Part shown: positions 1 through 64,000 of the stretch, piece by piece
How positions within the stretch are numbered: the first letter of the stretch is position 1
How the letters are laid out: the number at the start of each line of letters is the position of its first letter
Assembly: GCA_963718615.1 (NCBI GenBank)
Contig: OY970368.1
Coordinates: 2,528,001 to 2,592,000, forward strand
Direction: 5' to 3'
Origin: an uncultured cyanobacterium
GTDB lineage: Bacteria > Cyanobacteriota > Cyanobacteriia > PCC-9006 > JAAUQQ01
DNA: 64,000 nucleotides
Translations under genes and position numbers: made by a program
Notes under the pieces: generated by a model
Database searches by the model: none
What the model was told of the DNA's origin: nothing
The model's input: the letters and a program-made list of their open reading frames with translations, nothing else

Positions 1-10
1 GAAACAAGGG

Positions 11-523
11 ATGAGCAGTCTCCAACCCTCGGGCATTGAGTCCGTCGCAGTTCGGGGAAAGGTGCGGGATCTGTATCCGATTGTCTGGCGCGATCGCTTT
101 TCGATTCAGCCCAAACGGGTTGTCAATCTTTACGAAGGCTCTGAACGACCGCCCTTTGAGGTCGCGCCTAGCGAACGGAGCCCCGCTCCGCCGCCCCAGA
201 GATCCTCCCGAGCCAAAACGACCCCGATCCCCCATCTCCGGAGTTTTCTCTGGGCTAGCTCCTTTCTCTTGGGTGCGCTGCTGAGTGCCACCATTTTGGG
301 CTGGTTTATGCCACAACGGCTGGGACGAACGGAGTGGGAGTACCGCATCGTTAGCGTCACGGACAGTGACTTTAGCGCTGCCATGACCACCCTGGGCAAG
401 GATGGCTGGGAAATGGCCTATGCCCGACGGGCGGTTGCCACGGGAGTTGCCGGAGACAAAGAAAATGCAGAATATAGCCTATATGAGGTGATTTTCAAGC
501 GTCCGAAGTCAATTTTCGATTAG
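11..523 (+). CDS. Single-pass membrane protein with C-terminal DUF4177-like domain
   Basis: Hydrophobic segment FLWASSFLLGALLSATILGW, then EWEYRIV...LGKDGWEM...IFKRP; start uncertain. Confidence 0.6.
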   Translation: MSSLQPSGIESVAVRGKVRDLYPIVWRDRFSIQPKRVVNLYEGSERPPFEVAPSERSPAPPPQRSSRAKTTPIPHLRSFLWASSFLLGALLSATILGWFMPQRLGRTEWEYRIVSVTDSDFSAAMTTLGKDGWEMAYARRAVATGVAGDKENAEYSLYEVIFKRPKSIFD

Positions 524-714
524 CGAGTGCTCTTGAACGCTTGAGTTGCTTGAGTGACTTGAGTTGCTTTTACTTGATAAAGGCGATCGCACCGACTTCA
601 CCTATCGATATAGAAAAGAAAACAAATGAAAATTTTTACAAACTTGCTTTTGTATTGTTTGTATTGGGGATCACGGGTCATGAATAATAACGCTAAAGCT
701 TTCAATTTGTGTTT

Positions 715-846
715 ATGACTACTAAACCTTCGATCGCCGATGCTACGGACTGGAACTCGCTACCCGGTTGGGCCAGGGCATTTGCCACAGCTTTTGTGGG
801 CGTTATCGGCCTAGGGATTCTTCTCACGATGATGAACCTCGGCTAG
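715..846 (+). CDS. Small 43-aa single-TM protein (not in ORF track)
   Basis: Hand translation MTTKPSIADATDWNSLPGWARAFATAFVGVIGLGILLTMMNLG*; AT-rich upstream region and a terminator downstream. Confidence 0.55.
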   Translation: MTTKPSIADATDWNSLPGWARAFATAFVGVIGLGILLTMMNLG

Positions 847-873
847 GCAACAAGAGAGACAGCAACAGAACAC

Positions 874-908
874 AAGACCCCACGAAATCATTCGTAGGGT
901 CTTTTTTT
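874..908 (+). terminator. Intrinsic terminator
   Basis: aagaccc-c-acgaa / ttcgt-a-gggtctt stem followed by a T-run. Confidence 0.75.
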
Positions 909-952
909 CGGGATCTTTTCCTAAGGTCTAGGTCTAAGGCCTAGGGAAAGCT

Positions 953-2746
953 CTAGCGCTTACCGGCCACCTTTTTTTTCGCCATTTTACGAAGACGAAT
1001 CGATTCCGGCGTCACTTCTAGCAGCTCATCGGGACCAATATACTCCAGCGCCCGCTCTAGGCTCATGTCAAGGGGCGACTGTAACTGCACCAATTCGTCA
1101 CCGCCCGCAGCACGGTGGTTGGTGAGCTGCTTGGCCTTGCAGATGTTCAGCTCCAGATCCTGAGGACGGTTGTGCTCGCCGATGATCATGCCTCTGTAGA
1201 CCTTCGTCCCTGGCGTGATAAAGAACAGACCCCGGTCCTCTGAGTTTTTGAGAGAATAGAACGTTGCCACGCCCTCCTCAAAGGAAATCAGCACCCCGTT
1301 GCGGCGCATTTCCAAATCGCCACAGAGACCCCGGTAGTCCAGGAAACTGTGGTTCATGATGCCGTCGCCCCGAGTAGCGCGCATAAACTCACCCCGGAAA
1401 CCAATCAGCCCCCGAGCGGGAACGATGAATTCCAACTGAGCACGACCGCCATTGACCTGCATGTCTTGCATTTCGGCACGACGTTGACCAAGACGCTCAA
1501 TACAGCCACCCATGGCTTCTTCGGGTACATCTAGAACCAAGAGTTCATAAGGTTCGCAAGGTTGACCATTGACCTCGCGGTAAATGACCTGAGGCTGGGA
1601 CACCTGGAACTCATAGCCTTCCCGACGCATATTTTCGATCAGGATCCCGAGGTGCAATTCACCACGACCGGACACCTGGAACTGATCCGGAGTTTCGCCC
1701 TGTTCAACTCGGAGCGCCACGTTGGTTTCGAGTTCGCGGAAGAGGCGATCGCGCAATTGCCGCGAGGTTACAAACTTACCCTCACGACCCGCAAAGGGTG
1801 AATCATTCACGCAGAACGTCATCTGTAACGTCGGTTCATCCACTTTGATCAGGGGCAACGCCTGTGGTTCATTAGGGCAGGTGACAGTTTCCCCAATGTT
1901 GGCATCGGCAAAGCCCGCAACAGCCACTAGGTTTCCGGCGGTGGACTCTTCAATCTCGATCCGCTTCAGCCCTTCAAACCCAAGCAGCTTGGTAATCCGG
2001 CTTTTGACAATACTGCCATCTTCTTTGATCAGTGCGGCCTGCTGGCCAGCCTGGATCCGACCATTGTGAATCCGGCCAATGACAATCCGACCTAAGTATT
2101 CGGAATAGTCCAGCGTTGTCACTTGAAGCTGCAAGGGCTTCTCGGGGTCGCCGACCGGGGGCGGCACATGGCGCAGAATTGCCTCAAACATCGGCTGCAT
2201 GTTGTCGGACTCATCCGCCAAGTCTGCCCTGGCAAAACCGGCTAAGCCCGATGCAAACAGATAGGGAAACTCGCACTGGTCGTCGTCTGCACCCAGTTCG
2301 ATAAACAGGTCGAGGACCTTGTCCACAGCGGTCATGGGTTCGGCACGCTCACGGTCAATTTTATTGACCACCACAATCGGACGCAAACCCTTCTCCAGAG
2401 CCTTCTTAAGCACAAACCGGGTCTGGGGCATGGGACCTTCATTGGCATCCACAATTAGGATGCAGCCATCTACCATACCCAGCACCCGCTCAACCTCGCC
2501 CCCAAAATCCGCGTGGCCTGGGGTATCGACAATATTGATCAGCGTGTCGTTGTAACGGACCGCTGTATTTTTCGACAGAATCGTAATGCCCCGCTCCCGC
2601 TCAATGTCGTTGGAGTCCATGACGCAATCCGGAATCTCTTCGCCTTCGCGGAACACTCCAGACTGTCTGAGTAGAGCATCGACCAGGGTCGTTTTGCCGT
2701 GGTCAACGTGGGCAATGATAGCGACGTTCCGAATGGGAAGAGACAT
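953..2746 (-). CDS. typA: Translational GTPase TypA/BipA
   Basis: [51 protein letters not shown]. Confidence 0.97.
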
Positions 2747-2814
2747 GAATTACAACCCCTACAAGCTGGGCTTAGAGAATAGACAGACTATTTTGTAACA
2801 AAATATTCACAATC

Positions 2815-3102
2815 TTAGCTCAAGGAACGGGCAATTGCTTCCTCAAGTTCGACTTGATCTAAGGTCGTGATGATAAATACTTCCTGGTAGCTTTTGCCCT
2901 GTCGGGCAATCAGCTTAAATCCCCCCCGAATCGGCACCGATATTTTGAGGCGAAGTTGCGGGCTACTGCTGCGAGCTCGACCAAGGACCGCCGGCGTGAT
3001 CGTCATGATGCCGGGGAATTCACACAATTTCTTGAGCTTTGGGATTAATCCCGGCAAATGAGTCGAATGATTCCAGACGAGACGTCCTTTGGGGATAGGC
3101 AT
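2815..3102 (-). CDS. DUF2103-family protein
   Basis: GRLVWNHSTHLPGLIP...ITPAV...GGFKLIARQG...QEVF pattern. Confidence 0.75.
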   Translation of the reverse strand: MPIPKGRLVWNHSTHLPGLIPKLKKLCEFPGIMTITPAVLGRARSSSPQLRLKISVPIRGGFKLIARQGKSYQEVFIITTLDQVELEEAIARSLS

Positions 3103-3113
3103 GGGAGAAGTTC

Positions 3114-3458
3114 CTAGGATGCCTCTAGGGGAGCCATGGTCAAGCCTGCCCGACGGAGCTGCTGATGATATAGCTCAGCCTGTTCCTGGGGACCGACCCA
3201 AACGATCGCCATCCCTTCAAAGTGCACCTGGTTGGTTAGCTCCCAAGCACGATCGCTCGTCATCCCCGGAATATATTTCATTAGTGTTTGGGCCACATGT
3301 TGGAACGTGTTTTCATCGTCGTTGAGGACAATCACTTTGTAGTTGGGATAAGGCTTCCAATCGGTTTTGGAGGTCTTCTCCGGGGTTAGGGTTGGGGTAG
3401 TGGTGGTATTCGCAATCACAGGTCTAATCCTACGGAGTGGCGGAGTAGCTATTGCCAC
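3114..3458 (-). CDS. clpS: Clp protease adaptor ClpS
   Basis: YKVIVLNDDENTFQHV...QVHFEG.AIVWVG..EQAELY; true start may lie further downstream. Confidence 0.92.
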   Translation of the reverse strand: MAIATPPLRRIRPVIANTTTTPTLTPEKTSKTDWKPYPNYKVIVLNDDENTFQHVAQTLMKYIPGMTSDRAWELTNQVHFEGMAIVWVGPQEQAELYHQQLRRAGLTMAPLEAS

Positions 3459-3593
3459 TTCAAATTTAATGATGCTTGAGGATCTATCACAATTATTAAT
3501 ATAGCGACCGGAATGCCCCAGATCGTGACCTATGATGAAGGTTAAGGAAGATAAACCTCATCAAACGATCACGTTTTAACAAGGAGTACGACT

Positions 3594-3692
3594 ATGTTGA
3601 CCCTCGGCTGGGCTGCACTGCTGGCGCTGTTTACATTCTCGATCGCCATGGTTGTTTGGGGCCGCAACGGTGACGGCAGCATCGGTTTTTAG
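3594..3692 (+). CDS. petN: Cytochrome b6f subunit PetN (32 aa, not in ORF track)
   Basis: [32 protein letters not shown]; hallmark [11 protein letters not shown]; RBS aaggag at 3581-3586. Confidence 0.95.
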
Positions 3693-3764
3693 GTTGATTT
3701 TGGGCTCAATTTTGGGCTCGATTGGCACTATTGCCGCAGAAATCCACCGCAGAAATGAAAAATT

Positions 3765-3798
3765 AAGGGTGCGTTACGCCAGTGGCAGCGCACCTTTT
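3765..3798 (+). terminator. Probable terminator after petN
   Basis: aagggtgcgtt..gcc / ggc.agcgcaccttt hairpin with a short T-run. Confidence 0.55.
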
Positions 3799-3832
3799 CA
3801 ATGGATAGCGACCCAGAAGAAAACTTTGACCT

Positions 3833-3988
3833 ATGGATGCTTTAGCTCCGACTGATTTTTCAGCCTCAACGATTCTGGCAACGGTTGCCCTCGGCTTGAT
3901 GGTGATCGTGTCTGTTGGGGTTTTGTATTTGACGGCCTATGAATGGCGCGATCGCCGTCGTCGTAAGCAAGATGACGTTAAGCGCTAG
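3833..3988 (+). CDS. Small 51-aa single-TM protein with basic tail (not in ORF track)
   Basis: MDALAPTDFSASTILATVALGLMVIVSVGVLYLTAYEWRDRRRRKQDDVKR*; the YLT..EWRDRRRR motif resembles a small cyanobacterial hypothetical family (from recall). Confidence 0.75.
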   Translation: MDALAPTDFSASTILATVALGLMVIVSVGVLYLTAYEWRDRRRRKQDDVKR

Positions 3989-4091
3989 CGCTTACTCTCA
4001 CCCACTCGTAAAATTCGGACTAAAGTAGAGAGGGGTAGAAATCATCACTGCCCGATCTTACAGGTCCCAACCCAGCGGGTGGGAGGTAATC

Positions 4092-4268
4092 ATGAGACAG
4101 CGTCTTACCAGAATTTTAGTGTTAATTAGCCTTGTGGGTATGCCCGTAGGGGTGGCCCTAGGCAGTGAGCAGTTGGGAGATTTAGTGGGGATGCCAACGT
4201 TGGCGCTTTTGACCGTGCCTGGGGTAGCGGCCCTGGCCCTAGAGCAGCGCCGCCATCAAAAAGCCTAG
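4092..4268 (+). CDS. Small 58-aa protein with two hydrophobic segments (not in ORF track)
   Basis: RBS ggagg at 4082-4086; MRQRLTRILVLISLVGMPVGVALGSEQLGDLVGMPTLALLTVPGVAALALEQRRHQKA*. Confidence 0.55.
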   Translation: MRQRLTRILVLISLVGMPVGVALGSEQLGDLVGMPTLALLTVPGVAALALEQRRHQKA

Positions 4269-4572
4269 GGATCACCTATGTTTGTGATATCCCTGAGTTC
4301 TCTGGCGTGAAGATCCACGAAAAAGCATTTCAATTCGACCCTGCGTCAGTAATTCAACTTGAGCCGGTTGTAGGAGATCAGCAGCCAGCAATATTGCCCC
4401 AGGCAATTGCGCCGAGTACCATCCTGCTGTTGAAGGATTCCAACCATGGCTCAAAGTTTTCTCACTTGCGGTTATTTGATTGGTTTGTTGAGTTTGCCCA
4501 CCGCGATCGCCTGGGGAGCAAGCACCGTACAGCTAGCCCCCGATCTTCCAGTGTCGTTGGCGACGAGGTTAC

Positions 4573-6001
4573 ATGAAATTCCTAGCCAGACTTCAGGCGG
4601 TACGCAACGGTTTGACTCAACAGTGGAGTCAACGATGGAGCCAACGGTGGAGCCAACGGTTGATCAAACCATTACTCAAAACATGGCTCAGTTGGGGGAT
4701 CGTGTTCTTGGGCGCGATCGCCCTGCTTCCCAGTCCGGCGATCGCTGATTCCGTCCAGCTTTCTGTCTTGATGGGAGGCTATGCGATCCCCATTTGGCAG
4801 CCTGTTTTTGAGGCATTTACGGCCAGTCATCCGGATATTGAGATCAAGCTAATCGAAGGCCCCACCGCACCCAATCAGCTTGAGGACCTCTATGCGGCAT
4901 CGTTTTTGTTAGGGGATTCGCCCTACGATCTGGTTTATCTGGACATTACCTGGGTGGCAAAGTTTGCGGCGGCGGGTTGGTTGCGGGATCTAGATCCTTG
5001 GATTGAAGACCAGGGTAAACACCAGGGTAAACACCAGGGTAAATCAACCTCGACCCTTGATCCCCAGCAGTTTTTGGCAGGAGATTGGGCGGGAAGCCTC
5101 TATAAAGGCCATCCCTACCGCATTCCGGCAGAACGTTCGGGGGCGAGTTTGTTGTATTACCGACAGGATTTGCTAGCGGCGGCGGGACTAGAGCCCCCTC
5201 AAACACCGGCGGACTTGGTGGCGATCGCCCAGCAGCTTCAGAGGGATCAGCAGGTGCGCTGGGGCTATTTGTTTCAGGGCAAACAGTACGAAGGCACCGC
5301 TGCCATGTTTACTGAGCTACTGGCGGGGTTTGGCGGGTTTTGGGTCGATCCTCAAACCCATGCGGTGGGGCTGGATCAGCCAGAAGGCGATCGCCACGGT
5401 TCAATGGCTGCGCCGTCTGATCGATTTTGGGATCACGCCCACGGGGGTCACGACCTACGAAGAGGAAGAAACCCGACGGATTTTTCAGGCCGGAGATGCG
5501 GTGTTTATGCGCAACTGGCCCTATGTTTGGCCCTTGGCTAACGGGGAGACTTCGCCGATGCGTGGCAAGGTTGGGATCGCGCCCATGGTGCATGGACTGG
5601 GGCAGCAAAGCCATGCTTGTCAGGGGGGATGGGGATGGGGGATCGCCCAAACAGCGGCCCATGTTGAGGCTGCTCAAACGGCGATCGCCTACTTCTCCAG
5701 CCCTGACGTGCACCGACAACTAACGCTCCAGTCTGGCTATTTGCCAACGCGGCGATCCCTCTATCGAGATCCTGAAATTCAGGCGAAGTATCCTCACTTT
5801 GCTCAGATGGAAAAAATTTTGGCCACGGCGACCCTACGACCGGCGATCGCCCAATACGACCAAGCCTCCGATATTTTGCAGCGGTATCTCAGTGCAGCCC
5901 TTGCGGGTCAGCTGACCCCAACCCGAGCAATGAAGCAGGCGGCTCAGGAAACCCGGCAGTTACTGGGGCGGACAAATCCATTGGGACTCATTCATAACTG
6001 A
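4573..6001 (+). pseudogene. Sugar ABC transporter substrate-binding protein (family 1), split by a 1-nt frameshift near 5385
   Basis: ORF 4573-5541 (SPYDLVYLDITWVAKFAAAGWL, LLYYRQDLL, QGKQYEG) continues in the frame of ORF 5330-6001 (FQAGDAVFMRNWPY, GGWGWGI); removing one base of ccagaaggcgatc gives GLDQPEAIATVQWL. Confidence 0.8.
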
Positions 6002-6132
6002 AGGTTACGGGCATTTTTGAGGGCTGTTTGAGGGCATGGAAGGCTGCAAATATTAGCAAATATTGAGAAGGGAGCAAATTCGGACAAAGGGTGTAGGATT
6101 AGGGCAATTTTTGACTGCGATATTTGACATAA

Positions 6133-6177
6133 ATAGCCGCAGACGTAATACCCGCAGACGTGATAGCCGCATACCTG
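6133..6177. repeat. 3 x 15-bp tandem repeat
   Basis: atagccgcagacgta / atacccgcagacgtg / atagccgcatacctg. Confidence 0.8.
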
Positions 6178-6184
6178 GAGAGCC

Positions 6185-7090
6185 ATGGGGTCGATGACTG
6201 GGAGAATTGCTCAAACCTTACCGCCAACTTGCTTGTTAACCCTGAAATTGCTAACGCTGATGATTTGGGGGGCGATCGCCACTTCTCCGGGATTAGCCCA
6301 GGTGGAGCCAACCGCCACAGCTCAGCAATGGTTAGTTCAGGGCATTGGTTTAACCCAAGATAAGCGCACGGATGCGGCGATCCTAGCGTTTCGCAATGCG
6401 GTGCAAATTGATCCCCGGCTAGCACCGGCCCATTACAACCTAGGGTTGGCCTACCGAGAGCAAAACCAGCTGCAAGCGGCGGTGAATTCCTTCTATGGAG
6501 CAATTCTGGCGGACCCCAACCTGGGGCTGGCCTATGCCAATCTGGGGGCGGCGCTGCTCGAAGGCAAGAACTATTCTCAAGCGGAAGCCTTTCTGCGCGA
6601 AGGCTTGCGGGTGACGCCCAACCTGGGGCTTTTGCATTACAACCTGGGTCAGGTGCTGTGGGAAAGTAACCGTGCAACCGAAGCGCTTCCCTATTTTCAA
6701 CGGGCGGCGGAACTGGATCCCGAGGCGGCTCCCGTGGCCTATTATTTGGGACTCAGCTATCAGCAGCAGGGGGACGCTTCGCGGGCGCTAGAACAGTTTC
6801 GTCGGGCGATCGCCCTCAAACCCAATTACGCCGAAGCCCAGTATAGTGTCGGCTCAATTTTGCTCCAGCAAAAGGCTTGGGTTCCTGCCCTGGAATCCTT
6901 TACCAACGCCGCCGAAGCCAACCGCAGCTATGCCAATGCTTACTATGGGGCGGGATTAGCCTTTACTGCCTTGGGTAAAGACAAAGACGCACGCGAAATG
7001 CTGAGCCATGCTCGGGATCTGTTCCGAACCCAGCAGAATTCGGAATGGGCGGAGCGGACGGAGTCGCTGATGCGCCAGGTGGGGAACTAG
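6185..7090 (+). CDS. Secreted tetratricopeptide-repeat protein
   Basis: Signal-like N-terminus; repeated AHYNLG / AYANLG / YYLG...A...P 34-aa units. Confidence 0.9.
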   Translation: MGSMTGRIAQTLPPTCLLTLKLLTLMIWGAIATSPGLAQVEPTATAQQWLVQGIGLTQDKRTDAAILAFRNAVQIDPRLAPAHYNLGLAYREQNQLQAAVNSFYGAILADPNLGLAYANLGAALLEGKNYSQAEAFLREGLRVTPNLGLLHYNLGQVLWESNRATEALPYFQRAAELDPEAAPVAYYLGLSYQQQGDASRALEQFRRAIALKPNYAEAQYSVGSILLQQKAWVPALESFTNAAEANRSYANAYYGAGLAFTALGKDKDAREMLSHARDLFRTQQNSEWAERTESLMRQVGN

Positions 7091-7143
7091 GCAGGGGGGC
7101 TAGGCAGGGAGGCTAGGCAGGGGGTCTAGGCAGGGGGCTAGGC
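7087..7143. repeat. 4.5 x 12-13-bp G-rich tandem repeat (ctaggcaggggg)
   Basis: ctaggcagggggg / ctaggcagggagg / ctaggcagggggt / ctaggcaggggg / ctaggc. Confidence 0.9.
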
Positions 7144-8211
7144 GATCGCAATTTCCGGTGACAAATAAACCTCCTGAATCCAATGGAGCAGCTCAACCCC
7201 TTCCGCCATGGGCCGCTGAAAGGCTTTGCGGCCTGAGATCAACCCACAGCCCCCGGCTCGCTTATTAATCACGGCAGTCCGGATGGCATCGGCAAAGTCG
7301 CTTTTTCCAGAGGCCCCGCCGGAGTTGATCAGCCCCATTCGTCCTGCATAGCAGTTGAGAACTTGGTACCGGGTTAAGTCAATGGGATGGTCGGTGGCGA
7401 GATCTCGGTAAGCCCGTTCGTCAGTTTTGCCATAGGTCTTGCCCGTGGCTTGACTGACCGCTGGATACCCTCGGTTGAGCGTCGGCAATTTTTGCTTGAT
7501 GATATCCGCTTCGATCGTCACGCCCAGGTGATTGGCCTGCCCCGTCAGATCCGCAGCGGTGTGATAGTCCTGAGCCTGCCGATAAATCTCGTTCCGCAAA
7601 TAGCACCATAAAATCGTTGCCATCCCCAGCTCGTGGGCACGGGCAAAGGCGCGGCTAATTTCCTGAATTTGACGGCTAGATTCCGCCGAGCCAAAGTAAA
7701 TCGTCGCCCCTACAGCTACAGCCCCCAGATTCCAAGCCTGCTCGACCGAGGCAAACAGGATTTGGTCAAACTGGTTGGGGTAGGTTAGCAGTTCGTTGTG
7801 GTTAAGTTTGAGAATGAACGGAATCCGATGGGCGTAGCGACGGGATACCGCACCGAGAATGCCGAGGGTCGTCGCGACGCCGTTGCAGCCTCCGGCGATC
7901 GCCAATTTCACAATATTTTCCGGGTCAAAGTAAAGCGGGTTAGGAGCAAAACTCGCAGCGGCGGAATGCTCAATGCCTTGATCCACGGGCAAAATCGAGA
8001 GATAACCGGTATTCGCCAAGCGACCTGAGCCATAGAGCTGCTGCAAGCTGCGCAGGACCTGGGGAGAGCGATCGCTCGGGGCAAAAATTCGTTCCACCCA
8101 ATCCGGCCCCGGCAGATGCAGGATCTCTGCGGGCACCTGAGCGGCATACCCTAATAAATCATCGGCCTCTGTCCCGAGCCAATCGGCAATCGTCTTTGCC
8201 ATCGCAGCCAA
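7138..8211 (-). CDS. fbaB: Class I fructose-bisphosphate aldolase
   Basis: [50 protein letters not shown]. Confidence 0.95.
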
Positions 8212-8284
8212 TCTCCCTGAAACGTTCTCACCTCTTCCAGTGTGCAGATCGCCCCAGGAAAACCGCTATATCGGAGGGCAGGAA

Positions 8285-9838
8285 TTATGACAGGGGCTCT
8301 GATTCGGGTTTCGCCATCATCACCGGCTTTTGATATAGCGGTATCGTAAACGTCACCGTCGAGCCCAAATCCTCACCCATGCTGTAGAAATGCACCTCCC
8401 CCCCCATGGCTTCCACCAGCTTTTGGGAAATCACAAGTCCTAGACCCGTGCCGCCATACTGCCGCGTCCGCGAGCCATCCACCTGACTAAACGACTTGAA
8501 GAGTTTGGCCTGCTGCTCTAGCGACACCCCAATCCCCGTATCCACCACCCGCACCTCCACCAGCCCTGGCAACTCCTGACTGCCCAACGTCACAGGCCGC
8601 TTGATAATCCGGGTGCTAATCGTGACGCTGCCATGCTTCGTGAATTTAATCGCATTGCCGATCAAATTGAGCATCACCTGGAGCAGACGCTGATAGTCGC
8701 CAAACACCACCACTTCATCGTGGGTCGACGGCGGTTCGATGCGATAGAGCAAGCCGCGCTCCGTCGCCTGCAACCGCGTTTTGCGCTCCACCTCATCAAA
8801 CAGCTCGCTCAACTGCACCGCCGTCAGGTCCAGGTCCAGCTTGCCCGCTTCGATTTTGGCGACATCTAAAATGTCATTAATAATGTCAAGCAACAGCAGC
8901 GCCGAACTGTGGGCTTCCTCGACAAATTCGGTTAGCTCCTCCGGTGTATCTGCCATGCCGTCGAGGACCAGCTTGAGAAATCCGATCATGCCGTTGAGGG
9001 GCGTCCGCAATTCATGGGAGGTATTGGCTAAAAACTCGCTCTTCAGCCGAGATGCTTCTTCCGCCTGTTCGTAAGCCTGCTGCGCCTGGGCGCGGGCTTC
9101 TTCTAATTCCTGATGTTTGTGTAAAAAGTCATCGCGGACCTGCTGTAGCTTGCGGCCCAGGGCCTGGTTTTCCGCCACTAGACGGGTTGAGGCGATCGCC
9201 TCCCCTAACAACACCGCCGCCTCCTCCACCAATTCCATCTCCGCCGGAGACCAAAGGGCACGGGCCGCCGCCTCCTGGGCCTGGGGACTGGAAAGCGCCG
9301 CTGGTAACGGACGGCCCAAGACCAGCAGTGCCACAGTTTTTCCAGCAGCAGTCGCCGGAATCGCCAATACCCCCAACACCGCTCCGCCTTCGGCAAAGGG
9401 CTCCATAAACAGTACCGGCTGTTGCTCTAAAGACTGGATTAAGGGAGGTCGATCGCCCAACCGCAAGGGCTCCTCAAACCAAGACGCAACGCTCTGAGCG
9501 TCTGCACTGTCATCCCGGTAAGTCGCTAGAGTTTCCACCTCGCGATCGCCCACTTCATAGCCATAAATCCGACCCTGGGACAATTGCAATACCGTTCCCA
9601 ATCGCTGGATGGTCAATTCCGCTAGGGCTAGGGGCGATCGCTCCGTACGGCGCAGCTCTCGGCTCAACTTCCAAACCCAGTCCGCCGCCACCGCCCGCTC
9701 TAGTTGCAGGGTCTCCCGGCGTTTGAACGTCTCCGGGGCCAGTGCCGTTTGCCTATCCTCCGCTGCCACTTCGGCATCTGCCTGATCACAGGCTAGATCA
9801 GAATCGATACCGAGGGAGATAGAGGTTCTGCTGGACAT
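8285..9838 (-). CDS. Cytoplasmic GAF-domain sensor histidine kinase
   Basis: [18 protein letters not shown] (H-box), [22 protein letters not shown]; GAF-like region and coiled coil upstream. Confidence 0.92.
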
Positions 9839-10009
9839 AAAAATATACCGATGGACTAAGCCTGTGTTAGTTTAACAGCCTAGAAAAGAGGTCTGGGCAG
9901 CGGCCAATCACCCAATTTGTATATTTATTCACGAGTAAAGTTATTTCGTCCGTGATGTCGGACCGGATGAACTAATGTCACAATATATGAACGATATGAA
10001 TCAAGCCGT

Positions 10010-11821
10010 ATGACGAACGTTCCAGTTTCTAAGATTCGTAACTTTTCCATCATTGCCCACATCGACCATGGTAAATCGACCCTGGCCGATCGCCTACTTC
10101 AGGAAACAGGGACGGTGGCAAGCCGAGACATGAAGGAACAGTTCCTGGACAATATGGAACTGGAACGGGAACGGGGCATTACGATCAAGCTCCAGGCCGC
10201 CCGGATGAACTATCGCGGCAAGGATGGCGAAGACTATGTGCTCAACTTGATCGATACGCCGGGGCATGTGGATTTTTCCTACGAGGTGTCGCGATCGCTC
10301 GCCGCCTGTGAAGGGGCGTTGTTGGTGGTGGATGCATCCCAGGGGGTTGAAGCGCAAACCCTCGCCAATGTCTATTTGGCCCTCGAACATAATCTGGAAA
10401 TTATTCCGGTTCTCAACAAAATTGACCTACCGGGAGCCGATGCCGACCGGGTCAAACATGAAATCGAAGAAATTATTGGGCTCGATTGCAGCAATGCGAT
10501 TGAGGCGTCGGCCAAGGCTGGTATTGGCATTGAGGATATTTTAGAAGCGATCGTTGAACGGGTCCCTGCTCCTGAAGACACCCTTGACAAGCCCCTGCGG
10601 GCGCTGATTTTTGACAGCTATTACGACAGCTATCGGGGCGTCATCGTCTATTTCCGGGTCATGGATGGCACCATGCGCAAGGGCGATCGCGTCAAGCTAA
10701 TGGTCTCGAAGAAGGAATTTGAAATCGACGAACTGGGGGTACTTTCGCCCACCCAAGTCCAAGTCGATGAGCTGCATGCAGGAGAGGTGGGGTATTTTGC
10801 AGCGGCGATCAAATCGGTGGCCGATGCCCGTGTGGGTGACACGATCACGCTGGCGAGACAGGCAGCTCCGGAACCCCTGCCGGGTTATGTGGAAGCGAAG
10901 CCCATGGTCTTCTGTGGTCTTTTCCCCACGGATGCCGATCAATATCCCGATCTGCGCGAGGCCCTCGGTAAGCTCCAGCTCAGCGATGCGGCGCTTCAGT
11001 TTGAGCCCGAAACCTCTAGCGCCATGGGATTTGGCTTCCGCTGTGGGTTTTTGGGATTGCTCCATTTGGAAATTGTCCAGGAGCGCCTAGAGCGAGAGTA
11101 TGGGCTGGACCTGATTACGACGGCTCCGTCTGTGGTGTATCAGGTAACCACAACCCAAGGCGACGTGATCCGGGTGGATAATCCGGCTCAGTTGCCAGAC
11201 CCCCAGCAGCGGGAAAAAATCGAAGAGCCCTTTGTGAAGCTGGAAATTATCACGCCAGAAAGTTTCGTGGGTACGCTGATGGAGCTCTGCCAAACCCGGC
11301 GCGGAATTTTCAAGGACATGAAGTATTTGACGCCGGAGCGCACGACGCTGGTGTATGAAATGCCCTTGGCTGAGGTAGTGACGGACTTTTTCGACCAAAT
11401 GAAGTCCCGCACGAAGGGCTACGCTAGTATGGAATATCAGCTCATTGGCTATCGGGCGGGAGAGTTGGTGCGGCTGGATATTTTGATTAATGGCGATCGC
11501 GTCGATCCCCTGGCCACCATTGTTCACCGGGACAAGGCCTATGCGGTGGGTCGGTCGTTGGCGGAAAAACTGCGAGAGCTGATTCCCCGCCACCAGTTTA
11601 AGATTCCGATTCAGGCGGCGATTGGGGGCAAGATTATCGCCAGTGAGCATATTCCCGCCCTGCGCAAGGATGTGTTGGCCAAGTGCTACGGCGGTGACAT
11701 TTCCCGAAAGAAAAAACTGCTGCAAAAGCAAGCCAAGGGTAAGAAACGAATGAAGGCGATCGGCACGGTGGATGTGCCGCAGGATGCCTTTATGGCAGTG
11801 CTGAAATTGGACGGCAAGTAA
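10010..11821 (+). CDS. lepA: Elongation factor 4
   Basis: [45 protein letters not shown]. Confidence 0.98.
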
Positions 11822-11845
11822 GGCACTCCTGCAAAAAAAAAATCC

Positions 11846-12466
11846 TTAGCCGACAACAACAGCCCGAGGTTTGCGGGCACCCACTTTAGCGCCAATCAAA
11901 GAAGCCACAAGACCCAGAAGCGATCCGAAGAGGAATGACCAAGAGACCTTGGCGGCATTCGCGGCATAGGTTTGAGCTTCCTGGGCAGACACGTCGGGAA
12001 CATCACCCCCATTGGGAAGCGAAAGCGAACCTTGTTGCTGCACTTGGTTAATGGCTTCACCGGCATTGGCGGCGACAACACCAAAGGTTCCCGAAACACC
12101 GCTGGCCAAGAGCCAAGCGCTAATCGCCAACGTTGTCGCCCAAAGAATCGCACCATTCAATAACGCGGTTTTACTATTCATCGGTCCACAGGTGCTGGCC
12201 ATAACCCAGGCTCCGAGAAAGAGTGCAATAAACAAACTGACAATTGACCAGATGCCAACGCCTGTGCCCACAGCGCCCGCACCTGATCCTGTTGCACCAG
12301 CCGTTAGACCAATGGATGCGCCTAAGGCACTCAGTATGAGTTGGGCGGCCAGGGAGATAACAATTCCGGCAAAAATGGGACCCCAACGAACGCGATCGTG
12401 ATATTCAATCACAGGACTCGGGACAACCGTTTCGGCATTAACATTGTGTCTTTCTGCGTAGGCCAT
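11846..12466 (-). CDS. Conserved 4-TM membrane protein of unknown function
   Basis: DRVRWGPIFAG motif followed by four Gly/Ala-rich hydrophobic helices. Confidence 0.75.
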   Translation of the reverse strand: MAYAERHNVNAETVVPSPVIEYHDRVRWGPIFAGIVISLAAQLILSALGASIGLTAGATGSGAGAVGTGVGIWSIVSLFIALFLGAWVMASTCGPMNSKTALLNGAILWATTLAISAWLLASGVSGTFGVVAANAGEAINQVQQQGSLSLPNGGDVPDVSAQEAQTYAANAAKVSWSFLFGSLLGLVASLIGAKVGARKPRAVVVG

Positions 12467-12797
12467 GATGCAATTTCCTTATTCCAAGTGCTTCGAGATT
12501 CGAATGCGATTGCCCTTAATGTAAGGCCATCGGATCATCGAGAAATCTATCAAGAGAAACAGGAGAGACTATGCAGCAAGATAGAGCTTTGGGAGAAAAC
12601 AGGGCTAGACTCGACCACATCGAAGCCTTTCGGCATCCTGGGCGGTATGTTTATTTATAATAAATATTTAAAATAAATATATTTTTACAACCTTTTCCTA
12701 AGTCAAATGAGAAGCCAGTTTAGACATAAACATCACTCATGGGCAAAGGGGTCTTGTTTAACCCCACCACCTCTCCCATTAGTCCCCATTAACGAGA

Positions 12798-13298
12798 CTA
12801 GCGGCTAGAGGAAAAGATGGAAACGGAGGCGGAACTGGGCTCAATCATGGCAGCACTGGGAGACGGATCTTCGATGGCCTTCTGCGCTAGATCCAGAATT
12901 TTTTGGATGTCTCGGTAGGCTTGGCTTTTAACGATGTAGCCAAGGGCCTGCAAATCCTGGGCGCGACGCCGGTCTTCTTCTTGGCTAGAGGTGGACATGA
13001 CCACCACGGGCAGGGTTTGGAAGGCTTGCTGCGATCGCAACCGCTCCAAAAACTCCCACCCCCCCATCACGGGCATATTCAGATCGGTAATCAGCAAATG
13101 TAGTTCTTGATGCAGCAGCGAGCCACTCTCCGTTGGCTGAGTCAATAATGAAAGCGCTTGGGCTCCATTGGGGGCTAAATGTAGGATGATGGGCAGTGAC
13201 TGCTTGCGGATAGCCCGCTGGATGGCCAGGGTATCCACTTCGTCGTCTTCAACCAACAGAATATTTAGAGGAGTGTCGCTGCCAATTTTTATCTTCAT
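12798..13298 (-). CDS. Single-domain response regulator (CheY/Rcp1-like)
   Basis: ILLVEDD, DLNMPVMGG, VVVMSTS, YIVK. Confidence 0.9.
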   Translation of the reverse strand: MKIKIGSDTPLNILLVEDDEVDTLAIQRAIRKQSLPIILHLAPNGAQALSLLTQPTESGSLLHQELHLLITDLNMPVMGGWEFLERLRSQQAFQTLPVVVMSTSSQEEDRRRAQDLQALGYIVKSQAYRDIQKILDLAQKAIEDPSPSAAMIEPSSASVSIFSSSR

Positions 13299-13511
13299 GG
13301 TGTTCTACGCCGTTGTCATCGCAAGCCTGAGGCAAGCTGGCAAATTCAACAGGGAATACAGTTGATTCACACCTATCTAGGATGACGAATTTCCGCGCTT
13401 AATGCCCCTACCGATAGATAGATGAGAGCGAGTACATCCTTTAGGAAGAATTAAGATTCCTAAATCTAAAGGGACATTAAAGCTTGATTCAAAAATCGAT
13501 TCAAAGATTGC

Positions 13512-14183
13512 CTATTCTAGCCTTGGATAATCCGTAAAAATGCCATCTACCCCTAGAGATCGCATCTGTTCCAGGATTTCCGCCGTATTCACCGTATAGA
13601 CAAAAACCTTAACACCCGCTCGGTGGGCCGCCGCGATGATCGCTGCATTTACCTGTTGCAGACTGGGGTGAATGGACGTGGCTTGTAGTGACTGGGCGAT
13701 CGCCACCGCTGCTTGATCATCCAAGGGCCAAGTCTCAAACAAAACCCCAATCGGCACCGTTGCATCGAGGGACCGCACCCGCCGCAGCTCCTGGGGGCGA
13801 AACGACGAAACTAGGATGAGGTCTAATGGCCAAGCTTGCGATCGCAAAAACGCCACCACCGGCTCAGCGGTCCCCGGTCCCTTTAGTTCAATATTGATGC
13901 CAACCCGCTGGTCCACGGTGGCAAAGACTTCCGCCAGGGTGGGAATTTGCTCGCCATTGCCTGCATCGAGCGATCGCAATTGCTCAAAACGCTGGTCCAT
14001 CAGTCGACCCGAACCATTGGTGGTGCGCTCTAGACGATCGTCATGGAACACCATCAGATGCCCATCGACCCAATAGACATCGATTTCAATCCAGTCCGCA
14101 CCGAGGGCGATCGCCTGACGAATGGAACCTAGCGTATTTTCCGGAGCATAGCCCTTGGCTCCCCGATGGCCGATACACAGCAT
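13512..14183 (-). CDS. Glycerophosphodiester phosphodiesterase
   Basis: GHRGA...[30 protein letters not shown]. Confidence 0.93.
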
Positions 14184-14212
14184 TGAGATCCTGCCCTCCC
14201 TGAGAAAGAATG

Positions 14213-15871
14213 CTAGCCGTCAGCAGCGCTTACCGATCGCAGCTTCTGAGAATAAAACGAGGCCGACTCCTCTCCACGTCCACATTCCCGCGAAAACTGA
14301 ATCAGATGATGCCCCACTAACCCCACATGGATAATCTGCTCAATTTTGCCTTTTTTTAAGGCAGGCCAAGCTAACTTCCAAAATGTCTTGCGATAGTGGC
14401 TCAACACCCCTGCTCGCAACAGAATATTTGCCAGATAAGTCAAGCCTTTTTTGATATTGCTTTTGGAGGCTCGGGCTGGACTATTCGGCACTTTAATCCG
14501 ATTGCGATAGGTATTTTGAATATTGTACTGAAATCGTTCATACAAAAAATCCGGATCGTAGGTCGCTGTGATACAGTTTCGCCACATTTCTACCACCTGA
14601 TCATAGGGCATTAAAAATTCCACATTCGACTCACGGGTTGTGTCCTCAACCAAACGGCCTTCCTGCTCCAATCTTCGCCAGAGCGGTGTCCGGGGTAACG
14701 CCTGGAGGAGATTGATCGTTAGCATGGGAATATGGGAACGACGGATAAATTCGAGAATGCGATCGCCCGTCTCCGCCGTATCCGTATCCAATCCCAGGAT
14801 AATCCCCGACACCACTTCCATACCGTAGTTGTTGAGAGTGGCGATCGCCTCTAAAATCGGTAAACTCAAATTTTGCTGTTTCGAAATTGCCGTCAGCGCC
14901 TCAGGTTCTGGTGTCTCAATCCCACAAAATACAGTACAAAAATAGGCTTCTCGCATCATCTCCAAGAGCTTGGGACTTTGGGCCAGATTCAGCGTCGCTT
15001 CGCAGGCAAACTGCACCGGATAGCCTCGGTCCTTTTGCCATTGAATGAGATGGGGTAACAACTCCATGGCCGCACGGCGATCGCCCACAAAATTATCATC
15101 AACAAAATACACCGCCCCAATACTCCCCGCTGCCAGCATGGCATCGAGCTCTTCGGTAATCTGCGCTGGCATCTTCAGTCGCGGTTTTTGACCATAGAGC
15201 TCAGGAATGTCGCAAAACTCACAGCGGTAGGGGCAGCCGCTGGAATATTGGACACTACCGATAAAATACTCGTCCATATTCAGCAGGTGATAGGCCGGGA
15301 TGGGGAACTCGCTGAGGGGGGTGCGATCGCCCGTGACAAACCGCTGCTGCTCCGCTGGTCGACCTGGGTGTTGGTCAATATATTCAATGGCCTGATCCGT
15401 GGCATCGCCCAACTCGCCTACATGCAGGAGGTCAAAGTCAGGATAATATTCAGGGCAACCGGAAACGGAAGGACCGCCCAAAAGCGTTAGCTTGCCGTGA
15501 TGATGGGCAATTTCATTGATTTTGTTAATTTGGGGCCGCTGGATGTGCATGCCACTGACAATAACCACATCGGCCCAGCGGTAATCCGCTGGACAAGCCG
15601 GTTTAATATTTTCATCCACAAAGCGCACATCCCAGCTTTCGGGTAAATAGGAGGCGACGACCAAAATTCCCTGGGGCGGCATGAAGGCTTTAACCCGGTT
15701 GCCGGTGAGGGGATAGGCATGGTGAAGCGTGCCAAAGGATTTGCTGTAACTGGGAAAAACGCAGAGGACGTTGCGATGGTTTTGGGGCAGATAGGGGGTG
15801 CGGCGGCAGGGGTGAGTGGTGGGGATGCTGGGAGTTGAGGGCGATGGGTGGGATGGGGCGATCGCGGTCAT
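14213..15871 (-). CDS. hpnP: Hopanoid C-2 methyltransferase (B12-binding radical SAM)
   Basis: [67 protein letters not shown]; matches HpnP motifs as recalled. Confidence 0.85.
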
Positions 15872-16138
15872 GCTGGATCTTCCTAAGCAGCTAAAGGGAG
15901 GATGAGCCCCATAGCTGAGCTATGGGGCTGGGTTACTGCTCAATTTACTGCAATTGGCCAGAGGGTGTTGGTTCTGTGCAACGAAGTGAAACTCAGGGGG
16001 CGATCGCCTACCGCCAAAAGTGGATCGATATGTTGAGAAGAACGTTGATTTCAAAAAACTTCCTTAAAATTGAAGTTAGAGAGATATCTTCCCTGTTGCT
16101 CTCATGGCCCAAAAATTGAATTGAGGGCTGGATAGATT

Positions 16139-16193
16139 TGCTTAACTCATCTGCTTAACTTGCCTGCTTAACTTTCCTACTTAACTCACTTGC
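16139..16193. repeat. 4 x 13-bp tandem repeat
   Basis: tgcttaactcatc / tgcttaacttgcc / tgcttaactttcc / tacttaactcact. Confidence 0.85.
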
Positions 16194-16771
16194 AGCGCCA
16201 AGAGCAAAAAGCACCTAGATTCAAGTAAAACATCAGCCCCTAAGACTGGCTATTGTGGTTGATTTTACTATTCTTGGATGTCAGCAAAATGTCTACTAAC
16301 CTACAGAATATTCAGTTCAGTTTTCGTGGGGATATCGTTGAAGACTTAACCGGGGGATTGCTCAATCAGGGGATCACCAATACTTTAGGTGGGAATGATG
16401 TCTTGCAGGGCAAATCGCCCGTAGATTTGACTCAACTCGCACAATCCCCAATCGCAGTTCTTTCCTATGGCATCCGCAATACCGCGACAGGTCAACTCTG
16501 GACCATCTGGGGAGATGACTTTTTGTCCGGAGAGGGAATGATTGGCATTGAGAATGCAGGATTCATCTTCACCGGTAGCGGCAATGACACGATTACCGCC
16601 GAAGGCATTGTGGCACTAAACAATCTGGGATTGATTAATACAGAAAGCGGCAATGACACAATCCTCACTCGCGACAAAGGAGCCGGTAGTTATGGAAGTG
16701 AGTTGACCTTAGGAACGATTAAAAGCGAAGGTCTTGGAGTCGGCATCCTTCGCAATAGCGGTAGTATTTTG

Positions 16772-17676
16772 GGTAGTGCTTTTATGTAAAGGATAAAGAA
16801 AAACAGAGTGAAGCAGTTGTAGTCAATAGGAGCTGAAGATAAAGGGAAAGAAGGGAAAACTGTTGTAGAAACGAGGAGCGGTTGTAGGAGAAAGGAAAAG
16901 ATGACCATAGAACGTACTTGCCCGACCTGTGGCTCCCACGACATTTCCAAGAACGGCACAACCCGCCGAGGCAAACAAAACTACAAATGCCGAGACTGCA
17001 ACCGACAGTTTGTCGAAGACCCCCAGTGGAAGCCGAAAGACAAAGACACCCAGAGTTTGATAGACCTGCTGCTGCTAGAGAAAATTCCCCTGGCAGGGAT
17101 TGCTAGAGCAACGGGCGTTTCGAGTAGCTGGCTGCAAGATTACGTCAATGAACACTATAAGGCGGTGCCCCAAAAGGCAGAGGTACTGCCCAAAGCGAAA
17201 GGAAGGCTGAGGGTGCAAATGGATGAGCTATGGTCCTTTGTGGACCATAAGGGCAACAAGCAATGGGTCTGGATAGCTTTGGATGCGAACACCCGAGAGG
17301 TGATTGGCTGCCACATCGGCGACCGCTCCCGAGCATCAGCCGTGGCGTTATGGCAATCCTTACCGTCGGTGTATCGGCAATGCGCCACGGTCTATACGGA
17401 TTTTTGGGAAGCCTACGAGAGTGTGATTCCAGCGCAGCGTCATCGTGCCGTCAGCAAAGACAGTGGGTTGACGAGCTACATCGAAAGGTTCAACAACACC
17501 CTGAGGCAGAGGGTTTCGCGCCTAGTGAGAAAAACCTTGTCTTTCTCCAAGAAGCTGGACAACCATATCGGTGCAATTTGGAATTTCATTCATGAGTACA
17601 ACCGTCTAATCAGAGAAAAGATGCTGAACAACCAGCCCAATGATATTTTCTCCATCCTTTACTAAAGGGGACTACC
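16772..17676 (+). mobile_element. IS1-family insertion sequence, 905 bp, with 8-bp target duplication
   Basis: IRL ggtagtgcttttatgtaaaggat; IRR (reverse complement) ggtagtcccctttagtaaaggat; gtattttg at 16764-16771 and 17677-17684. Confidence 0.95.
16901..17665 (+). CDS. IS1-family transposase, InsA and InsB in one ORF
   Basis: CPTCGS...KNG...QNYKCRDC zinc finger, HTH, MDELWSFV, YTDFWEAY, IERFNNTLRQ (DDE). Confidence 0.93.
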   Translation: MTIERTCPTCGSHDISKNGTTRRGKQNYKCRDCNRQFVEDPQWKPKDKDTQSLIDLLLLEKIPLAGIARATGVSSSWLQDYVNEHYKAVPQKAEVLPKAKGRLRVQMDELWSFVDHKGNKQWVWIALDANTREVIGCHIGDRSRASAVALWQSLPSVYRQCATVYTDFWEAYESVIPAQRHRAVSKDSGLTSYIERFNNTLRQRVSRLVRKTLSFSKKLDNHIGAIWNFIHEYNRLIREKMLNNQPNDIFSILY

Positions 17677-18666
17677 GTATTTTGATGGGAGCTGGTCATG
17701 ATACCCTCAGTGCTATCGGTCCCCAAAGCTTCGTAAACTCCGGTGTTCTCAATCTCAGCTCTGGTGTCATTGACATGAGCTATGGCAATGATTCCATCAT
17801 CGGTGAAAGCTTCTATGGCATTCGCAACAGCGAAGGGGGAAGAATTCTGACCGGTACGGGACATGACTGGCTCAAGGGTACAGGGTTCGTTGGAATTAAC
17901 AATAGTGGTCTGATCGATACGGGCTACGAAAACGATTTAGTGAATGGAGAAGGGTTCGTTGGAATCAGCAATACTGGCGCAATTCTGACCGGCGGGGGGC
18001 AGGATCGGATCGTTGCATCCGGCGCTTTTGGGGTCTATAACCTTGGCATTTTGGATATGGGGTTTGAAAACGATGTGCTCATAGGATTGGGCCGGAATGA
18101 GTCAGGCATTGGCATTTGGAATACAGGTCAGATGAACTTGGGAGGAGGGGAGGATGTGGCCAAGGGTTTTAGCGATATTTTAGGCAACAGTATTAGTGGA
18201 GGGGGAACCCTGGATCTGGGCAGTGGCAACGATCGCCTTTCGGCCTTTGGCAATCAAACGGTTAATGGCGGCTTTGGTTTTGATATTGTGTTGCTCGATG
18301 GCTCCTTTGACGCAGAGTTTCAACGCAATCTTACGGGGTTTGCCCTCGGTGGTCCGTTCGGCATTGGCCTTGGCAGTCTGCCCAATAGCTTTGTCCTCGG
18401 TCTGGGCAACCCGATCACTGGAGAAACCATCGAAATGACTGTGGTTAATTTTGAGGAATTTCGATTTGTCAATCGAACCTTCTCCGCTCAGGAGCTCAGA
18501 ACGATTTTGGGAGCCTAGGGTTAGCACTGCGGAATCGGTGTGGGCCAGGTGTGGAATTGGTGCGGAGTTGGTTAAGACCCCTGATGTCTTGTCTTAAACT
18601 CCGCCCAGGCTTCGTAGGATAGAATTATATCCCTGATTTAATTTCCACAACTCTCGTAACGTAACT

Positions 18667-19758
18667 ATGGGCAGCACGTTCGGACACCTTTTCCGCATTA
18701 CGACCTTTGGCGAATCCCACGGCGGCGGCGTCGGGGTTGTGATTGATGGCTGTCCTCCTTTGGTTGAAATTTCTGAAGCCGAAATTCAATTTGAGCTGGA
18801 TCGGCGGCGACCGGGTCAGAGCAAAATTACAACGCCGAGGAAGGAGAGCGATCGCTGCGAAATCCTCTCCGGACTCTTCGAAGGCAAAACCACCGGCACC
18901 CCCATTATGATCCTCGTGCGTAACAAAGATGCACGCTCCCAGGACTACAGCGAAATGGCCACCACCTATCGTCCCTCCCATGCAGACGCCACCTACGATG
19001 CCAAGTATGGTATCCGCAACTATCAAGGGGGAGGTCGGTCTTCGGCACGGGAGACGATTGGACGGGTGGCGGCGGGGGCGATCGCCAAGAAAATTCTTCA
19101 GCAAGCCGCAGGGGTTGAAGTCATTGGCTATGTCAAGCGCATTCGAGATCTCGAAGGCGTCGTCAATCCCGATAGCGTCACCTTGGAGCAGGTCGAAAGC
19201 AATATCGTCCGCTGCCCCGATGCCAATGTGGCGGACCAGATGATTACGATGATCGAGGCCATTGGCCGAGCCGGAGACTCCATCGGCGGCGTGGTGGAAT
19301 GCGTAGCGCGGCAGGTGCCCAGAGGATTGGGAGAACCGGTGTTTGATAAGCTCGAAGCGGATTTCGCCAAGGCGGTGATGTCCTTACCGGCCTCGAAGGG
19401 GTTTGAGATTGGTTCAGGGTTTGCCGGAACTTTCATGACCGGCAGCGAACACAACGACGAATTTTACATTGACGACAGCGGCAACACGCGCACCCGCACG
19501 AATCGCTCCGGTGGCACCCAGGGGGGCATCTCCAACGGCGAAAACATTATTATTCGCGTGGCCTTTAAGCCCACGGCAACCATTCGCAAAGAACAAAAAA
19601 CCGTCACCAACGCGGGGGAAGAAACGACCCTAGCAGCACGGGGTCGCCATGACCCCTGTGTCTTGCCCCGTGCCGTCCCCATGGTGGAGGCGATGGTTGC
19701 CTTGGTGTTGTGCGATCATCTGATGCGCCAGCGAGGACAGTGCGGGGTTTTAGATTAA
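18667..19758 (+). CDS. aroC: Chorismate synthase
   Basis: [35 protein letters not shown]. Confidence 0.98.
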
Positions 19759-20065
19759 ATCCGAACAGGGGTACCCATTTCGGGCGATCGCGGGTATATT
19801 CTGGGCGAACCCTGTCAAATCCTGCCTGTCAAAATCCTGCTTGAGCGCACCGGAGAAGCCATGAACGAAGCCCTGCCCGATGCCAGACCGCTGACCCGCA
19901 AATTTTTGTCCTCTTTGTCTCAGTTTTTGGAAATTGAGCATCGTCCCTTGGGTGAAGGGGACATTTCATCTCGAATTAAACAGACCATTGCGGGTCAAGC
20001 TGCCCCCCCAGCGAAGGGATCCTGCGATCGCCCCCATCCCTCAATTCCCCCCAAATCCCCCGCAA

Positions 20066-20081
20066 GTTCGGGAACCCCCAC
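20066..20081 (+). promoter_or_regulatory. K-box element upstream of groEL2
   Basis: GTTCGG-GAAC-CCCCAC fits consensus GTTCGG-NNAN-CCNNAC. Confidence 0.75.
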
Positions 20082-20113
20082 CTCTACAGGTCGGTAATAG
20101 CGGACATTCCGAT

Positions 20114-20140
20114 TTAGCACTCGCGATCGCTGAGTGCTAA
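20114..20140. promoter_or_regulatory. CIRCE (HrcA operator)
   Basis: Perfect TTAGCACTC-N9-GAGTGCTAA. Confidence 0.97.
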
Positions 20141-20166
20141 ATTCTTAGGAGGAACGCGAAGGATAG

Positions 20167-21843
<1,677 letters not shown>

Positions 21844-21904
21844 TCCGCCTAGGATTTCTGTCTAGAATTTTTGTCTAGACTCTACCTAGAATCCACTGAG
21901 TGAC

Positions 21905-21938
21905 AAAGGAGGGACATGGCTTGCCATGTCCCTCCTTT
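21905..21938. terminator. Bidirectional terminator between convergent genes
   Basis: aaaggagggacatggc-tt-gccatgtccctccttt inverted repeat. Confidence 0.85.
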
Positions 21939-21974
21939 CTGTGTTTGTGTTTGCGTTTCGGTTTTGAGCTTGAA

Positions 21975-22679
21975 TTATTTTTTGGGCGGCATGGGGAGTC
22001 CGAGGTTTTTGTGGAAATCTTCCTGGACTTTGTGGGTGAGGCGGCGGGAGATTTGGCGGACAATTTGACGCAGGAGGCGATCGCCCGTTCCCTGGATCAA
22101 CGCCTGGGGCAACGCCCGAATAAACCGAGGAAATTGCAGCTTGACCCCCAGATCCAGCACCCACTCCACATGGGTCATGGCCTCGGCATTCAAAACTGCT
22201 ACTGGGGCAGGCGTAAGCTCTAGAGCAGCCTGGAAATCCACCTCATAGCCTACGGGAGCGTAGCCTGGAACCTCAATGGTGCGAATTCGATAAACCCCGG
22301 CATCCTGTGGCAAAAGATCCAGACCAATCTTCGGCTCAATGTCATACCCCAGCGCCCCAAAATTGCCAAGGGTCAGGGCATAGCCTGTCTCGCCAATGGG
22401 AACCGCCTCCATGGGCGCAGCACAACGGCGAAACCACTCCTGATGGGCATCCAAATACTTCGCTACCGTTTCCGGAGCGGCAAGCATTTCCATACAGTCG
22501 TTAAAGCGACTGCGAAATTCTGTGGGATGGGCTTCGTTCACCTCGACCGCTCGATTCACCTCAAACCCCGCGCTCCTCGCGCCTGGATGACTGGCGTATC
22601 CATTATCGACGTAATTCGGTACGTTTAGGGAAGTGGATGAGTTTTGCAACGAAAGCTGGGAGGCGGAAGAGGGTTCCAT
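21975..22679 (-). CDS. DUF1997-family protein
   Basis: YLDAHQEWFRRCAAPM, EPKIGL.LLP, FIRALP..LIQ.TGD.LL.QI. Confidence 0.75.
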   Translation of the reverse strand: MEPSSASQLSLQNSSTSLNVPNYVDNGYASHPGARSAGFEVNRAVEVNEAHPTEFRSRFNDCMEMLAAPETVAKYLDAHQEWFRRCAAPMEAVPIGETGYALTLGNFGALGYDIEPKIGLDLLPQDAGVYRIRTIEVPGYAPVGYEVDFQAALELTPAPVAVLNAEAMTHVEWVLDLGVKLQFPRFIRALPQALIQGTGDRLLRQIVRQISRRLTHKVQEDFHKNLGLPMPPKK

Positions 22680-22915
22680 ACAGCCGATTTTAAATTGCGT
22701 GAATGAACTCGATGCCTAATAGACGCTCAACTCCAAGGTAGCGAACTCTGCATTTTGCTTACCATAGCTGTTTTACGGAAGCACCAGGGTGCCCCTTGAA
22801 CAATCGAATCGAATGAAGGGTGATATTACCGGCATGATTCGCCTCTGTTTTGGGATGGGGTTTGGGATGGGGAACGATGGACCCCAACGGTGACGTTTGT
22901 GTTAAAGAAACATCC

Positions 22916-25231
22916 ATGAAAAAACTGCAAAATATTTTTGGATCTTCCTCGACTTCGTCGAATTCGGGAGAAAAGACCTCGGGCTTGGGCACGTTTGGCG
23001 GGGTTTATACGCCTTCGATTCTGACGATTCTGGGGGTGATCATGTATCTCCGGTTTGGTTGGGTCGTCGGCCAAGTGGGCTTAGTCGGGACGTTGCTCAT
23101 TGTCACTTTGGCCACCAGCATTACGTTTTTGACGGGGTTATCGATCTCAGAAATTGCGACGGATCGGGTGGTGCGGGCCGGGGGAGCCTATTACATGATC
23201 AGCCGCTCCCTGGGGATTGAGGTGGGCGGGGCCGTGGGCATCCCGCTGTACATTGCCCAGACGCTTTCGGTGGGGCTCTATGTGATTGGCTTTGCGGAGA
23301 GCATGATGGACTTCGGGGGCTGGCTGTTGGCGGCCTATCCGGCCCAGATGCAGCCTCTGGTGACAGCGGTTCAAACCGCTTTGCCCCTGGCGCTGGCCCA
23401 GGATTTACCGCTGCTGACGCAAAAGCTGGTGGGTCTGGTAACGGCGGTAGTGGTGGCAGGGGTTGCCATTCAGTCAGCGGCGTTTGCGGTCAAGATTCAG
23501 TATGGAATTATGGCGGCGATCGCCCTCTCGTTGCTCTCGTTTTTCGCTGGACATCCCGTTACCCCAGCCCCGGAGGCGGTAGAGGCGATCGCCCAGCCCC
23601 GCGAATCCTTTTGGGCGGTCTTTGCGGTTTTCTTCCCAGCAGTCACGGGCATCATGTCCGGCGTGGGCATGTCGGGAGACCTAAAAAACCCTAGCCGATC
23701 AATTCCTACGGGGACCTTGGCCGCCGTGGGGACAGGGTATTTCATCTATATGCTGATTCCGATTTTTCTGGCGCGCTGGGCTGATTCCGGCACGCTCTTA
23801 GTAGAATCCTTTGTTATGCAGCGCATGGCGCTTTGGGGCTGGGCGATTTTGCTGGGGGTTTGGGGTGCGACGCTATCGAGTGCCTTGGGTAGCATTCTGG
23901 GGGCTCCTCGGGTGTTGCAGGCGTTGGCGCGCGATCGCGTTTTGCCCCAGTCTCTCCGGTGGCTTGGGAATGGCCATGGCCCCGCCGATGAACCCCGTGT
24001 GGGCACTGTCATTACCCTGGGCGTGGTGTTACTAGCGGTGGCCTTTGGCGATCTGAATATTCTGGCCCCAATTCTGACGATGTTTTTCCTCACCACCTAC
24101 ATGGTGCTCAACGTCGCTGCCGGCCTGGAAAACTTTCTCAAAAGTCCGTCGTTTCGGCCTACCTTTCGGGTGCATTGGTCCCTGTCGCTGTTGGGAGCCT
24201 TGGGCTGTGTGGCGGTGATGTTTTTGATTAATTCCATCGCGACGATTTTGGCAGCACTGATTGTCTTAGGTGTTTTTCTCTGGCTTAAACAGCAGGAAAT
24301 CCAAAGTGCTTGGGGGGATGTGGGACGGGGGATTTGGTTGGCGATCGTGCGGCTAGGCATTCTCAAGTTGGGAGCACAGCCCCACACGGATGCCCGCAAC
24401 TGGCGACCTCATTTTCTGGTTTTATCTGGCATTCCCACCCGACGCTGGCCCCTGATTGAGATGGCCTCAGCCCTGACTCACAATCGCGGTCTCATTACCG
24501 TCGCCAGCATTTTGCCCAGCGGCTCGCGCAGCCTAGACCAGCAGCGCACCTCAGAGTCGATGATTCGGAACTACATGGAACAGCGGGGCGTGGAAGGTCT
24601 GGTGCGGTTGACGATGGCCGAAGATACCTTTGTGGGTGCAGAGCAGTTGGTCCAAACCTATGGCTTGGGTCCGCTGGTGCCCAATACGGTGTTGTTGGGA
24701 GCCTCCCAGGAAACCGACCGGCTGGAGCGTTATTGCGCCATGGTGAGCAATTTTTATCAGGCACAACGCAATATTCTGATTTTGCAAGACAATCCAGAAC
24801 GGGGCTTTGGCCAATGTCGCCGGATTGATGTCTGGGTGAGCGAACTGCAAAACAATGGCGGATTCAAGCTGATTTTGGCCCATTTGCTCCAGACCAGCGA
24901 GACCTGGCGCGATGCCGAAATTATGCTCAAGCTGGTCGTGCCCACCCACACTGCCAAACAGCCTGCACGGGAAAATCTCCAGGGATTGCTCCAACGATTT
25001 CGCATTTTGGCCCAGCCTCAGATTTTCGTGGCGGGGAATTCCAGCTTTGACAGTATTTTTCAGGACTCATCGCGAGATGCTGACTTGATTTTGCTGGGGC
25101 TTGCTCCCCCCGATCGCGGTTTGCAAGCCTCCTATCAACGGGTACAGGCCATGACCCAGGGATTGCCCACAGCGCTGTTTGTGCTCAACTCTCCAGACTT
25201 TGCCTCCCGAGAAATTCTAGAGTCGAGCTAG
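22916..25231 (+). CDS. Cation-chloride cotransporter (SLC12-like, APC superfamily)
   Basis: LGTFGGVYTPSILTILGVIMYLR, GGAYYMISRSLG, FFPAVTGIMSG, NWRP, large cytoplasmic C-terminal domain. Confidence 0.88.
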   Translation: MKKLQNIFGSSSTSSNSGEKTSGLGTFGGVYTPSILTILGVIMYLRFGWVVGQVGLVGTLLIVTLATSITFLTGLSISEIATDRVVRAGGAYYMISRSLGIEVGGAVGIPLYIAQTLSVGLYVIGFAESMMDFGGWLLAAYPAQMQPLVTAVQTALPLALAQDLPLLTQKLVGLVTAVVVAGVAIQSAAFAVKIQYGIMAAIALSLLSFFAGHPVTPAPEAVEAIAQPRESFWAVFAVFFPAVTGIMSGVGMSGDLKNPSRSIPTGTLAAVGTGYFIYMLIPIFLARWADSGTLLVESFVMQRMALWGWAILLGVWGATLSSALGSILGAPRVLQALARDRVLPQSLRWLGNGHGPADEPRVGTVITLGVVLLAVAFGDLNILAPILTMFFLTTYMVLNVAAGLENFLKSPSFRPTFRVHWSLSLLGALGCVAVMFLINSIATILAALIVLGVFLWLKQQEIQSAWGDVGRGIWLAIVRLGILKLGAQPHTDARNWRPHFLVLSGIPTRRWPLIEMASALTHNRGLITVASILPSGSRSLDQQRTSESMIRNYMEQRGVEGLVRLTMAEDTFVGAEQLVQTYGLGPLVPNTVLLGASQETDRLERYCAMVSNFYQAQRNILILQDNPERGFGQCRRIDVWVSELQNNGGFKLILAHLLQTSETWRDAEIMLKLVVPTHTAKQPARENLQGLLQRFRILAQPQIFVAGNSSFDSIFQDSSRDADLILLGLAPPDRGLQASYQRVQAMTQGLPTALFVLNSPDFASREILESS

Positions 25232-25428
25232 GATTGAGCCAGGAGTCCAGCCGCCTGGGGGGCATGACCCCTGACTCCCGTTGCCCCTGGCGATCGCAGG
25301 AATGTTCTTTGCTACGTTGACGAGGCGAGGTTGATTGCCCCGGTTCCCTAGCTCTATCCAAGTTTTCCAATTCCGCTAGATTTTCCCGATCACCCGTCCA
25401 CCTCACCGCTTGACCTCAAATACCCCCT

Positions 25429-26004
25429 ATGATTCGAACGGTCCATGGTTATGATGAAACCGATCGCCTGCTTGAAAGCTGGGCCACAAGCCATCCCCAT
25501 CTCGACCTCTCATCCAAAGAAGTCATGCTGCGGCTTCAAGTCTTAGCCGATCATCTCGAAGCCTTAGCGATGCCGAGTCTAGAACGCTTTGGCCTTAAGC
25601 CCAGTTGGTTTGCGCTGCTGTCGGAGTTGCAACAAAGCGGTCCACCTTTTACGCGATCGCCCGGTCAACTCACCGAATCCCTCGGTCTAACCTCGGGGGG
25701 CACCACGAATTTGCTCGACCGTACCGAAGCCGCTGGCTTTATTCAGCGTTATCCTGACCCGCGCGATCGCCGAGGGGTGGTCGTCCAACTCACCGCTGCC
25801 GGTCAAGCGGCCCTCGAATCGACCCTGGTTTTGCAAGCCCAGCAGGAACAGGTGTTGCTCAAGTCCCTGTCTCAACGGGAGCGGGCCAGCTTAACCCAAA
25901 TCTTGCGTAAGCTGCTGCGGGCAGCGGAGGCTGAATTGGCGAATACTGAATTTGTAAAGGCTGAATTTAAGGCCGAATTTACAGAAATCTCCCTCAGCGC
26001 CTGA
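25429..26004 (+). CDS. MarR-family regulator
   Basis: LTSGGTTNLLDR.E.AGFIQR.PDPRDRRGVVVQLT. Confidence 0.92.
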   Translation: MIRTVHGYDETDRLLESWATSHPHLDLSSKEVMLRLQVLADHLEALAMPSLERFGLKPSWFALLSELQQSGPPFTRSPGQLTESLGLTSGGTTNLLDRTEAAGFIQRYPDPRDRRGVVVQLTAAGQAALESTLVLQAQQEQVLLKSLSQRERASLTQILRKLLRAAEAELANTEFVKAEFKAEFTEISLSA

Positions 26005-26076
26005 GCCAGACCCTGCATAAACGCCCAGGGGCAGGACGTAATAACCCTCAGAAGGTTAGCAACACCCTGCCCCACC

Positions 26077-26220
26077 ATGAACAAGCTCTTCACCGCAATC
26101 CTCTTGACCTTGGCCTTGATCAGCTACCGCACTGTTCTTGCAGGCGACCAGCCCGGTGGCTATAACTCCCGAGGCGATCGCCTAGCCGCTTCCATGATGT
26201 TGCTGGATTCTTCCCGCTGA
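26077..26220 (+). CDS. Small 47-aa putative secreted peptide (not in ORF track)
   Basis: MNKLFTAILLTLALISYRTVLA|GDQPGGYNSRGDRLAASMMLLDSSR*; Sec-signal-like N-terminus. Confidence 0.45.
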   Translation: MNKLFTAILLTLALISYRTVLAGDQPGGYNSRGDRLAASMMLLDSSR

Positions 26221-26241
26221 ATGCTCCTGGCTCAATGCTTG

Positions 26242-26427
26242 TCAGCGGTCCGATTGCTCCCTCTCCGTTAGCGGTGCGAGATAAACCATCAAACCGACTC
26301 CATAGCCCAGCAGCAGCCCCGCAAATCCAAGGGTGCCCAGGCCCAGCCAGAGGCAATAGCCTAAGATCAAGCTTCCCAATCCCACCCATGCCAAGATTAA
26401 GGCATCCTCTAAATTAGAATCCGTCAT
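26242..26427 (-). CDS. Small 2-TM hypothetical protein
   Basis: MTDSNLEDALILAWVGLG..., strongly hydrophobic. Confidence 0.5.
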   Translation of the reverse strand: MTDSNLEDALILAWVGLGSLILGYCLWLGLGTLGFAGLLLGYGVGLMVYLAPLTEREQSDR

Positions 26428-26585
26428 TATGAAGTTGTGCACAGCTGAGTTGACCCCCAAATGAGGGGGAATGGCTAAAACTAGAATGACCGGGGCTGTG
26501 CCCTAACGCCTCAATGGATCTAACCAAGTCTGAGAATCGGTCGGTCGTCTGTAGGCGTAAGTTTATGGATGTGGTTTCTCAGAGC

Positions 26586-26810
26586 TCAGTTTTCCTGATT
26601 TTCCTTATCCCGATAAAAACGAGCGGAACTGCGGGTCCAAACCGTGGCAAAGGTGATAAAGGGCAGTAGCGTAAACACGGCCCCCGCAACGAGCGCATGC
26701 TCCCGTAGCCATAGATTGGACATCATCGCCCCAATTCCAAGACCGCAGTAAATTAACCCAGCGACGGGAATGCCGATGATCAGCGCCGCCATTTTGTCAT
26801 TATCGTCCAT
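26586..26810 (-). CDS. Small 2-TM hypothetical protein
   Basis: MDDNDKMAALIIGIPVAGLIYC...; two hydrophobic helices and a charged tail. Confidence 0.65.
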   Translation of the reverse strand: MDDNDKMAALIIGIPVAGLIYCGLGIGAMMSNLWLREHALVAGAVFTLLPFITFATVWTRSSARFYRDKENQEN

Positions 26811-26914
26811 GGAATGTCCTTGAGTAGGGCTTGTTTCACCCGCATATATCACCAGAATAGACGAACTCCTATGATGGATAGCAGTTCACCCATAGTTCTC
26901 GAACGGATTGCAAC

Positions 26915-28069
26915 GTGGCAGACCAACAGACAACGGATATTTTGATCCTGGGAGGAGGACTCGCGGGGTTGGCGATCGCCCTCGAACTCCAACTCAGGGG
27001 CGCAACCGTCACCGTCCTTAGCCGCCACCACCCCGAAGCCGCTGCCTATGTTGCCGCAGGTATGCTTGCCCCCCAAGCTGAAAAGCTCACCGGACCGATG
27101 CAAACGCTGTGTCTGCGCAGTCGTGCCCTTTATCCGGAGTGGGTAACCCAGCTTGAATCCGATACTGGCCTGAACACAGGCTATTGGCCGAGTGGTATTC
27201 TTAACCCGGTCTATGCGGCGGATGCCGCTTTTGCTGATACCGCTTCGGCTAATGCCTCTGGCGACACCCCCGCCGAATGGCTCGATGCCCAGGCCATCCA
27301 GCAGCAGCAGCCAGGGTTAAGCCAAGAGGTGATTGGGGGATGGTGGTTCCCCAAGGATGGTCAAGTGGATAACCGGCGTCAGCTCATTGCAGCCCTGCGA
27401 CAGGCTTGCCACCAGGCCGGTGTGCAATGGCGAGAAGGGGTGAATGTAGAGCAATTGGAGATTGCAACAGGGGACTCAGCCCAGCCCAGGATCCAGGCTG
27501 TAACCACAGCCCAAGGCCATTTTAGGGCTGACCACTATGTTCTTGCCACGGGCGCTTGGTCCGGTCAGTTCCTCAATTTACCGGTTTTTCCACGCAAGGG
27601 ACAAATGCTGTCTGTGAGAGTGGTAGATTGTGATCAACGTCAACCGCTAAAGCAGGTTTTGTATGGCGATCGCATCTACATTGTGCCCCGTCGTGACGGC
27701 CTCATCGTATTAGGTGCAACGGTTGAAGACGTTGCCTTTACACCTCACAATACACCGCAAGGAATCCATCAGCTTTTAACCGAAGCAATCCGCCTCTATC
27801 CCCAAATTCAGGATTTTCCCATCGAGGAAATGTGGTGGGGATATCGACCGGCAACCCCTGACGAATTGCCTATTTTAGGCCCTAGCGAGTTTGCGAACCT
27901 CACCCTCGCCACCGGATATTATCGCAATGGCATCTTGTTAGCTCCAATCACTGCCAAGCTTCTCAGTGATTGGATTCTAGCAGGAAAAACCGATCCCTTA
28001 TTACCGCATTTTCGGTGGGATCGGTTTGGTTCTATGAGAAACACAACTCTATCCGTCAAGCAAGATTAA
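26915..28069 (+). CDS. thiO: Glycine oxidase ThiO (stand-alone, not fused to ThiG)
   Basis: GGGLAGL FAD motif, AAGMLAP, GYRPATPD, GYYRNGILLAP. Confidence 0.9.
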   Translation: MADQQTTDILILGGGLAGLAIALELQLRGATVTVLSRHHPEAAAYVAAGMLAPQAEKLTGPMQTLCLRSRALYPEWVTQLESDTGLNTGYWPSGILNPVYAADAAFADTASANASGDTPAEWLDAQAIQQQQPGLSQEVIGGWWFPKDGQVDNRRQLIAALRQACHQAGVQWREGVNVEQLEIATGDSAQPRIQAVTTAQGHFRADHYVLATGAWSGQFLNLPVFPRKGQMLSVRVVDCDQRQPLKQVLYGDRIYIVPRRDGLIVLGATVEDVAFTPHNTPQGIHQLLTEAIRLYPQIQDFPIEEMWWGYRPATPDELPILGPSEFANLTLATGYYRNGILLAPITAKLLSDWILAGKTDPLLPHFRWDRFGSMRNTTLSVKQD

Positions 28070-28512
28070 GCGGCATCAACAGATACCTTAACGAGCTTTT
28101 GCTTGACATCCTCAGTTTTGGGCAATGTGAGCGAGAGAATACCATCATGGTAAGCGGCTTTAACAGCGGTATTTTGGATGGGACTCGGTAATGGAATCAC
28201 TCGCTGAAACTTGCCATAGCGAAACTCAGTTCGGGCAAAGCCATTTTCTTCGGTTTTAGTTTCCGACTTGCGTTCACCGCTAATGGAAACCGTATCTTTG
28301 CCAACTTGAATATCCAAGTCTTCTGCTTGCATGCCGGGAACTTCCAGCTTAAGCAGAAACGCTTCATCGGTTTCCTCAAGCTCAGCGGCTGGCGTAAATG
28401 CCGTTGCCAATGAGTTTCCACTGGAAACAGTCATCCATTGATCAAAGAGACGATTCATTTCCCGTTGCATAGTATCAATTCCACGGAACGGTTCCCAACG
28501 AACAAGAGACAT
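28066..28512 (-). CDS. hspA: Small heat-shock protein Hsp20
   Basis: MSLVRWEPFR, EFRYGKFQRVIPLP, YHDGILSLTLPK. Confidence 0.9.
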   Translation of the reverse strand: MSLVRWEPFRGIDTMQREMNRLFDQWMTVSSGNSLATAFTPAAELEETDEAFLLKLEVPGMQAEDLDIQVGKDTVSISGERKSETKTEENGFARTEFRYGKFQRVIPLPSPIQNTAVKAAYHDGILSLTLPKTEDVKQKLVKVSVDAA

Positions 28513-28850
28513 AATCAAACCCCCTGTGCGGATGTGTTTTCACTGATGATGTTGTTCTTTGGCCTAGGTTTCTACAGGCTAGATTTCTATAGCCTGGAAA
28601 ACCTATTGCCTTTGGTTCTACCGTACTCGCTCAGTTAGAAAATAGAGTTCGGTTTTAGGAACAGAAAGACTGGGGTTTACCGACTATTTTCTCAAACCGA
28701 GCCATCGCCTCAAAACGACTTGAAAATTTGTTTTTTGTTTTAAGAATTCAAGAGGGCGGTTGCTACGACTTTGAGGATTCGGTTTACTGGGCTGTTGCTT
28801 TGAGGAGCGCGATCGCACCATAGAGACATCAACCGCAAGAGGTTACCGGC

Positions 28851-29372
28851 ATGTCTACATTATTCTGGCAAATTGCTCCCGAACTGGAACTGTTGCGTCG
28901 TCAGGTAGATGAGCTTTTTGGAGAGGCGCATCCCCAGGCCGAAGCCCCTGTTTCCCCCTCGTCACCCGCTCCGGCTGTAACCTGGCAACCCCGCGCGGCA
29001 CTCCATCGCTTCACCGACCGCTACGTGCTGCAAATTCAAATTCCCGGCGTAGACTCCAAGGGCTTAGATATCGAAGCGACTCGCGATCGCATCGTTGTTA
29101 AAGGCGATCGCCCTGCACCCCAGATGGAAAGCGCAAAAACAGTTCATTCTGAATTTCGCTATGGCCGATTTGAGCGTCTCTTCCAACTCCCCGAAGAAAT
29201 TGACAACCAGGCTGTCACGGCGAGTTATGAGCAGGGTCTGTTGACCCTAACGCTGCCCAAACTATCTGCGGTTCCGAATGCGGTGGTGAAGGTCTCTTTA
29301 GAACCCAATGTAGCCTCAGCAGAATCCACAGAATCCTCAGATTCAGCAGAGTCTACAGAGTCAGTTTGGTAA
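28851..29372 (+). CDS. Second Hsp20, divergently transcribed
   Basis: SEFRYGRFERLFQLP, YEQGLLTLTLPK; repeat-derived ESTESSDSAESTES tail. Confidence 0.9.
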   Translation: MSTLFWQIAPELELLRRQVDELFGEAHPQAEAPVSPSSPAPAVTWQPRAALHRFTDRYVLQIQIPGVDSKGLDIEATRDRIVVKGDRPAPQMESAKTVHSEFRYGRFERLFQLPEEIDNQAVTASYEQGLLTLTLPKLSAVPNAVVKVSLEPNVASAESTESSDSAESTESVW

Positions 29373-29435
29373 GACAAATCGTGAATTTTAAGGTCTGTTG
29401 TTGGTGATTTTGATTTGATTCCTAAGGATTGATAG

Positions 29436-29466
29436 AGGGATAAAGCAATGCTTTATCCCTTTTTTT
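29436..29466 (+). terminator. Intrinsic terminator
   Basis: agggataaagc-aat-gctttatccct followed by T6. Confidence 0.85.
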
Positions 29467-29534
29467 ACTCGATTTTTCTAGACTTGCCTAGACTTTTCTA
29501 GATTATTTTGACTCATGTTAGTGCCCTCCAGGCA

Positions 29535-30179
29535 TTAGTGATAAATTACGGTTTGTTCCGCTTCAAAGTTATGTTTGAGCAGGACCGTGGCGATCGCCTG
29601 GGCAATCTTTTCGCCCCCCCGACAGGAGGGTTCAACTGGCGACATATCCGAATAATCGTGAGGTTCATTGCAGGTCAACCGCAGGTCAATTAAGGGTAAC
29701 CCTGCCCAAACCACTTCACGGGTAATACAATCGTTAAACATCGGCAATGTCGTAAAGGCAAGCTGTTTCATGGCCGGATCCTGGAATGGACAACGGTCAT
29801 AAATCGTGCAAATCGTTGTCGGTTTGCGCAGACTGAGCAACTGGTCCAGCATTTCGCTATAGCGACGCTGAAAATTTCCCTTCATCTCCGTAAATCGCTG
29901 CAAGGCATCCACTGAGGTGCGCATGGGAGAATGAACCAACTCCGCCGCTTCCCGCAGGGCATCGTTCCCCCCCACACTGAGAACGAGATGGGTCGCATCC
30001 TCTGGCAGGTTCTGAAGCTGGTCTGCGATCTCGGAAGTTGCACTGCCATCCACTGCCAGCAGAGTGGCTTGCCAATCCCCCCGAAGATGTTGCTGAACCT
30101 GGGTTAGGAGTGTGGGTTCATCATCTACATAGGCGGCATTATCAAACACGGAATCGCCTAGCAGGACTAAGTGTGGCAT
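29535..30179 (-). CDS. SGNH/GDSL hydrolase
   Basis: LLGDSVFDN, SVGGND; the usual catalytic DxxH reads SPVEP. Confidence 0.85.
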   Translation of the reverse strand: MPHLVLLGDSVFDNAAYVDDEPTLLTQVQQHLRGDWQATLLAVDGSATSEIADQLQNLPEDATHLVLSVGGNDALREAAELVHSPMRTSVDALQRFTEMKGNFQRRYSEMLDQLLSLRKPTTICTIYDRCPFQDPAMKQLAFTTLPMFNDCITREVVWAGLPLIDLRLTCNEPHDYSDMSPVEPSCRGGEKIAQAIATVLLKHNFEAEQTVIYH

Positions 30180-30218
30180 GACAGCTCTGACTGAGAAGAA
30201 TGGAGGGCACGAAGTCGC

Positions 30219-31472
30219 CTAGCTTATCATAAGTCGGACGAGCCGGTCCGCTGCACCGGGCTGCCCTCGCACCTGACGGAGGCGATCGCGCATCTCCTCT
30301 AGTTTCTCCGGATGGTCAAGATAGTCTAGGACCTGCTGGGCGATCGCCGTAGGCTCCAGTTTTCCCACCAACTCCGGCACAATCATTTCCCCCGCCCAAA
30401 GGTTGGGCCAAGCCAACAATCCAAGATGATTTAACATCCAAGCATTAATGCCCTTGGCAAATAACGAGCCCACCACCGGTAAATTGGCGAGTAAACCGGG
30501 AATCCCATTCCAAGCCCGCATGGCATCAAGCTGTTGAGTGGGTAACAGCACGATCATGGGAACGGCAAGGGCACCCAGTTCCGCTGTATTGGCCCCAACG
30601 GTGGTAAGACAGAGGGTCGATTGGGTCAGGCGGTCGTAGGCGGGAAAGGCCTGATAAAGCTCGATGGAACAACCGCTGGGGGTCTGAAAATAGGGTTGAC
30701 CTTGCCGTTCCACCAATTTAACCGTGGGACTGCCTAGGGTTTTGACATAGGGATTGAATTCGGCTTGGGCATAACGCAGCAGAGACTCGGGAGTTTGGCT
30801 AGGAGCAACGGGAATAAAGCAGTGCAAGTCGGGGCGCTGCTGGTGGAGTATTTCTGCCACGCTGAGGACAAAGGGCATACCCTGGGTGAGTTTTGCTGCT
30901 TTGGACCCAGCCAACAGACCAATCAGTGGGGAGCGAGCAGGAGAGAAACTGGCGGGTGAAGGCGTGAGGGCCGTTTGGGTATCGGCCATGAGATCACCCA
31001 CAATGGCGCATTTGTACCGATATTTTTCAGGAATTTGAGTCAGGCTTTCAGGGCGACGCAGGGCAAAGCGATCGCTCCACCCCAACCAGCGAGCTTCCCA
31101 TTCCGCATAAATAAGGCTGCCATAGCCTAGCCGCTTGCTAATGATGACGGGGAAAAACTGATCGCCTCCCAGGAAAATGACAACCCCCTGGGAGCGCCAA
31201 TCCCAATTCTCAAAGGTTTTACCCTGGAGCAGGAAAGGCCAAAAGGCGTGAGCGGGTTGGATACGGTCAATTTCGGGATAGTGTTGGGCGATCGCCACTT
31301 CTTGCCCTGAACTGTTGGGACAGGGAGAGAGTACAAGCGAGATACGCACCTGACTCCGGTCTTCCCCGAACTGCCGACGCAAGGCCCGCACCACCGGACG
31401 CACCCAGGTTGAGAGCTCCCCAGGGCCATTGGAAAGAATGAGTAAATCGAGGGGACGATTTAGATCAATCAA
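30219..31472 (-). CDS. Lipid-A-disaccharide synthase (LpxB)-like glycosyltransferase
   Basis: LSNGPGE, VGDLMAD, LLAGSK, TTVGANTAEL, IVPELVG. Confidence 0.8.
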   Translation of the reverse strand: MIDLNRPLDLLILSNGPGELSTWVRPVVRALRRQFGEDRSQVRISLVLSPCPNSSGQEVAIAQHYPEIDRIQPAHAFWPFLLQGKTFENWDWRSQGVVIFLGGDQFFPVIISKRLGYGSLIYAEWEARWLGWSDRFALRRPESLTQIPEKYRYKCAIVGDLMADTQTALTPSPASFSPARSPLIGLLAGSKAAKLTQGMPFVLSVAEILHQQRPDLHCFIPVAPSQTPESLLRYAQAEFNPYVKTLGSPTVKLVERQGQPYFQTPSGCSIELYQAFPAYDRLTQSTLCLTTVGANTAELGALAVPMIVLLPTQQLDAMRAWNGIPGLLANLPVVGSLFAKGINAWMLNHLGLLAWPNLWAGEMIVPELVGKLEPTAIAQQVLDYLDHPEKLEEMRDRLRQVRGQPGAADRLVRLMIS

Positions 31473-31531
31473 ACAGCTTCCAACTCCATGCTAATCAAAA
31501 GGATTCGGTCAACCAGATTCAGTCAAACGCA

Positions 31532-31564
31532 AAAGAGGCCAAAAGCTAAGCTTTTGGCCTCTTT
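31532..31564 (-). terminator. Terminator downstream of tRNA-Leu
   Basis: aaagaggccaaaagc-taa-gcttttggcctcttt. Confidence 0.8.
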
Positions 31565-31573
31565 CACCATTCA

Positions 31574-31654
31574 TGCGGATGGCGAGACTCGAACTCGCAA
31601 GGCATAGCCACACGCCCCTCAAGCGTGCGTGTCTACCAATTCCACCACATCCGC
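31574..31654 (-). tRNA. tRNA-Leu(GAG)
   Basis: Reverse complement GCGGATGTGGTGGAATTGGTAGACACGCACGCTT-GAG-GGGCGTGTGGCTATGCCTTGCGAGTTCGAGTCTCGCCATCCGCA; long variable arm; CCA not encoded. Confidence 0.96.
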
Positions 31655-31917
31655 GCGTCAACGCACCTTAAACTGCTGAACTTCATGAGGATTTAGAAGT
31701 TTGTGCAGTCGGAAAATAGCCCCTGAAGCTCAGGATTAATTTTCGCTTTCCAAGCATAGCCCATATTTTGAAAATTTCAACACTTTTTTGCGGTCTACTG
31801 GAAAAAGTTTTGCAGTTCTTCCAAGGCATTGCCAGATCCTTGCAAGAAAGCCCCCAAGGACATTGGTCCTGCTCCCCTACCGTGGTACGATCGACCACTA
31901 CAATCTACGGGCGGCAC

Positions 31918-33261
31918 ATGGGCTTCTCTAAAATTCTCATTGCGAATCGTGGGGAGATCGCCCTGCGTATCCTGCGGGCTTGCGAGGAGCTCGGCATTGG
32001 GACCATTGCAGTCCACTCTACGGTTGATCGACGGGCCCTGCATGTCCAATTGGCCGATGAAGCAGTCTGTATCGGCGAGGCTCCCTCCAGCAAAAGTTAT
32101 CTCAACATTCCTAATATTATTGCGGCGGCGCTGACCAGAGGCGCGAGTGCAATCCATCCCGGTTATGGGTTTTTGGCAGAGAATGCCAAGTTTGCGGAAA
32201 TTTGTGCCGATCACCAACTCACGTTTATTGGTCCCCGTCCAGAGTCAATTCGGGACATGGGCGACAAGTCTACGGCCAAGCGAACGGTGACCCAGGTTGG
32301 GGTGCCGACGGTGCCCGGTAGTGAAGGATTGGTGGAGGATGAGAAGGAAGCATTGGCGATCGCCAAACAAATGGGCTTCCCCGTCATCGTCAAGGCAACC
32401 GCTGGCGGCGGTGGGCGTGGCATGCGTCTGGTGCGCCAAGAAGATGAAATGACGAAGCTGTTCCTGGCTGCACGGGGCGAAGCGGATGCCGCCTTTGGCA
32501 ATCCTGGACTCTACGTCGAGAAATTTATTGAACGACCCCGCCACGTCGAAATTCAGATCATGGCGGATAGCTATGGCAATGTGGTTCATCTGGGTGAGCG
32601 GGATTGCTCCATCCAGCGGCGTCACCAGAAGCTGTTAGAAGAATCTCCGAGTCCAGCGGTTAGCCCAGAGATGCGCCAACAAATGGGGGATGCAGCGATT
32701 CGGGTTGCAAAGGCGATTAACTATGTGGGTGCCGGAACAATTGAGTTTCTGGTGGACAATCAGGGCAATTTCTACTTCATGGAGATGAACACTCGCGTCC
32801 AAGTAGAACACCCCGTCACGGAAATGGTAACAGGCATCGATATCATTGCCGAGCAAATTCGCGTTGCCCAAGGGGAGCGCCTGCGGATGACTCAGGACGA
32901 AGTGCATATTCGTGGCCATGCGATCGAGTGCCGCATCAATGCCGAGGATCCCAAATACAACTTTCGGCCTGCCCCTGGACGCATTAGCGCCTATCTGCCC
33001 CCCGGTGGCCCCGGTGTGCGGATCGACTCCCATGTGTATACGGACTACGATATTCCCCCCTACTACGATTCGCTGATTGGCAAGCTGATTGTTTGGGGAC
33101 CCGATCGCAACACGGCGATTATTCGGATGCGCCGAGCCCTGCGGGAGTTTGCCATTACTGGATTACCGACGACGATCGGGTTTCATCAAAAAATCCTGGA
33201 AAATCCTGACTTCCTCCGGGGAGATGTCTATACCAACTTTATCGAAACAATGATGGGTTGA
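31918..33261 (+). CDS. accC: Acetyl-CoA carboxylase biotin carboxylase subunit
   Basis: [44 protein letters not shown]. Confidence 0.97.
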
Positions 33262-33275
33262 TAATGGGTTAAGGG

Positions 33276-35882
33276 TTAAGGAATACAGGCGTCATTGACA
33301 TCAATAAAGGCGCTAGGTTCTGGACTACCGCTCACCGAGTTCAGCAACTGGACTGGAGCGTTGTTGTTGAGCGAAGATAGGAGATCCCGAGACCGCACAA
33401 AGAACGTGGCTTGGGTGTTTGGATCCAAGCTCAAGGTCGTGAGCGCAATCCCGCTAGGCGCAACGTTGCCAGCGGTAATCACACAGGCGGTCACGCTCGG
33501 ACTCACCGCTGCGACATCAATATCAAGCATACCGCTGCTCTGACCCTGAAGCCGGTTGTTGAGGATATTCAATACCGCAATCGTTGCGGCATCACGGGCT
33601 TCGATCTTAATCGCTTGTCCTCCATTGCCGGTGATTTCGTTGTTGCTGATCCCCGCCCCCTCAATCGAGGTATTGGTCGGCCATTCCTGGAGACCGGCCA
33701 CAGCCGCTACGGAGCGAATCCCATCACCGCTGTTGTCTGTGATCCTGTTGTTGTCGAGGGTGAGTTCCTGGGAACCGGCTGAGTTGAGGCCAATATCAAG
33801 ACCAGACGCACCGTTGTTGTTAATCTGGTTGCCCCGCACAAAGATTTCCTGAGAATAGGCTGTTGTTCCAGGATCGTCCGTACCGTTCAGAACTGAGATC
33901 CCCGCACCTCCATTGTTGCTGACCGTACTGTTGGTGATGCTCACTTCCTGGGAGCCTCCGCCCTGATTGGCCTGCACCTGCATGCCGACCGTCCCATTAC
34001 TGGAGATCGTGCCTTGATCCAAGCGTACTTCTTGGGAACTTGCAGTCGCTAGTATTGAACCCTCAGCCCGAATCAGGAGACCGGTTTGGCTACTATTGAG
34101 AATCGAGTTGTTGAGTAAACCACCGTTCACGAGACCTACGCTAGTATTGGTGGTGCTGCTGGGGGCGATTGAAATAATCTGACTCGGCGTGTTGCCAGGA
34201 CTCGCCAGGGCGGCAAATTCCATGCCAATGCCGTTGTCACTGAGCTGATAGCCTGCGATCGCCAGATCAACCGCTTGCAACGTGCTGCGGTTTTCGGCAT
34301 AGATCCCCCGACCCACAGCCCCAGAAATTTCATTGTCAAACAGTGTCACATTACCACCTACATCATCTAGAAAAATGCCATTGGCCCCAGCTCCAGTGAT
34401 GCGGTTGTTGCGCAGTTCTACGTTGGTAATGCCCCTTGCGACAAAGGCATTTTGACCGGCATTTTGCAATTGAAAACCCGCGAGAACCGTGCGATCGCCC
34501 CCGGCAGTCACCAAATTCTCGCCACCGCTAACGATTGGAAAAACCCCATCTCCGGAAAGGGGCAATTTCACCCGAATACCGTCGATATAGTTGTTGGTTT
34601 GGGAGAAGGGCAATCGAACTGGCTCAGCGAGAAAACCGGGGAACGGTAAGCCTGCAAGATACTGCTCAGGGCCCTGGGACAGAACCTGGCTACGGGGAGG
34701 AATGATAAAGCTTTGAATCGGGGTGACACTCCCTTCGCCATCGACGTAGATAACCGTGTTGCCATCGCTGTAGGTGGCGGGATCGCTGGTGACTAGGGCG
34801 ATCGCCTCTTCTACTGATCCAAAGGGACGTTCAATCGTGCCCGTTCCACCCGCACCTTGGCCGAGGGTCACATGGATAAAGCGATAATCTTGTTCTTCTT
34901 CGGGGTTTTGGAGAACTTGGGTGTTGTTTTCAGAGAAGACTTCGGCTTTAGATTGGGTTGCGATCGCAACGTTAGGATTCCGGACAAGCGACTCTCGCAG
35001 GCGATAGGGGACTTCTTCGGGGAATTCGGTTCTTTGCGCCGAACGTAAACCAGGGAGACTAGCACCAATGGAGAAAGCAAGATTCGTGCCAAATTCACCA
35101 TCGTGTTGCAGGGCTAAACCCGCATTGAAATTAGGCGTAAAATTGGCCGCAAGACGCAGTTTGCCGCCGATAAATCCATCGGTTTTGTCACCATCCATAA
35201 TATAGACACCCCCATAGCCGCGCAGGTCACCTCCTTGCCAGTGGGCTAACCTCCCGCCAACTTCCGCATCAGCACCGCGCAGGGCATCTTCGATCTGCAA
35301 GACCCGCTGGCGTTGGCGTTGGCTGTTGAGGACAAGCTGGTTGCCCTGAAAACCGCTGGTGGTGAGCAGGCCTGTGTCGATATCAATCTCTTTAATCTTG
35401 TTGCTGGTGTCACCCAGGGGCAAATAACCATTAATCCGAAAATCCCAGTTGCCCAGACTTTCAAATCCCGCCCCCAGTTGATAGAAGGTGCTTTCGCGGG
35501 TGGAGCGACTGTCAACGCCGATGTAGCCGCCTGTGATGCGATGGCGATCGCCATCAAAATCCCGATACCCCAAGGCCAAATTGCCCCCCCAATGCCCCCC
35601 ATTGTCCAGCAATAGACGGAGATCGAGGAACGTGAGAGTCTCACCGGGATTTTGGCCCATGGGGACAAAGCCTTGGATACCGGTGATGCCGTCAAAGCCA
35701 GCGCTGGAGCTGTTGTGGCCAATCCCTAAGCGGGCGGGGACTCTAAGGCTTTTGGCGTCACTCAATTCCGCCGGAATGGTCTCGGTCGGCGTCGATTCGG
35801 GGGATTGGGCGATCGCCACAAAACCGCCAATACGGTTAACCAGTAGAAATAGTGAGGCCGTCAGCAGGAGAGAATTACGCAT
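33276..35882 (-). CDS. Inverse-autotransporter-like outer-membrane protein with beta-helix passenger
   Basis: Signal peptide; N-terminal barrel motifs (GGNLALGYR, YQLGAGFESL, FRINGYLP); GTGTIERPFGSVEEA; many N.I..N...GI repeats. Confidence 0.75.
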   Translation of the reverse strand: MRNSLLLTASLFLLVNRIGGFVAIAQSPESTPTETIPAELSDAKSLRVPARLGIGHNSSSAGFDGITGIQGFVPMGQNPGETLTFLDLRLLLDNGGHWGGNLALGYRDFDGDRHRITGGYIGVDSRSTRESTFYQLGAGFESLGNWDFRINGYLPLGDTSNKIKEIDIDTGLLTTSGFQGNQLVLNSQRQRQRVLQIEDALRGADAEVGGRLAHWQGGDLRGYGGVYIMDGDKTDGFIGGKLRLAANFTPNFNAGLALQHDGEFGTNLAFSIGASLPGLRSAQRTEFPEEVPYRLRESLVRNPNVAIATQSKAEVFSENNTQVLQNPEEEQDYRFIHVTLGQGAGGTGTIERPFGSVEEAIALVTSDPATYSDGNTVIYVDGEGSVTPIQSFIIPPRSQVLSQGPEQYLAGLPFPGFLAEPVRLPFSQTNNYIDGIRVKLPLSGDGVFPIVSGGENLVTAGGDRTVLAGFQLQNAGQNAFVARGITNVELRNNRITGAGANGIFLDDVGGNVTLFDNEISGAVGRGIYAENRSTLQAVDLAIAGYQLSDNGIGMEFAALASPGNTPSQIISIAPSSTTNTSVGLVNGGLLNNSILNSSQTGLLIRAEGSILATASSQEVRLDQGTISSNGTVGMQVQANQGGGSQEVSITNSTVSNNGGAGISVLNGTDDPGTTAYSQEIFVRGNQINNNGASGLDIGLNSAGSQELTLDNNRITDNSGDGIRSVAAVAGLQEWPTNTSIEGAGISNNEITGNGGQAIKIEARDAATIAVLNILNNRLQGQSSGMLDIDVAAVSPSVTACVITAGNVAPSGIALTTLSLDPNTQATFFVRSRDLLSSLNNNAPVQLLNSVSGSPEPSAFIDVNDACIP

Positions 35883-36633
35883 GGGGTTAGGCAGATGCTC
35901 AGTAGGATGACTCAAAAGCGGTAGAACCGGAATATCCCTAAAGTTCCCTGATTTATTTGTTGAGAAACGAATTAGGTCGCGCAGGACAGCAGAGGCGGCC
36001 ATAAAAGCAGCCATAGAGGCGACTACAGAGGTGAGTAACCATAGAGGCAGCTACAATTCCTAGCGAAGTTTCTTTCTTCCAGAAATCTTGCTGATTAATG
36101 AAACTCTGTGGTTCTACCTAAGAAGAATTGCCGACGAGACCGTAGTCCTCTCAGAATAAAATTTCCTAGATTTTACGGATGAAGAAATCTTGCTCAAGTG
36201 AACACCTAAAAAGCTTTAAATTGCCGTTGATTAGGTATTCAAAGCGCCAGAGCCCTGTCTGGAAAAGATTTTTTTGCTTTTGTAACATATTTTGGCTTCA
36301 ACGCTTTGGGGCTCAAGTCTTACAGATACGTATGGTTATTTTTAGGCTCTCTTTTGTATCTGAAATTTTTAAGCTTGTGAAGAATCCGGAAGAATCATCT
36401 CAGCCAAATGTTTGATTTTTTTAATTAAGCCTTTGATGAAATCGGTCGTTCTTCGCGGGACATCTCTCTAAATTACGCAAAGAGAAAATAGAAACATCTA
36501 CGGAATCCCTTTGGGAGATCTTGGTATTCAATAGACTTCAGCAATCTGTATGGATAGGGCTCAACAGGCTTAAATATTCAGTACTGCCATTGTGCATCTA
36601 CATCAAGCTGTTTCCATTTGATCTAACAACAAG

Positions 36634-39117
36634 ATGATGAAACGCCCCCATTGGCCGTTGCGCCAGGGGCTGATTGCGCTGCTGATTTCTAGCGGTTCGG
36701 CGGCTTTGGTCGCTCCGCTGTTGGCGCAAACGGCACCTGGAACAATCATTCGCAATACATTTACAGGCACCTACGACGGGATGCAGGCCCCGGCGGTTTC
36801 CAACGAAGTGACATTAGTGATTTCTGAGGTCGCGGGGATTACGGTCCAAGCCCAGTCTCCGAGCAATCCTGGTCCTGACCCCGATGACAATCTATTTGTG
36901 GATTTTGTCATCACGAATACGGGGAACGATCCCACGACGTTTTTCCTGCCGGATACCGTTACGCTGGGCGGTGCTGGGGCAGCTTCGTTCACGGCTGGAA
37001 CCCTTGTCGTCACGAAGTTCAACGGTACTGCGCTGCCAACGCCTGTGCCTATCCCCAATGGGGGGGCCGAGACTGGAGCGTTTCCCAATGGGGGGTTGCC
37101 CGATGGGGGCTCGATTAATCCTGGTGCAACTGTTGTGGTGCGGGTACCGATTACGGTCAAAGGAACCGCGCAGAAGGGCGATCGCCTCAATGTCTCCCTG
37201 GGGAACACCACCCCTGCCGATGCCCAAAATCAGCCCTATACAGCGAATGGCGGCAGTGTTTATACGGTGGATAATGCCGGGACCGACAATGGGGATAGTA
37301 ATGGGGCTCCGGTGAATGGCGATCGCGAAGCCATGGACACTGCCTCACCCATTGTCGTTGGCGCAACTTTTCAAGCCTTTACCAAAATCCTCTTGGCCCA
37401 GACCTACAGCAATAACCAGACGCCAGGCGTAATCACCGATGACCGGCTTGATTATTGTCTAGCGCTGAACGTAGCGGATACGGTTCCCGAAGAATTAGTT
37501 GATGTGTTGCCGAGCGATCTGAATCCAACGGAGATTTCCCTCGATGGGGTGTTGGATAGCCGCGTTTTGATCGCCGATGCGATCCCAGCGAATATGCAAC
37601 TGACGGCAGCCGCACCCACAGCACCCACGAGCGTTCCGGGCTGGCAGGTCGTGTACACAACCAGCGCGCTTACCACTCCAGCCCATCAAGCGCAATGGAC
37701 CACTACCCGACCTACCACTGGGATTACCCGTGTGGGGTTCGTGATTGATCAGTCCGTTCAGCAGGGCAGCACCATCGGCGGCGGTAGCGATTGCTTTAAG
37801 TTCTCGGTGGAAGCCCAGCCCAGCTTTCCCGGTGGTCGAATTGAAAATATTGCCCAGGTATTTGGCCAATCCCAGCCGGGGCCAGTCCTGGCCAATACAC
37901 CAACCCAATTGGTTTATGACGAATCCGGGGACCAAACCCTCAACAACGGTTTGCTGCGCGACAACCCCGACCCCGAGAGCGGCGGCATTGCAGCGGCCAA
38001 TGGTGGAATCACCAACGGAGTGGCCACGCTAGAGGTGGATGGCGCGGATCCTGGTCGTGGTGCAGATCCAACGGCAAGCGATACGAATCAAGGCTTAGAC
38101 AGCGGTGATAATGCTGGAACCAAGGCCAAGGGCGGTGAAACGCTAATTTTTAATTTGGTGCCTGCGCCGATTAACGGGCCGGACCAGAAACCGGGGGCGA
38201 TCGGACCTAACAACGACAACGACGATTTCACCAGCAAACTGCTGATGCCGCCCGCTGCGCTCGACCCGGCCCTACCACTTAACGATGAGCAAACACCGCC
38301 GGTTACATTTACCAACACCGTCCGCAACAGCAGTATTACCCCCCAAGTAATTTCTTTGTTGCCGACACGACCGATCCAGCCAGACGCATTGCCTGATGGC
38401 ACGGTTGTAACGCTGACCAATCCGGTCAATGGCCAAACCGCCACCTATCGCTATACCGCAGCCGGTGGGTTTGAGTTTGTCTCCGGTGCAGGGGGTCCTA
38501 GCGCAACCCAGCCGGTTCAGCTTCAGGTCGGCACAGGCGAGGCCAGTCAGGCCAGCTATACAGTCGTTGTCAACCTGCCCAGCGCCAAACAGCTACAGGA
38601 ATATCCGATTCCCATTACAGCGTTTGTGGACCAGGGCACACCGGGGTTGGACCCTGATGATCCTGCGAATGTCACAATCAATCGCCTCTACACCGGCTTT
38701 ATTAAGGTTACCAAGGAAGCCCGAATTCTAGATGAAGAGGGTACAACCGAGCTAGTTGGTTTTACCACCGATCAGTCGAAGTTAGCCCCTGAGGTCAAAA
38801 ACGATCGCTTCATCGAATACCGGCTGATCTACAGCAACCTTGCCCAAGCGCAAGGCAGTGGTGCCGACAACATCATCTTACCGGCCACTAACTTTGTCTT
38901 AACCGAAGACGGTAAAGCCAACGGCAACACCTGGTTTGAACTCACCGACGATCCCAACGCTGCCAGTCGTCCGAGCAGCGGATCGGCGACTGCGACCCTC
39001 GGGACGATCGCCACCGTCACCACCGAAGGAGACATTCAAACCTACACCGTTACCGTGCCCGACTTCCAGCCCGGTGAGAGCGGCACGCTGATCTTCCGTC
39101 GTCAAATTCAGAAATAG
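36634..39117 (+). CDS. Secreted DUF11/Ig-like protein A, candidate major fibre subunit
   Basis: Signal peptide; mature N-terminus QTAPGTIIRNT...SNEVTLVI; C-terminal KVTK..IEYRLIYSN..VLTED..PGESGTLIFRRQI*. Confidence 0.75.
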   Translation: MMKRPHWPLRQGLIALLISSGSAALVAPLLAQTAPGTIIRNTFTGTYDGMQAPAVSNEVTLVISEVAGITVQAQSPSNPGPDPDDNLFVDFVITNTGNDPTTFFLPDTVTLGGAGAASFTAGTLVVTKFNGTALPTPVPIPNGGAETGAFPNGGLPDGGSINPGATVVVRVPITVKGTAQKGDRLNVSLGNTTPADAQNQPYTANGGSVYTVDNAGTDNGDSNGAPVNGDREAMDTASPIVVGATFQAFTKILLAQTYSNNQTPGVITDDRLDYCLALNVADTVPEELVDVLPSDLNPTEISLDGVLDSRVLIADAIPANMQLTAAAPTAPTSVPGWQVVYTTSALTTPAHQAQWTTTRPTTGITRVGFVIDQSVQQGSTIGGGSDCFKFSVEAQPSFPGGRIENIAQVFGQSQPGPVLANTPTQLVYDESGDQTLNNGLLRDNPDPESGGIAAANGGITNGVATLEVDGADPGRGADPTASDTNQGLDSGDNAGTKAKGGETLIFNLVPAPINGPDQKPGAIGPNNDNDDFTSKLLMPPAALDPALPLNDEQTPPVTFTNTVRNSSITPQVISLLPTRPIQPDALPDGTVVTLTNPVNGQTATYRYTAAGGFEFVSGAGGPSATQPVQLQVGTGEASQASYTVVVNLPSAKQLQEYPIPITAFVDQGTPGLDPDDPANVTINRLYTGFIKVTKEARILDEEGTTELVGFTTDQSKLAPEVKNDRFIEYRLIYSNLAQAQGSGADNIILPATNFVLTEDGKANGNTWFELTDDPNAASRPSSGSATATLGTIATVTTEGDIQTYTVTVPDFQPGESGTLIFRRQIQK

Positions 39118-39126
39118 GAGACCCCC

Positions 39127-39699
39127 ATGAAACCCATTCAGTTTGCGATGAGTGCGGGGTTAGCGGCGATCGCCTCAGTCTTAGCCCTCAACAGTGCCCC
39201 TCTCTTAGCAGAAGTCCAAGCCGGAGAGAGAGGTCCGTTTCTAGCCCAGGCCCAATCCCAGGCAGAGGTTAAGCTCCAGCTCATTGCGGCCAAGCGAGTG
39301 ACCACGACCGATCCCCAAGGACAGCCCCAGATGCGCTGGCAACCCCTAGAGGGCAATGCCGCCGTTCAACCAGGCGACGTGATTCGCTTTACGCTGCGCG
39401 GTAATAACGCAGGAAAAGGCCCAGCTCAGAAGTTAGTCCTGCAACAGCCAATTCCAGCGGGAACTCAGTTTGTGCTGCAATCCGCCCGGATGGTCAAGGG
39501 CTCCTCGGAGATTCTCTACAGCATCGACCAGGGCAAAACCTTTAGCCGCACCCCCGTCGTTACCGTCACCGAAAACGGTCGTGTGGTCGAACGCGCGGCT
39601 CCCCCCGAAGCCTACACCCACATTCAGCTTCGTCTGAGCCAGTCCCTCGCGCCCCAGGCTCAGATTGAAGGGGAATACCAGGTTCGGGTCGGTTCCTAG
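39127..39699 (+). CDS. Secreted single DUF11-like domain protein B
   Basis: Signal peptide; VQPGDVIRFTL..N...A..LVLQQPIPAGTQF...YQVRV*. Confidence 0.75.
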   Translation: MKPIQFAMSAGLAAIASVLALNSAPLLAEVQAGERGPFLAQAQSQAEVKLQLIAAKRVTTTDPQGQPQMRWQPLEGNAAVQPGDVIRFTLRGNNAGKGPAQKLVLQQPIPAGTQFVLQSARMVKGSSEILYSIDQGKTFSRTPVVTVTENGRVVERAAPPEAYTHIQLRLSQSLAPQAQIEGEYQVRVGS

Positions 39700-39771
39700 A
39701 CCGCTGGTGGGCGTATATCTCTTGTCCCTACGCCTTGTTTTTGACCGCACAGCTTTTTCCTAGCAATCATC

Positions 39772-41277
39772 ATGTCAACCCAACGATCCGTGCCTTTGTG
39801 GCTGCGTCGCCTTGCGGTGATGGCGATCGCCAGCGGCCTCGGGATTGTTCCGACTCCTTTGGTCGGCCTCACCCAAATCTCTGAGAGCCCTAAGGCCATC
39901 CTCAATACCGCTGCTTACACCTACCAAACCCCGGACGGCGAGACTGTTCAAGCGATTACGAATCAACTCGAACAACCCCTGATCGATCCCTTCGGGGTCC
40001 TAACCGGCTGTAACGGCGAACTGTTGCCGAGCTATCAAGGCTTTAGCGTCGGCGTCTACGATCCAGATTCCTCCGGCTTAGACCTCGGTCGCCTGACCGA
40101 TTTGACCCGCACGGAACTGCCCGACATTCCCGGTAACGGCATTTCCCGTGGCATTGCCCCCAATGGCCAAAATGCCAATCCCTTCTTTATTGGCGATGAT
40201 GGCCGCTATAGTTTCCTCCTGGATGAGAGCAAAGGTCAGCTTAATGTGGGTCGGTCCTACATCTTGGCGATTAATGCTCCGGATGGTTCGGTCTATGCCG
40301 ATCGCCGCATTCTGTTGACCATCACAGGACTTTCGGGTCGTATCCTCTCCTACCGAGCCACCGCCATTGACGGTCGGCCCCTCAGTACCCTCGACGGTCA
40401 AGATTCCGTCACGGGTGAGCTGGATCTGGAAAACGCAGAAACCCAGGGATTGGCGCTAGCGGTGCTGAATTTCTCTGCTAGTACCTGTGATGCCAGCGAG
40501 GTGCAAATTATTAAGGCGAGCGATCGCGCCGCCGCTGAACCGGGCGATACAGTTATCTATCGTCTCTCGATTCGCAATCTTTCCAGTACAACCCTCACCA
40601 GCCTAGTTACCACAGACATTCTGCCCCCTGGGTTTAAGTTTCTGGAGCGCTCGGCACGGGCCGAAGCGGGTGGCGTAGATGTACCGCTAACCGTCAGCCA
40701 AAACGGTCGCACGGTGACGTTTAATGCAGCGGCTCTCAATCTGCCCACTGCCCAAAATGGTGGAACGGCAGGGGTGCTGAATATTGCCTATGCCGCTCAG
40801 CTTACCCCGGATTCGATTCGGGGGAATGGGGAAAATCTGGCCTCGGTGCAAGGATTACGGGTGGATAATAACTTGGCCGTAAAAGATGGTCCGGCGCGGC
40901 ATAAATTGCGGGTGCGATCGGGCATTCTCTCGGACTGCGGCACAATTTTAGGCCGCGTCTTTGAGGACAAGAACTTTGACGGCGAACAGCAGCCCGGAGA
41001 ACCTGGCATTGCCAACGCCGTGATTATTCTCGACGACGGCAATCGCATCACCACGGACAAAGACGGGTTGTATTCCGTCGCTGGCGTGTTGGCAGGCCAA
41101 CGCACAGGCGTCCTGGATGCCACCTCCGTGACCGGCTACACCCTAGCCCCCAACCAAAAATTTGAAGAGCGCAACAGTCAATCTCGCCTGGTGAATCTTT
41201 CGCCTGGTGGTCTGGCGCGGATGAATTTTGCCGTCACCCCCGCTGTGAAGGAGGCTGAGCCATGCAATTGCAACTAA
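39772..41277 (+). CDS. Secreted DUF11 + SdrD-B-like protein C
   Basis: IIKASDRAAAEPGDTVIYRL..TDILPPGF..ENLASV; GRVFEDKNFDGEQQPGEPGI. Confidence 0.8.
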   Translation: MSTQRSVPLWLRRLAVMAIASGLGIVPTPLVGLTQISESPKAILNTAAYTYQTPDGETVQAITNQLEQPLIDPFGVLTGCNGELLPSYQGFSVGVYDPDSSGLDLGRLTDLTRTELPDIPGNGISRGIAPNGQNANPFFIGDDGRYSFLLDESKGQLNVGRSYILAINAPDGSVYADRRILLTITGLSGRILSYRATAIDGRPLSTLDGQDSVTGELDLENAETQGLALAVLNFSASTCDASEVQIIKASDRAAAEPGDTVIYRLSIRNLSSTTLTSLVTTDILPPGFKFLERSARAEAGGVDVPLTVSQNGRTVTFNAAALNLPTAQNGGTAGVLNIAYAAQLTPDSIRGNGENLASVQGLRVDNNLAVKDGPARHKLRVRSGILSDCGTILGRVFEDKNFDGEQQPGEPGIANAVIILDDGNRITTDKDGLYSVAGVLAGQRTGVLDATSVTGYTLAPNQKFEERNSQSRLVNLSPGGLARMNFAVTPAVKEAEPCNCN

Positions 41278-44200
41278 AATCAATTCCCCATTTCCTGATT
41301 CGTCTTGGTTTTCAGCTTCTGACCAGTGGCTCAGTCCTCTGTTTGATAGCGCTACCGACCTTGGCTGAAGTTCAGTCCCAGTCCTCAGCCCCTCCCAATC
41401 CAGACGTTGCTCAATCCGCTGGAATCGAGGCAACCGACGCAACCGCGTTCTGCCCCTGCGAACTCGAACTCAAAATCCTCAATCTCAATGAAGATGATGT
41501 TCTAGACGCCCCCTCCGGCATCATCGTCCTCAGCCACGACGCCCGCAAAACTGTCGAGCTGCGGGTCAATGGCGAAGTGGTGGAAGAAACCCTAATCGGT
41601 CGCCGGGAAAACGACGATGGCAAGGGCATCAGTCGCTCCACCTGGTACGGCGTACCGCTGCAATCGGGCAAAAATACTGTTACCGCCACCACCAACGATG
41701 GCGAAACCAAAATCGTCACCGTGATGGTTCGGGGCAAACCCCAACGCCTCACCGTCAGCACCGTCGAGACCCGGATCCCTGCTGATGGTCGCTCAGTTAT
41801 GACGGTCACCGGCCAGTTGCTGGACGAAGCAGGCAATCTGACCAATCGCAATACCCTGGTGACGGTCTCGGCGAATGGAGGGGAATTTGTTGGGGAAGAT
41901 GGCGATCGCCTACAAGACGGATTCCAAGTCGAAGCCCAAGATGGCAAATTTACCGCACAACTGCGATCGGGTCTTAAAGCCCAGCGGGTTCAAATCCGTG
42001 CCGCCGTAGGCAGCGGCCCCATCGGCAGCACCCCCCTTGAAGCCTTTACCCAAGCCGAGTTTGAAACCAGTCTGCGTCCCTCCATCGCCACGGGGGTCAT
42101 TAGCCTGCGTCTCGGTGGCGAAGGTAACGATTTCTACGGCAAGCTGCGGGACTTCTTGCCCTTGGACGGTGACAATGATTTTACCGCCGACCTCAAGGGC
42201 CAAGCCTTTGCCATGGGGGCGGTGGGGGATTGGTTATTGACGGGAGCTTACAATAGCGATCGCAACCTCAACGAAAGCTGCGACGAAACCAACCGCCTCT
42301 TCCGTGCCTCGGATCCCTGCGACAACGACTATCCCACCTACGGCGACGGTTCCCGATCGGAGATCCTGACCCCTTCCCTTGATAGCCTCTACCTGAAGTT
42401 CGAACGAACCTCTCCCGTGGCTCGGGCTGGAACCGATTCGTTCCTTTGGGGCGATTATAAGACTGACCAGTTTGCGCGGCGATCGCAACAGTTTACGGCC
42501 CTCACCCGCGAACTCCACGGTTTTTCCGGCAACTACAACTGGGATAACTTACAAATCTCTGGTTTCTTCGGCAACAACGTTCAAGGCTTCCAGCGGGACA
42601 CCATTAGCCCCGATGGCACCAGTGGATATTACTTCCTTTCCCGACGGCTGTTGCTCGAAGGCAGCGAAGATGTTTTTGTCGAACTAGAAGAACTCGATCG
42701 CCCCGGCACGGTGCTTCAGCGCATTCCCCTGCTTCGGGGTCAGGATTACACGATTGATTACGATCGCGGCACATTGCTGTTTACCGACCCAGTTCTACGC
42801 ACGGACATCAGTGCCGAAGGATTCACGCTGGTTCGTCGCATTGTCGCCACCTACCAGTACGACGATGGGGGTTCCGACAACAAGATCTACGGCGGTCGCT
42901 TACAGTACAACTTCTCGCGGGATAAGGGCCGTGAAACCTGGTTGGCGGGAACCTATCTGAGAGAAGACAAAGGCTCAAGGGATTACAGTCTCTTCGGTTT
43001 GGATACCTTAATCAGCCTAGGCGACAGGGGCACGCTGGTGGGCGAGTATGCGCGTTCGGACAACGACTCAGAAATTCTGGGCAATGTCGAGGGCAGCGCC
43101 TATCGCTTTGAGTTGGATGGCGAACTCACCGACAGCCTCTTGGGCCGCGCCTACTATCGCCATGCGGATACTGGCTTTAGCAACAACGCCACGGTCAGCT
43201 TTGTTCCTGGCCAAACGCGCTACGGTGCTCAGCTCAATGCAAGCATCGCCGATCGCACGCAGTTGCGATTCCAATACGATCATGAAAAGAACGAAGGCAA
43301 TGTTCCTCAGCCTCGGCTTACCTTCGGGGATCTGTTCGATGCCCAGGAAGAGGCCACACCGGGGGTCGAAGTCGATAATTCCCTGACCACGATTTCCGCC
43401 GGAGTTTTGCAGAAAATTGGTCCTGCCGATGTCAGTGTGGACTGGGTTTATCGCGATCGCAATGACAACAAGTCCCCTGGTATCTTCGACGAAAACTCCC
43501 AGCAGTTGCGATCGCGACTTCTCGTTCCCTTAAATGATCGCCTGAGTTTCCTGGCTCAAAACGAGACGACGCTTTCGGCGGATGTGGACCCGGTGTTTAG
43601 CGATCGCACTCTCCTCGGCCTCAATTGGAAAGTCTGGGATGGGGTCAACGCCCAGTTAGCCCAGCAATTTTTCCATCGGGGTCAGTACGCAGGCAAACAA
43701 ATCACCAGTTTGAATGTCACAGGTGACTATAATCTCAGCCGCGATACGCTCCTGCGGGGACGCTATACGGTTCTGAATGGGGCAGAAGACCTGCAAATGC
43801 AGGGAGCCGTGGGGATTCAGCACAATATCCCGATCAATCCTCACCTCAAGGCAGACCTAACCTTCGAGCGAGTATTCGGCAATCTTCTTGGGGACAATGC
43901 CGCCGCCGATGTCTTTGCTCAGCCCTTTGCCTTTGGCCAAAGTGCAGCGGCCCTCGGCATTCCCGACGGCACAAGCTACAGCGGTGGACTAACCTATGCC
44001 ACCGATCGCGTCCAAGCCAAAATCCGCTACGAACGCCGCAATTCCCCCCAGGGCAATAACCAGGTTCTTACCGCTGCCGCCGGAGGTAAAATCAACGATT
44101 CACTCACGGGACTTTTCAATTACAAACAGGCCCGAGCCGCAAATCAAACCCTAGAGAATTTGGGCACCACAGCCTATCTTAAAGCCGGTCTCGCCTACCG

Positions 44201-44978
44201 CAATCCCCAAAGCGATAAATTCAACGCGCTCCTACGCTACGAATATCGCAAAAATCCCTCGACGATTCCCGATAGCATTCTGTTTGGCAGCGGCACGGGC
44301 TACCATGAACATCTGTTTGGCGTCGAAGCGCTTTATACCCCCAATTGGCAATGGGAATTCTTTGGTAAATTGGCCCTACGAAATAGCGTTTCGTTCCTGG
44401 CAGATGATCTCGTCGGCAGCAGTACCGTGACCCTAGCGCAAGGTCGGGTGAGCTATAAATTTGCCCAGCGCTGGGATGCCACAGGGGAGTTCCGCTGGCT
44501 CAATCAAGGCAGTGCCAACTACGGTGAAACGGGCTTCCTGGGTGAATTAGGCTACTACGTGAATCCCAATCTGCGCCTTGCGGGGGGGTATTCCTTGGGG
44601 CGGGCGAGCGATCGCGACTTCGATGGCAGCCGTACCGTTGGCGGTCCCTACTTCGGGGTTTCGCTCAAACTTGACAACCTCTTCCAAGGCTTCGGCTTAC
44701 AGAATTGGCCGGAACCAGCATTCAACCAACCCGCTAGCGTTGAACCGAACATCAACCCAACGCCTGAATCAACGCCTGAATCAACGTCTGAATCAACCCC
44801 TGAATCCCCTGACCCTTTCATCGAAAACCTCACACCGGAAACTCCCGATGAACGTCCCCCTGTTCCTCAATTGGAACCCCAACTCGAACCTTTCACTCCT
44901 GAAGAATCTGCTAGCCCCACTGGAGAGAACTCCGGTCATTCTGCTCCCGTATCTGCCCCTGTACCTGCCCTGTGGTGA
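41262..44978 (+). CDS. Large outer-membrane beta-barrel protein D with periplasmic Ig-like domains
   Basis: Signal peptide; invasin-like IPADGRS..LLDEAGN; roughly 600 aa of alternating amphipathic strands ending GPYFGVSLKL; Pro/Glu-rich tail. Confidence 0.75.
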   Translation: MQLQLKSIPHFLIRLGFQLLTSGSVLCLIALPTLAEVQSQSSAPPNPDVAQSAGIEATDATAFCPCELELKILNLNEDDVLDAPSGIIVLSHDARKTVELRVNGEVVEETLIGRRENDDGKGISRSTWYGVPLQSGKNTVTATTNDGETKIVTVMVRGKPQRLTVSTVETRIPADGRSVMTVTGQLLDEAGNLTNRNTLVTVSANGGEFVGEDGDRLQDGFQVEAQDGKFTAQLRSGLKAQRVQIRAAVGSGPIGSTPLEAFTQAEFETSLRPSIATGVISLRLGGEGNDFYGKLRDFLPLDGDNDFTADLKGQAFAMGAVGDWLLTGAYNSDRNLNESCDETNRLFRASDPCDNDYPTYGDGSRSEILTPSLDSLYLKFERTSPVARAGTDSFLWGDYKTDQFARRSQQFTALTRELHGFSGNYNWDNLQISGFFGNNVQGFQRDTISPDGTSGYYFLSRRLLLEGSEDVFVELEELDRPGTVLQRIPLLRGQDYTIDYDRGTLLFTDPVLRTDISAEGFTLVRRIVATYQYDDGGSDNKIYGGRLQYNFSRDKGRETWLAGTYLREDKGSRDYSLFGLDTLISLGDRGTLVGEYARSDNDSEILGNVEGSAYRFELDGELTDSLLGRAYYRHADTGFSNNATVSFVPGQTRYGAQLNASIADRTQLRFQYDHEKNEGNVPQPRLTFGDLFDAQEEATPGVEVDNSLTTISAGVLQKIGPADVSVDWVYRDRNDNKSPGIFDENSQQLRSRLLVPLNDRLSFLAQNETTLSADVDPVFSDRTLLGLNWKVWDGVNAQLAQQFFHRGQYAGKQITSLNVTGDYNLSRDTLLRGRYTVLNGAEDLQMQGAVGIQHNIPINPHLKADLTFERVFGNLLGDNAAADVFAQPFAFGQSAAALGIPDGTSYSGGLTYATDRVQAKIRYERRNSPQGNNQVLTAAAGGKINDSLTGLFNYKQARAANQTLENLGTTAYLKAGLAYRNPQSDKFNALLRYEYRKNPSTIPDSILFGSGTGYHEHLFGVEALYTPNWQWEFFGKLALRNSVSFLADDLVGSSTVTLAQGRVSYKFAQRWDATGEFRWLNQGSANYGETGFLGELGYYVNPNLRLAGGYSLGRASDRDFDGSRTVGGPYFGVSLKLDNLFQGFGLQNWPEPAFNQPASVEPNINPTPESTPESTSESTPESPDPFIENLTPETPDERPPVPQLEPQLEPFTPEESASPTGENSGHSAPVSAPVPALW

Positions 44979-44989
44979 TGAGGTGAATT

Positions 44990-47900
44990 GTGATGAATAA
45001 ACTCATGAATCGATCGCAGCGCAAACGTCTGCACAACCTATTTCAGAAGCTGCCTTGGCTTGCAGGCTGGGTCACGGGAGCTGCACTGCTGGCTCAGACG
45101 CCTTTAGTCCTAGCGGCTGGCGAAATTCAGGTCAAAGTCGAATTTAACCCGATTACGATCACCCAAGGAGATTCTTCGAGTCTGACCTTGACAATTCGCA
45201 ATAACGAACCCAGCCCGTTAAATAATGTCAACTTAAATAAGGCTTTACCAGCAGGATTAGCCATTGATACCTCCAAGGCCATTACACAAAATAGCTGTAA
45301 CTTTACCTTGGCCAATACGACGGCTAACCTCAATATTACTGACGGTACCTTACCGGCCTTTGATACGGGATCTGGCACGCCGGGACTCTGTATTTTGGAA
45401 CTGCCCGTAATTGGTAAAAAAGCACCGGGTTCGTCCGTAACACTGCAAATTGGCGTGGGTGAATTCAGTGCCGGAGGTTTTAGCAATTCTGCTGCGGCCC
45501 AAAACACCATTACGGTAAATCAGTTAGGCAATTTAGGTTCCACAATGGCCTTTATTCCGACTGAACTTCCCGCTGGTGGTGCTACTAAATTCCGTTTAAC
45601 ACTTCCTAATAGCACGGGTAAAGTCCTCAATAATGCGACATTTACGAATGGCTTTACCATGCCTGCTGGGTTCACCTTACGGGCGGGAAGTTTAAACAAT
45701 ACCTGTGGCGGCAGTGTGAGCATTACAGGAACTCCACCTACCATTAAGCTCATCAGCGGCACAATTCCTACCAGTGGTTGTGTGATCGAATTTGAGATGG
45801 ATGGGCCTTTCACAGAACAAACCTTTGGCCCAGTGAGTTGGGCTGCAGGAGATTTGGTTACTGATTTAGAGGTCAGCAATAATGCGGCTAGCTCAAATAC
45901 GGGTAGCATTGTTGCGGGCATGAAAATTAGCCAAAGCTTCAATCGCAACAATGTCTTTATTAACGAAGCATCTACCCTCACGATCCGGATTCGCAATGCC
46001 AACGATACTGCTGTCAACAATGCGAATTTGCAAAGCCTGATTAGTGCGAGCAATGGCGGTGTTCTGAGCGAATTGCAACTGGTTAATGGCACAGGCAATA
46101 TCAATAGCAACTGTCCGACCACACCCAGTGCAACCTACAACGGTACCAATGGCCAGTTAAATTTCACCAATGTTTCTATTCCAGCCGCAACTCTTGGCCC
46201 AAACCCAGCAGCGAAGGTCGCGGAATGTCAAATTACAATCCAGGTCATCACCGACAAAGATGGTATTGGGACTTATACGAGTGCGATCGCAGCCAATCAA
46301 CTCGCGACCAACCAAACCGCTGCGACCAATACTTCGCTCATCGTTACTGATCTCGTCGGAGATGGGGGCAATGGTGTTAGCTTTGGCTTTGGTTTCGGTC
46401 CTGTGGGGGGAGGATTTGCCTCCTACGAAGTTGCCGCCAGCAATCGCGGTCGCCTCAGAATTACGTTGAATAACGTCGCCGGTGAGACCTTGACTGGGGT
46501 CGGGATTGGCGGTACGGGAATTGCGCTGGAAACTGGACTGCGGATTGCGGATGCAGGCGTTTTTAACAATACCTGTACAGCGAATGATGCTGATATCATT
46601 GCCGCATTGAATGCCACCTCCATTACGCTCACTAGCGCTACGATTAACCGTCGCGGTAGCTGTTCCTTTGAGATCAATGTGGTCAGCGATCAGTTTAAGC
46701 TAGGACCCGGTTATGCCGCGAGCGTGGCGGCGGGCGTCGTAACAACCGCTCCCGTTACGGGGCAAGCAGGACGAACCTATAGCAATGCCGCTGGGAGTTC
46801 TGGGCCTAACTTTTTGGAAGTGACCGACTATCTCAACATTATCCCCAGTATGGCCACGAGCACCGTGGCTCCCAATGCCGATGCCCGGATTAAACTGCGG
46901 TTGACCAACTCCGAGGATCAGGCCAAAAGCCAACTGCGGTTGCGCTATAGACTGCCCTTTGCGATCGCCCTCACCCCCGACTTCTTCGCTGGACCCGGCT
47001 GCGGCATCGATGCGAGTGCCTTCCAAGTGGTTGAAGTCAGTCCCGGCGTGTTTGAACTGCAAGCGGATAACATCCAGATTCCTGCAAGAGGCACCACTGG
47101 ACCGACGGACACCGGCAATGCCCAGGATGGCGTTTGCGATGTCGCCTTTGATGTTCAGGCACCGGGCACCCCTGGAGGACAAACAGTCACCGTTCCCCCG
47201 AATGTTCTGCAAAACACAGATGGTACCCAGCAAAACCGCACCTCCCGTTCGACCAGCTTTACCGTACAACCGCTCAATCTCAATCTGAGCCAAAGCATCA
47301 TCAACGAAGAGATTGGGGCCGGTGAGGCCGTGGATTTGGTCAAGGGTGGGCAGCCTGCGATGCTTATCATTACGTTGAACAATCCAGGCAATCCCGTTCC
47401 ACTGACCAATATTGTCCTGAACGACACCTTAGAGGATCCCAAAGGGCTGATTTATCCGGGGGGGCAACCCACCACCACCTGTACCGGCGCAGGGGGTCCG
47501 GCAACGGCCACCGTGGATGAGGCAACCAAATCCTTTCGCCTAGAGGGAGCCGATTTAGCCTCGGGCCAGTCCTGTATTCTGCGAGTTCCGGTCACGACCT
47601 TAGCGGTTGATCAGCTCCAGAATATTGTTCCGGCAGGAGCGGCAGTTTCTGCCGAAGGCGCGAAAACCAACCAGGATGATGACCAAATTCAGGTCAGTTC
47701 CAACCTCGGTTTGGTCAAAGCCTTCTCGCCCACAACGATCCAAACCGGCGAAACCGCACGCCTGACCCTAACGGTTTTGAATGCAACCACAGCGGGTTAC
47801 AACGATGTACGGCTGACCGATAACCTGCCTGAGGGGCTAACGCTTGCCAGTAATCCCAATGTGACCAGCACCTGCGGTGCAACTTCTGCTCCTGGCGATG

Positions 47901-48670
47901 GTGCTGTGATTCAAGTCAACAATGGCGCTGTTAATGCCAATGCGGTCTGTTGGGTAGAAGCGGACGTCACATCCCTCATTGCCAATCCAGGGGGCTACGT
48001 CAACGCGATTCCAGTGGGGGGTCTCAAGGCAGGTAGCTTCCAAAATACTGAACCCGCCGAAGCTACGCTGTTCGTCAATGGCACCACCATCGAGCAACCC
48101 AATCTGCGTCTTGTTAAACGCATCACTGAACTGAAAACACCCGTCCGACCGGGTTACGCTGAACAAACGACAGCTATTACCAGCGTCAACAACTTTACGC
48201 CGGCGGCTGGTCCTGATGCGGACAATGCACCGGGCTGGCCTAATCCGTTGGATGCTAGCGGTATTAGTAGCTATATCAAAGGAGCCTTTAATACTAGCCA
48301 AGTTCCGGGAGGACAATCAGCGTTTCTTGTTTCCGGTATGGAAATTGAATACACCGGTTATTACCTCTCCAACGGCACCGTCAGTGCAGGCAACACCAGC
48401 GTTTGCGACTTTGTCCCGGCGAATACAACCTATGTTCCAGGCTCGTTGGTTTGGGAAAAAGGTGATGGTACAGAAACGCCCCTGAGTGACGCAGTGGGTG
48501 CAGCCGGTGGCTTCTATGCCAATGGCGAAAGCCTCCCCGGCTCCTGTGTTGGCACGAATAATAACAAAGGTGCAGTCGTGGTGAACTTGGGTAATTTACC
48601 TCAATCCACTGGCCCAGGCGCTCCGGCAGCGTCCTATGGCAAGATTCGCTTCCGGGTAAAAGTAGACTAG
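44990..48670 (+). CDS. Large secreted repeat protein E, candidate tip adhesin
   Basis: Seven DUF11-like repeats of about 130-165 aa, each with a Cys pair, plus C-terminal LRLVKRI..IEYT..VCDFVPANTTYVPGS..KIRFRVKVD*. Confidence 0.78.
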   Translation: MMNKLMNRSQRKRLHNLFQKLPWLAGWVTGAALLAQTPLVLAAGEIQVKVEFNPITITQGDSSSLTLTIRNNEPSPLNNVNLNKALPAGLAIDTSKAITQNSCNFTLANTTANLNITDGTLPAFDTGSGTPGLCILELPVIGKKAPGSSVTLQIGVGEFSAGGFSNSAAAQNTITVNQLGNLGSTMAFIPTELPAGGATKFRLTLPNSTGKVLNNATFTNGFTMPAGFTLRAGSLNNTCGGSVSITGTPPTIKLISGTIPTSGCVIEFEMDGPFTEQTFGPVSWAAGDLVTDLEVSNNAASSNTGSIVAGMKISQSFNRNNVFINEASTLTIRIRNANDTAVNNANLQSLISASNGGVLSELQLVNGTGNINSNCPTTPSATYNGTNGQLNFTNVSIPAATLGPNPAAKVAECQITIQVITDKDGIGTYTSAIAANQLATNQTAATNTSLIVTDLVGDGGNGVSFGFGFGPVGGGFASYEVAASNRGRLRITLNNVAGETLTGVGIGGTGIALETGLRIADAGVFNNTCTANDADIIAALNATSITLTSATINRRGSCSFEINVVSDQFKLGPGYAASVAAGVVTTAPVTGQAGRTYSNAAGSSGPNFLEVTDYLNIIPSMATSTVAPNADARIKLRLTNSEDQAKSQLRLRYRLPFAIALTPDFFAGPGCGIDASAFQVVEVSPGVFELQADNIQIPARGTTGPTDTGNAQDGVCDVAFDVQAPGTPGGQTVTVPPNVLQNTDGTQQNRTSRSTSFTVQPLNLNLSQSIINEEIGAGEAVDLVKGGQPAMLIITLNNPGNPVPLTNIVLNDTLEDPKGLIYPGGQPTTTCTGAGGPATATVDEATKSFRLEGADLASGQSCILRVPVTTLAVDQLQNIVPAGAAVSAEGAKTNQDDDQIQVSSNLGLVKAFSPTTIQTGETARLTLTVLNATTAGYNDVRLTDNLPEGLTLASNPNVTSTCGATSAPGDGAVIQVNNGAVNANAVCWVEADVTSLIANPGGYVNAIPVGGLKAGSFQNTEPAEATLFVNGTTIEQPNLRLVKRITELKTPVRPGYAEQTTAITSVNNFTPAAGPDADNAPGWPNPLDASGISSYIKGAFNTSQVPGGQSAFLVSGMEIEYTGYYLSNGTVSAGNTSVCDFVPANTTYVPGSLVWEKGDGTETPLSDAVGAAGGFYANGESLPGSCVGTNNNKGAVVVNLGNLPQSTGPGAPAASYGKIRFRVKVD

Positions 48671-48720
48671 TCCAAGCTTATCCCTCAATGGGGGGATGCC
48701 TCAAATTGTCATAAAGCCTC

Positions 48721-48758
48721 CAAAAGGGATCAGGATAAAAACGTCCTGATCCCTTTTG
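48721..48758 (+). terminator. Terminator closing the DUF11 operon
   Basis: caaaagggatcagga / tcctgatcccttttg 15-bp stem. Confidence 0.8.
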
Positions 48759-48918
48759 TATCAAAGCTCTGTCGCAGGATAGACCCCGCCTATTTCGCTG
48801 GGATGAAGATGAAATAAATGCGGAACATTTGGATCTGACCCTGGTCACTAGAAAGAATCCAGACTGGCAATTTTTCCGGTCTATCCTTTGCAATGTTGCA
48901 ATTTTTGATGAGGCTGAT

Positions 48919-50181
48919 ATGACTTCTTTCTCTAGTTCTGTAATGAATCAGACGGCGCGATCGCTCGCCCTCGGACTAGGCGTACTCACTGGCGCATTGC
49001 CCCTGGCGATCGCAACCGCATTACCGAGCCAAGCCCAAACTACCTTTGCCGATGTCAGCAGCACCTACTGGGCTGAAACCTACATCACAACGCTCGCCCA
49101 ACGGGGGATCATCAGCGGTTTCCCCGATGGCAGCTTTGGTCCCGACCAACCGGTGACTCGGGCTCAGTTCGCTGCCTTGGTCCAAAAGGCCTTCCCCCAA
49201 GCTGCCGCCACCCGCAGCGTAATGAATTTTGGGGATGTTCCCGGCAATTATTGGGCTACGCCTGCGATTCAAACGGCCTATACCACTGGCTTTCTCAGCG
49301 GTTACCCCGACAATAGCTTCCAGCCCAACCAGAATATTCCTCGGGTGCAAGCGTTGGTTTCCTTGGCCAATGGACTGAACTATGCTCCTTCCACTTCGGT
49401 CAATACCATTCTGGGAATCTATCAAGATGCTGCGGCAATTCCTGACTATGCCCAAAACAGCGTTGCTGCCGCAACGGAACAGCGGATGGTCGTGAATTAC
49501 CCTAATGTGGCTTTCCTCAATCCCAATCGTCCTGCGACTCGGGCCGAGGTTGCTGCTTTCATCTACCAAGCCCTGACGCAACAGGGAACCGTTGCTAGCA
49601 TTGACTCGCCCTATGTAGCAGGTGTCTCTACAACGCCCGTTGCCCAGGTACCCCAAAGCGTGACGGTTCCCGCTGGGACCGTGATTCCCCTGCGGTATGA
49701 TGCGGCAGACAAAATCTACGTTGCGCCGGATGAGCCTAACCCGGTTCCCGTCACGCTCTTGACCGATCGCAGCGTGCAGACCCAAAATGGGCAGGTTTTA
49801 ATCCCAGCCAATAGTAAAGTTGTCGGTGAACTGCGATCGACCAATGGAGGTAGCCAGTTCTATGCACAACGAATTGAGTTAGCAGATGGCCGCCAGTATG
49901 CCGTTAACGCCAGTTCTAATGTGATCACCGAGACCGAAACCATTCGGAAGGGTATCAATGCTGGTCGAGTGGTGCGAGATGCAGCCATTGGCGCTGGAGC
50001 TGCTGCGGCCATTGCCGGTGTGACGGGCGATCGCACCATCGAAGCCAAGGAGGTTCTAGGAGGTGCGGGGATTGGGGCGATCGCCGGAGTCTTCCTAGAG
50101 AAAAACAGCGTTGACCTGATTGTGATCAAACCGGAAACCGCCTTAAATCTCACGATTGATAGTGCCTTTGACGTGCAATAG
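48919..50181 (+). CDS. S-layer-homology (3 x SLH) periplasmic protein with C-terminal glycine zipper
   Basis: FADV...YWA, ISGFPDGSFGPDQPVTRAQFA, LSGYPDNSFQP, ATRAEVAA; GAGAAAAIAGVTG. Confidence 0.9.
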   Translation: MTSFSSSVMNQTARSLALGLGVLTGALPLAIATALPSQAQTTFADVSSTYWAETYITTLAQRGIISGFPDGSFGPDQPVTRAQFAALVQKAFPQAAATRSVMNFGDVPGNYWATPAIQTAYTTGFLSGYPDNSFQPNQNIPRVQALVSLANGLNYAPSTSVNTILGIYQDAAAIPDYAQNSVAAATEQRMVVNYPNVAFLNPNRPATRAEVAAFIYQALTQQGTVASIDSPYVAGVSTTPVAQVPQSVTVPAGTVIPLRYDAADKIYVAPDEPNPVPVTLLTDRSVQTQNGQVLIPANSKVVGELRSTNGGSQFYAQRIELADGRQYAVNASSNVITETETIRKGINAGRVVRDAAIGAGAAAAIAGVTGDRTIEAKEVLGGAGIGAIAGVFLEKNSVDLIVIKPETALNLTIDSAFDVQ

Positions 50182-50379
50182 CGCTTTGCAGAGTTCTTTG
50201 CATAGCGCTTTGTACTGATCGCATCGCCATCAGGGTGTCTACCACATTTTTAGGGGATGGCAATCCCCCTTGTTGCCCCTAACGCCTGCGCGCCATTGTC
50301 CGCACCTATCTCGCCATTCGCCCCTATCTCCCGCCTGGTACAATCAGGCCATAGCGTTCACAGACTTTCCCAGCTCCGC

Positions 50380-51132
50380 ATGGCCAGCGACAACCAAATC
50401 GACCTCTTCAATCTTGCCGACGTTGTCAGCAGCCCCCCAGCGGATTTTGACCCCGGCGAGATTCCCACACGTGCCGACGTGCCGATTCCCCCCGGAACCT
50501 ATAGCACCATGGCGGATCTCAAAGGGCCTTGTAATCAGTGTCAGCGGTGCGAACTGGGCGCAACCCGAACCAATGCAGTTATCGGACGGGGCAATCCCCA
50601 AGCCAAAATCCTCGTCATCGGCGAAGGACCGGGCCAAAACGAAGATGAAACGGGCTTGCCGTTTGTGGGCCGAGCGGGTCAACTGCTTGACAAGATTTTG
50701 GCCTCCGTCGAGCTAGATTCTGAACAGGATGTCTACATCGCCAACATCGTCAAATGCCGTCCTCCCGGCAACCGCAAGCCCACCGACACCGAGATGGCAG
50801 CCTGTATGCCCTATTTGCGGGAACAGCTTCGCCTCATGGACCCCTTCATTCTTCTGCTAATGGGAGCAACAGCGGTCCAAGGCTTGCTGGGAGACAAGCG
50901 CGGCATCACCAAAATTCGCGGTCAGTGGTTGGAATGGGAAGGTCGCCTCTGCATGCCCATGCTCCACCCTGCCTATCTCCTGCGCAATCCGTCTCGCAAG
51001 GAAGGCAGTCCTAAATGGCACACCTGGCAGGATATTCAGGCGGTGAAGGCAAAAGTTGAGGAGATCGCCCAGCCAACCCCTCCCCAGCCAACCCTCTCCG
51101 CCCAAATCGACGAAGATGACATCGAATTTTAA
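50380..51132 (+). CDS. Uracil-DNA glycosylase family 4 (Fe-S)
   Basis: [37 protein letters not shown]. Confidence 0.93.
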
Positions 51133-51136
51133 TCCT

Positions 51137-51655
51137 ATGCCCTCCGATCTCTATATCAACTGGACCGACTACCACGAAAAAATTGAGCAACTGGCGGTTC
51201 AGATTTATCAATCCGATTGGAGTTTTAATCAAATTGTTTGCCTCGCCAAGGGGGGCCTGCGGGCCGGGGATATTTTGTCTCGCCTATTTCGTCAACCCCT
51301 GGCAATTTTGTCTGCATCGTCCTACAGCGGGTCTAACAATCAGGTCCGAGGCTCAATTACCTTTTCCCATGATCTGACCATGACCACAGCCAATCTAGGC
51401 AGTCATATTCTGATCGTAGATGACCTGGTGGATTCTGGCGTGACGCTGCAAAAGAGCTTGGTTTGGCTCGACCGCAAATACGGGTTCTATATCGAAGAAA
51501 TGCGAACCGCCGTTCTCTGGTATAAGGACTGCTCCGTCATCAAACCGGATTATTACGTCGATTATTTGCCTGATAATCCCTGGATTCATCAGCCCTTTGA
51601 GCATTATGAGCGGATGACCCCAGGGGCGATCGCTGAGCGGTTGGGAGAGAAATAG
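51137..51655 (+). CDS. Purine phosphoribosyltransferase-like protein
   Basis: LAKGGL, ILIVDDLVDSGVTL, WIHQPFE. Confidence 0.88.
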   Translation: MPSDLYINWTDYHEKIEQLAVQIYQSDWSFNQIVCLAKGGLRAGDILSRLFRQPLAILSASSYSGSNNQVRGSITFSHDLTMTTANLGSHILIVDDLVDSGVTLQKSLVWLDRKYGFYIEEMRTAVLWYKDCSVIKPDYYVDYLPDNPWIHQPFEHYERMTPGAIAERLGEK

Positions 51656-51840
51656 GGGATGGGGAGGTGATGGGGTGATATCTGTTTCGCTTTCTACGAA
51701 AAGTATTGATGATAGATTTGCATGCACCGTCTGTATTTTGTGTTTTTTGTAAACCTGCGGTATAAATTCGAACTTTCCTCGCGCCCTTTGTAGGACCTCC
51801 CAGAAGGACTACATCCGAGTTCGGGAGATGCAACGCAACG

Positions 51841-52419
51841 ATGTCTGACACTAGCCACATCATTCCCCAAGAGAAGTTATTTAATCCCTACGCCCCTACG
51901 GTTCAGTCTGGCCCGACGATGACGCTGATGAAGGAGGGGTCGCATCCCGCTAGCTATGCTTTTGAGGCGTTGCCGCCCAGTCAGGAGTCAGATCCCAAAA
52001 ATGTCATGGAAGTCCTGGTGACGATGGAAATTGTCCATCAGCTGCAACAATTGCCCAAAAAACAGCAGGAATTTATCAAGGTCGCCCAGGTTAAGGCCTA
52101 CGCGCTGAATAGTTTGCCCTCCCTGTATGTCACGAGCGAGAGTGGCTGGGAAAAACAGTGGCAGCGGGGACAGACGGAATTGCGATCGCCCATCCGTCAA
52201 GCGGTCCGCCAAGGGTTTGCGGCGGTTCAGCGGGATCCCCTGCGGGGTACTTCTCCCTTGCCCTACGAGAGCATTCCCATCGCCGAAACGGTTTTGGCCC
52301 AAATGCGGCGTCTCCTCGGGAAAGAAGACCTGACTTGGTACACCGTTCTGCCTACGCTCAAACAGGCTCTGGGTCAGAAAAACTATCAGAAACCTGTGGC
52401 TCGGGCTTTGACACGCTAG
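51841..52419 (+). CDS. ComFB-domain protein
   Basis: NVMEVLV...AYALNSLPSLYVTS..GW...AVQRDPLR. Confidence 0.8.
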   Translation: MSDTSHIIPQEKLFNPYAPTVQSGPTMTLMKEGSHPASYAFEALPPSQESDPKNVMEVLVTMEIVHQLQQLPKKQQEFIKVAQVKAYALNSLPSLYVTSESGWEKQWQRGQTELRSPIRQAVRQGFAAVQRDPLRGTSPLPYESIPIAETVLAQMRRLLGKEDLTWYTVLPTLKQALGQKNYQKPVARALTR

Positions 52420-52576
52420 GGTCTCAATTGCTCTCAGGGTTGTGATCGAAAGAGTGTGGCGGCAGTTACATTTCAGCGCTCAATGTTATGGGTTATTGAT
52501 TGTTGATGGGTTAGTGGTCTTAAAAACTGGCCCTTCATCCCTCAATTTTAGGGCCTGCCCGGCTGCGTTTTAAGCC

Positions 52577-54850
52577 ATGCTCCAACGGTTCGTGCCGCTT
52601 CCTCATCTCTCTTTTGTCTTAGAACAACTGCGAACAAATTTTCAACCTAAGGTCCTGGTTTCAAGCGCATCCGCTGGGCTAATTAGCGGCATCATCGGCG
52701 TTATTCGGGCGATTTCCTATGCCAGCCTGATCTTCTCCGGGGCCTTAGCGGTTCACCTGCCCACTGGGCTGGGGGCCACCGTGTTTAGCACAGCCATGAC
52801 CCTGGCGGTGGTGGCCCTGACCAGCTCCATGGCAGGCATGATTGCCACGCCCCTGGCACCCACAACAGCGGTTTTGGCGATCATCGCCGCCAGCATTGCC
52901 GATGAGCTGGCGGGAGCCCCCGCCGATGAGGTCCTGGCGACGGTGCTGGTGATGATTGCCCTGGGCTCTCTGCTGACGGGGGGGCTGCTGCTGGGGCTAG
53001 GACTGTTGAAGCAGGGGGAGCGGATTCGGGTGATTCCCTACCCGGTGATCGGTGGGTTCATGGCGGGCACAGGCTGGCTGCTCACCCGAGGGTTTGTGCA
53101 AATCACGGCGGATATGCCCCTGACCTGGTCTAGCCTCAATCGTCTCCTGGAACCGGCGGTGCTGGGGGCTTGGCTGCCGGGGGTGGGGTTTGCGATCGCC
53201 CTCCTCACCGCCACCCACCGCTGGAAGCAATTTTGGGTCATGCCCGCCACCCTGGCGGCCTGTGCCGGTACGTTTTATCTAATGCTCTGGGGCAGCGGCA
53301 TCTCCCTAGAGAGCGCCCGCGCGGCGGGTTGGCTCCTGGGACCCTTTCCCCAGGGGGATCAGCTCTGGCATCCCCTCCAGATCCAGCTCTTTCCCCAGGT
53401 CCATTGGCTGGCGATTTTTCACCAGGGCGGCGGCCTTCTCACCGTCATGCTGATTAGCCTACTCTCCTTGATGCTGAGCAATAGCAGCATCGAGCTGGTG
53501 ATTGGCCAGGACCTCAACTTGAGCGATGAGCTGAAGTCGATTGGGCTAGCCAATCTCTGCTCTGGTCTGGGGGGCGGCATGATGGGGAACCAAGCCTTGC
53601 CGAGCACGTTACTGGTCCAGGACATGGGCGCAAAGTATCGGCTGACGGGACTCTTTGCGGTGGTTCCATCCCTGGCGGTTTTGGCCCTGGGCGCGAGTTT
53701 TCTCTCCTATTTGCCCAAGGCCGTCCTCGGCAGCGTGATTTTATATCTGGGGCTGTCGCTGCTGTGGAAATGGCTCTATCAGTCCTACTTCAAGCTGCCC
53801 CTGGGGGACTATGGGACGGTCTGGGTGACGCTGATTGTGATCGATGTCTTTGGCTTTTTGCAGGGCGTCATCACGGGCTTTGTGATGACGGTGATTTTGT
53901 TTATGGTGCATTACAGCCGGGTAGACGTGGCCAGTCAGGTGTTTTCCGGTGCGACCACCCGCAGTAATGTCGATCGCGACCCCGAGGCCCATCGGATTCT
54001 GTCCCAGCAAGGGGAACAAATTTATGTGCTGGAGTTGCAGGGCTTTTTGTTCTTTGGCACAGCGAATTATTTGTTGCGTCAGGTGCGCGATCGCATTGCG
54101 ATCGCCAACTCCCTTCAGCAGACTACTCCGTCTCAACCCTTACGCTATGTCCTCATCGACTTTCGCCAGGTCAGCGGCCTAGATTCCTCCGCTGTTTTGA
54201 CCTTTGACAAAATTGTCAAACTCTCCCGGCGGCACAATTTTTCCTTAATTCTGACCAACCTTTTACCCGAGCTAGCCTTCGAACTCAAGCGGGGCCTGGG
54301 CTTAAATCTCGATTCGGAGCATTGCCAGGTCTTTGCCGATATTGATCGCGGCCTGGATTGGTGTGAGCAACAGATTTTGGCCGCAGCCACTCCCCTCGCC
54401 ATCCCCCCAGAGCCCGTTCGCCTCGTAGACCAGCTCACCCAGCTGTTCCTCACGGCAGATCAGGCCCATCGGTTTGTTGCCTATCTCACAGCCCAGACGG
54501 TTCCAGCCGACCATTACATCTTTCGCCCCGGCGAAATCGATGGGGGCCTGTACTTCATCGAGTCGGGCCAGGTCACGGTCCGCCTAGAGCAGGCCAATGG
54601 CCGCAGCAAGCGCTTACAAACCTGCACCAGTGGTCATCTCCTGGGAGAAATGCGGTTTTACGGCAAAGCGCCCCTGTCCACCGCCGTGGTCACCGATGTC
54701 CCCAGTCGGCTCTATTCCCTGTCAAAAGAAAGCTTTAGCCACATGCAACAGGAGGCCCCCGACCTCGCCCAGGCCCTGCAAGCCCACATTGTCACGATTC
54801 TCTGCGACAGCCTCCTGCGCCGAGAGCAACAGCTTAAGGTCATGCAATAA
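52577..54850 (+). CDS. SulP/SLC26 anion transporter with STAS and cNMP-binding domains
   Basis: PYPVIGGFMAGTG, ELQGFLFFGTA, GLDSSA, LYFIESG..V..GEM.FY. Confidence 0.9.
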   Translation: MLQRFVPLPHLSFVLEQLRTNFQPKVLVSSASAGLISGIIGVIRAISYASLIFSGALAVHLPTGLGATVFSTAMTLAVVALTSSMAGMIATPLAPTTAVLAIIAASIADELAGAPADEVLATVLVMIALGSLLTGGLLLGLGLLKQGERIRVIPYPVIGGFMAGTGWLLTRGFVQITADMPLTWSSLNRLLEPAVLGAWLPGVGFAIALLTATHRWKQFWVMPATLAACAGTFYLMLWGSGISLESARAAGWLLGPFPQGDQLWHPLQIQLFPQVHWLAIFHQGGGLLTVMLISLLSLMLSNSSIELVIGQDLNLSDELKSIGLANLCSGLGGGMMGNQALPSTLLVQDMGAKYRLTGLFAVVPSLAVLALGASFLSYLPKAVLGSVILYLGLSLLWKWLYQSYFKLPLGDYGTVWVTLIVIDVFGFLQGVITGFVMTVILFMVHYSRVDVASQVFSGATTRSNVDRDPEAHRILSQQGEQIYVLELQGFLFFGTANYLLRQVRDRIAIANSLQQTTPSQPLRYVLIDFRQVSGLDSSAVLTFDKIVKLSRRHNFSLILTNLLPELAFELKRGLGLNLDSEHCQVFADIDRGLDWCEQQILAAATPLAIPPEPVRLVDQLTQLFLTADQAHRFVAYLTAQTVPADHYIFRPGEIDGGLYFIESGQVTVRLEQANGRSKRLQTCTSGHLLGEMRFYGKAPLSTAVVTDVPSRLYSLSKESFSHMQQEAPDLAQALQAHIVTILCDSLLRREQQLKVMQ

Positions 54851-54964
54851 AGCCAGCCCTGCCATAAAACCAGCCCTGCCATCCAGACTGCCCGATCGCC
54901 CATCCCTGCTGGTTTATCTCTCGTTCTTCCCGCCCCTTGTTTTGTTTCCATCCTTGCCAGCATC

Positions 54965-56767
54965 ATGAGCTTCCTCTTTGCCAAAAACCTCACCGGGTCT
55001 GAGCGCCTTGCAACCTTCTTAGCAGAGCTACAGCCAGAGACCCTCTTCTCTAGCTTTGTCGCGGGCAGCATTACCGGCTTGATTGGTGTGATTCGGGCCA
55101 TATCCTATGCCGCCCTGATTTTCTCTGGGAGCCTGGCCGCCCATCTCAATGTCGGCGTGGGCATTGCCATCTTTAGCTCAGCGGCCATCAGCATTGTGGT
55201 GGCCCTGATGAGTTCCCTGCCCGGCATGATTGCGACCCCCTTAGCCGCTCCCACCGCCGTGCTGGCGATTCTGGCCGCCCAAATTGCCGAGACCCTGGCG
55301 ACGGCGGATACCCCCGATCGCCTGATGACGGTTGTGGCCGCCATTGCCCTGGGCTCTCTGGTCACGGGGGCCAGCCTTTGGCTGTTGGGCAGCATCAAAG
55401 GCGGCAATGCCCTGCAATTTATGCCCTATCCGGTGGTGGGCGGGTTTATGGCGGCTACGGGCTGGCTGCTGGTGCGGGGAGCGGTCCAGGTGATGACCGA
55501 GGTGCCCTTGACCTTTTCCCATTTGGCCGGGTTGCTGGAACTCGATCCAGCCTTGCATTGGGGGGCGGGGCTGGCGATCGCCCTGGTGCTCTTGGCGGTG
55601 ACCCAGCGATGCCACCATGCCCTGATCATGCCAGGGATTTTATGTGCCGCTACGGTGATTTTCTATGGCGCGGTGTGGCAGTCCCATCTTCCACTGAGCC
55701 AGATTCGCGAGCGGGGATGGTTGATGGGGCCATTTCCGGATGGCAATCTCTGGCAGCCGTTAACCCGCGAGGGGCTAGGGTTGGTCCATTGGGATGCGAT
55801 CGCAATGCACAGTGGAACCCTGGGGCTCCTGGTTTTTGTCAGCCTGTTGTCCCTGGTGCTGACCAATGGGGGCATAGAGCTAGCCCTCGGTCGGGATTTA
55901 GACCTTAACCGAGAGCTGCGGGCGATTGGCATGGCTAATGTTGTCGCGGGGTTGGGCAGTACCATGGCGGGCAACCAGGCGCTGCCCAGCACGCTGCTGG
56001 TGCATAAAATGGGCGCGGCCAGCCGCTTGACTGGCCTGTTTAAGGCGGTGCCCTGCATCACGGTATTGTTCCTGGGGCCTGCATTTTTGGCCTATTTCCC
56101 CAAGCCGATTTTGGGGAGTCTGCTGTTGTATTTGGGGTTAGATCTGCTCTGGCAATGGCTCTATCAGATCTGGTTTCGGCTGGCCTGGGATGATTATGGG
56201 ATCATTGTTGTGACCCTGGTGGTGATTAATCGGGTCGGATTTATGGTCGGTATTGCGGTGGGGCTAGGGATGACGGTGCTCCAGTTTCTCTATGGCTGTA
56301 TCCAGACCAGCCCAATTGAATCGGTGGGCTGGGGGCAGCGTTTTCAGCCCCAGCCGGGAGCAGCGTCCGATGCAGTGAGTTCCCCGGTCTGGCTCCCGTA
56401 CCCCCAGGGCAAGGTTGACTGGATTGAGTTGCAAGGGTTTTTATTTTTTGGCAATGCAGCGGCGCTGTTTCGCCAAATTCGCACCCGCATTTTGCATCCT
56501 GACTCGGGGCAAGCGCCTGATTATTTGGTCTTAAATTTCCAGTCGGTTCTGGGTTTAGATGCCTCAGCGGTGCTGAGCTTGAGCAAGCTGATGACACTGG
56601 CGCAGGCTCAGCAGATCACCCTCGTGTTTAGTCAGGTCTCTGAGCCCTTGCAACGGCAGTTGAGCCGAGGGCAGGCCATGGATTTAGACAGTGACTACTG
56701 CCTGTTGTACGAAACCCAGGCGCAGACTAGCCACAAGCTAGGGGCTATGGGGTCAGAGACGGCATAA
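54965..56767 (+). CDS. SulP paralog with STAS, no cNMP domain
   Basis: IGVIRAISYA.LIFSG, GMIATPLA, GNQALPSTLLV and ELQGFLFFG shared with the upstream copy. Confidence 0.88.
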   Translation: MSFLFAKNLTGSERLATFLAELQPETLFSSFVAGSITGLIGVIRAISYAALIFSGSLAAHLNVGVGIAIFSSAAISIVVALMSSLPGMIATPLAAPTAVLAILAAQIAETLATADTPDRLMTVVAAIALGSLVTGASLWLLGSIKGGNALQFMPYPVVGGFMAATGWLLVRGAVQVMTEVPLTFSHLAGLLELDPALHWGAGLAIALVLLAVTQRCHHALIMPGILCAATVIFYGAVWQSHLPLSQIRERGWLMGPFPDGNLWQPLTREGLGLVHWDAIAMHSGTLGLLVFVSLLSLVLTNGGIELALGRDLDLNRELRAIGMANVVAGLGSTMAGNQALPSTLLVHKMGAASRLTGLFKAVPCITVLFLGPAFLAYFPKPILGSLLLYLGLDLLWQWLYQIWFRLAWDDYGIIVVTLVVINRVGFMVGIAVGLGMTVLQFLYGCIQTSPIESVGWGQRFQPQPGAASDAVSSPVWLPYPQGKVDWIELQGFLFFGNAAALFRQIRTRILHPDSGQAPDYLVLNFQSVLGLDASAVLSLSKLMTLAQAQQITLVFSQVSEPLQRQLSRGQAMDLDSDYCLLYETQAQTSHKLGAMGSETA

Positions 56768-56845
56768 TCCCTGGGCACAACGCCATGGTCAGGCGTCGTC
56801 GGTTAGTATTACCATTAGCCAAAACCACAGCTTTGCCCTTTTCCC

Positions 56846-57658
56846 ATGGACGATTTCGACGATATTCCCGTCGCCGTTAGAGACACCCCCAGTCTCCAAG
56901 CACCAGTCCTGCAAAAGCGATTGTTTTGGATCGCTGGAATTTCCGCAGGGGTGGTTGGTCTATTGGCCGGGGCGATCGCCGCCACCCTGCCGGCTCCAAA
57001 GCTGAGTGGCAAACCGACCCTTGTTACACCATCGACCCTGAAATCAACGACGCTGACACCGCCAAACCTGGCACCGCCGACCCTCGACCCCTCTGCCACA
57101 CCGAGCGGCAACCCCAGCAGTGATGCGGCCTCCCCAGTTTCCCCCAAAGACATTATTCTCGGTCACTATGCCTACGCCGAGGCAGATCCGGCTTCCCTCG
57201 TGGAAATTGCCCCCGGCATTCAGCTCAGCAAAGCCGCTGCCACAGCCTATGAGGAGATGGTGGAGGCAGCGCGTAACGATGGTGTGAGCTTGGTGCCTCT
57301 CTCTGGGTTCCGGAGCAAACAGGACCAAGAGCATCTGTTTTTTGAGGTCAAACAGGCGCGGGGCCAGACCGCGACGGAACGGGCCAAGGTCAGTGCGCCT
57401 CCGGGTCATAGCGAACACCACACCGGCTATGCCATCGACCTTGGCGACGCTAACGCAGCGGGCACCAACCTCAGCCAAAGCTTTGAAACCACCCAGGCGT
57501 TTCAGTGGCTGCAAGACAACGCGGCTTTTTATAGCTTTGAACTGTCGTTCCCCAAGGATAATGCCCAGGGGGTGAGCTATGAACCCTGGCACTGGCGCTT
57601 TGTGGGTAATCAAGACAGTTTGGAGTTATTTCATCGGGGCACGAAGGGCAAGGGCTGA
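56846..57658 (+). CDS. D-Ala-D-Ala carboxypeptidase (M15B/VanY)
   Basis: SGFRS, SAPPGHSEHHTGYAID, YEPWHWRF; N-terminal TM. Confidence 0.92.
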   Translation: MDDFDDIPVAVRDTPSLQAPVLQKRLFWIAGISAGVVGLLAGAIAATLPAPKLSGKPTLVTPSTLKSTTLTPPNLAPPTLDPSATPSGNPSSDAASPVSPKDIILGHYAYAEADPASLVEIAPGIQLSKAAATAYEEMVEAARNDGVSLVPLSGFRSKQDQEHLFFEVKQARGQTATERAKVSAPPGHSEHHTGYAIDLGDANAAGTNLSQSFETTQAFQWLQDNAAFYSFELSFPKDNAQGVSYEPWHWRFVGNQDSLELFHRGTKGKG

Positions 57659-58344
57659 TGAGTCAAACCAGTTTGAATTTAGTGGCGATCGCCATCTTCA
57701 CCCTCACAGTAGGCACCCTAGGCAGTCCCATGCTGCACCTTTCCCCCTTTGTGCCTGCGGCGGTGATCGTCGGGTTGTTGGGGATGGCGACAGTTGATCG
57801 CTTCGCTTGGGGAGGGCAAGGCGGTAGTCTTTTGGTGGATTGGGTTGCCCAGAGGTCCGGTGAACATCGCGATCGCGTTCTCCATCACGAAGTTGCCCAC
57901 TTTCTCGTCGCCTATCTCTTGGGAATTCCGGTCACCGGCTATGCATTAACTGCCTGGGAAGCCCGCCAGCAGGGTAATCAAGCCCAAGGTGGGGTGCGGT
58001 TTGATGATCAGCGCATCCAGGCCCAATTGGAAGAGGGGCAGATCTCTAATGACTTGATCGAGCGCTACTGTCAGGTTTGGATGGCGGGGGGTGCAGCGGA
58101 ACAGCTTGCCTTTGGCCAGGTGGAAGGCGGGGTTGATGATGTGTTTAAGCTGCGCGGAGTGCTTAAGCAGCTCCAGTTCTCACCCCAAATGCTAGAGCAA
58201 AAAGAGCGTTGGGCTGCCTTTCAGGCCAAGCAAATGCTCGAACGCCATCGCGATGCTTACCAAGCCCTGATGCAAGCCATGGCGGAACGAAAACCCGTGG
58301 CCGATTGCATTGCCGCAATTCAGACAGCCGGATCAGATCTATGA
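57658..58344 (+). CDS. M41-like Zn-protease family membrane protein without AAA domain
   Basis: RVLHHEVAHFLVAY, MAGGAAE. Confidence 0.8.
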   Translation: MSQTSLNLVAIAIFTLTVGTLGSPMLHLSPFVPAAVIVGLLGMATVDRFAWGGQGGSLLVDWVAQRSGEHRDRVLHHEVAHFLVAYLLGIPVTGYALTAWEARQQGNQAQGGVRFDDQRIQAQLEEGQISNDLIERYCQVWMAGGAAEQLAFGQVEGGVDDVFKLRGVLKQLQFSPQMLEQKERWAAFQAKQMLERHRDAYQALMQAMAERKPVADCIAAIQTAGSDL

Positions 58345-58373
58345 AATCTCACTAGACTCTTGAGAGAGTCTTT

Positions 58374-58472
58374 GTGAAATTCCAGTAAAATTTCAGTAAA
58401 GTCCCAGTGAAATCTCAGTAAAATTTCAGTGAAAGCCCAGGGAAACCTCGGTGAAATTCTAGTCAAAGCTGA
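58374..58472. repeat. 8-9 x 11-bp degenerate tandem array
   Basis: gtgaaattcca gtaaaatttca gtaaagtccca gtgaaatctca gtaaaatttca gtgaaagccca gggaaacctcg gtgaaattcta gtcaaagctga. Confidence 0.85.
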
Positions 58473-58531
58473 ATAAAAATCATTCCTTAGACCGATAGTC
58501 TTTCAAGCCATTAGCAAAAAGACGGTCATCC

Positions 58532-59350
58532 ATGGTGGGTTCTCGGATCGCTTCCTCATCCTTAAACGCTTCAACCTCCCCCCAATCTTCAAGCCAGGTC
58601 ATGCTCCAGTCCGATCCCGACTTGGATGAGAAAGACCTAACGGAATTGACTGAATCTGGAAGCATTCTGCTTCAGACCTTACTGGCGGATCTTGTGATTC
58701 AGGCCGTTCGGTTTCCCTTAGGCAGTCAAGAGCGGCAAAAACTCCTGACCCAAATGACGCTGAAGATGCAGCAGTCCGGCAAAATCTGGCGAGGCGGCGG
58801 CACCATCGACCCTGAAGGCTATAGCGAAGCCTTACAGCGCACCTGGCTGTGGTTCTGCCGGAGCCTAGAACAATACGATGCCCAAAAGGCAAGTGTGCTC
58901 GTTTGGTTCAATAGCTATCTGCGCTATCGGATTCTCGATGTTCACGAAACCCGTCGGCAGCAGGTACAAAGGTTCACGACACTCCCGGATTGCGGTGAAG
59001 ATGGAGAGACACCCAGTAGAAACCGTATCGATCAGTTACCCGCTCCAGACGATATCCCACCGATCCTCGAACGAGTTCAGGACTGGCTGGAGCAGCAGCG
59101 GCAGGTGTTGATGACGGTTCATTTGCGCGATCGCCCCGACGTCAACGCTTGGATTCTCCTGAGGCACCGCCTCCCCTCCGAAAACCTCAGCTGGCAGGAG
59201 ATGTCCCAGTCCTTCGGGGTACCGATCCCCACCCTCAGCAATTTTTATCAAAACAAATGTTTACCTAGACTCATTACCTTCGGACAAGCGGAAGGCTGGT
59301 TAGAGGAAGATCCAAAACGTCAGAAAAAAGCTAAAAAAAGAAAGAAATAA
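58532..59350 (+). CDS. Divergent sigma-70/ECF-like factor of the cyanobacterial type
   Basis: Region-2-like EALQRTWLWF...YD....V..WFN.YLRYR..D; HTH-like SWQEMSQSFGVPIPTLSNFYQ.KC; start uncertain. Confidence 0.72.
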   Translation: MVGSRIASSSLNASTSPQSSSQVMLQSDPDLDEKDLTELTESGSILLQTLLADLVIQAVRFPLGSQERQKLLTQMTLKMQQSGKIWRGGGTIDPEGYSEALQRTWLWFCRSLEQYDAQKASVLVWFNSYLRYRILDVHETRRQQVQRFTTLPDCGEDGETPSRNRIDQLPAPDDIPPILERVQDWLEQQRQVLMTVHLRDRPDVNAWILLRHRLPSENLSWQEMSQSFGVPIPTLSNFYQNKCLPRLITFGQAEGWLEEDPKRQKKAKKRKK

Positions 59351-59481
59351 AGCGATAATTGCTCAAATCTTTTGCCGATAAGCTGCTGTTGATTTGAAGA
59401 CCTAGCGTCCAGGCTACCTTGACCGTTTCCTCCCATCTTTCCTCTCCGGTTGCCCAACCGTCTTACCGCAAGAATGGCACT

Positions 59482-60651
59482 ATGAGCTATCTTCCTGACT
59501 CAATTCTCCACAATGCACTGTCAATTCCCATTACGGCAGCCATGCGTCAACAGGCCCAGCACATCGCCCAAAAACAGCCCACTGCTGAAAAAGTGGAGCA
59601 GAGCGTACGCAATCTCCTGGCAGTCCAGGTCGTAGATTTCTATTTACAGATGATGGGGACTGAGACGGACCTCCAGGCCAGTCAGGCTTGGAACCCGGTC
59701 AGTCAACTGGGAGCCGATCTGGCAGACTTGCCCTTAAAAGGAGGGCAGCGGATAGAGTGTCGAGCGTTGCGACCTGGGGAGCGGATGCTGCATGTACCGC
59801 CGGAGGTCTGGAGCTATGGTCCCTTGGTACCGGGGCGCGATCGCCTCGGCTATGTATTTGTGGATCTGACCCCCCACGAAGGCAAAATTCTAGGGTTCTT
59901 GCCCAGTATCAAAACTGAGTTTATTGGCCTCGCTCAATTGCAGCCCCTCGAAGCCCTACTCACACGACTGCATCGCACCCCGATTACGACCCTCGGTAAT
60001 TGGCTGGAGAAACAATTTAGCGAAAGCATCTCCCAGGGCTGGATCACCGTCAAAGAGTTTGTGCAACAACAGCAACAGCAAGAGTCATTTATGGTGTTTC
60101 GGGGGGAAGAGCCCGTCATGGCCTTTCGAGCCAAAAGCATCCGTGGCCTGCGGCCTGAAGATCCGGAAGAACTACAAACCCGTGTGCAGCAGCTTTATGC
60201 AGCGGATGGACGAGCCCCCTCAGACCCCAACGCCAAAACAGCGCTCATGCATTTGATTCAATCGATCACCGAGAACGAAGAACTGCGTTGGCAAGCGGCG
60301 GATGTGCTCTGGAGCTTGGACCCCGACCATCGAGAAGTGGGCATTCGACGGCTACTCGATACGGGAATGCAGTTTGCAGGCAAAGCCGTGGCCTTGATGG
60401 TGGGCATTTTACCCCGTCCGGATGGCAATCATGCAGTCTTGCTCCGCCTTTACCCCATGGGCGAGACGCGCTACCTCCCTGAAGGTTTGCAATTGGTGGG
60501 CAGTGATGCAGAGGGTCGTGTGTTTCTGACGGCCCAAGCTCGCCAAGTTGACGATTATATTCAACTCAAATTTGCAGCGCATCCCGGTGAGTCCTTTAGT
60601 GTTCAGGTGCTTCTGGATGGCGTGGGTGTTACAGAATTCTTCTCTGCCTAG
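59482..60651 (+). CDS. DUF1822-family protein
   Basis: NLLAVQVV..YL, ADL......IECR, VPPEVW..DRLGY..V, ILGF, LP.GLQL, DDYIQL.F...PGE.F.V...E.F. Confidence 0.8.
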   Translation: MSYLPDSILHNALSIPITAAMRQQAQHIAQKQPTAEKVEQSVRNLLAVQVVDFYLQMMGTETDLQASQAWNPVSQLGADLADLPLKGGQRIECRALRPGERMLHVPPEVWSYGPLVPGRDRLGYVFVDLTPHEGKILGFLPSIKTEFIGLAQLQPLEALLTRLHRTPITTLGNWLEKQFSESISQGWITVKEFVQQQQQQESFMVFRGEEPVMAFRAKSIRGLRPEDPEELQTRVQQLYAADGRAPSDPNAKTALMHLIQSITENEELRWQAADVLWSLDPDHREVGIRRLLDTGMQFAGKAVALMVGILPRPDGNHAVLLRLYPMGETRYLPEGLQLVGSDAEGRVFLTAQARQVDDYIQLKFAAHPGESFSVQVLLDGVGVTEFFSA

Positions 60652-60666
60652 TCTACGAGATTGCCC

Positions 60667-62718
60667 ATGAAACCCCTGTCATCCTCCAAAACGACCAAGC
60701 GTATTGTGCTAGCAGTTGATTCTGGCAGTTTTGCCACTGGGTTTTTAGTCACGATGGAAATCAGTGATGCGGGGAAAGCGCCTCATCAGATTATTCAAGG
60801 ACGGCTGCCCTCTGGCCCAAGGCTGCCCCAATTGTATGATGATTGGCGATCGCTCTATCTTCAGCTCGAACAACAGCGGATCATTGTCCCCCCTGCACAA
60901 ATTACTAATGAATCTGCCTGGGAGAGCTGTCGGGGGAAAGCCACAGAATTTACTCAGGCCATGGAGCGATGGCTCAATCGACCGGAAATTTTGAAATTAC
61001 AGATGCAGTTTCAGGCGGCAGTTTCTCCCCACGAGTCGGCTCAATTAATCTTAAAAACCGAGGATCCGCTGCTTTTGCGCTTGCCTTGGCATCGGTGGGA
61101 TTTGTTTAGTCATTATCCTCAATTGGGCTTGGCGCTCAACAGTTTCTATGTGCCAGCGGTGTCGGCACCGATGGGATCACCTGTGCAGATTTTGGCTGTG
61201 TTTGGTCATGATCATGGGTTAGAAATTGAGGGCGATCGCCAGCTTTTACAACAGCTTGTGGGGGCCAAGATTACGTTTCTCGATCAGCCCAATCGCAAAC
61301 AGCTCAATGAAATGCTCTGGAAGCAACCCTGGGACATTCTGTTTTTTGCAGGACATAGCCGCAGTGAAGCGGACTGTCAAAATGGTCAAATTCAAATCAA
61401 TGATGAAGATTCGCTATTTTTATCGGATTTAGACAAGGGATTGCAGACAGCGGTGCAACGGGGATTAAAACTCGCCATTTTTAACTCCTGCGATGGACTG
61501 GGATTGGCCCAGGGATTAGTGAAATTTAAGATTCCCTACACGGTCGTGATGCGCGAACCCGTCCCCGATCTGGTCGCCCAAACCTTTTTACGTTACTTTC
61601 TCGAAACCTTTGTCAAGGGAGAACCGCTGCATCTGGCGTTGCGGACTGCACGGGAAAAGTTAGAGGGGTGCGAGGACAAGTATCCCTGCGCCTCCTGGTT
61701 ACCCGTGATTTGTCAAAATCCTTCGGCTCCGGTGCTGCATTGGCCCCAATCCTTTCCGGTCCGAAAAGTGGGTATTGGCGTAGGGGTCGTCGCGTTAACG
61801 GTTTTGGCTGTGGGTTTCTTGAGCGTTTGGCCTCGATCGGGGCCACAGATCAAGCGTGATGTCCTAACACCTTCTGTCTCGGCTCAGCATTTGACTGATG
61901 CTCCAGCAACAAGTCTAGCGAATTCAGCCATCCCAATGGATGAACGCTTTAGTTTAGGGGAACGGGTGCTGATTACGGCAACAGAAAATCCAAGCACCAA
62001 GCAAGAGGCCACTCAAGCTTTTTTGCGGGGGGATTATGAGGGGGCGATCGCCCAATTCAAAAGCACCCTAGAATACGCTCCTAACGATCCCGAAACCCGC
62101 ATCTATCTCAACAATGCCAAAGCTGCTCAATCCGGTCATTGGATACGCATTGCTGCCAGCGTTCCCATTAGTGGTAATCTCAATATTGCCCAGGAAAGGC
62201 TGCGGGGAATTGCCCAAGCCCAAGACGATTACAATCGTACGGCTCAGACCCAGGGGACACCGTTGCTGCAAATTCAAATTGCCAATGATGACAACAGCGC
62301 AGAGGTCGGTGAACGCATTGCCGAGCGACTGGTACAAGACCACAAAATCCTAGCCGTCATTGGCCATAGTGCCAGCACGGTTTCCCTCGCCGCTGGCAAA
62401 ATTTATCAAAAAGAAGGGTTGGTGATGATCAGTCCAACCAGCGGGGCTACGGAGCTTTCTAATCTCGGCAATTACATTTTTCCCCTGAAAGCCCGTCAGC
62501 TTGGGGGCGACGAGAGTAACTGGCGTACAGCGCTTTCCGATGATGCCATCCAAGCATATGATGCCACCCAAGCGATTATCAAAGGTTTACAAGGTTTACA
62601 AGGCGATCATCTAACCATGCGTACAGGCTTGCAACAGGCCCTTTCAAAGCTTTTAGGGCAAATTCAACCCGACCCCCAAAGCGGTTTTGGCTATCGGTTT
62701 ATGCCAGTGCCTAAGTGA
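60667..62718 (+). CDS. CHAT protease - TM - TPR - periplasmic-binding-protein-like sensor
   Basis: LPWHRW, WDILFFAGHS, LAIFNSCDGL, VMREPV; TM near 61770-61830; PNDPETRIYLNNA; LRGIAQAQ, IANDDN, AVIGH, MISPTS. Confidence 0.85.
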   Translation: MKPLSSSKTTKRIVLAVDSGSFATGFLVTMEISDAGKAPHQIIQGRLPSGPRLPQLYDDWRSLYLQLEQQRIIVPPAQITNESAWESCRGKATEFTQAMERWLNRPEILKLQMQFQAAVSPHESAQLILKTEDPLLLRLPWHRWDLFSHYPQLGLALNSFYVPAVSAPMGSPVQILAVFGHDHGLEIEGDRQLLQQLVGAKITFLDQPNRKQLNEMLWKQPWDILFFAGHSRSEADCQNGQIQINDEDSLFLSDLDKGLQTAVQRGLKLAIFNSCDGLGLAQGLVKFKIPYTVVMREPVPDLVAQTFLRYFLETFVKGEPLHLALRTAREKLEGCEDKYPCASWLPVICQNPSAPVLHWPQSFPVRKVGIGVGVVALTVLAVGFLSVWPRSGPQIKRDVLTPSVSAQHLTDAPATSLANSAIPMDERFSLGERVLITATENPSTKQEATQAFLRGDYEGAIAQFKSTLEYAPNDPETRIYLNNAKAAQSGHWIRIAASVPISGNLNIAQERLRGIAQAQDDYNRTAQTQGTPLLQIQIANDDNSAEVGERIAERLVQDHKILAVIGHSASTVSLAAGKIYQKEGLVMISPTSGATELSNLGNYIFPLKARQLGGDESNWRTALSDDAIQAYDATQAIIKGLQGLQGDHLTMRTGLQQALSKLLGQIQPDPQSGFGYRFMPVPK

Positions 62719-62751
62719 GTCTTTCTAAGTGAGTCTTGCGAAGTTTGTATC

Positions 62752-63399
62752 TCAATGCCAAAACTTAGCCGCGAGTAGCGCCGCTTGGGTGCGATCGCGC
62801 ACGCCCAACTGTCCCAAAATCCGATTCACGTGGTTTTTGACGGTCCGCTCCGCAATGACAAGAGCTTGGGCAATTTCACGATTGCTATAGCCCTGGGCAA
62901 TCAAGCCTAAAACTTCCTGTTCTCGGGGGGTCAGTTGATCCAGGGCCGGCGGCGTTGTTTCGGCTTCGGTTCCAGGCATTTCCGTTGCTGGGGCTGCCAT
63001 GAGTTTCTCCAGCAACCCCGGTCCCATTTGGGTATAGCCCTTTTGAACGGCTCGAATGGCCACGGCAATTTCCTGGGAAGGCGTATCCTTGAGCAAATAG
63101 CCCTTGGCTCCCTGCTGCATGGCCTGGGCAATGTACTCGTCGTCGTCAAAGGTGGTGAGGATTAACACCTTGCTATCGGGCACCTGAGCCGTGATCGACG
63201 CCGTGGCTGCAACCCCATCCATCACGGGCATACGCACATCCATCAAGACCACATCCGGCTTGAGCCGACAGGCCAGTTCGACCGCCATCTGGCCATTTTC
63301 TGCTTCACCCACCACCGTCAGATCCGGTTGAGCTTCCAGTAAGTTGCGTAGACCTTCTCGGATAATATTTTGGTCATCGACCAGGAGCAATTGAATCAT
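62752..63399 (-). CDS. NarL/LuxR-family response regulator
   Basis: LLVDDQ, MDVRMP, LTPREQEVL..IAQG.SNREIA..TVKNHV. Confidence 0.95.
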   Translation of the reverse strand: MIQLLLVDDQNIIREGLRNLLEAQPDLTVVGEAENGQMAVELACRLKPDVVLMDVRMPVMDGVAATASITAQVPDSKVLILTTFDDDEYIAQAMQQGAKGYLLKDTPSQEIAVAIRAVQKGYTQMGPGLLEKLMAAPATEMPGTEAETTPPALDQLTPREQEVLGLIAQGYSNREIAQALVIAERTVKNHVNRILGQLGVRDRTQAALLAAKFWH

Positions 63400-63402
63400 G
63401 GG

Positions 63403-64000
63403 TCAACCTGAAACGGCTTTGAAATCTGTAGGAATAACTGGAATAAAAAGGGTTATCGTACTGCCTTTCCCAGACTCACTCTCAATCTGAAACGTTCCGC
63501 CTACGGCCAAAATCCGCTCTTGCATGCCCTGGAGCCCAAACCCCGTTGTATTTTGGCTGGGATCAAATCCCTTGCCATTGTCACTGAGCTGTAGGTGGAG
63601 CCCGACGCCGTGTTGATGTAGCCGGAGGGCGATCGCCCCCGCCTGACTATGTTTCGTAATATTCGTCAACGCCTCTTGAATCACCCGATAGATCGCAATA
63701 TTGACCTCCGGGGCGGGCTGTCTCGCGAGCTGCATGCTGACCTCGGTTTTGATTTGGGTATGGCGTTGAAATTCCTGAAGGAGTTCCTCAATGGCAGCTT
63801 CGAGGCTTTTGCCCTGGAGGGGATGGGACCGCAATGTCGCCACCGACTGTCGAACATTTTGCAGCGCTTCCCTGCCGAGCCGCCGAGCCTGCAAGAGTCG
63901 GGCTTCCGCTTGATCGAGATCCCGGTGAAGCAACATCGCCACATTTTCTAACTGAATACTCTGGGCGGTGAGGCAATGCCCCACTGAATCATGGATTTCG
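63403..64000 (-). CDS. HisKA_3 (NarX-like) sensor kinase, 5' part beyond the window
   Basis: EIHDSVGH at the window edge, QEALTNITKH, DNGKGF, GFGLQGMQER. Confidence 0.92.
   Translation of the reverse strand, partial: EIHDSVGHCLTAQSIQLENVAMLLHRDLDQAEARLLQARRLGREALQNVRQSVATLRSHPLQGKSLEAAIEELLQEFQRHTQIKTEVSMQLARQPAPEVNIAIYRVIQEALTNITKHSQAGAIALRLHQHGVGLHLQLSDNGKGFDPSQNTTGFGLQGMQERILAVGGTFQIESESGKGSTITLFIPVIPTDFKAVSG

Follow-up and report, generated by a model that had tools for sequence, protein, structure and literature searches.

Genes A to E lie in order on the forward strand between positions 36634 and 48670 of the window (the whole stretch of 64,000 nucleotides analysed here), and the Lys, acid and Asn of an isopeptide-type triad are divided between the ends of their products, with the Lys and acid in an incomplete C-terminal domain of A and E and the Asn in an N-terminal hairpin of A and C. 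We propose that A-B-C-D-E builds a surface fibre in a chaperone-usher-like manner from isopeptide-type Ig domains, joined by hairpin insertion and locked by a Lys-Asn bond, a reading that we regard as evenly poised between right and wrong. The split triad, its conservation, the operon and a relative with a contiguous domain were observed directly, and docking of the two pieces was observed in a model. No description of an A-B-C-D-E operon was found in the literature searched.

Gene A (36634..39117, forward strand) encodes a protein of 827 aa in which a signal peptide and a donor hairpin precede three Ig-like domains, with an acceptor domain at the C-terminus, the VIA alignments giving ranges of ~64-243 for D1, ~245-509 for D2, which corresponds to DUF7925, and ~510-689 for D3. 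DUF7925 was the only Pfam family found on the whole of A (255-438, E 1.3e-50), and its seed is a Nostoc homologue of A, Q8YS00 (PMC12617251). There are 419 homologues of A at E<=0.001, and two alignment sets were used, one of 117 aligned homologues and one of 51 genome-derived sequences (50 locus homologues and the query) reaching down to ~32% identity. The AF2 model of the A monomer has a mean pLDDT of 89.2 and a pTM of 0.67. Foldseek with full-length A returned generic multi-Ig matches only (PrgB, integrin legs, antigen I/II), and a PDB profile search with whole A gave no matches. The structural neighbours of its domains are Ig domains from pilins and adhesins of Gram-positive bacteria (BcpA, SpaD, PitA, and 9IFR at Z 8.9 by VIA), in a comparison that spans residues 66-688 and barely tests the acceptor domain.

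The reference for the triad is the CLIPPER (DUF11) domain of PDB 9IFR, with its intramolecular K715/D748/N806 (PMC12617251). The acceptor domain of A (residues 690-827, 38701..39114, the stop codon following to 39117) has seven predicted strands by DSSP of the AF2 model, to which the donor adds two in the docking model, compared with 7-9 strands in a CnaA-like beta-sandwich. K694 (38713-38715) lies on the first strand and is Lys in 117/117 aligned and 51/51 genome-derived homologues; this conservation goes far beyond what chance would give. It is the only invariant Lys in the 827 residues of A, and 254 is the one further position where Lys reaches 80% or more. The first-pass annotation had named K694, D759 and N41 in A, K1043 and D1140 in E and N45 in C, and all six residues are in place. 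It had taken D759 as the acid of A, by reference to the Asp position of DUF11, and this assignment has to be revised. Position 759 (38908-38910) is occupied by D in 70, N in 39, S in 4 and Q in 4 of the 117 homologues, whereas position 758 (38905-38907), assigned together with G760 to strand 751-759, is always acidic (E105/D12 of 117; E48/D3 of 51). Two chained profile alignments also put E758, not D759, at the CLIPPER Asp, one between the terminal domain of A and B (hhalign 42%) and one between B and the complete CLIPPER domain of C (hhalign 96.5% over 85 columns, ending at template column 105 of 139), and the catalytic acid of A is most likely E758. The reference to DUF11 was itself an analogy and not a family match, as none of 46 members matched Pfam DUF11 or any isopeptide family on the C-terminal domain of A, even at E<=1. 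A PDB profile search with this domain yielded chance-level matches only (best E 0.026, to SusD), and its direct hhalign comparison with the CLIPPER of C is a weak link of 78% over 23 columns. In every homologue of A the chain ends a few residues at most from the F-x-R-x-I strand or in a short Pro-rich tail, and a terminal Asn strand is absent from all those examined in both sets (117 and 51), as the first-pass annotation had described for A itself.

The Asn is instead found at the N-terminus. The donor hairpin of A (residues 32-68, 36727..36837, forward strand) directly follows the inferred signal-peptide cut LLA/Q, a site read by eye, and N41 (36754-36756) lies ~10 residues past this likely cut. 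The donor is a two-strand hairpin (residues ~37-48 and 54-64), the first strand carrying N41 and the second S56-N57; N41, S56, N57 and E65 are each present in 117/117 aligned homologues, and N41 also in 51/51 genome-derived ones. It is homologous to the N-terminus of C (hhalign 94.9%), with A/G at the core-facing +4 donor position in A versus Y/F in C, suggesting that the two donors may serve different acceptors, that of A going to A and that of C to E. In whole-genome searches the donor profile matched significantly only A (E 7e-14) and C (5e-18), the next best match being at ~E 1, and the acceptor profile matched only A, E and one paralogue. When the donor segments were compared by profile with the final strands of the CLIPPER of C, no match was obtained (probability 0.4% and 0.1%), since the segments are too short, and the link was drawn through a Synechocystis protein (P0212) instead. 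A mutual-information scan of the A donor columns against the rest of A placed 8 of the 30 top pairs in residues 686-827 against an expected 21%, which is not significant. A43F in the donor occurs in 19 of the 117 A homologues, all of one clade, together with L692V and L754F in the acceptor (19/19 each) and with the donor of C unchanged; as it is confined to this one clade of 19, the co-occurrence represents a single event.

Residues 634-968 of P0212 align with residues 513-827 of A (35% identity, E 7e-32), and six residues after its acceptor-type domain, at 974-1001, P0212 matches the donor profile of A (E 1.6e-5 within that protein), with N977 aligned to N41. Among the acceptor-type domains of A, E, B and P0212, only that of P0212 has a contiguous triad, which identifies the N-terminal segment of A as the missing end of its acceptor domain. 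A search for longer fused relatives of A 600-827 found 1 protein among 5272 candidates. The order of elements matches that of CLIPPER, with Lys on the first strand, the acid mid-domain and Asn on the last strand but one; the difference is that CLIPPER holds its triad in one contiguous domain whereas in the operon the Asn hairpin is detached and placed at the N-terminus of A and C. Docking of A32-68 to A668-827 gave a median score of 0.63 (runs 0.63, 0.11 and 0.69) against 0.02 for the best of three controls; this mark was reached by 58/80 solved complexes and 2/110 mismatched pairs, a calibration that is rough, the alignment being our own. At least 86% of contacts are common to the runs, the partner pLDDT is at least 53, and the interface joins residues 690-696, 751-760 and 763-767 of A with hairpin residues 37-48 and 54-64. 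In the modelled register, antiparallel with i+j=801, N41 would be paired with the invariant G760, and E758 would point to the same side of the sheet as N41. This result may reflect a model merely completing a familiar beta-sandwich. The division of the triad between the two ends of A, as claimed in the first-pass annotation, is thus strictly conserved, and in the model the donor sits against the strands of the Lys and the acid. Of the three positions named for A, K694 and N41 are invariant and D759 is not, and the strands concerned are juxtaposed in the model.

Gene B (39127..39699, forward strand; 190 aa) encodes a signal peptide and one CLIPPER-like domain that stops before the Asn hairpin, which is absent from the B domain in all 45 sequences examined. 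B passes the Pfam DUF11 cut-off (25.2 bits against 24.6), and at position 54, the Lys site, it has A in 38, V in 6, G in 1 and Lys in 0 of 45 sequences, while the acid site at position 107 is Q in 44 and E in 1. The product of gene C (39772..41277, forward strand; 501 aa) consists of a signal peptide, a donor hairpin (residues ~36-75, with N45 at 39904-39906), a middle domain, a complete CLIPPER and an SdrD_B domain, the Pfam matches being DUF11 at 244-354 (35.1 bits, passing the cut-off) and SdrD_B at 395-471. N45 and the CLIPPER residues K248, D282 and N355 are each conserved in 42/42 sequences. In the AF2 model of C the pLDDT is below 50 over residues 24-50 and 59-74, and the hairpin therefore has no confident partner in cis.

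Gene D (41262..44978, forward strand) encodes 1238 aa with a signal peptide, an Ig-like domain (~163-253), a large probable outer-membrane beta-barrel and a tail rich in Pro, Ser and Glu that has W as its last residue. The 32 homologues of D gave sub-threshold matches at E<=0.1 to Invasin_D3 (30/32) and DUF2490 (26/32), as well as matches to Porin_4 (5/32), and Usher was not among the 16 families listed for them at that limit. No sequence relative of the D barrel was found in the PDB and no usher match was obtained by profile; its atlas neighbours are outer-membrane proteins. Gene E (44990..48670, forward strand; 1226 aa) encodes a signal peptide, DUF7933/DUF11 repeats and a C-terminal acceptor domain (residues 1036-1226, 48095-48667), all Pfam matches to DUF11 and DUF7933 lying upstream of 1036 and none on the terminal domain. 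K1043 (48116-48118) and D1140 (48407-48409) are each present in 29/29 homologues, all of which stop right after YGFIRFRxKV. The terminal domain aligns with the CLIPPER of C (hhalign 92% over 70 columns) with D1140 on D282, and has no Asn hairpin. Across loci only this C-terminal domain of E is conserved, and among 85 proteins that carry it the remainder varies widely (DUF7933, P-domain, LTD, GEVED, VWA, beta-helix). Hence the first-pass description of E as having Lys and acid without an Asn strand, and of C as supplying N45, is upheld in 29/29 and 42/42 sequences, respectively.

Of 56 cyanobacterial loci, 29 have the five genes on one strand in the order A-B-C-D-E. A further 11 loci have the order ABCD; six of these hold only 2.9-6.2 kb downstream of A and the other five ~10 kb, and in these five E may lie beyond the end of the flank. 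B follows A in 44/56 loci, and A stands alone in ten Nostoc loci with ~10 kb downstream and no B-E. The A family occurs in Calothrix, Nostoc, Phormidesmis, Leptolyngbya, Pseudanabaena and one Gloeobacterales genome. The genome analysed here holds a second locus, C'-D'-E', without A or B. Upstream of A, a beta-helix gene (33276-36014, minus strand) had 0 matches across the 56 loci and is ruled out as a member of the conserved unit. A scan of 13 genes from 29535 to 52419 found no sortase-family match, neither LPXTG nor a hydrophobic anchor is present at the C-terminus of A, B, C or E (A ends in FRRQIQK, without LPXTG), and no operon gene matched the PapD family, B matching only DUF11/TIGR01451. 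E has an acceptor and no donor and C a donor and no acceptor, and neither can therefore complement itself; at the C'-D'-E' locus, which lacks A, pairing of E with C in trans is the sole option. The pairing of E with C given in the first-pass annotation is consequently supported for that locus, but is too narrow for the operon, where the donor of A is an equally plausible partner for E.

In the proposed mechanism, the C-terminal domains of A and E would be CLIPPER-like beta-sandwiches ending after strand 7 whose first strand bears the reactive Lys and which also contain the catalytic acid, E758 in A and D1140 in E. Another subunit, A or C, would contribute the final two strands, and with them the reactive Asn, through an N-terminal hairpin that becomes exposed upon removal of the signal peptide. 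Insertion of this hairpin would complete the hydrophobic core and bring the Asn beside Lys and acid, and a Lys-Asn isopeptide bond, formed autocatalytically with loss of NH3, would lock the joint without a linking enzyme. E, with its acceptor and variable head, is proposed to be the tip adhesin; A, with donor and acceptor, would be the extender or shaft, possibly in many copies; and C, with its donor only, is proposed as the base or terminator, held at the barrel of D, the putative assembly and anchoring pore. B, having no Lys and Gln for the acid, is proposed to be a non-reactive decoy acceptor or chaperone that would hold the donor of A non-covalently in the periplasm. We infer here the formation of the bond, the insertion in trans in the case of A, the order of the subunits and the roles of B and D, which are assigned by analogy. 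A wider proposal, which we advance tentatively and hold somewhat less firmly than the fibre itself, is that these genes represent a new, cyanobacteria-wide class of diderm fibre made of Ig subunits that are joined head to tail by two-strand N-terminal hairpins inserted into truncated CLIPPER-like domains and locked by autocatalytic Lys-Asn bonds, exported and anchored by a giant barrel of the outer membrane that is not related to ushers, with B as a 'dead catcher' that would restrain it in the periplasm; C-D-E would form its core of anchor, pore and adhesin, and A and B an addition that makes an extensible shaft out of one covalent joint.

The main alternative is that the hairpin of A completes the C-terminal domain of its own chain as a circularly permuted CLIPPER, the Lys-Asn bond closing A into a rigid ring, and that pairing in trans is confined to E and C, which would yield a covalent adhesin anchored at D and no polymer. 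In the AF2 monomer the hairpin of A forms short strands (pLDDT 59-78), and the pTM of 0.67 is fairly high for four domains, while the hairpin of C, a chain with no acceptor, is left unplaced; however, for known strand-exchange fibres predictors often fold the donor strand into its own monomer, and 'closed' AlphaFold monomers have been described for tafi (PMC11821415). The 'DUF11' matches of that paper turned out to be DUF1102. Closure on itself would also fit the stand-alone A of the ten Nostoc loci, the different +4 residues of the A and C donors and the A-less C'-D'-E' locus, where E and C are a sufficient module. The A43F change follows the acceptor of A itself and not C, which fits pairing of A with A and is silent on cis versus trans. 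On the other hand, a closed ring leaves the first place of A in the ordered operon of 29/56 loci unexplained and offers no role for B, an acceptor mimic without Lys and acid that is found only beside A and is missing from C'-D'-E'. With linkers as short as those at 65-68 and 686-689, D1-D2-D3 would moreover have to bend back on themselves to close the ring, while the chain of P0212 is linear, with the previous and next domains at opposite ends of the acceptor-type domain. We consider a closed A monomer unlikely, though it is the strongest of the alternatives.

Less probable still is that the hairpins complement their acceptors non-covalently, as in chaperone-usher pili, with Lys, Asn and acid kept because they pack or form hydrogen bonds. 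There is support for docking and for the split fold, whereas the chemistry is putative; some DUF11 domains are without the bond (PMC12617251), and BsaA N35A oligomers are SDS-stable without it (PMC11580942), so that complementation alone can hold such fibres. However, the exact isopeptide triad is kept in A, E, the paralogue E' and the contiguous P0212, K694 is the sole invariant Lys of A, and the internal complete CLIPPER of C keeps its K/D/N in 42/42 sequences. B has kept the fold and yet lost the Lys in 45/45 and the acid in 44/45 sequences, and a loss of precisely these residues is hard to explain unless they are reactive. It would be very surprising, finally, if there were no complementation at all and the domains were just shorter Ig variants, with an N-terminal motif for recognition by D or for secretion and a coincidental likeness to a split triad. 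The C-terminal domain of A without a Pfam or PDB sequence match would suit such a view, but P0212 has the same motif directly behind the same domain, docking scored 0.63 against 0.02 for the controls, and the pattern recurs in parallel in A, in E and C, and in E' and C'. The covalent fibre joined in trans remains our preferred reading.

Several known systems share parts of this arrangement. Chaperone-usher pili (Fim, Pap, Csu) likewise have a tip with a variable head and a conserved acceptor but no donor, a terminator with a donor only, and a dedicated outer-membrane barrel encoded in the operon. Their joints are non-covalent and made by one strand where the operon would use a hairpin, and the operon differs further in that D has no Usher match (among the families listed for its 32 homologues) and B is not PapD-like; whereas the chaperone of these pili donates a strand, the putative chaperone B mimics an acceptor. 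Sortase-assembled pili of Gram-positive bacteria resemble the proposed fibre in being covalent, built of Ig domains with Lys-Asn bonds inside them, and divided into tip, shaft and base subunits, while their inter-subunit bond is made by sortase between the LPXTG threonine and the pilin-motif Lys. SpyTag/SpyCatcher and isopeptag/pilin-C are man-made splits of Gram-positive CnaB or pilin domains, in which a short tag fills in the beta-sandwich and forms a spontaneous covalent bond; the Asn lies in the isopeptag and the Lys in its protein, and SpyTag provides an Asp. Compared with these pairs, the operon would hold a natural split with a two-strand tag, acting within an assembly pathway.

Precedent for a sortase-free covalent fibre made by strand insertion comes from BsaA of C. 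perfringens, where donor-strand exchange is combined with an Asn35-Lys74 bond catalysed by Glu56, as shown by mutation (PMC11580942). This 'exchange and lock' is like that proposed for the operon in having an N-terminal donor Asn (N35), a Lys (K74), a buried Glu (E56) and no sortase, and its product is a heat- and SDS-resistant polymer; in the operon the residues are conserved and the strands juxtaposed in a model, and the polymer is putative. BsaA differs in being Gram-positive, with a TasA-type fold and not a CnaA/CLIPPER-type Ig, and in being a single small subunit without a tip, shaft and base division, an outer-membrane barrel or a decoy acceptor; Pfam TasA/camelysin gave no match on A, B, C or E. 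[quoted passage not shown] The cyanobacterial tubular (CT) pilus of Microcystis was also considered and is a different system, made of small glycosylated pilins (PMC12397347).

If the bond forms in trans, bacteria with an outer membrane would have in A-B-C-D-E their first pilus-like fibre that is covalent and enzyme-free. The fibre would then represent a natural counterpart of the engineered Tag/Catcher pairs, including a natural non-reactive competitor in B, and the A-A, A-E, C-E and C-A pairs of donor and acceptor, with their differing core residues, could yield orthogonal tools for protein ligation. The operon would also add an outer-membrane assembly route beside chaperone-usher, type V and curli, and would provide a molecular handle on adhesion and on mat and biofilm formation in filamentous cyanobacteria.

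The triad of isopeptide-type domains (Lys, acid and Asn) is divided between the two ends of subunit A; the split is real, with one residue reassigned relative to the first-pass annotation. Gene A (36634-39117), an ORF of 827 aa, heads a tight same-strand cluster in a 6.1-Mb single-contig cyanobacterial genome, followed by B (39127-39699), C (39772-41277), D (41262-44978) and E (44990-48670), all on the + strand with successive intergenic spacings of 9, 72, -16 and 11 bases. Read by eye, a Sec signal peptide is apparent at the start of all five products. Pfam and NCBIfam searches placed DUF7925 at residues 255-438 of A, a single DUF11 in B, DUF11 and SdrD_B in C, and DUF7933 repeats and DUF11 in E; D gave sub-threshold Ig-like and DUF2490 matches only. 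DUF11 (now CLIPPER), DUF7925 and DUF7933 are families with predicted or demonstrated intramolecular Lys-Asn isopeptide bonds, the triad of the solved CLIPPER domain 9IFR is K715/D748/N806, and the DUF7925 seed is a Nostoc homolog of A (PMC12617251). Upstream of A, in divergent orientation, lies a gene for a 912-aa right-handed beta-helix/NosD-like protein (33276-36014, - strand), which adjoins A in none of 56 related loci, and just 3' of E a gene (48829-50181, + strand) encodes a protein with two SLH domains, possibly linking outer membrane and peptidoglycan.

The first-pass annotation had placed Lys and acid of A (K694, D759) in the acceptor domain formed by the last 138 residues (38701-39117 including the stop codon, + strand), the Asn (N41) in the N-terminal segment, and the corresponding residues in E (K1043, D1140) and C (N45); all were found at these positions. 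K694 and N41 are each invariant in 117 aligned A homologs and in 51/51 genome-derived ones (50 loci and the query, identity down to about 32%), and a terminal Asn strand, said to be missing, was present in none of either set. Across the 117 homologs K694 is the sole invariant Lys of the entire protein, joined in the C-terminal domain by invariant Y729, Y733, N735, G760, N765 and W767, and in the N-terminal segment S56, N57 and E65 are invariant besides N41. The homologs end a few residues past an F-x-R-x-I strand, a handful with a short Pro-rich tail. The acid is likewise conserved, but as E758 rather than D759: position 758 is acidic throughout (E105/D12 of 117; E48/D3 of 51), whereas position 759 is D70/N39/S4/Q4 of 117. 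By two profile alignments in sequence (hhalign), E758 falls on the CLIPPER Asp: the first, of A with B, has a low confidence of 42%, and the second, of B with the CLIPPER of C, one of 96.5%. Direct alignment of the A terminal domain with that CLIPPER gave 78% over a short 23 columns. Calling this site the DUF11 D position is analogy only, as Pfam DUF11 matched the acceptor domain in 0/46 homologs at E<=1.

Elsewhere in A, residue 254 (37393-37395), the Lys of the predicted internal isopeptide of DUF7925, is K in 98/117 homologs; this genome and 18 close relatives have Leu there but retain D315 and N405, so that the predicted internal bond of domain 2 may have been lost in this clade. A43F in the donor is found, without exception, in the same 19/117 sequences as L692V and L754F in the protein's own acceptor, a single-clade change that looks compensatory.

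Three results indicate that the N-terminal segment of A, the donor, is the missing end of its C-terminal domain, namely an unsplit relative, the homology of the A and C donors, and docking. The Synechocystis sp. LKSZ1 protein P0212 (2704 aa; source name ExeM/NucH family endonuclease) is a natural unsplit version of acceptor plus Asn hairpin. Its residues 634-968 match A 513-827, covering the third Ig-like domain and the acceptor domain, at 35% identity (E 7e-32), and include the Lys (...FLQQVKQSRIL) and the acid (...VVITEDG); the matched domain ends ...LIFQRKVNE, and 6 residues on the chain reads TLSNNANATYED...NGTSNSV. In a search of that one sequence the A donor profile matched at 974-1001 (E 1.6e-5), aligning N977 with N41 and SN with S56-N57 of A, and gave no second significant match anywhere in P0212. 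The A-type domain with its contiguous hairpin (P0212 634-1005) is embedded in a giant secreted nuclease-like protein. The N-terminal segments of A and C are themselves homologous (hhalign 94.9%), N41 being aligned to N45.

When A32-68 was docked onto A668-827, three runs scored 0.63, 0.11 and 0.69 (median 0.63), whereas none of three controls exceeded 0.02; the docking mark is reached by 58/80 solved complexes and 2/110 mismatched pairs, counts that are only rough because our own alignment was used in the docking. The runs had at least 86% of contacts in common, with a partner pLDDT of at least 53. In the model, donor residues 37-48 and 54-64 lie against residues 690-696 (Lys strand), 751-760 (acid strand) and 763-767, and the clearest residue pairs run antiparallel with i+j=801, a register in which N41 faces the invariant G760, E758 shares a sheet face with N41 and D759 points the opposite way. 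The acceptor domain has seven predicted strands, and by the modeled interface the donor is a two-strand hairpin equivalent to the penultimate (Asn) and last CLIPPER strands. A docking pass expresses model confidence and might mean no more than that the program filled in a sandwich fold it knows. Strand complementation is a plausible and well supported reading.

The claim that E is arranged like A also held, K1043 and D1140 being present in 29/29 homologs without an Asn hairpin, and the donor residue N45 of C in 42/42. All 29 E homologs end directly past YGFIRFRxKV, and among the loci E is conserved in its terminal domain only. This domain is shared by 85 proteins whose remainder is diverse (DUF7933, DUF11, P-domain, lamin-tail, GEVED, VWA or beta-helix), a pattern typical of adhesins whose head varies while the docking domain stays constant. 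C carries a donor only, and its internal complete CLIPPER has the full triad (K248, D282 and N355, each 42/42) and thus provides an in-operon reference for an intact domain; in its AF2 model this domain is confident, whereas pLDDT stays under 50 over the hairpin (24-50 and 59-74). B consists of one CLIPPER-like domain that stops short of the Asn hairpin (template column 105 of 139), with Ala, Val or Gly at the Lys position (0/45 Lys) and Gln at the acid position in 44/45. D homologs match the outer-membrane barrel families DUF2490 (26/32) and Porin_4 (5/32) and the Ig-like Invasin_D3 (30/32), all weakly; no Usher match was among the families listed for the 32, and no PDB relative of the barrel was found.

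A public-genome search returned 56 loci with A, cyanobacterial by record title bar one Armatimonadales-labeled MAG and one labeled PVC group. The full order A-B-C-D-E on one strand occurs in 29 and A-B-C-D in 11, six of which hold only 2.9-6.2 kb 3' of A; in the other five, with about 10 kb, E may lie beyond the flank, and D is much longer in three of these. Homologs of D in L046, L049 and L051 (Pseudanabaena/Phormidium), where no E is found within the flank, are about 1690-1750 aa vs about 1120-1290 aa elsewhere. A-B-C (at contig ends) and A-B account for 2 loci each, and A stands alone in 12, ten being Nostoc MAGs (L033, L035, L037, L038, L040, L041, L050, L052, L053 and L054) with B-E within 10 kb downstream in 0/10. 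This Nostoc homolog has 799 aa with donor and acceptor intact (fragmented in L053), and its neighbors in L033 and L050, the two loci looked at, are unrelated genes.

Across the whole genome under study, donor profiles significantly matched A and C only, and acceptor profiles A, E and one paralog only, which sits in a second locus outside the window (G000:C1:1406822-1415717). There, C', a short protein of the C type, comprises a signal peptide, a hairpin (...VVNTAS...), CLIPPER and SdrD_B and is 44% identical to C (E 2.5e-62). D', a D-like barrel, shares 42% identity with D over 1115 residues, and E' resembles E, its terminal domain carrying LFKRIT and VCDPLP and likewise lacking an Asn hairpin at its end. 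The seven frames compared at and next to this locus included no homolog of A or B; E' can be completed there only by C' in trans. Long Pro/Glu/Ser-rich tails past the barrel or last domain occur at the D C-terminus (44700-44978) and in C' and D', ending in an aromatic residue (...PALW, ...PALF and ...RALF).

The hairpin of A might instead close on its own terminal domain, forming a covalently closed ring and leaving trans pairing to E and C. The AF2 monomer of A gives the hairpin short strands (pLDDT 59-78, pTM 0.67), the ten Nostoc genomes have A with no B-E nearby, and the core-facing donor position is Ala/Gly in A vs Tyr/Phe in C. We nevertheless consider such closure rather unlikely, given that gene order in the operon is strict, that B exists, and that in P0212 the contiguous domain stands in a linear context with neighbor domains leaving from opposite ends. 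Complementation without an isopeptide bond is less probable still: the triad is retained everywhere but in B, where exactly those residues are missing, which is hard to reconcile with a bond-free joint. That there is no complementation at all is highly improbable, being contradicted by P0212 and the docking result.

Donor-strand exchange followed by an Asn-Lys bond with Glu catalysis was proven by mutation for BsaA of C. perfringens (PMC11580942). The mechanism proposed for A-E is alike in strand exchange and subsequent bond, here predicted, but differs in lacking a TasA fold. In archaeal threads, strand complementation is accompanied by a bond of another type, alpha-amino to Asn (PMC9715654). 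The CLIPPER definition requires the triad in one contiguous domain, whereas the A-type triad is split. In layout A-E resembles chaperone-usher pili, but it is a member neither of these nor of the BsaA type and has neither usher nor PapD chaperone; unlike sortase pili its products lack LPXTG, and no sortase-family match was found among 13 genes scanned around the operon. FimH, FimA and the terminator of chaperone-usher pili follow the same logic and polarity as proposed for E, A and C, and the proposed joint works like a natural version of a Tag/Catcher pair. Full-text literature searches found no description of the A-B-C-D-E operon.

In the proposed mechanism, the core module would be C-D-E, in which the anchor protein C supplies, with its N-terminal hairpin, the strands missing from the truncated terminal domain of the adhesin E, the two being joined at or through the dedicated barrel D. 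A, combining a C-type donor with an E-type acceptor, could be inserted between them in any copy number. Completion of the sandwich would bury the Asn beside Lys and acid and, by analogy with CLIPPER domains and BsaA, set off an autocatalytic reaction that forms an amide and releases ammonia; that this bond forms, and that in A it links separate molecules, are plausible predictions. B, which occurs only beside A, keeps the open fold and has lost exactly the two residues that the chemistry would need, is best read as a protein that holds the donor of A in the periplasm and blocks premature self-reaction. Of this picture, the division of the triad and its conservation, the unsplit relative, the logic of the operon and the docked model are established, and we infer that the bond forms, that A inserts in trans, how the subunits are ordered and what B and D do. 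With about an even chance of being right as a whole, hairpin insertion and a Lys-Asn lock would thus build a polymer with E as the tip, A as the shaft and C as the base.
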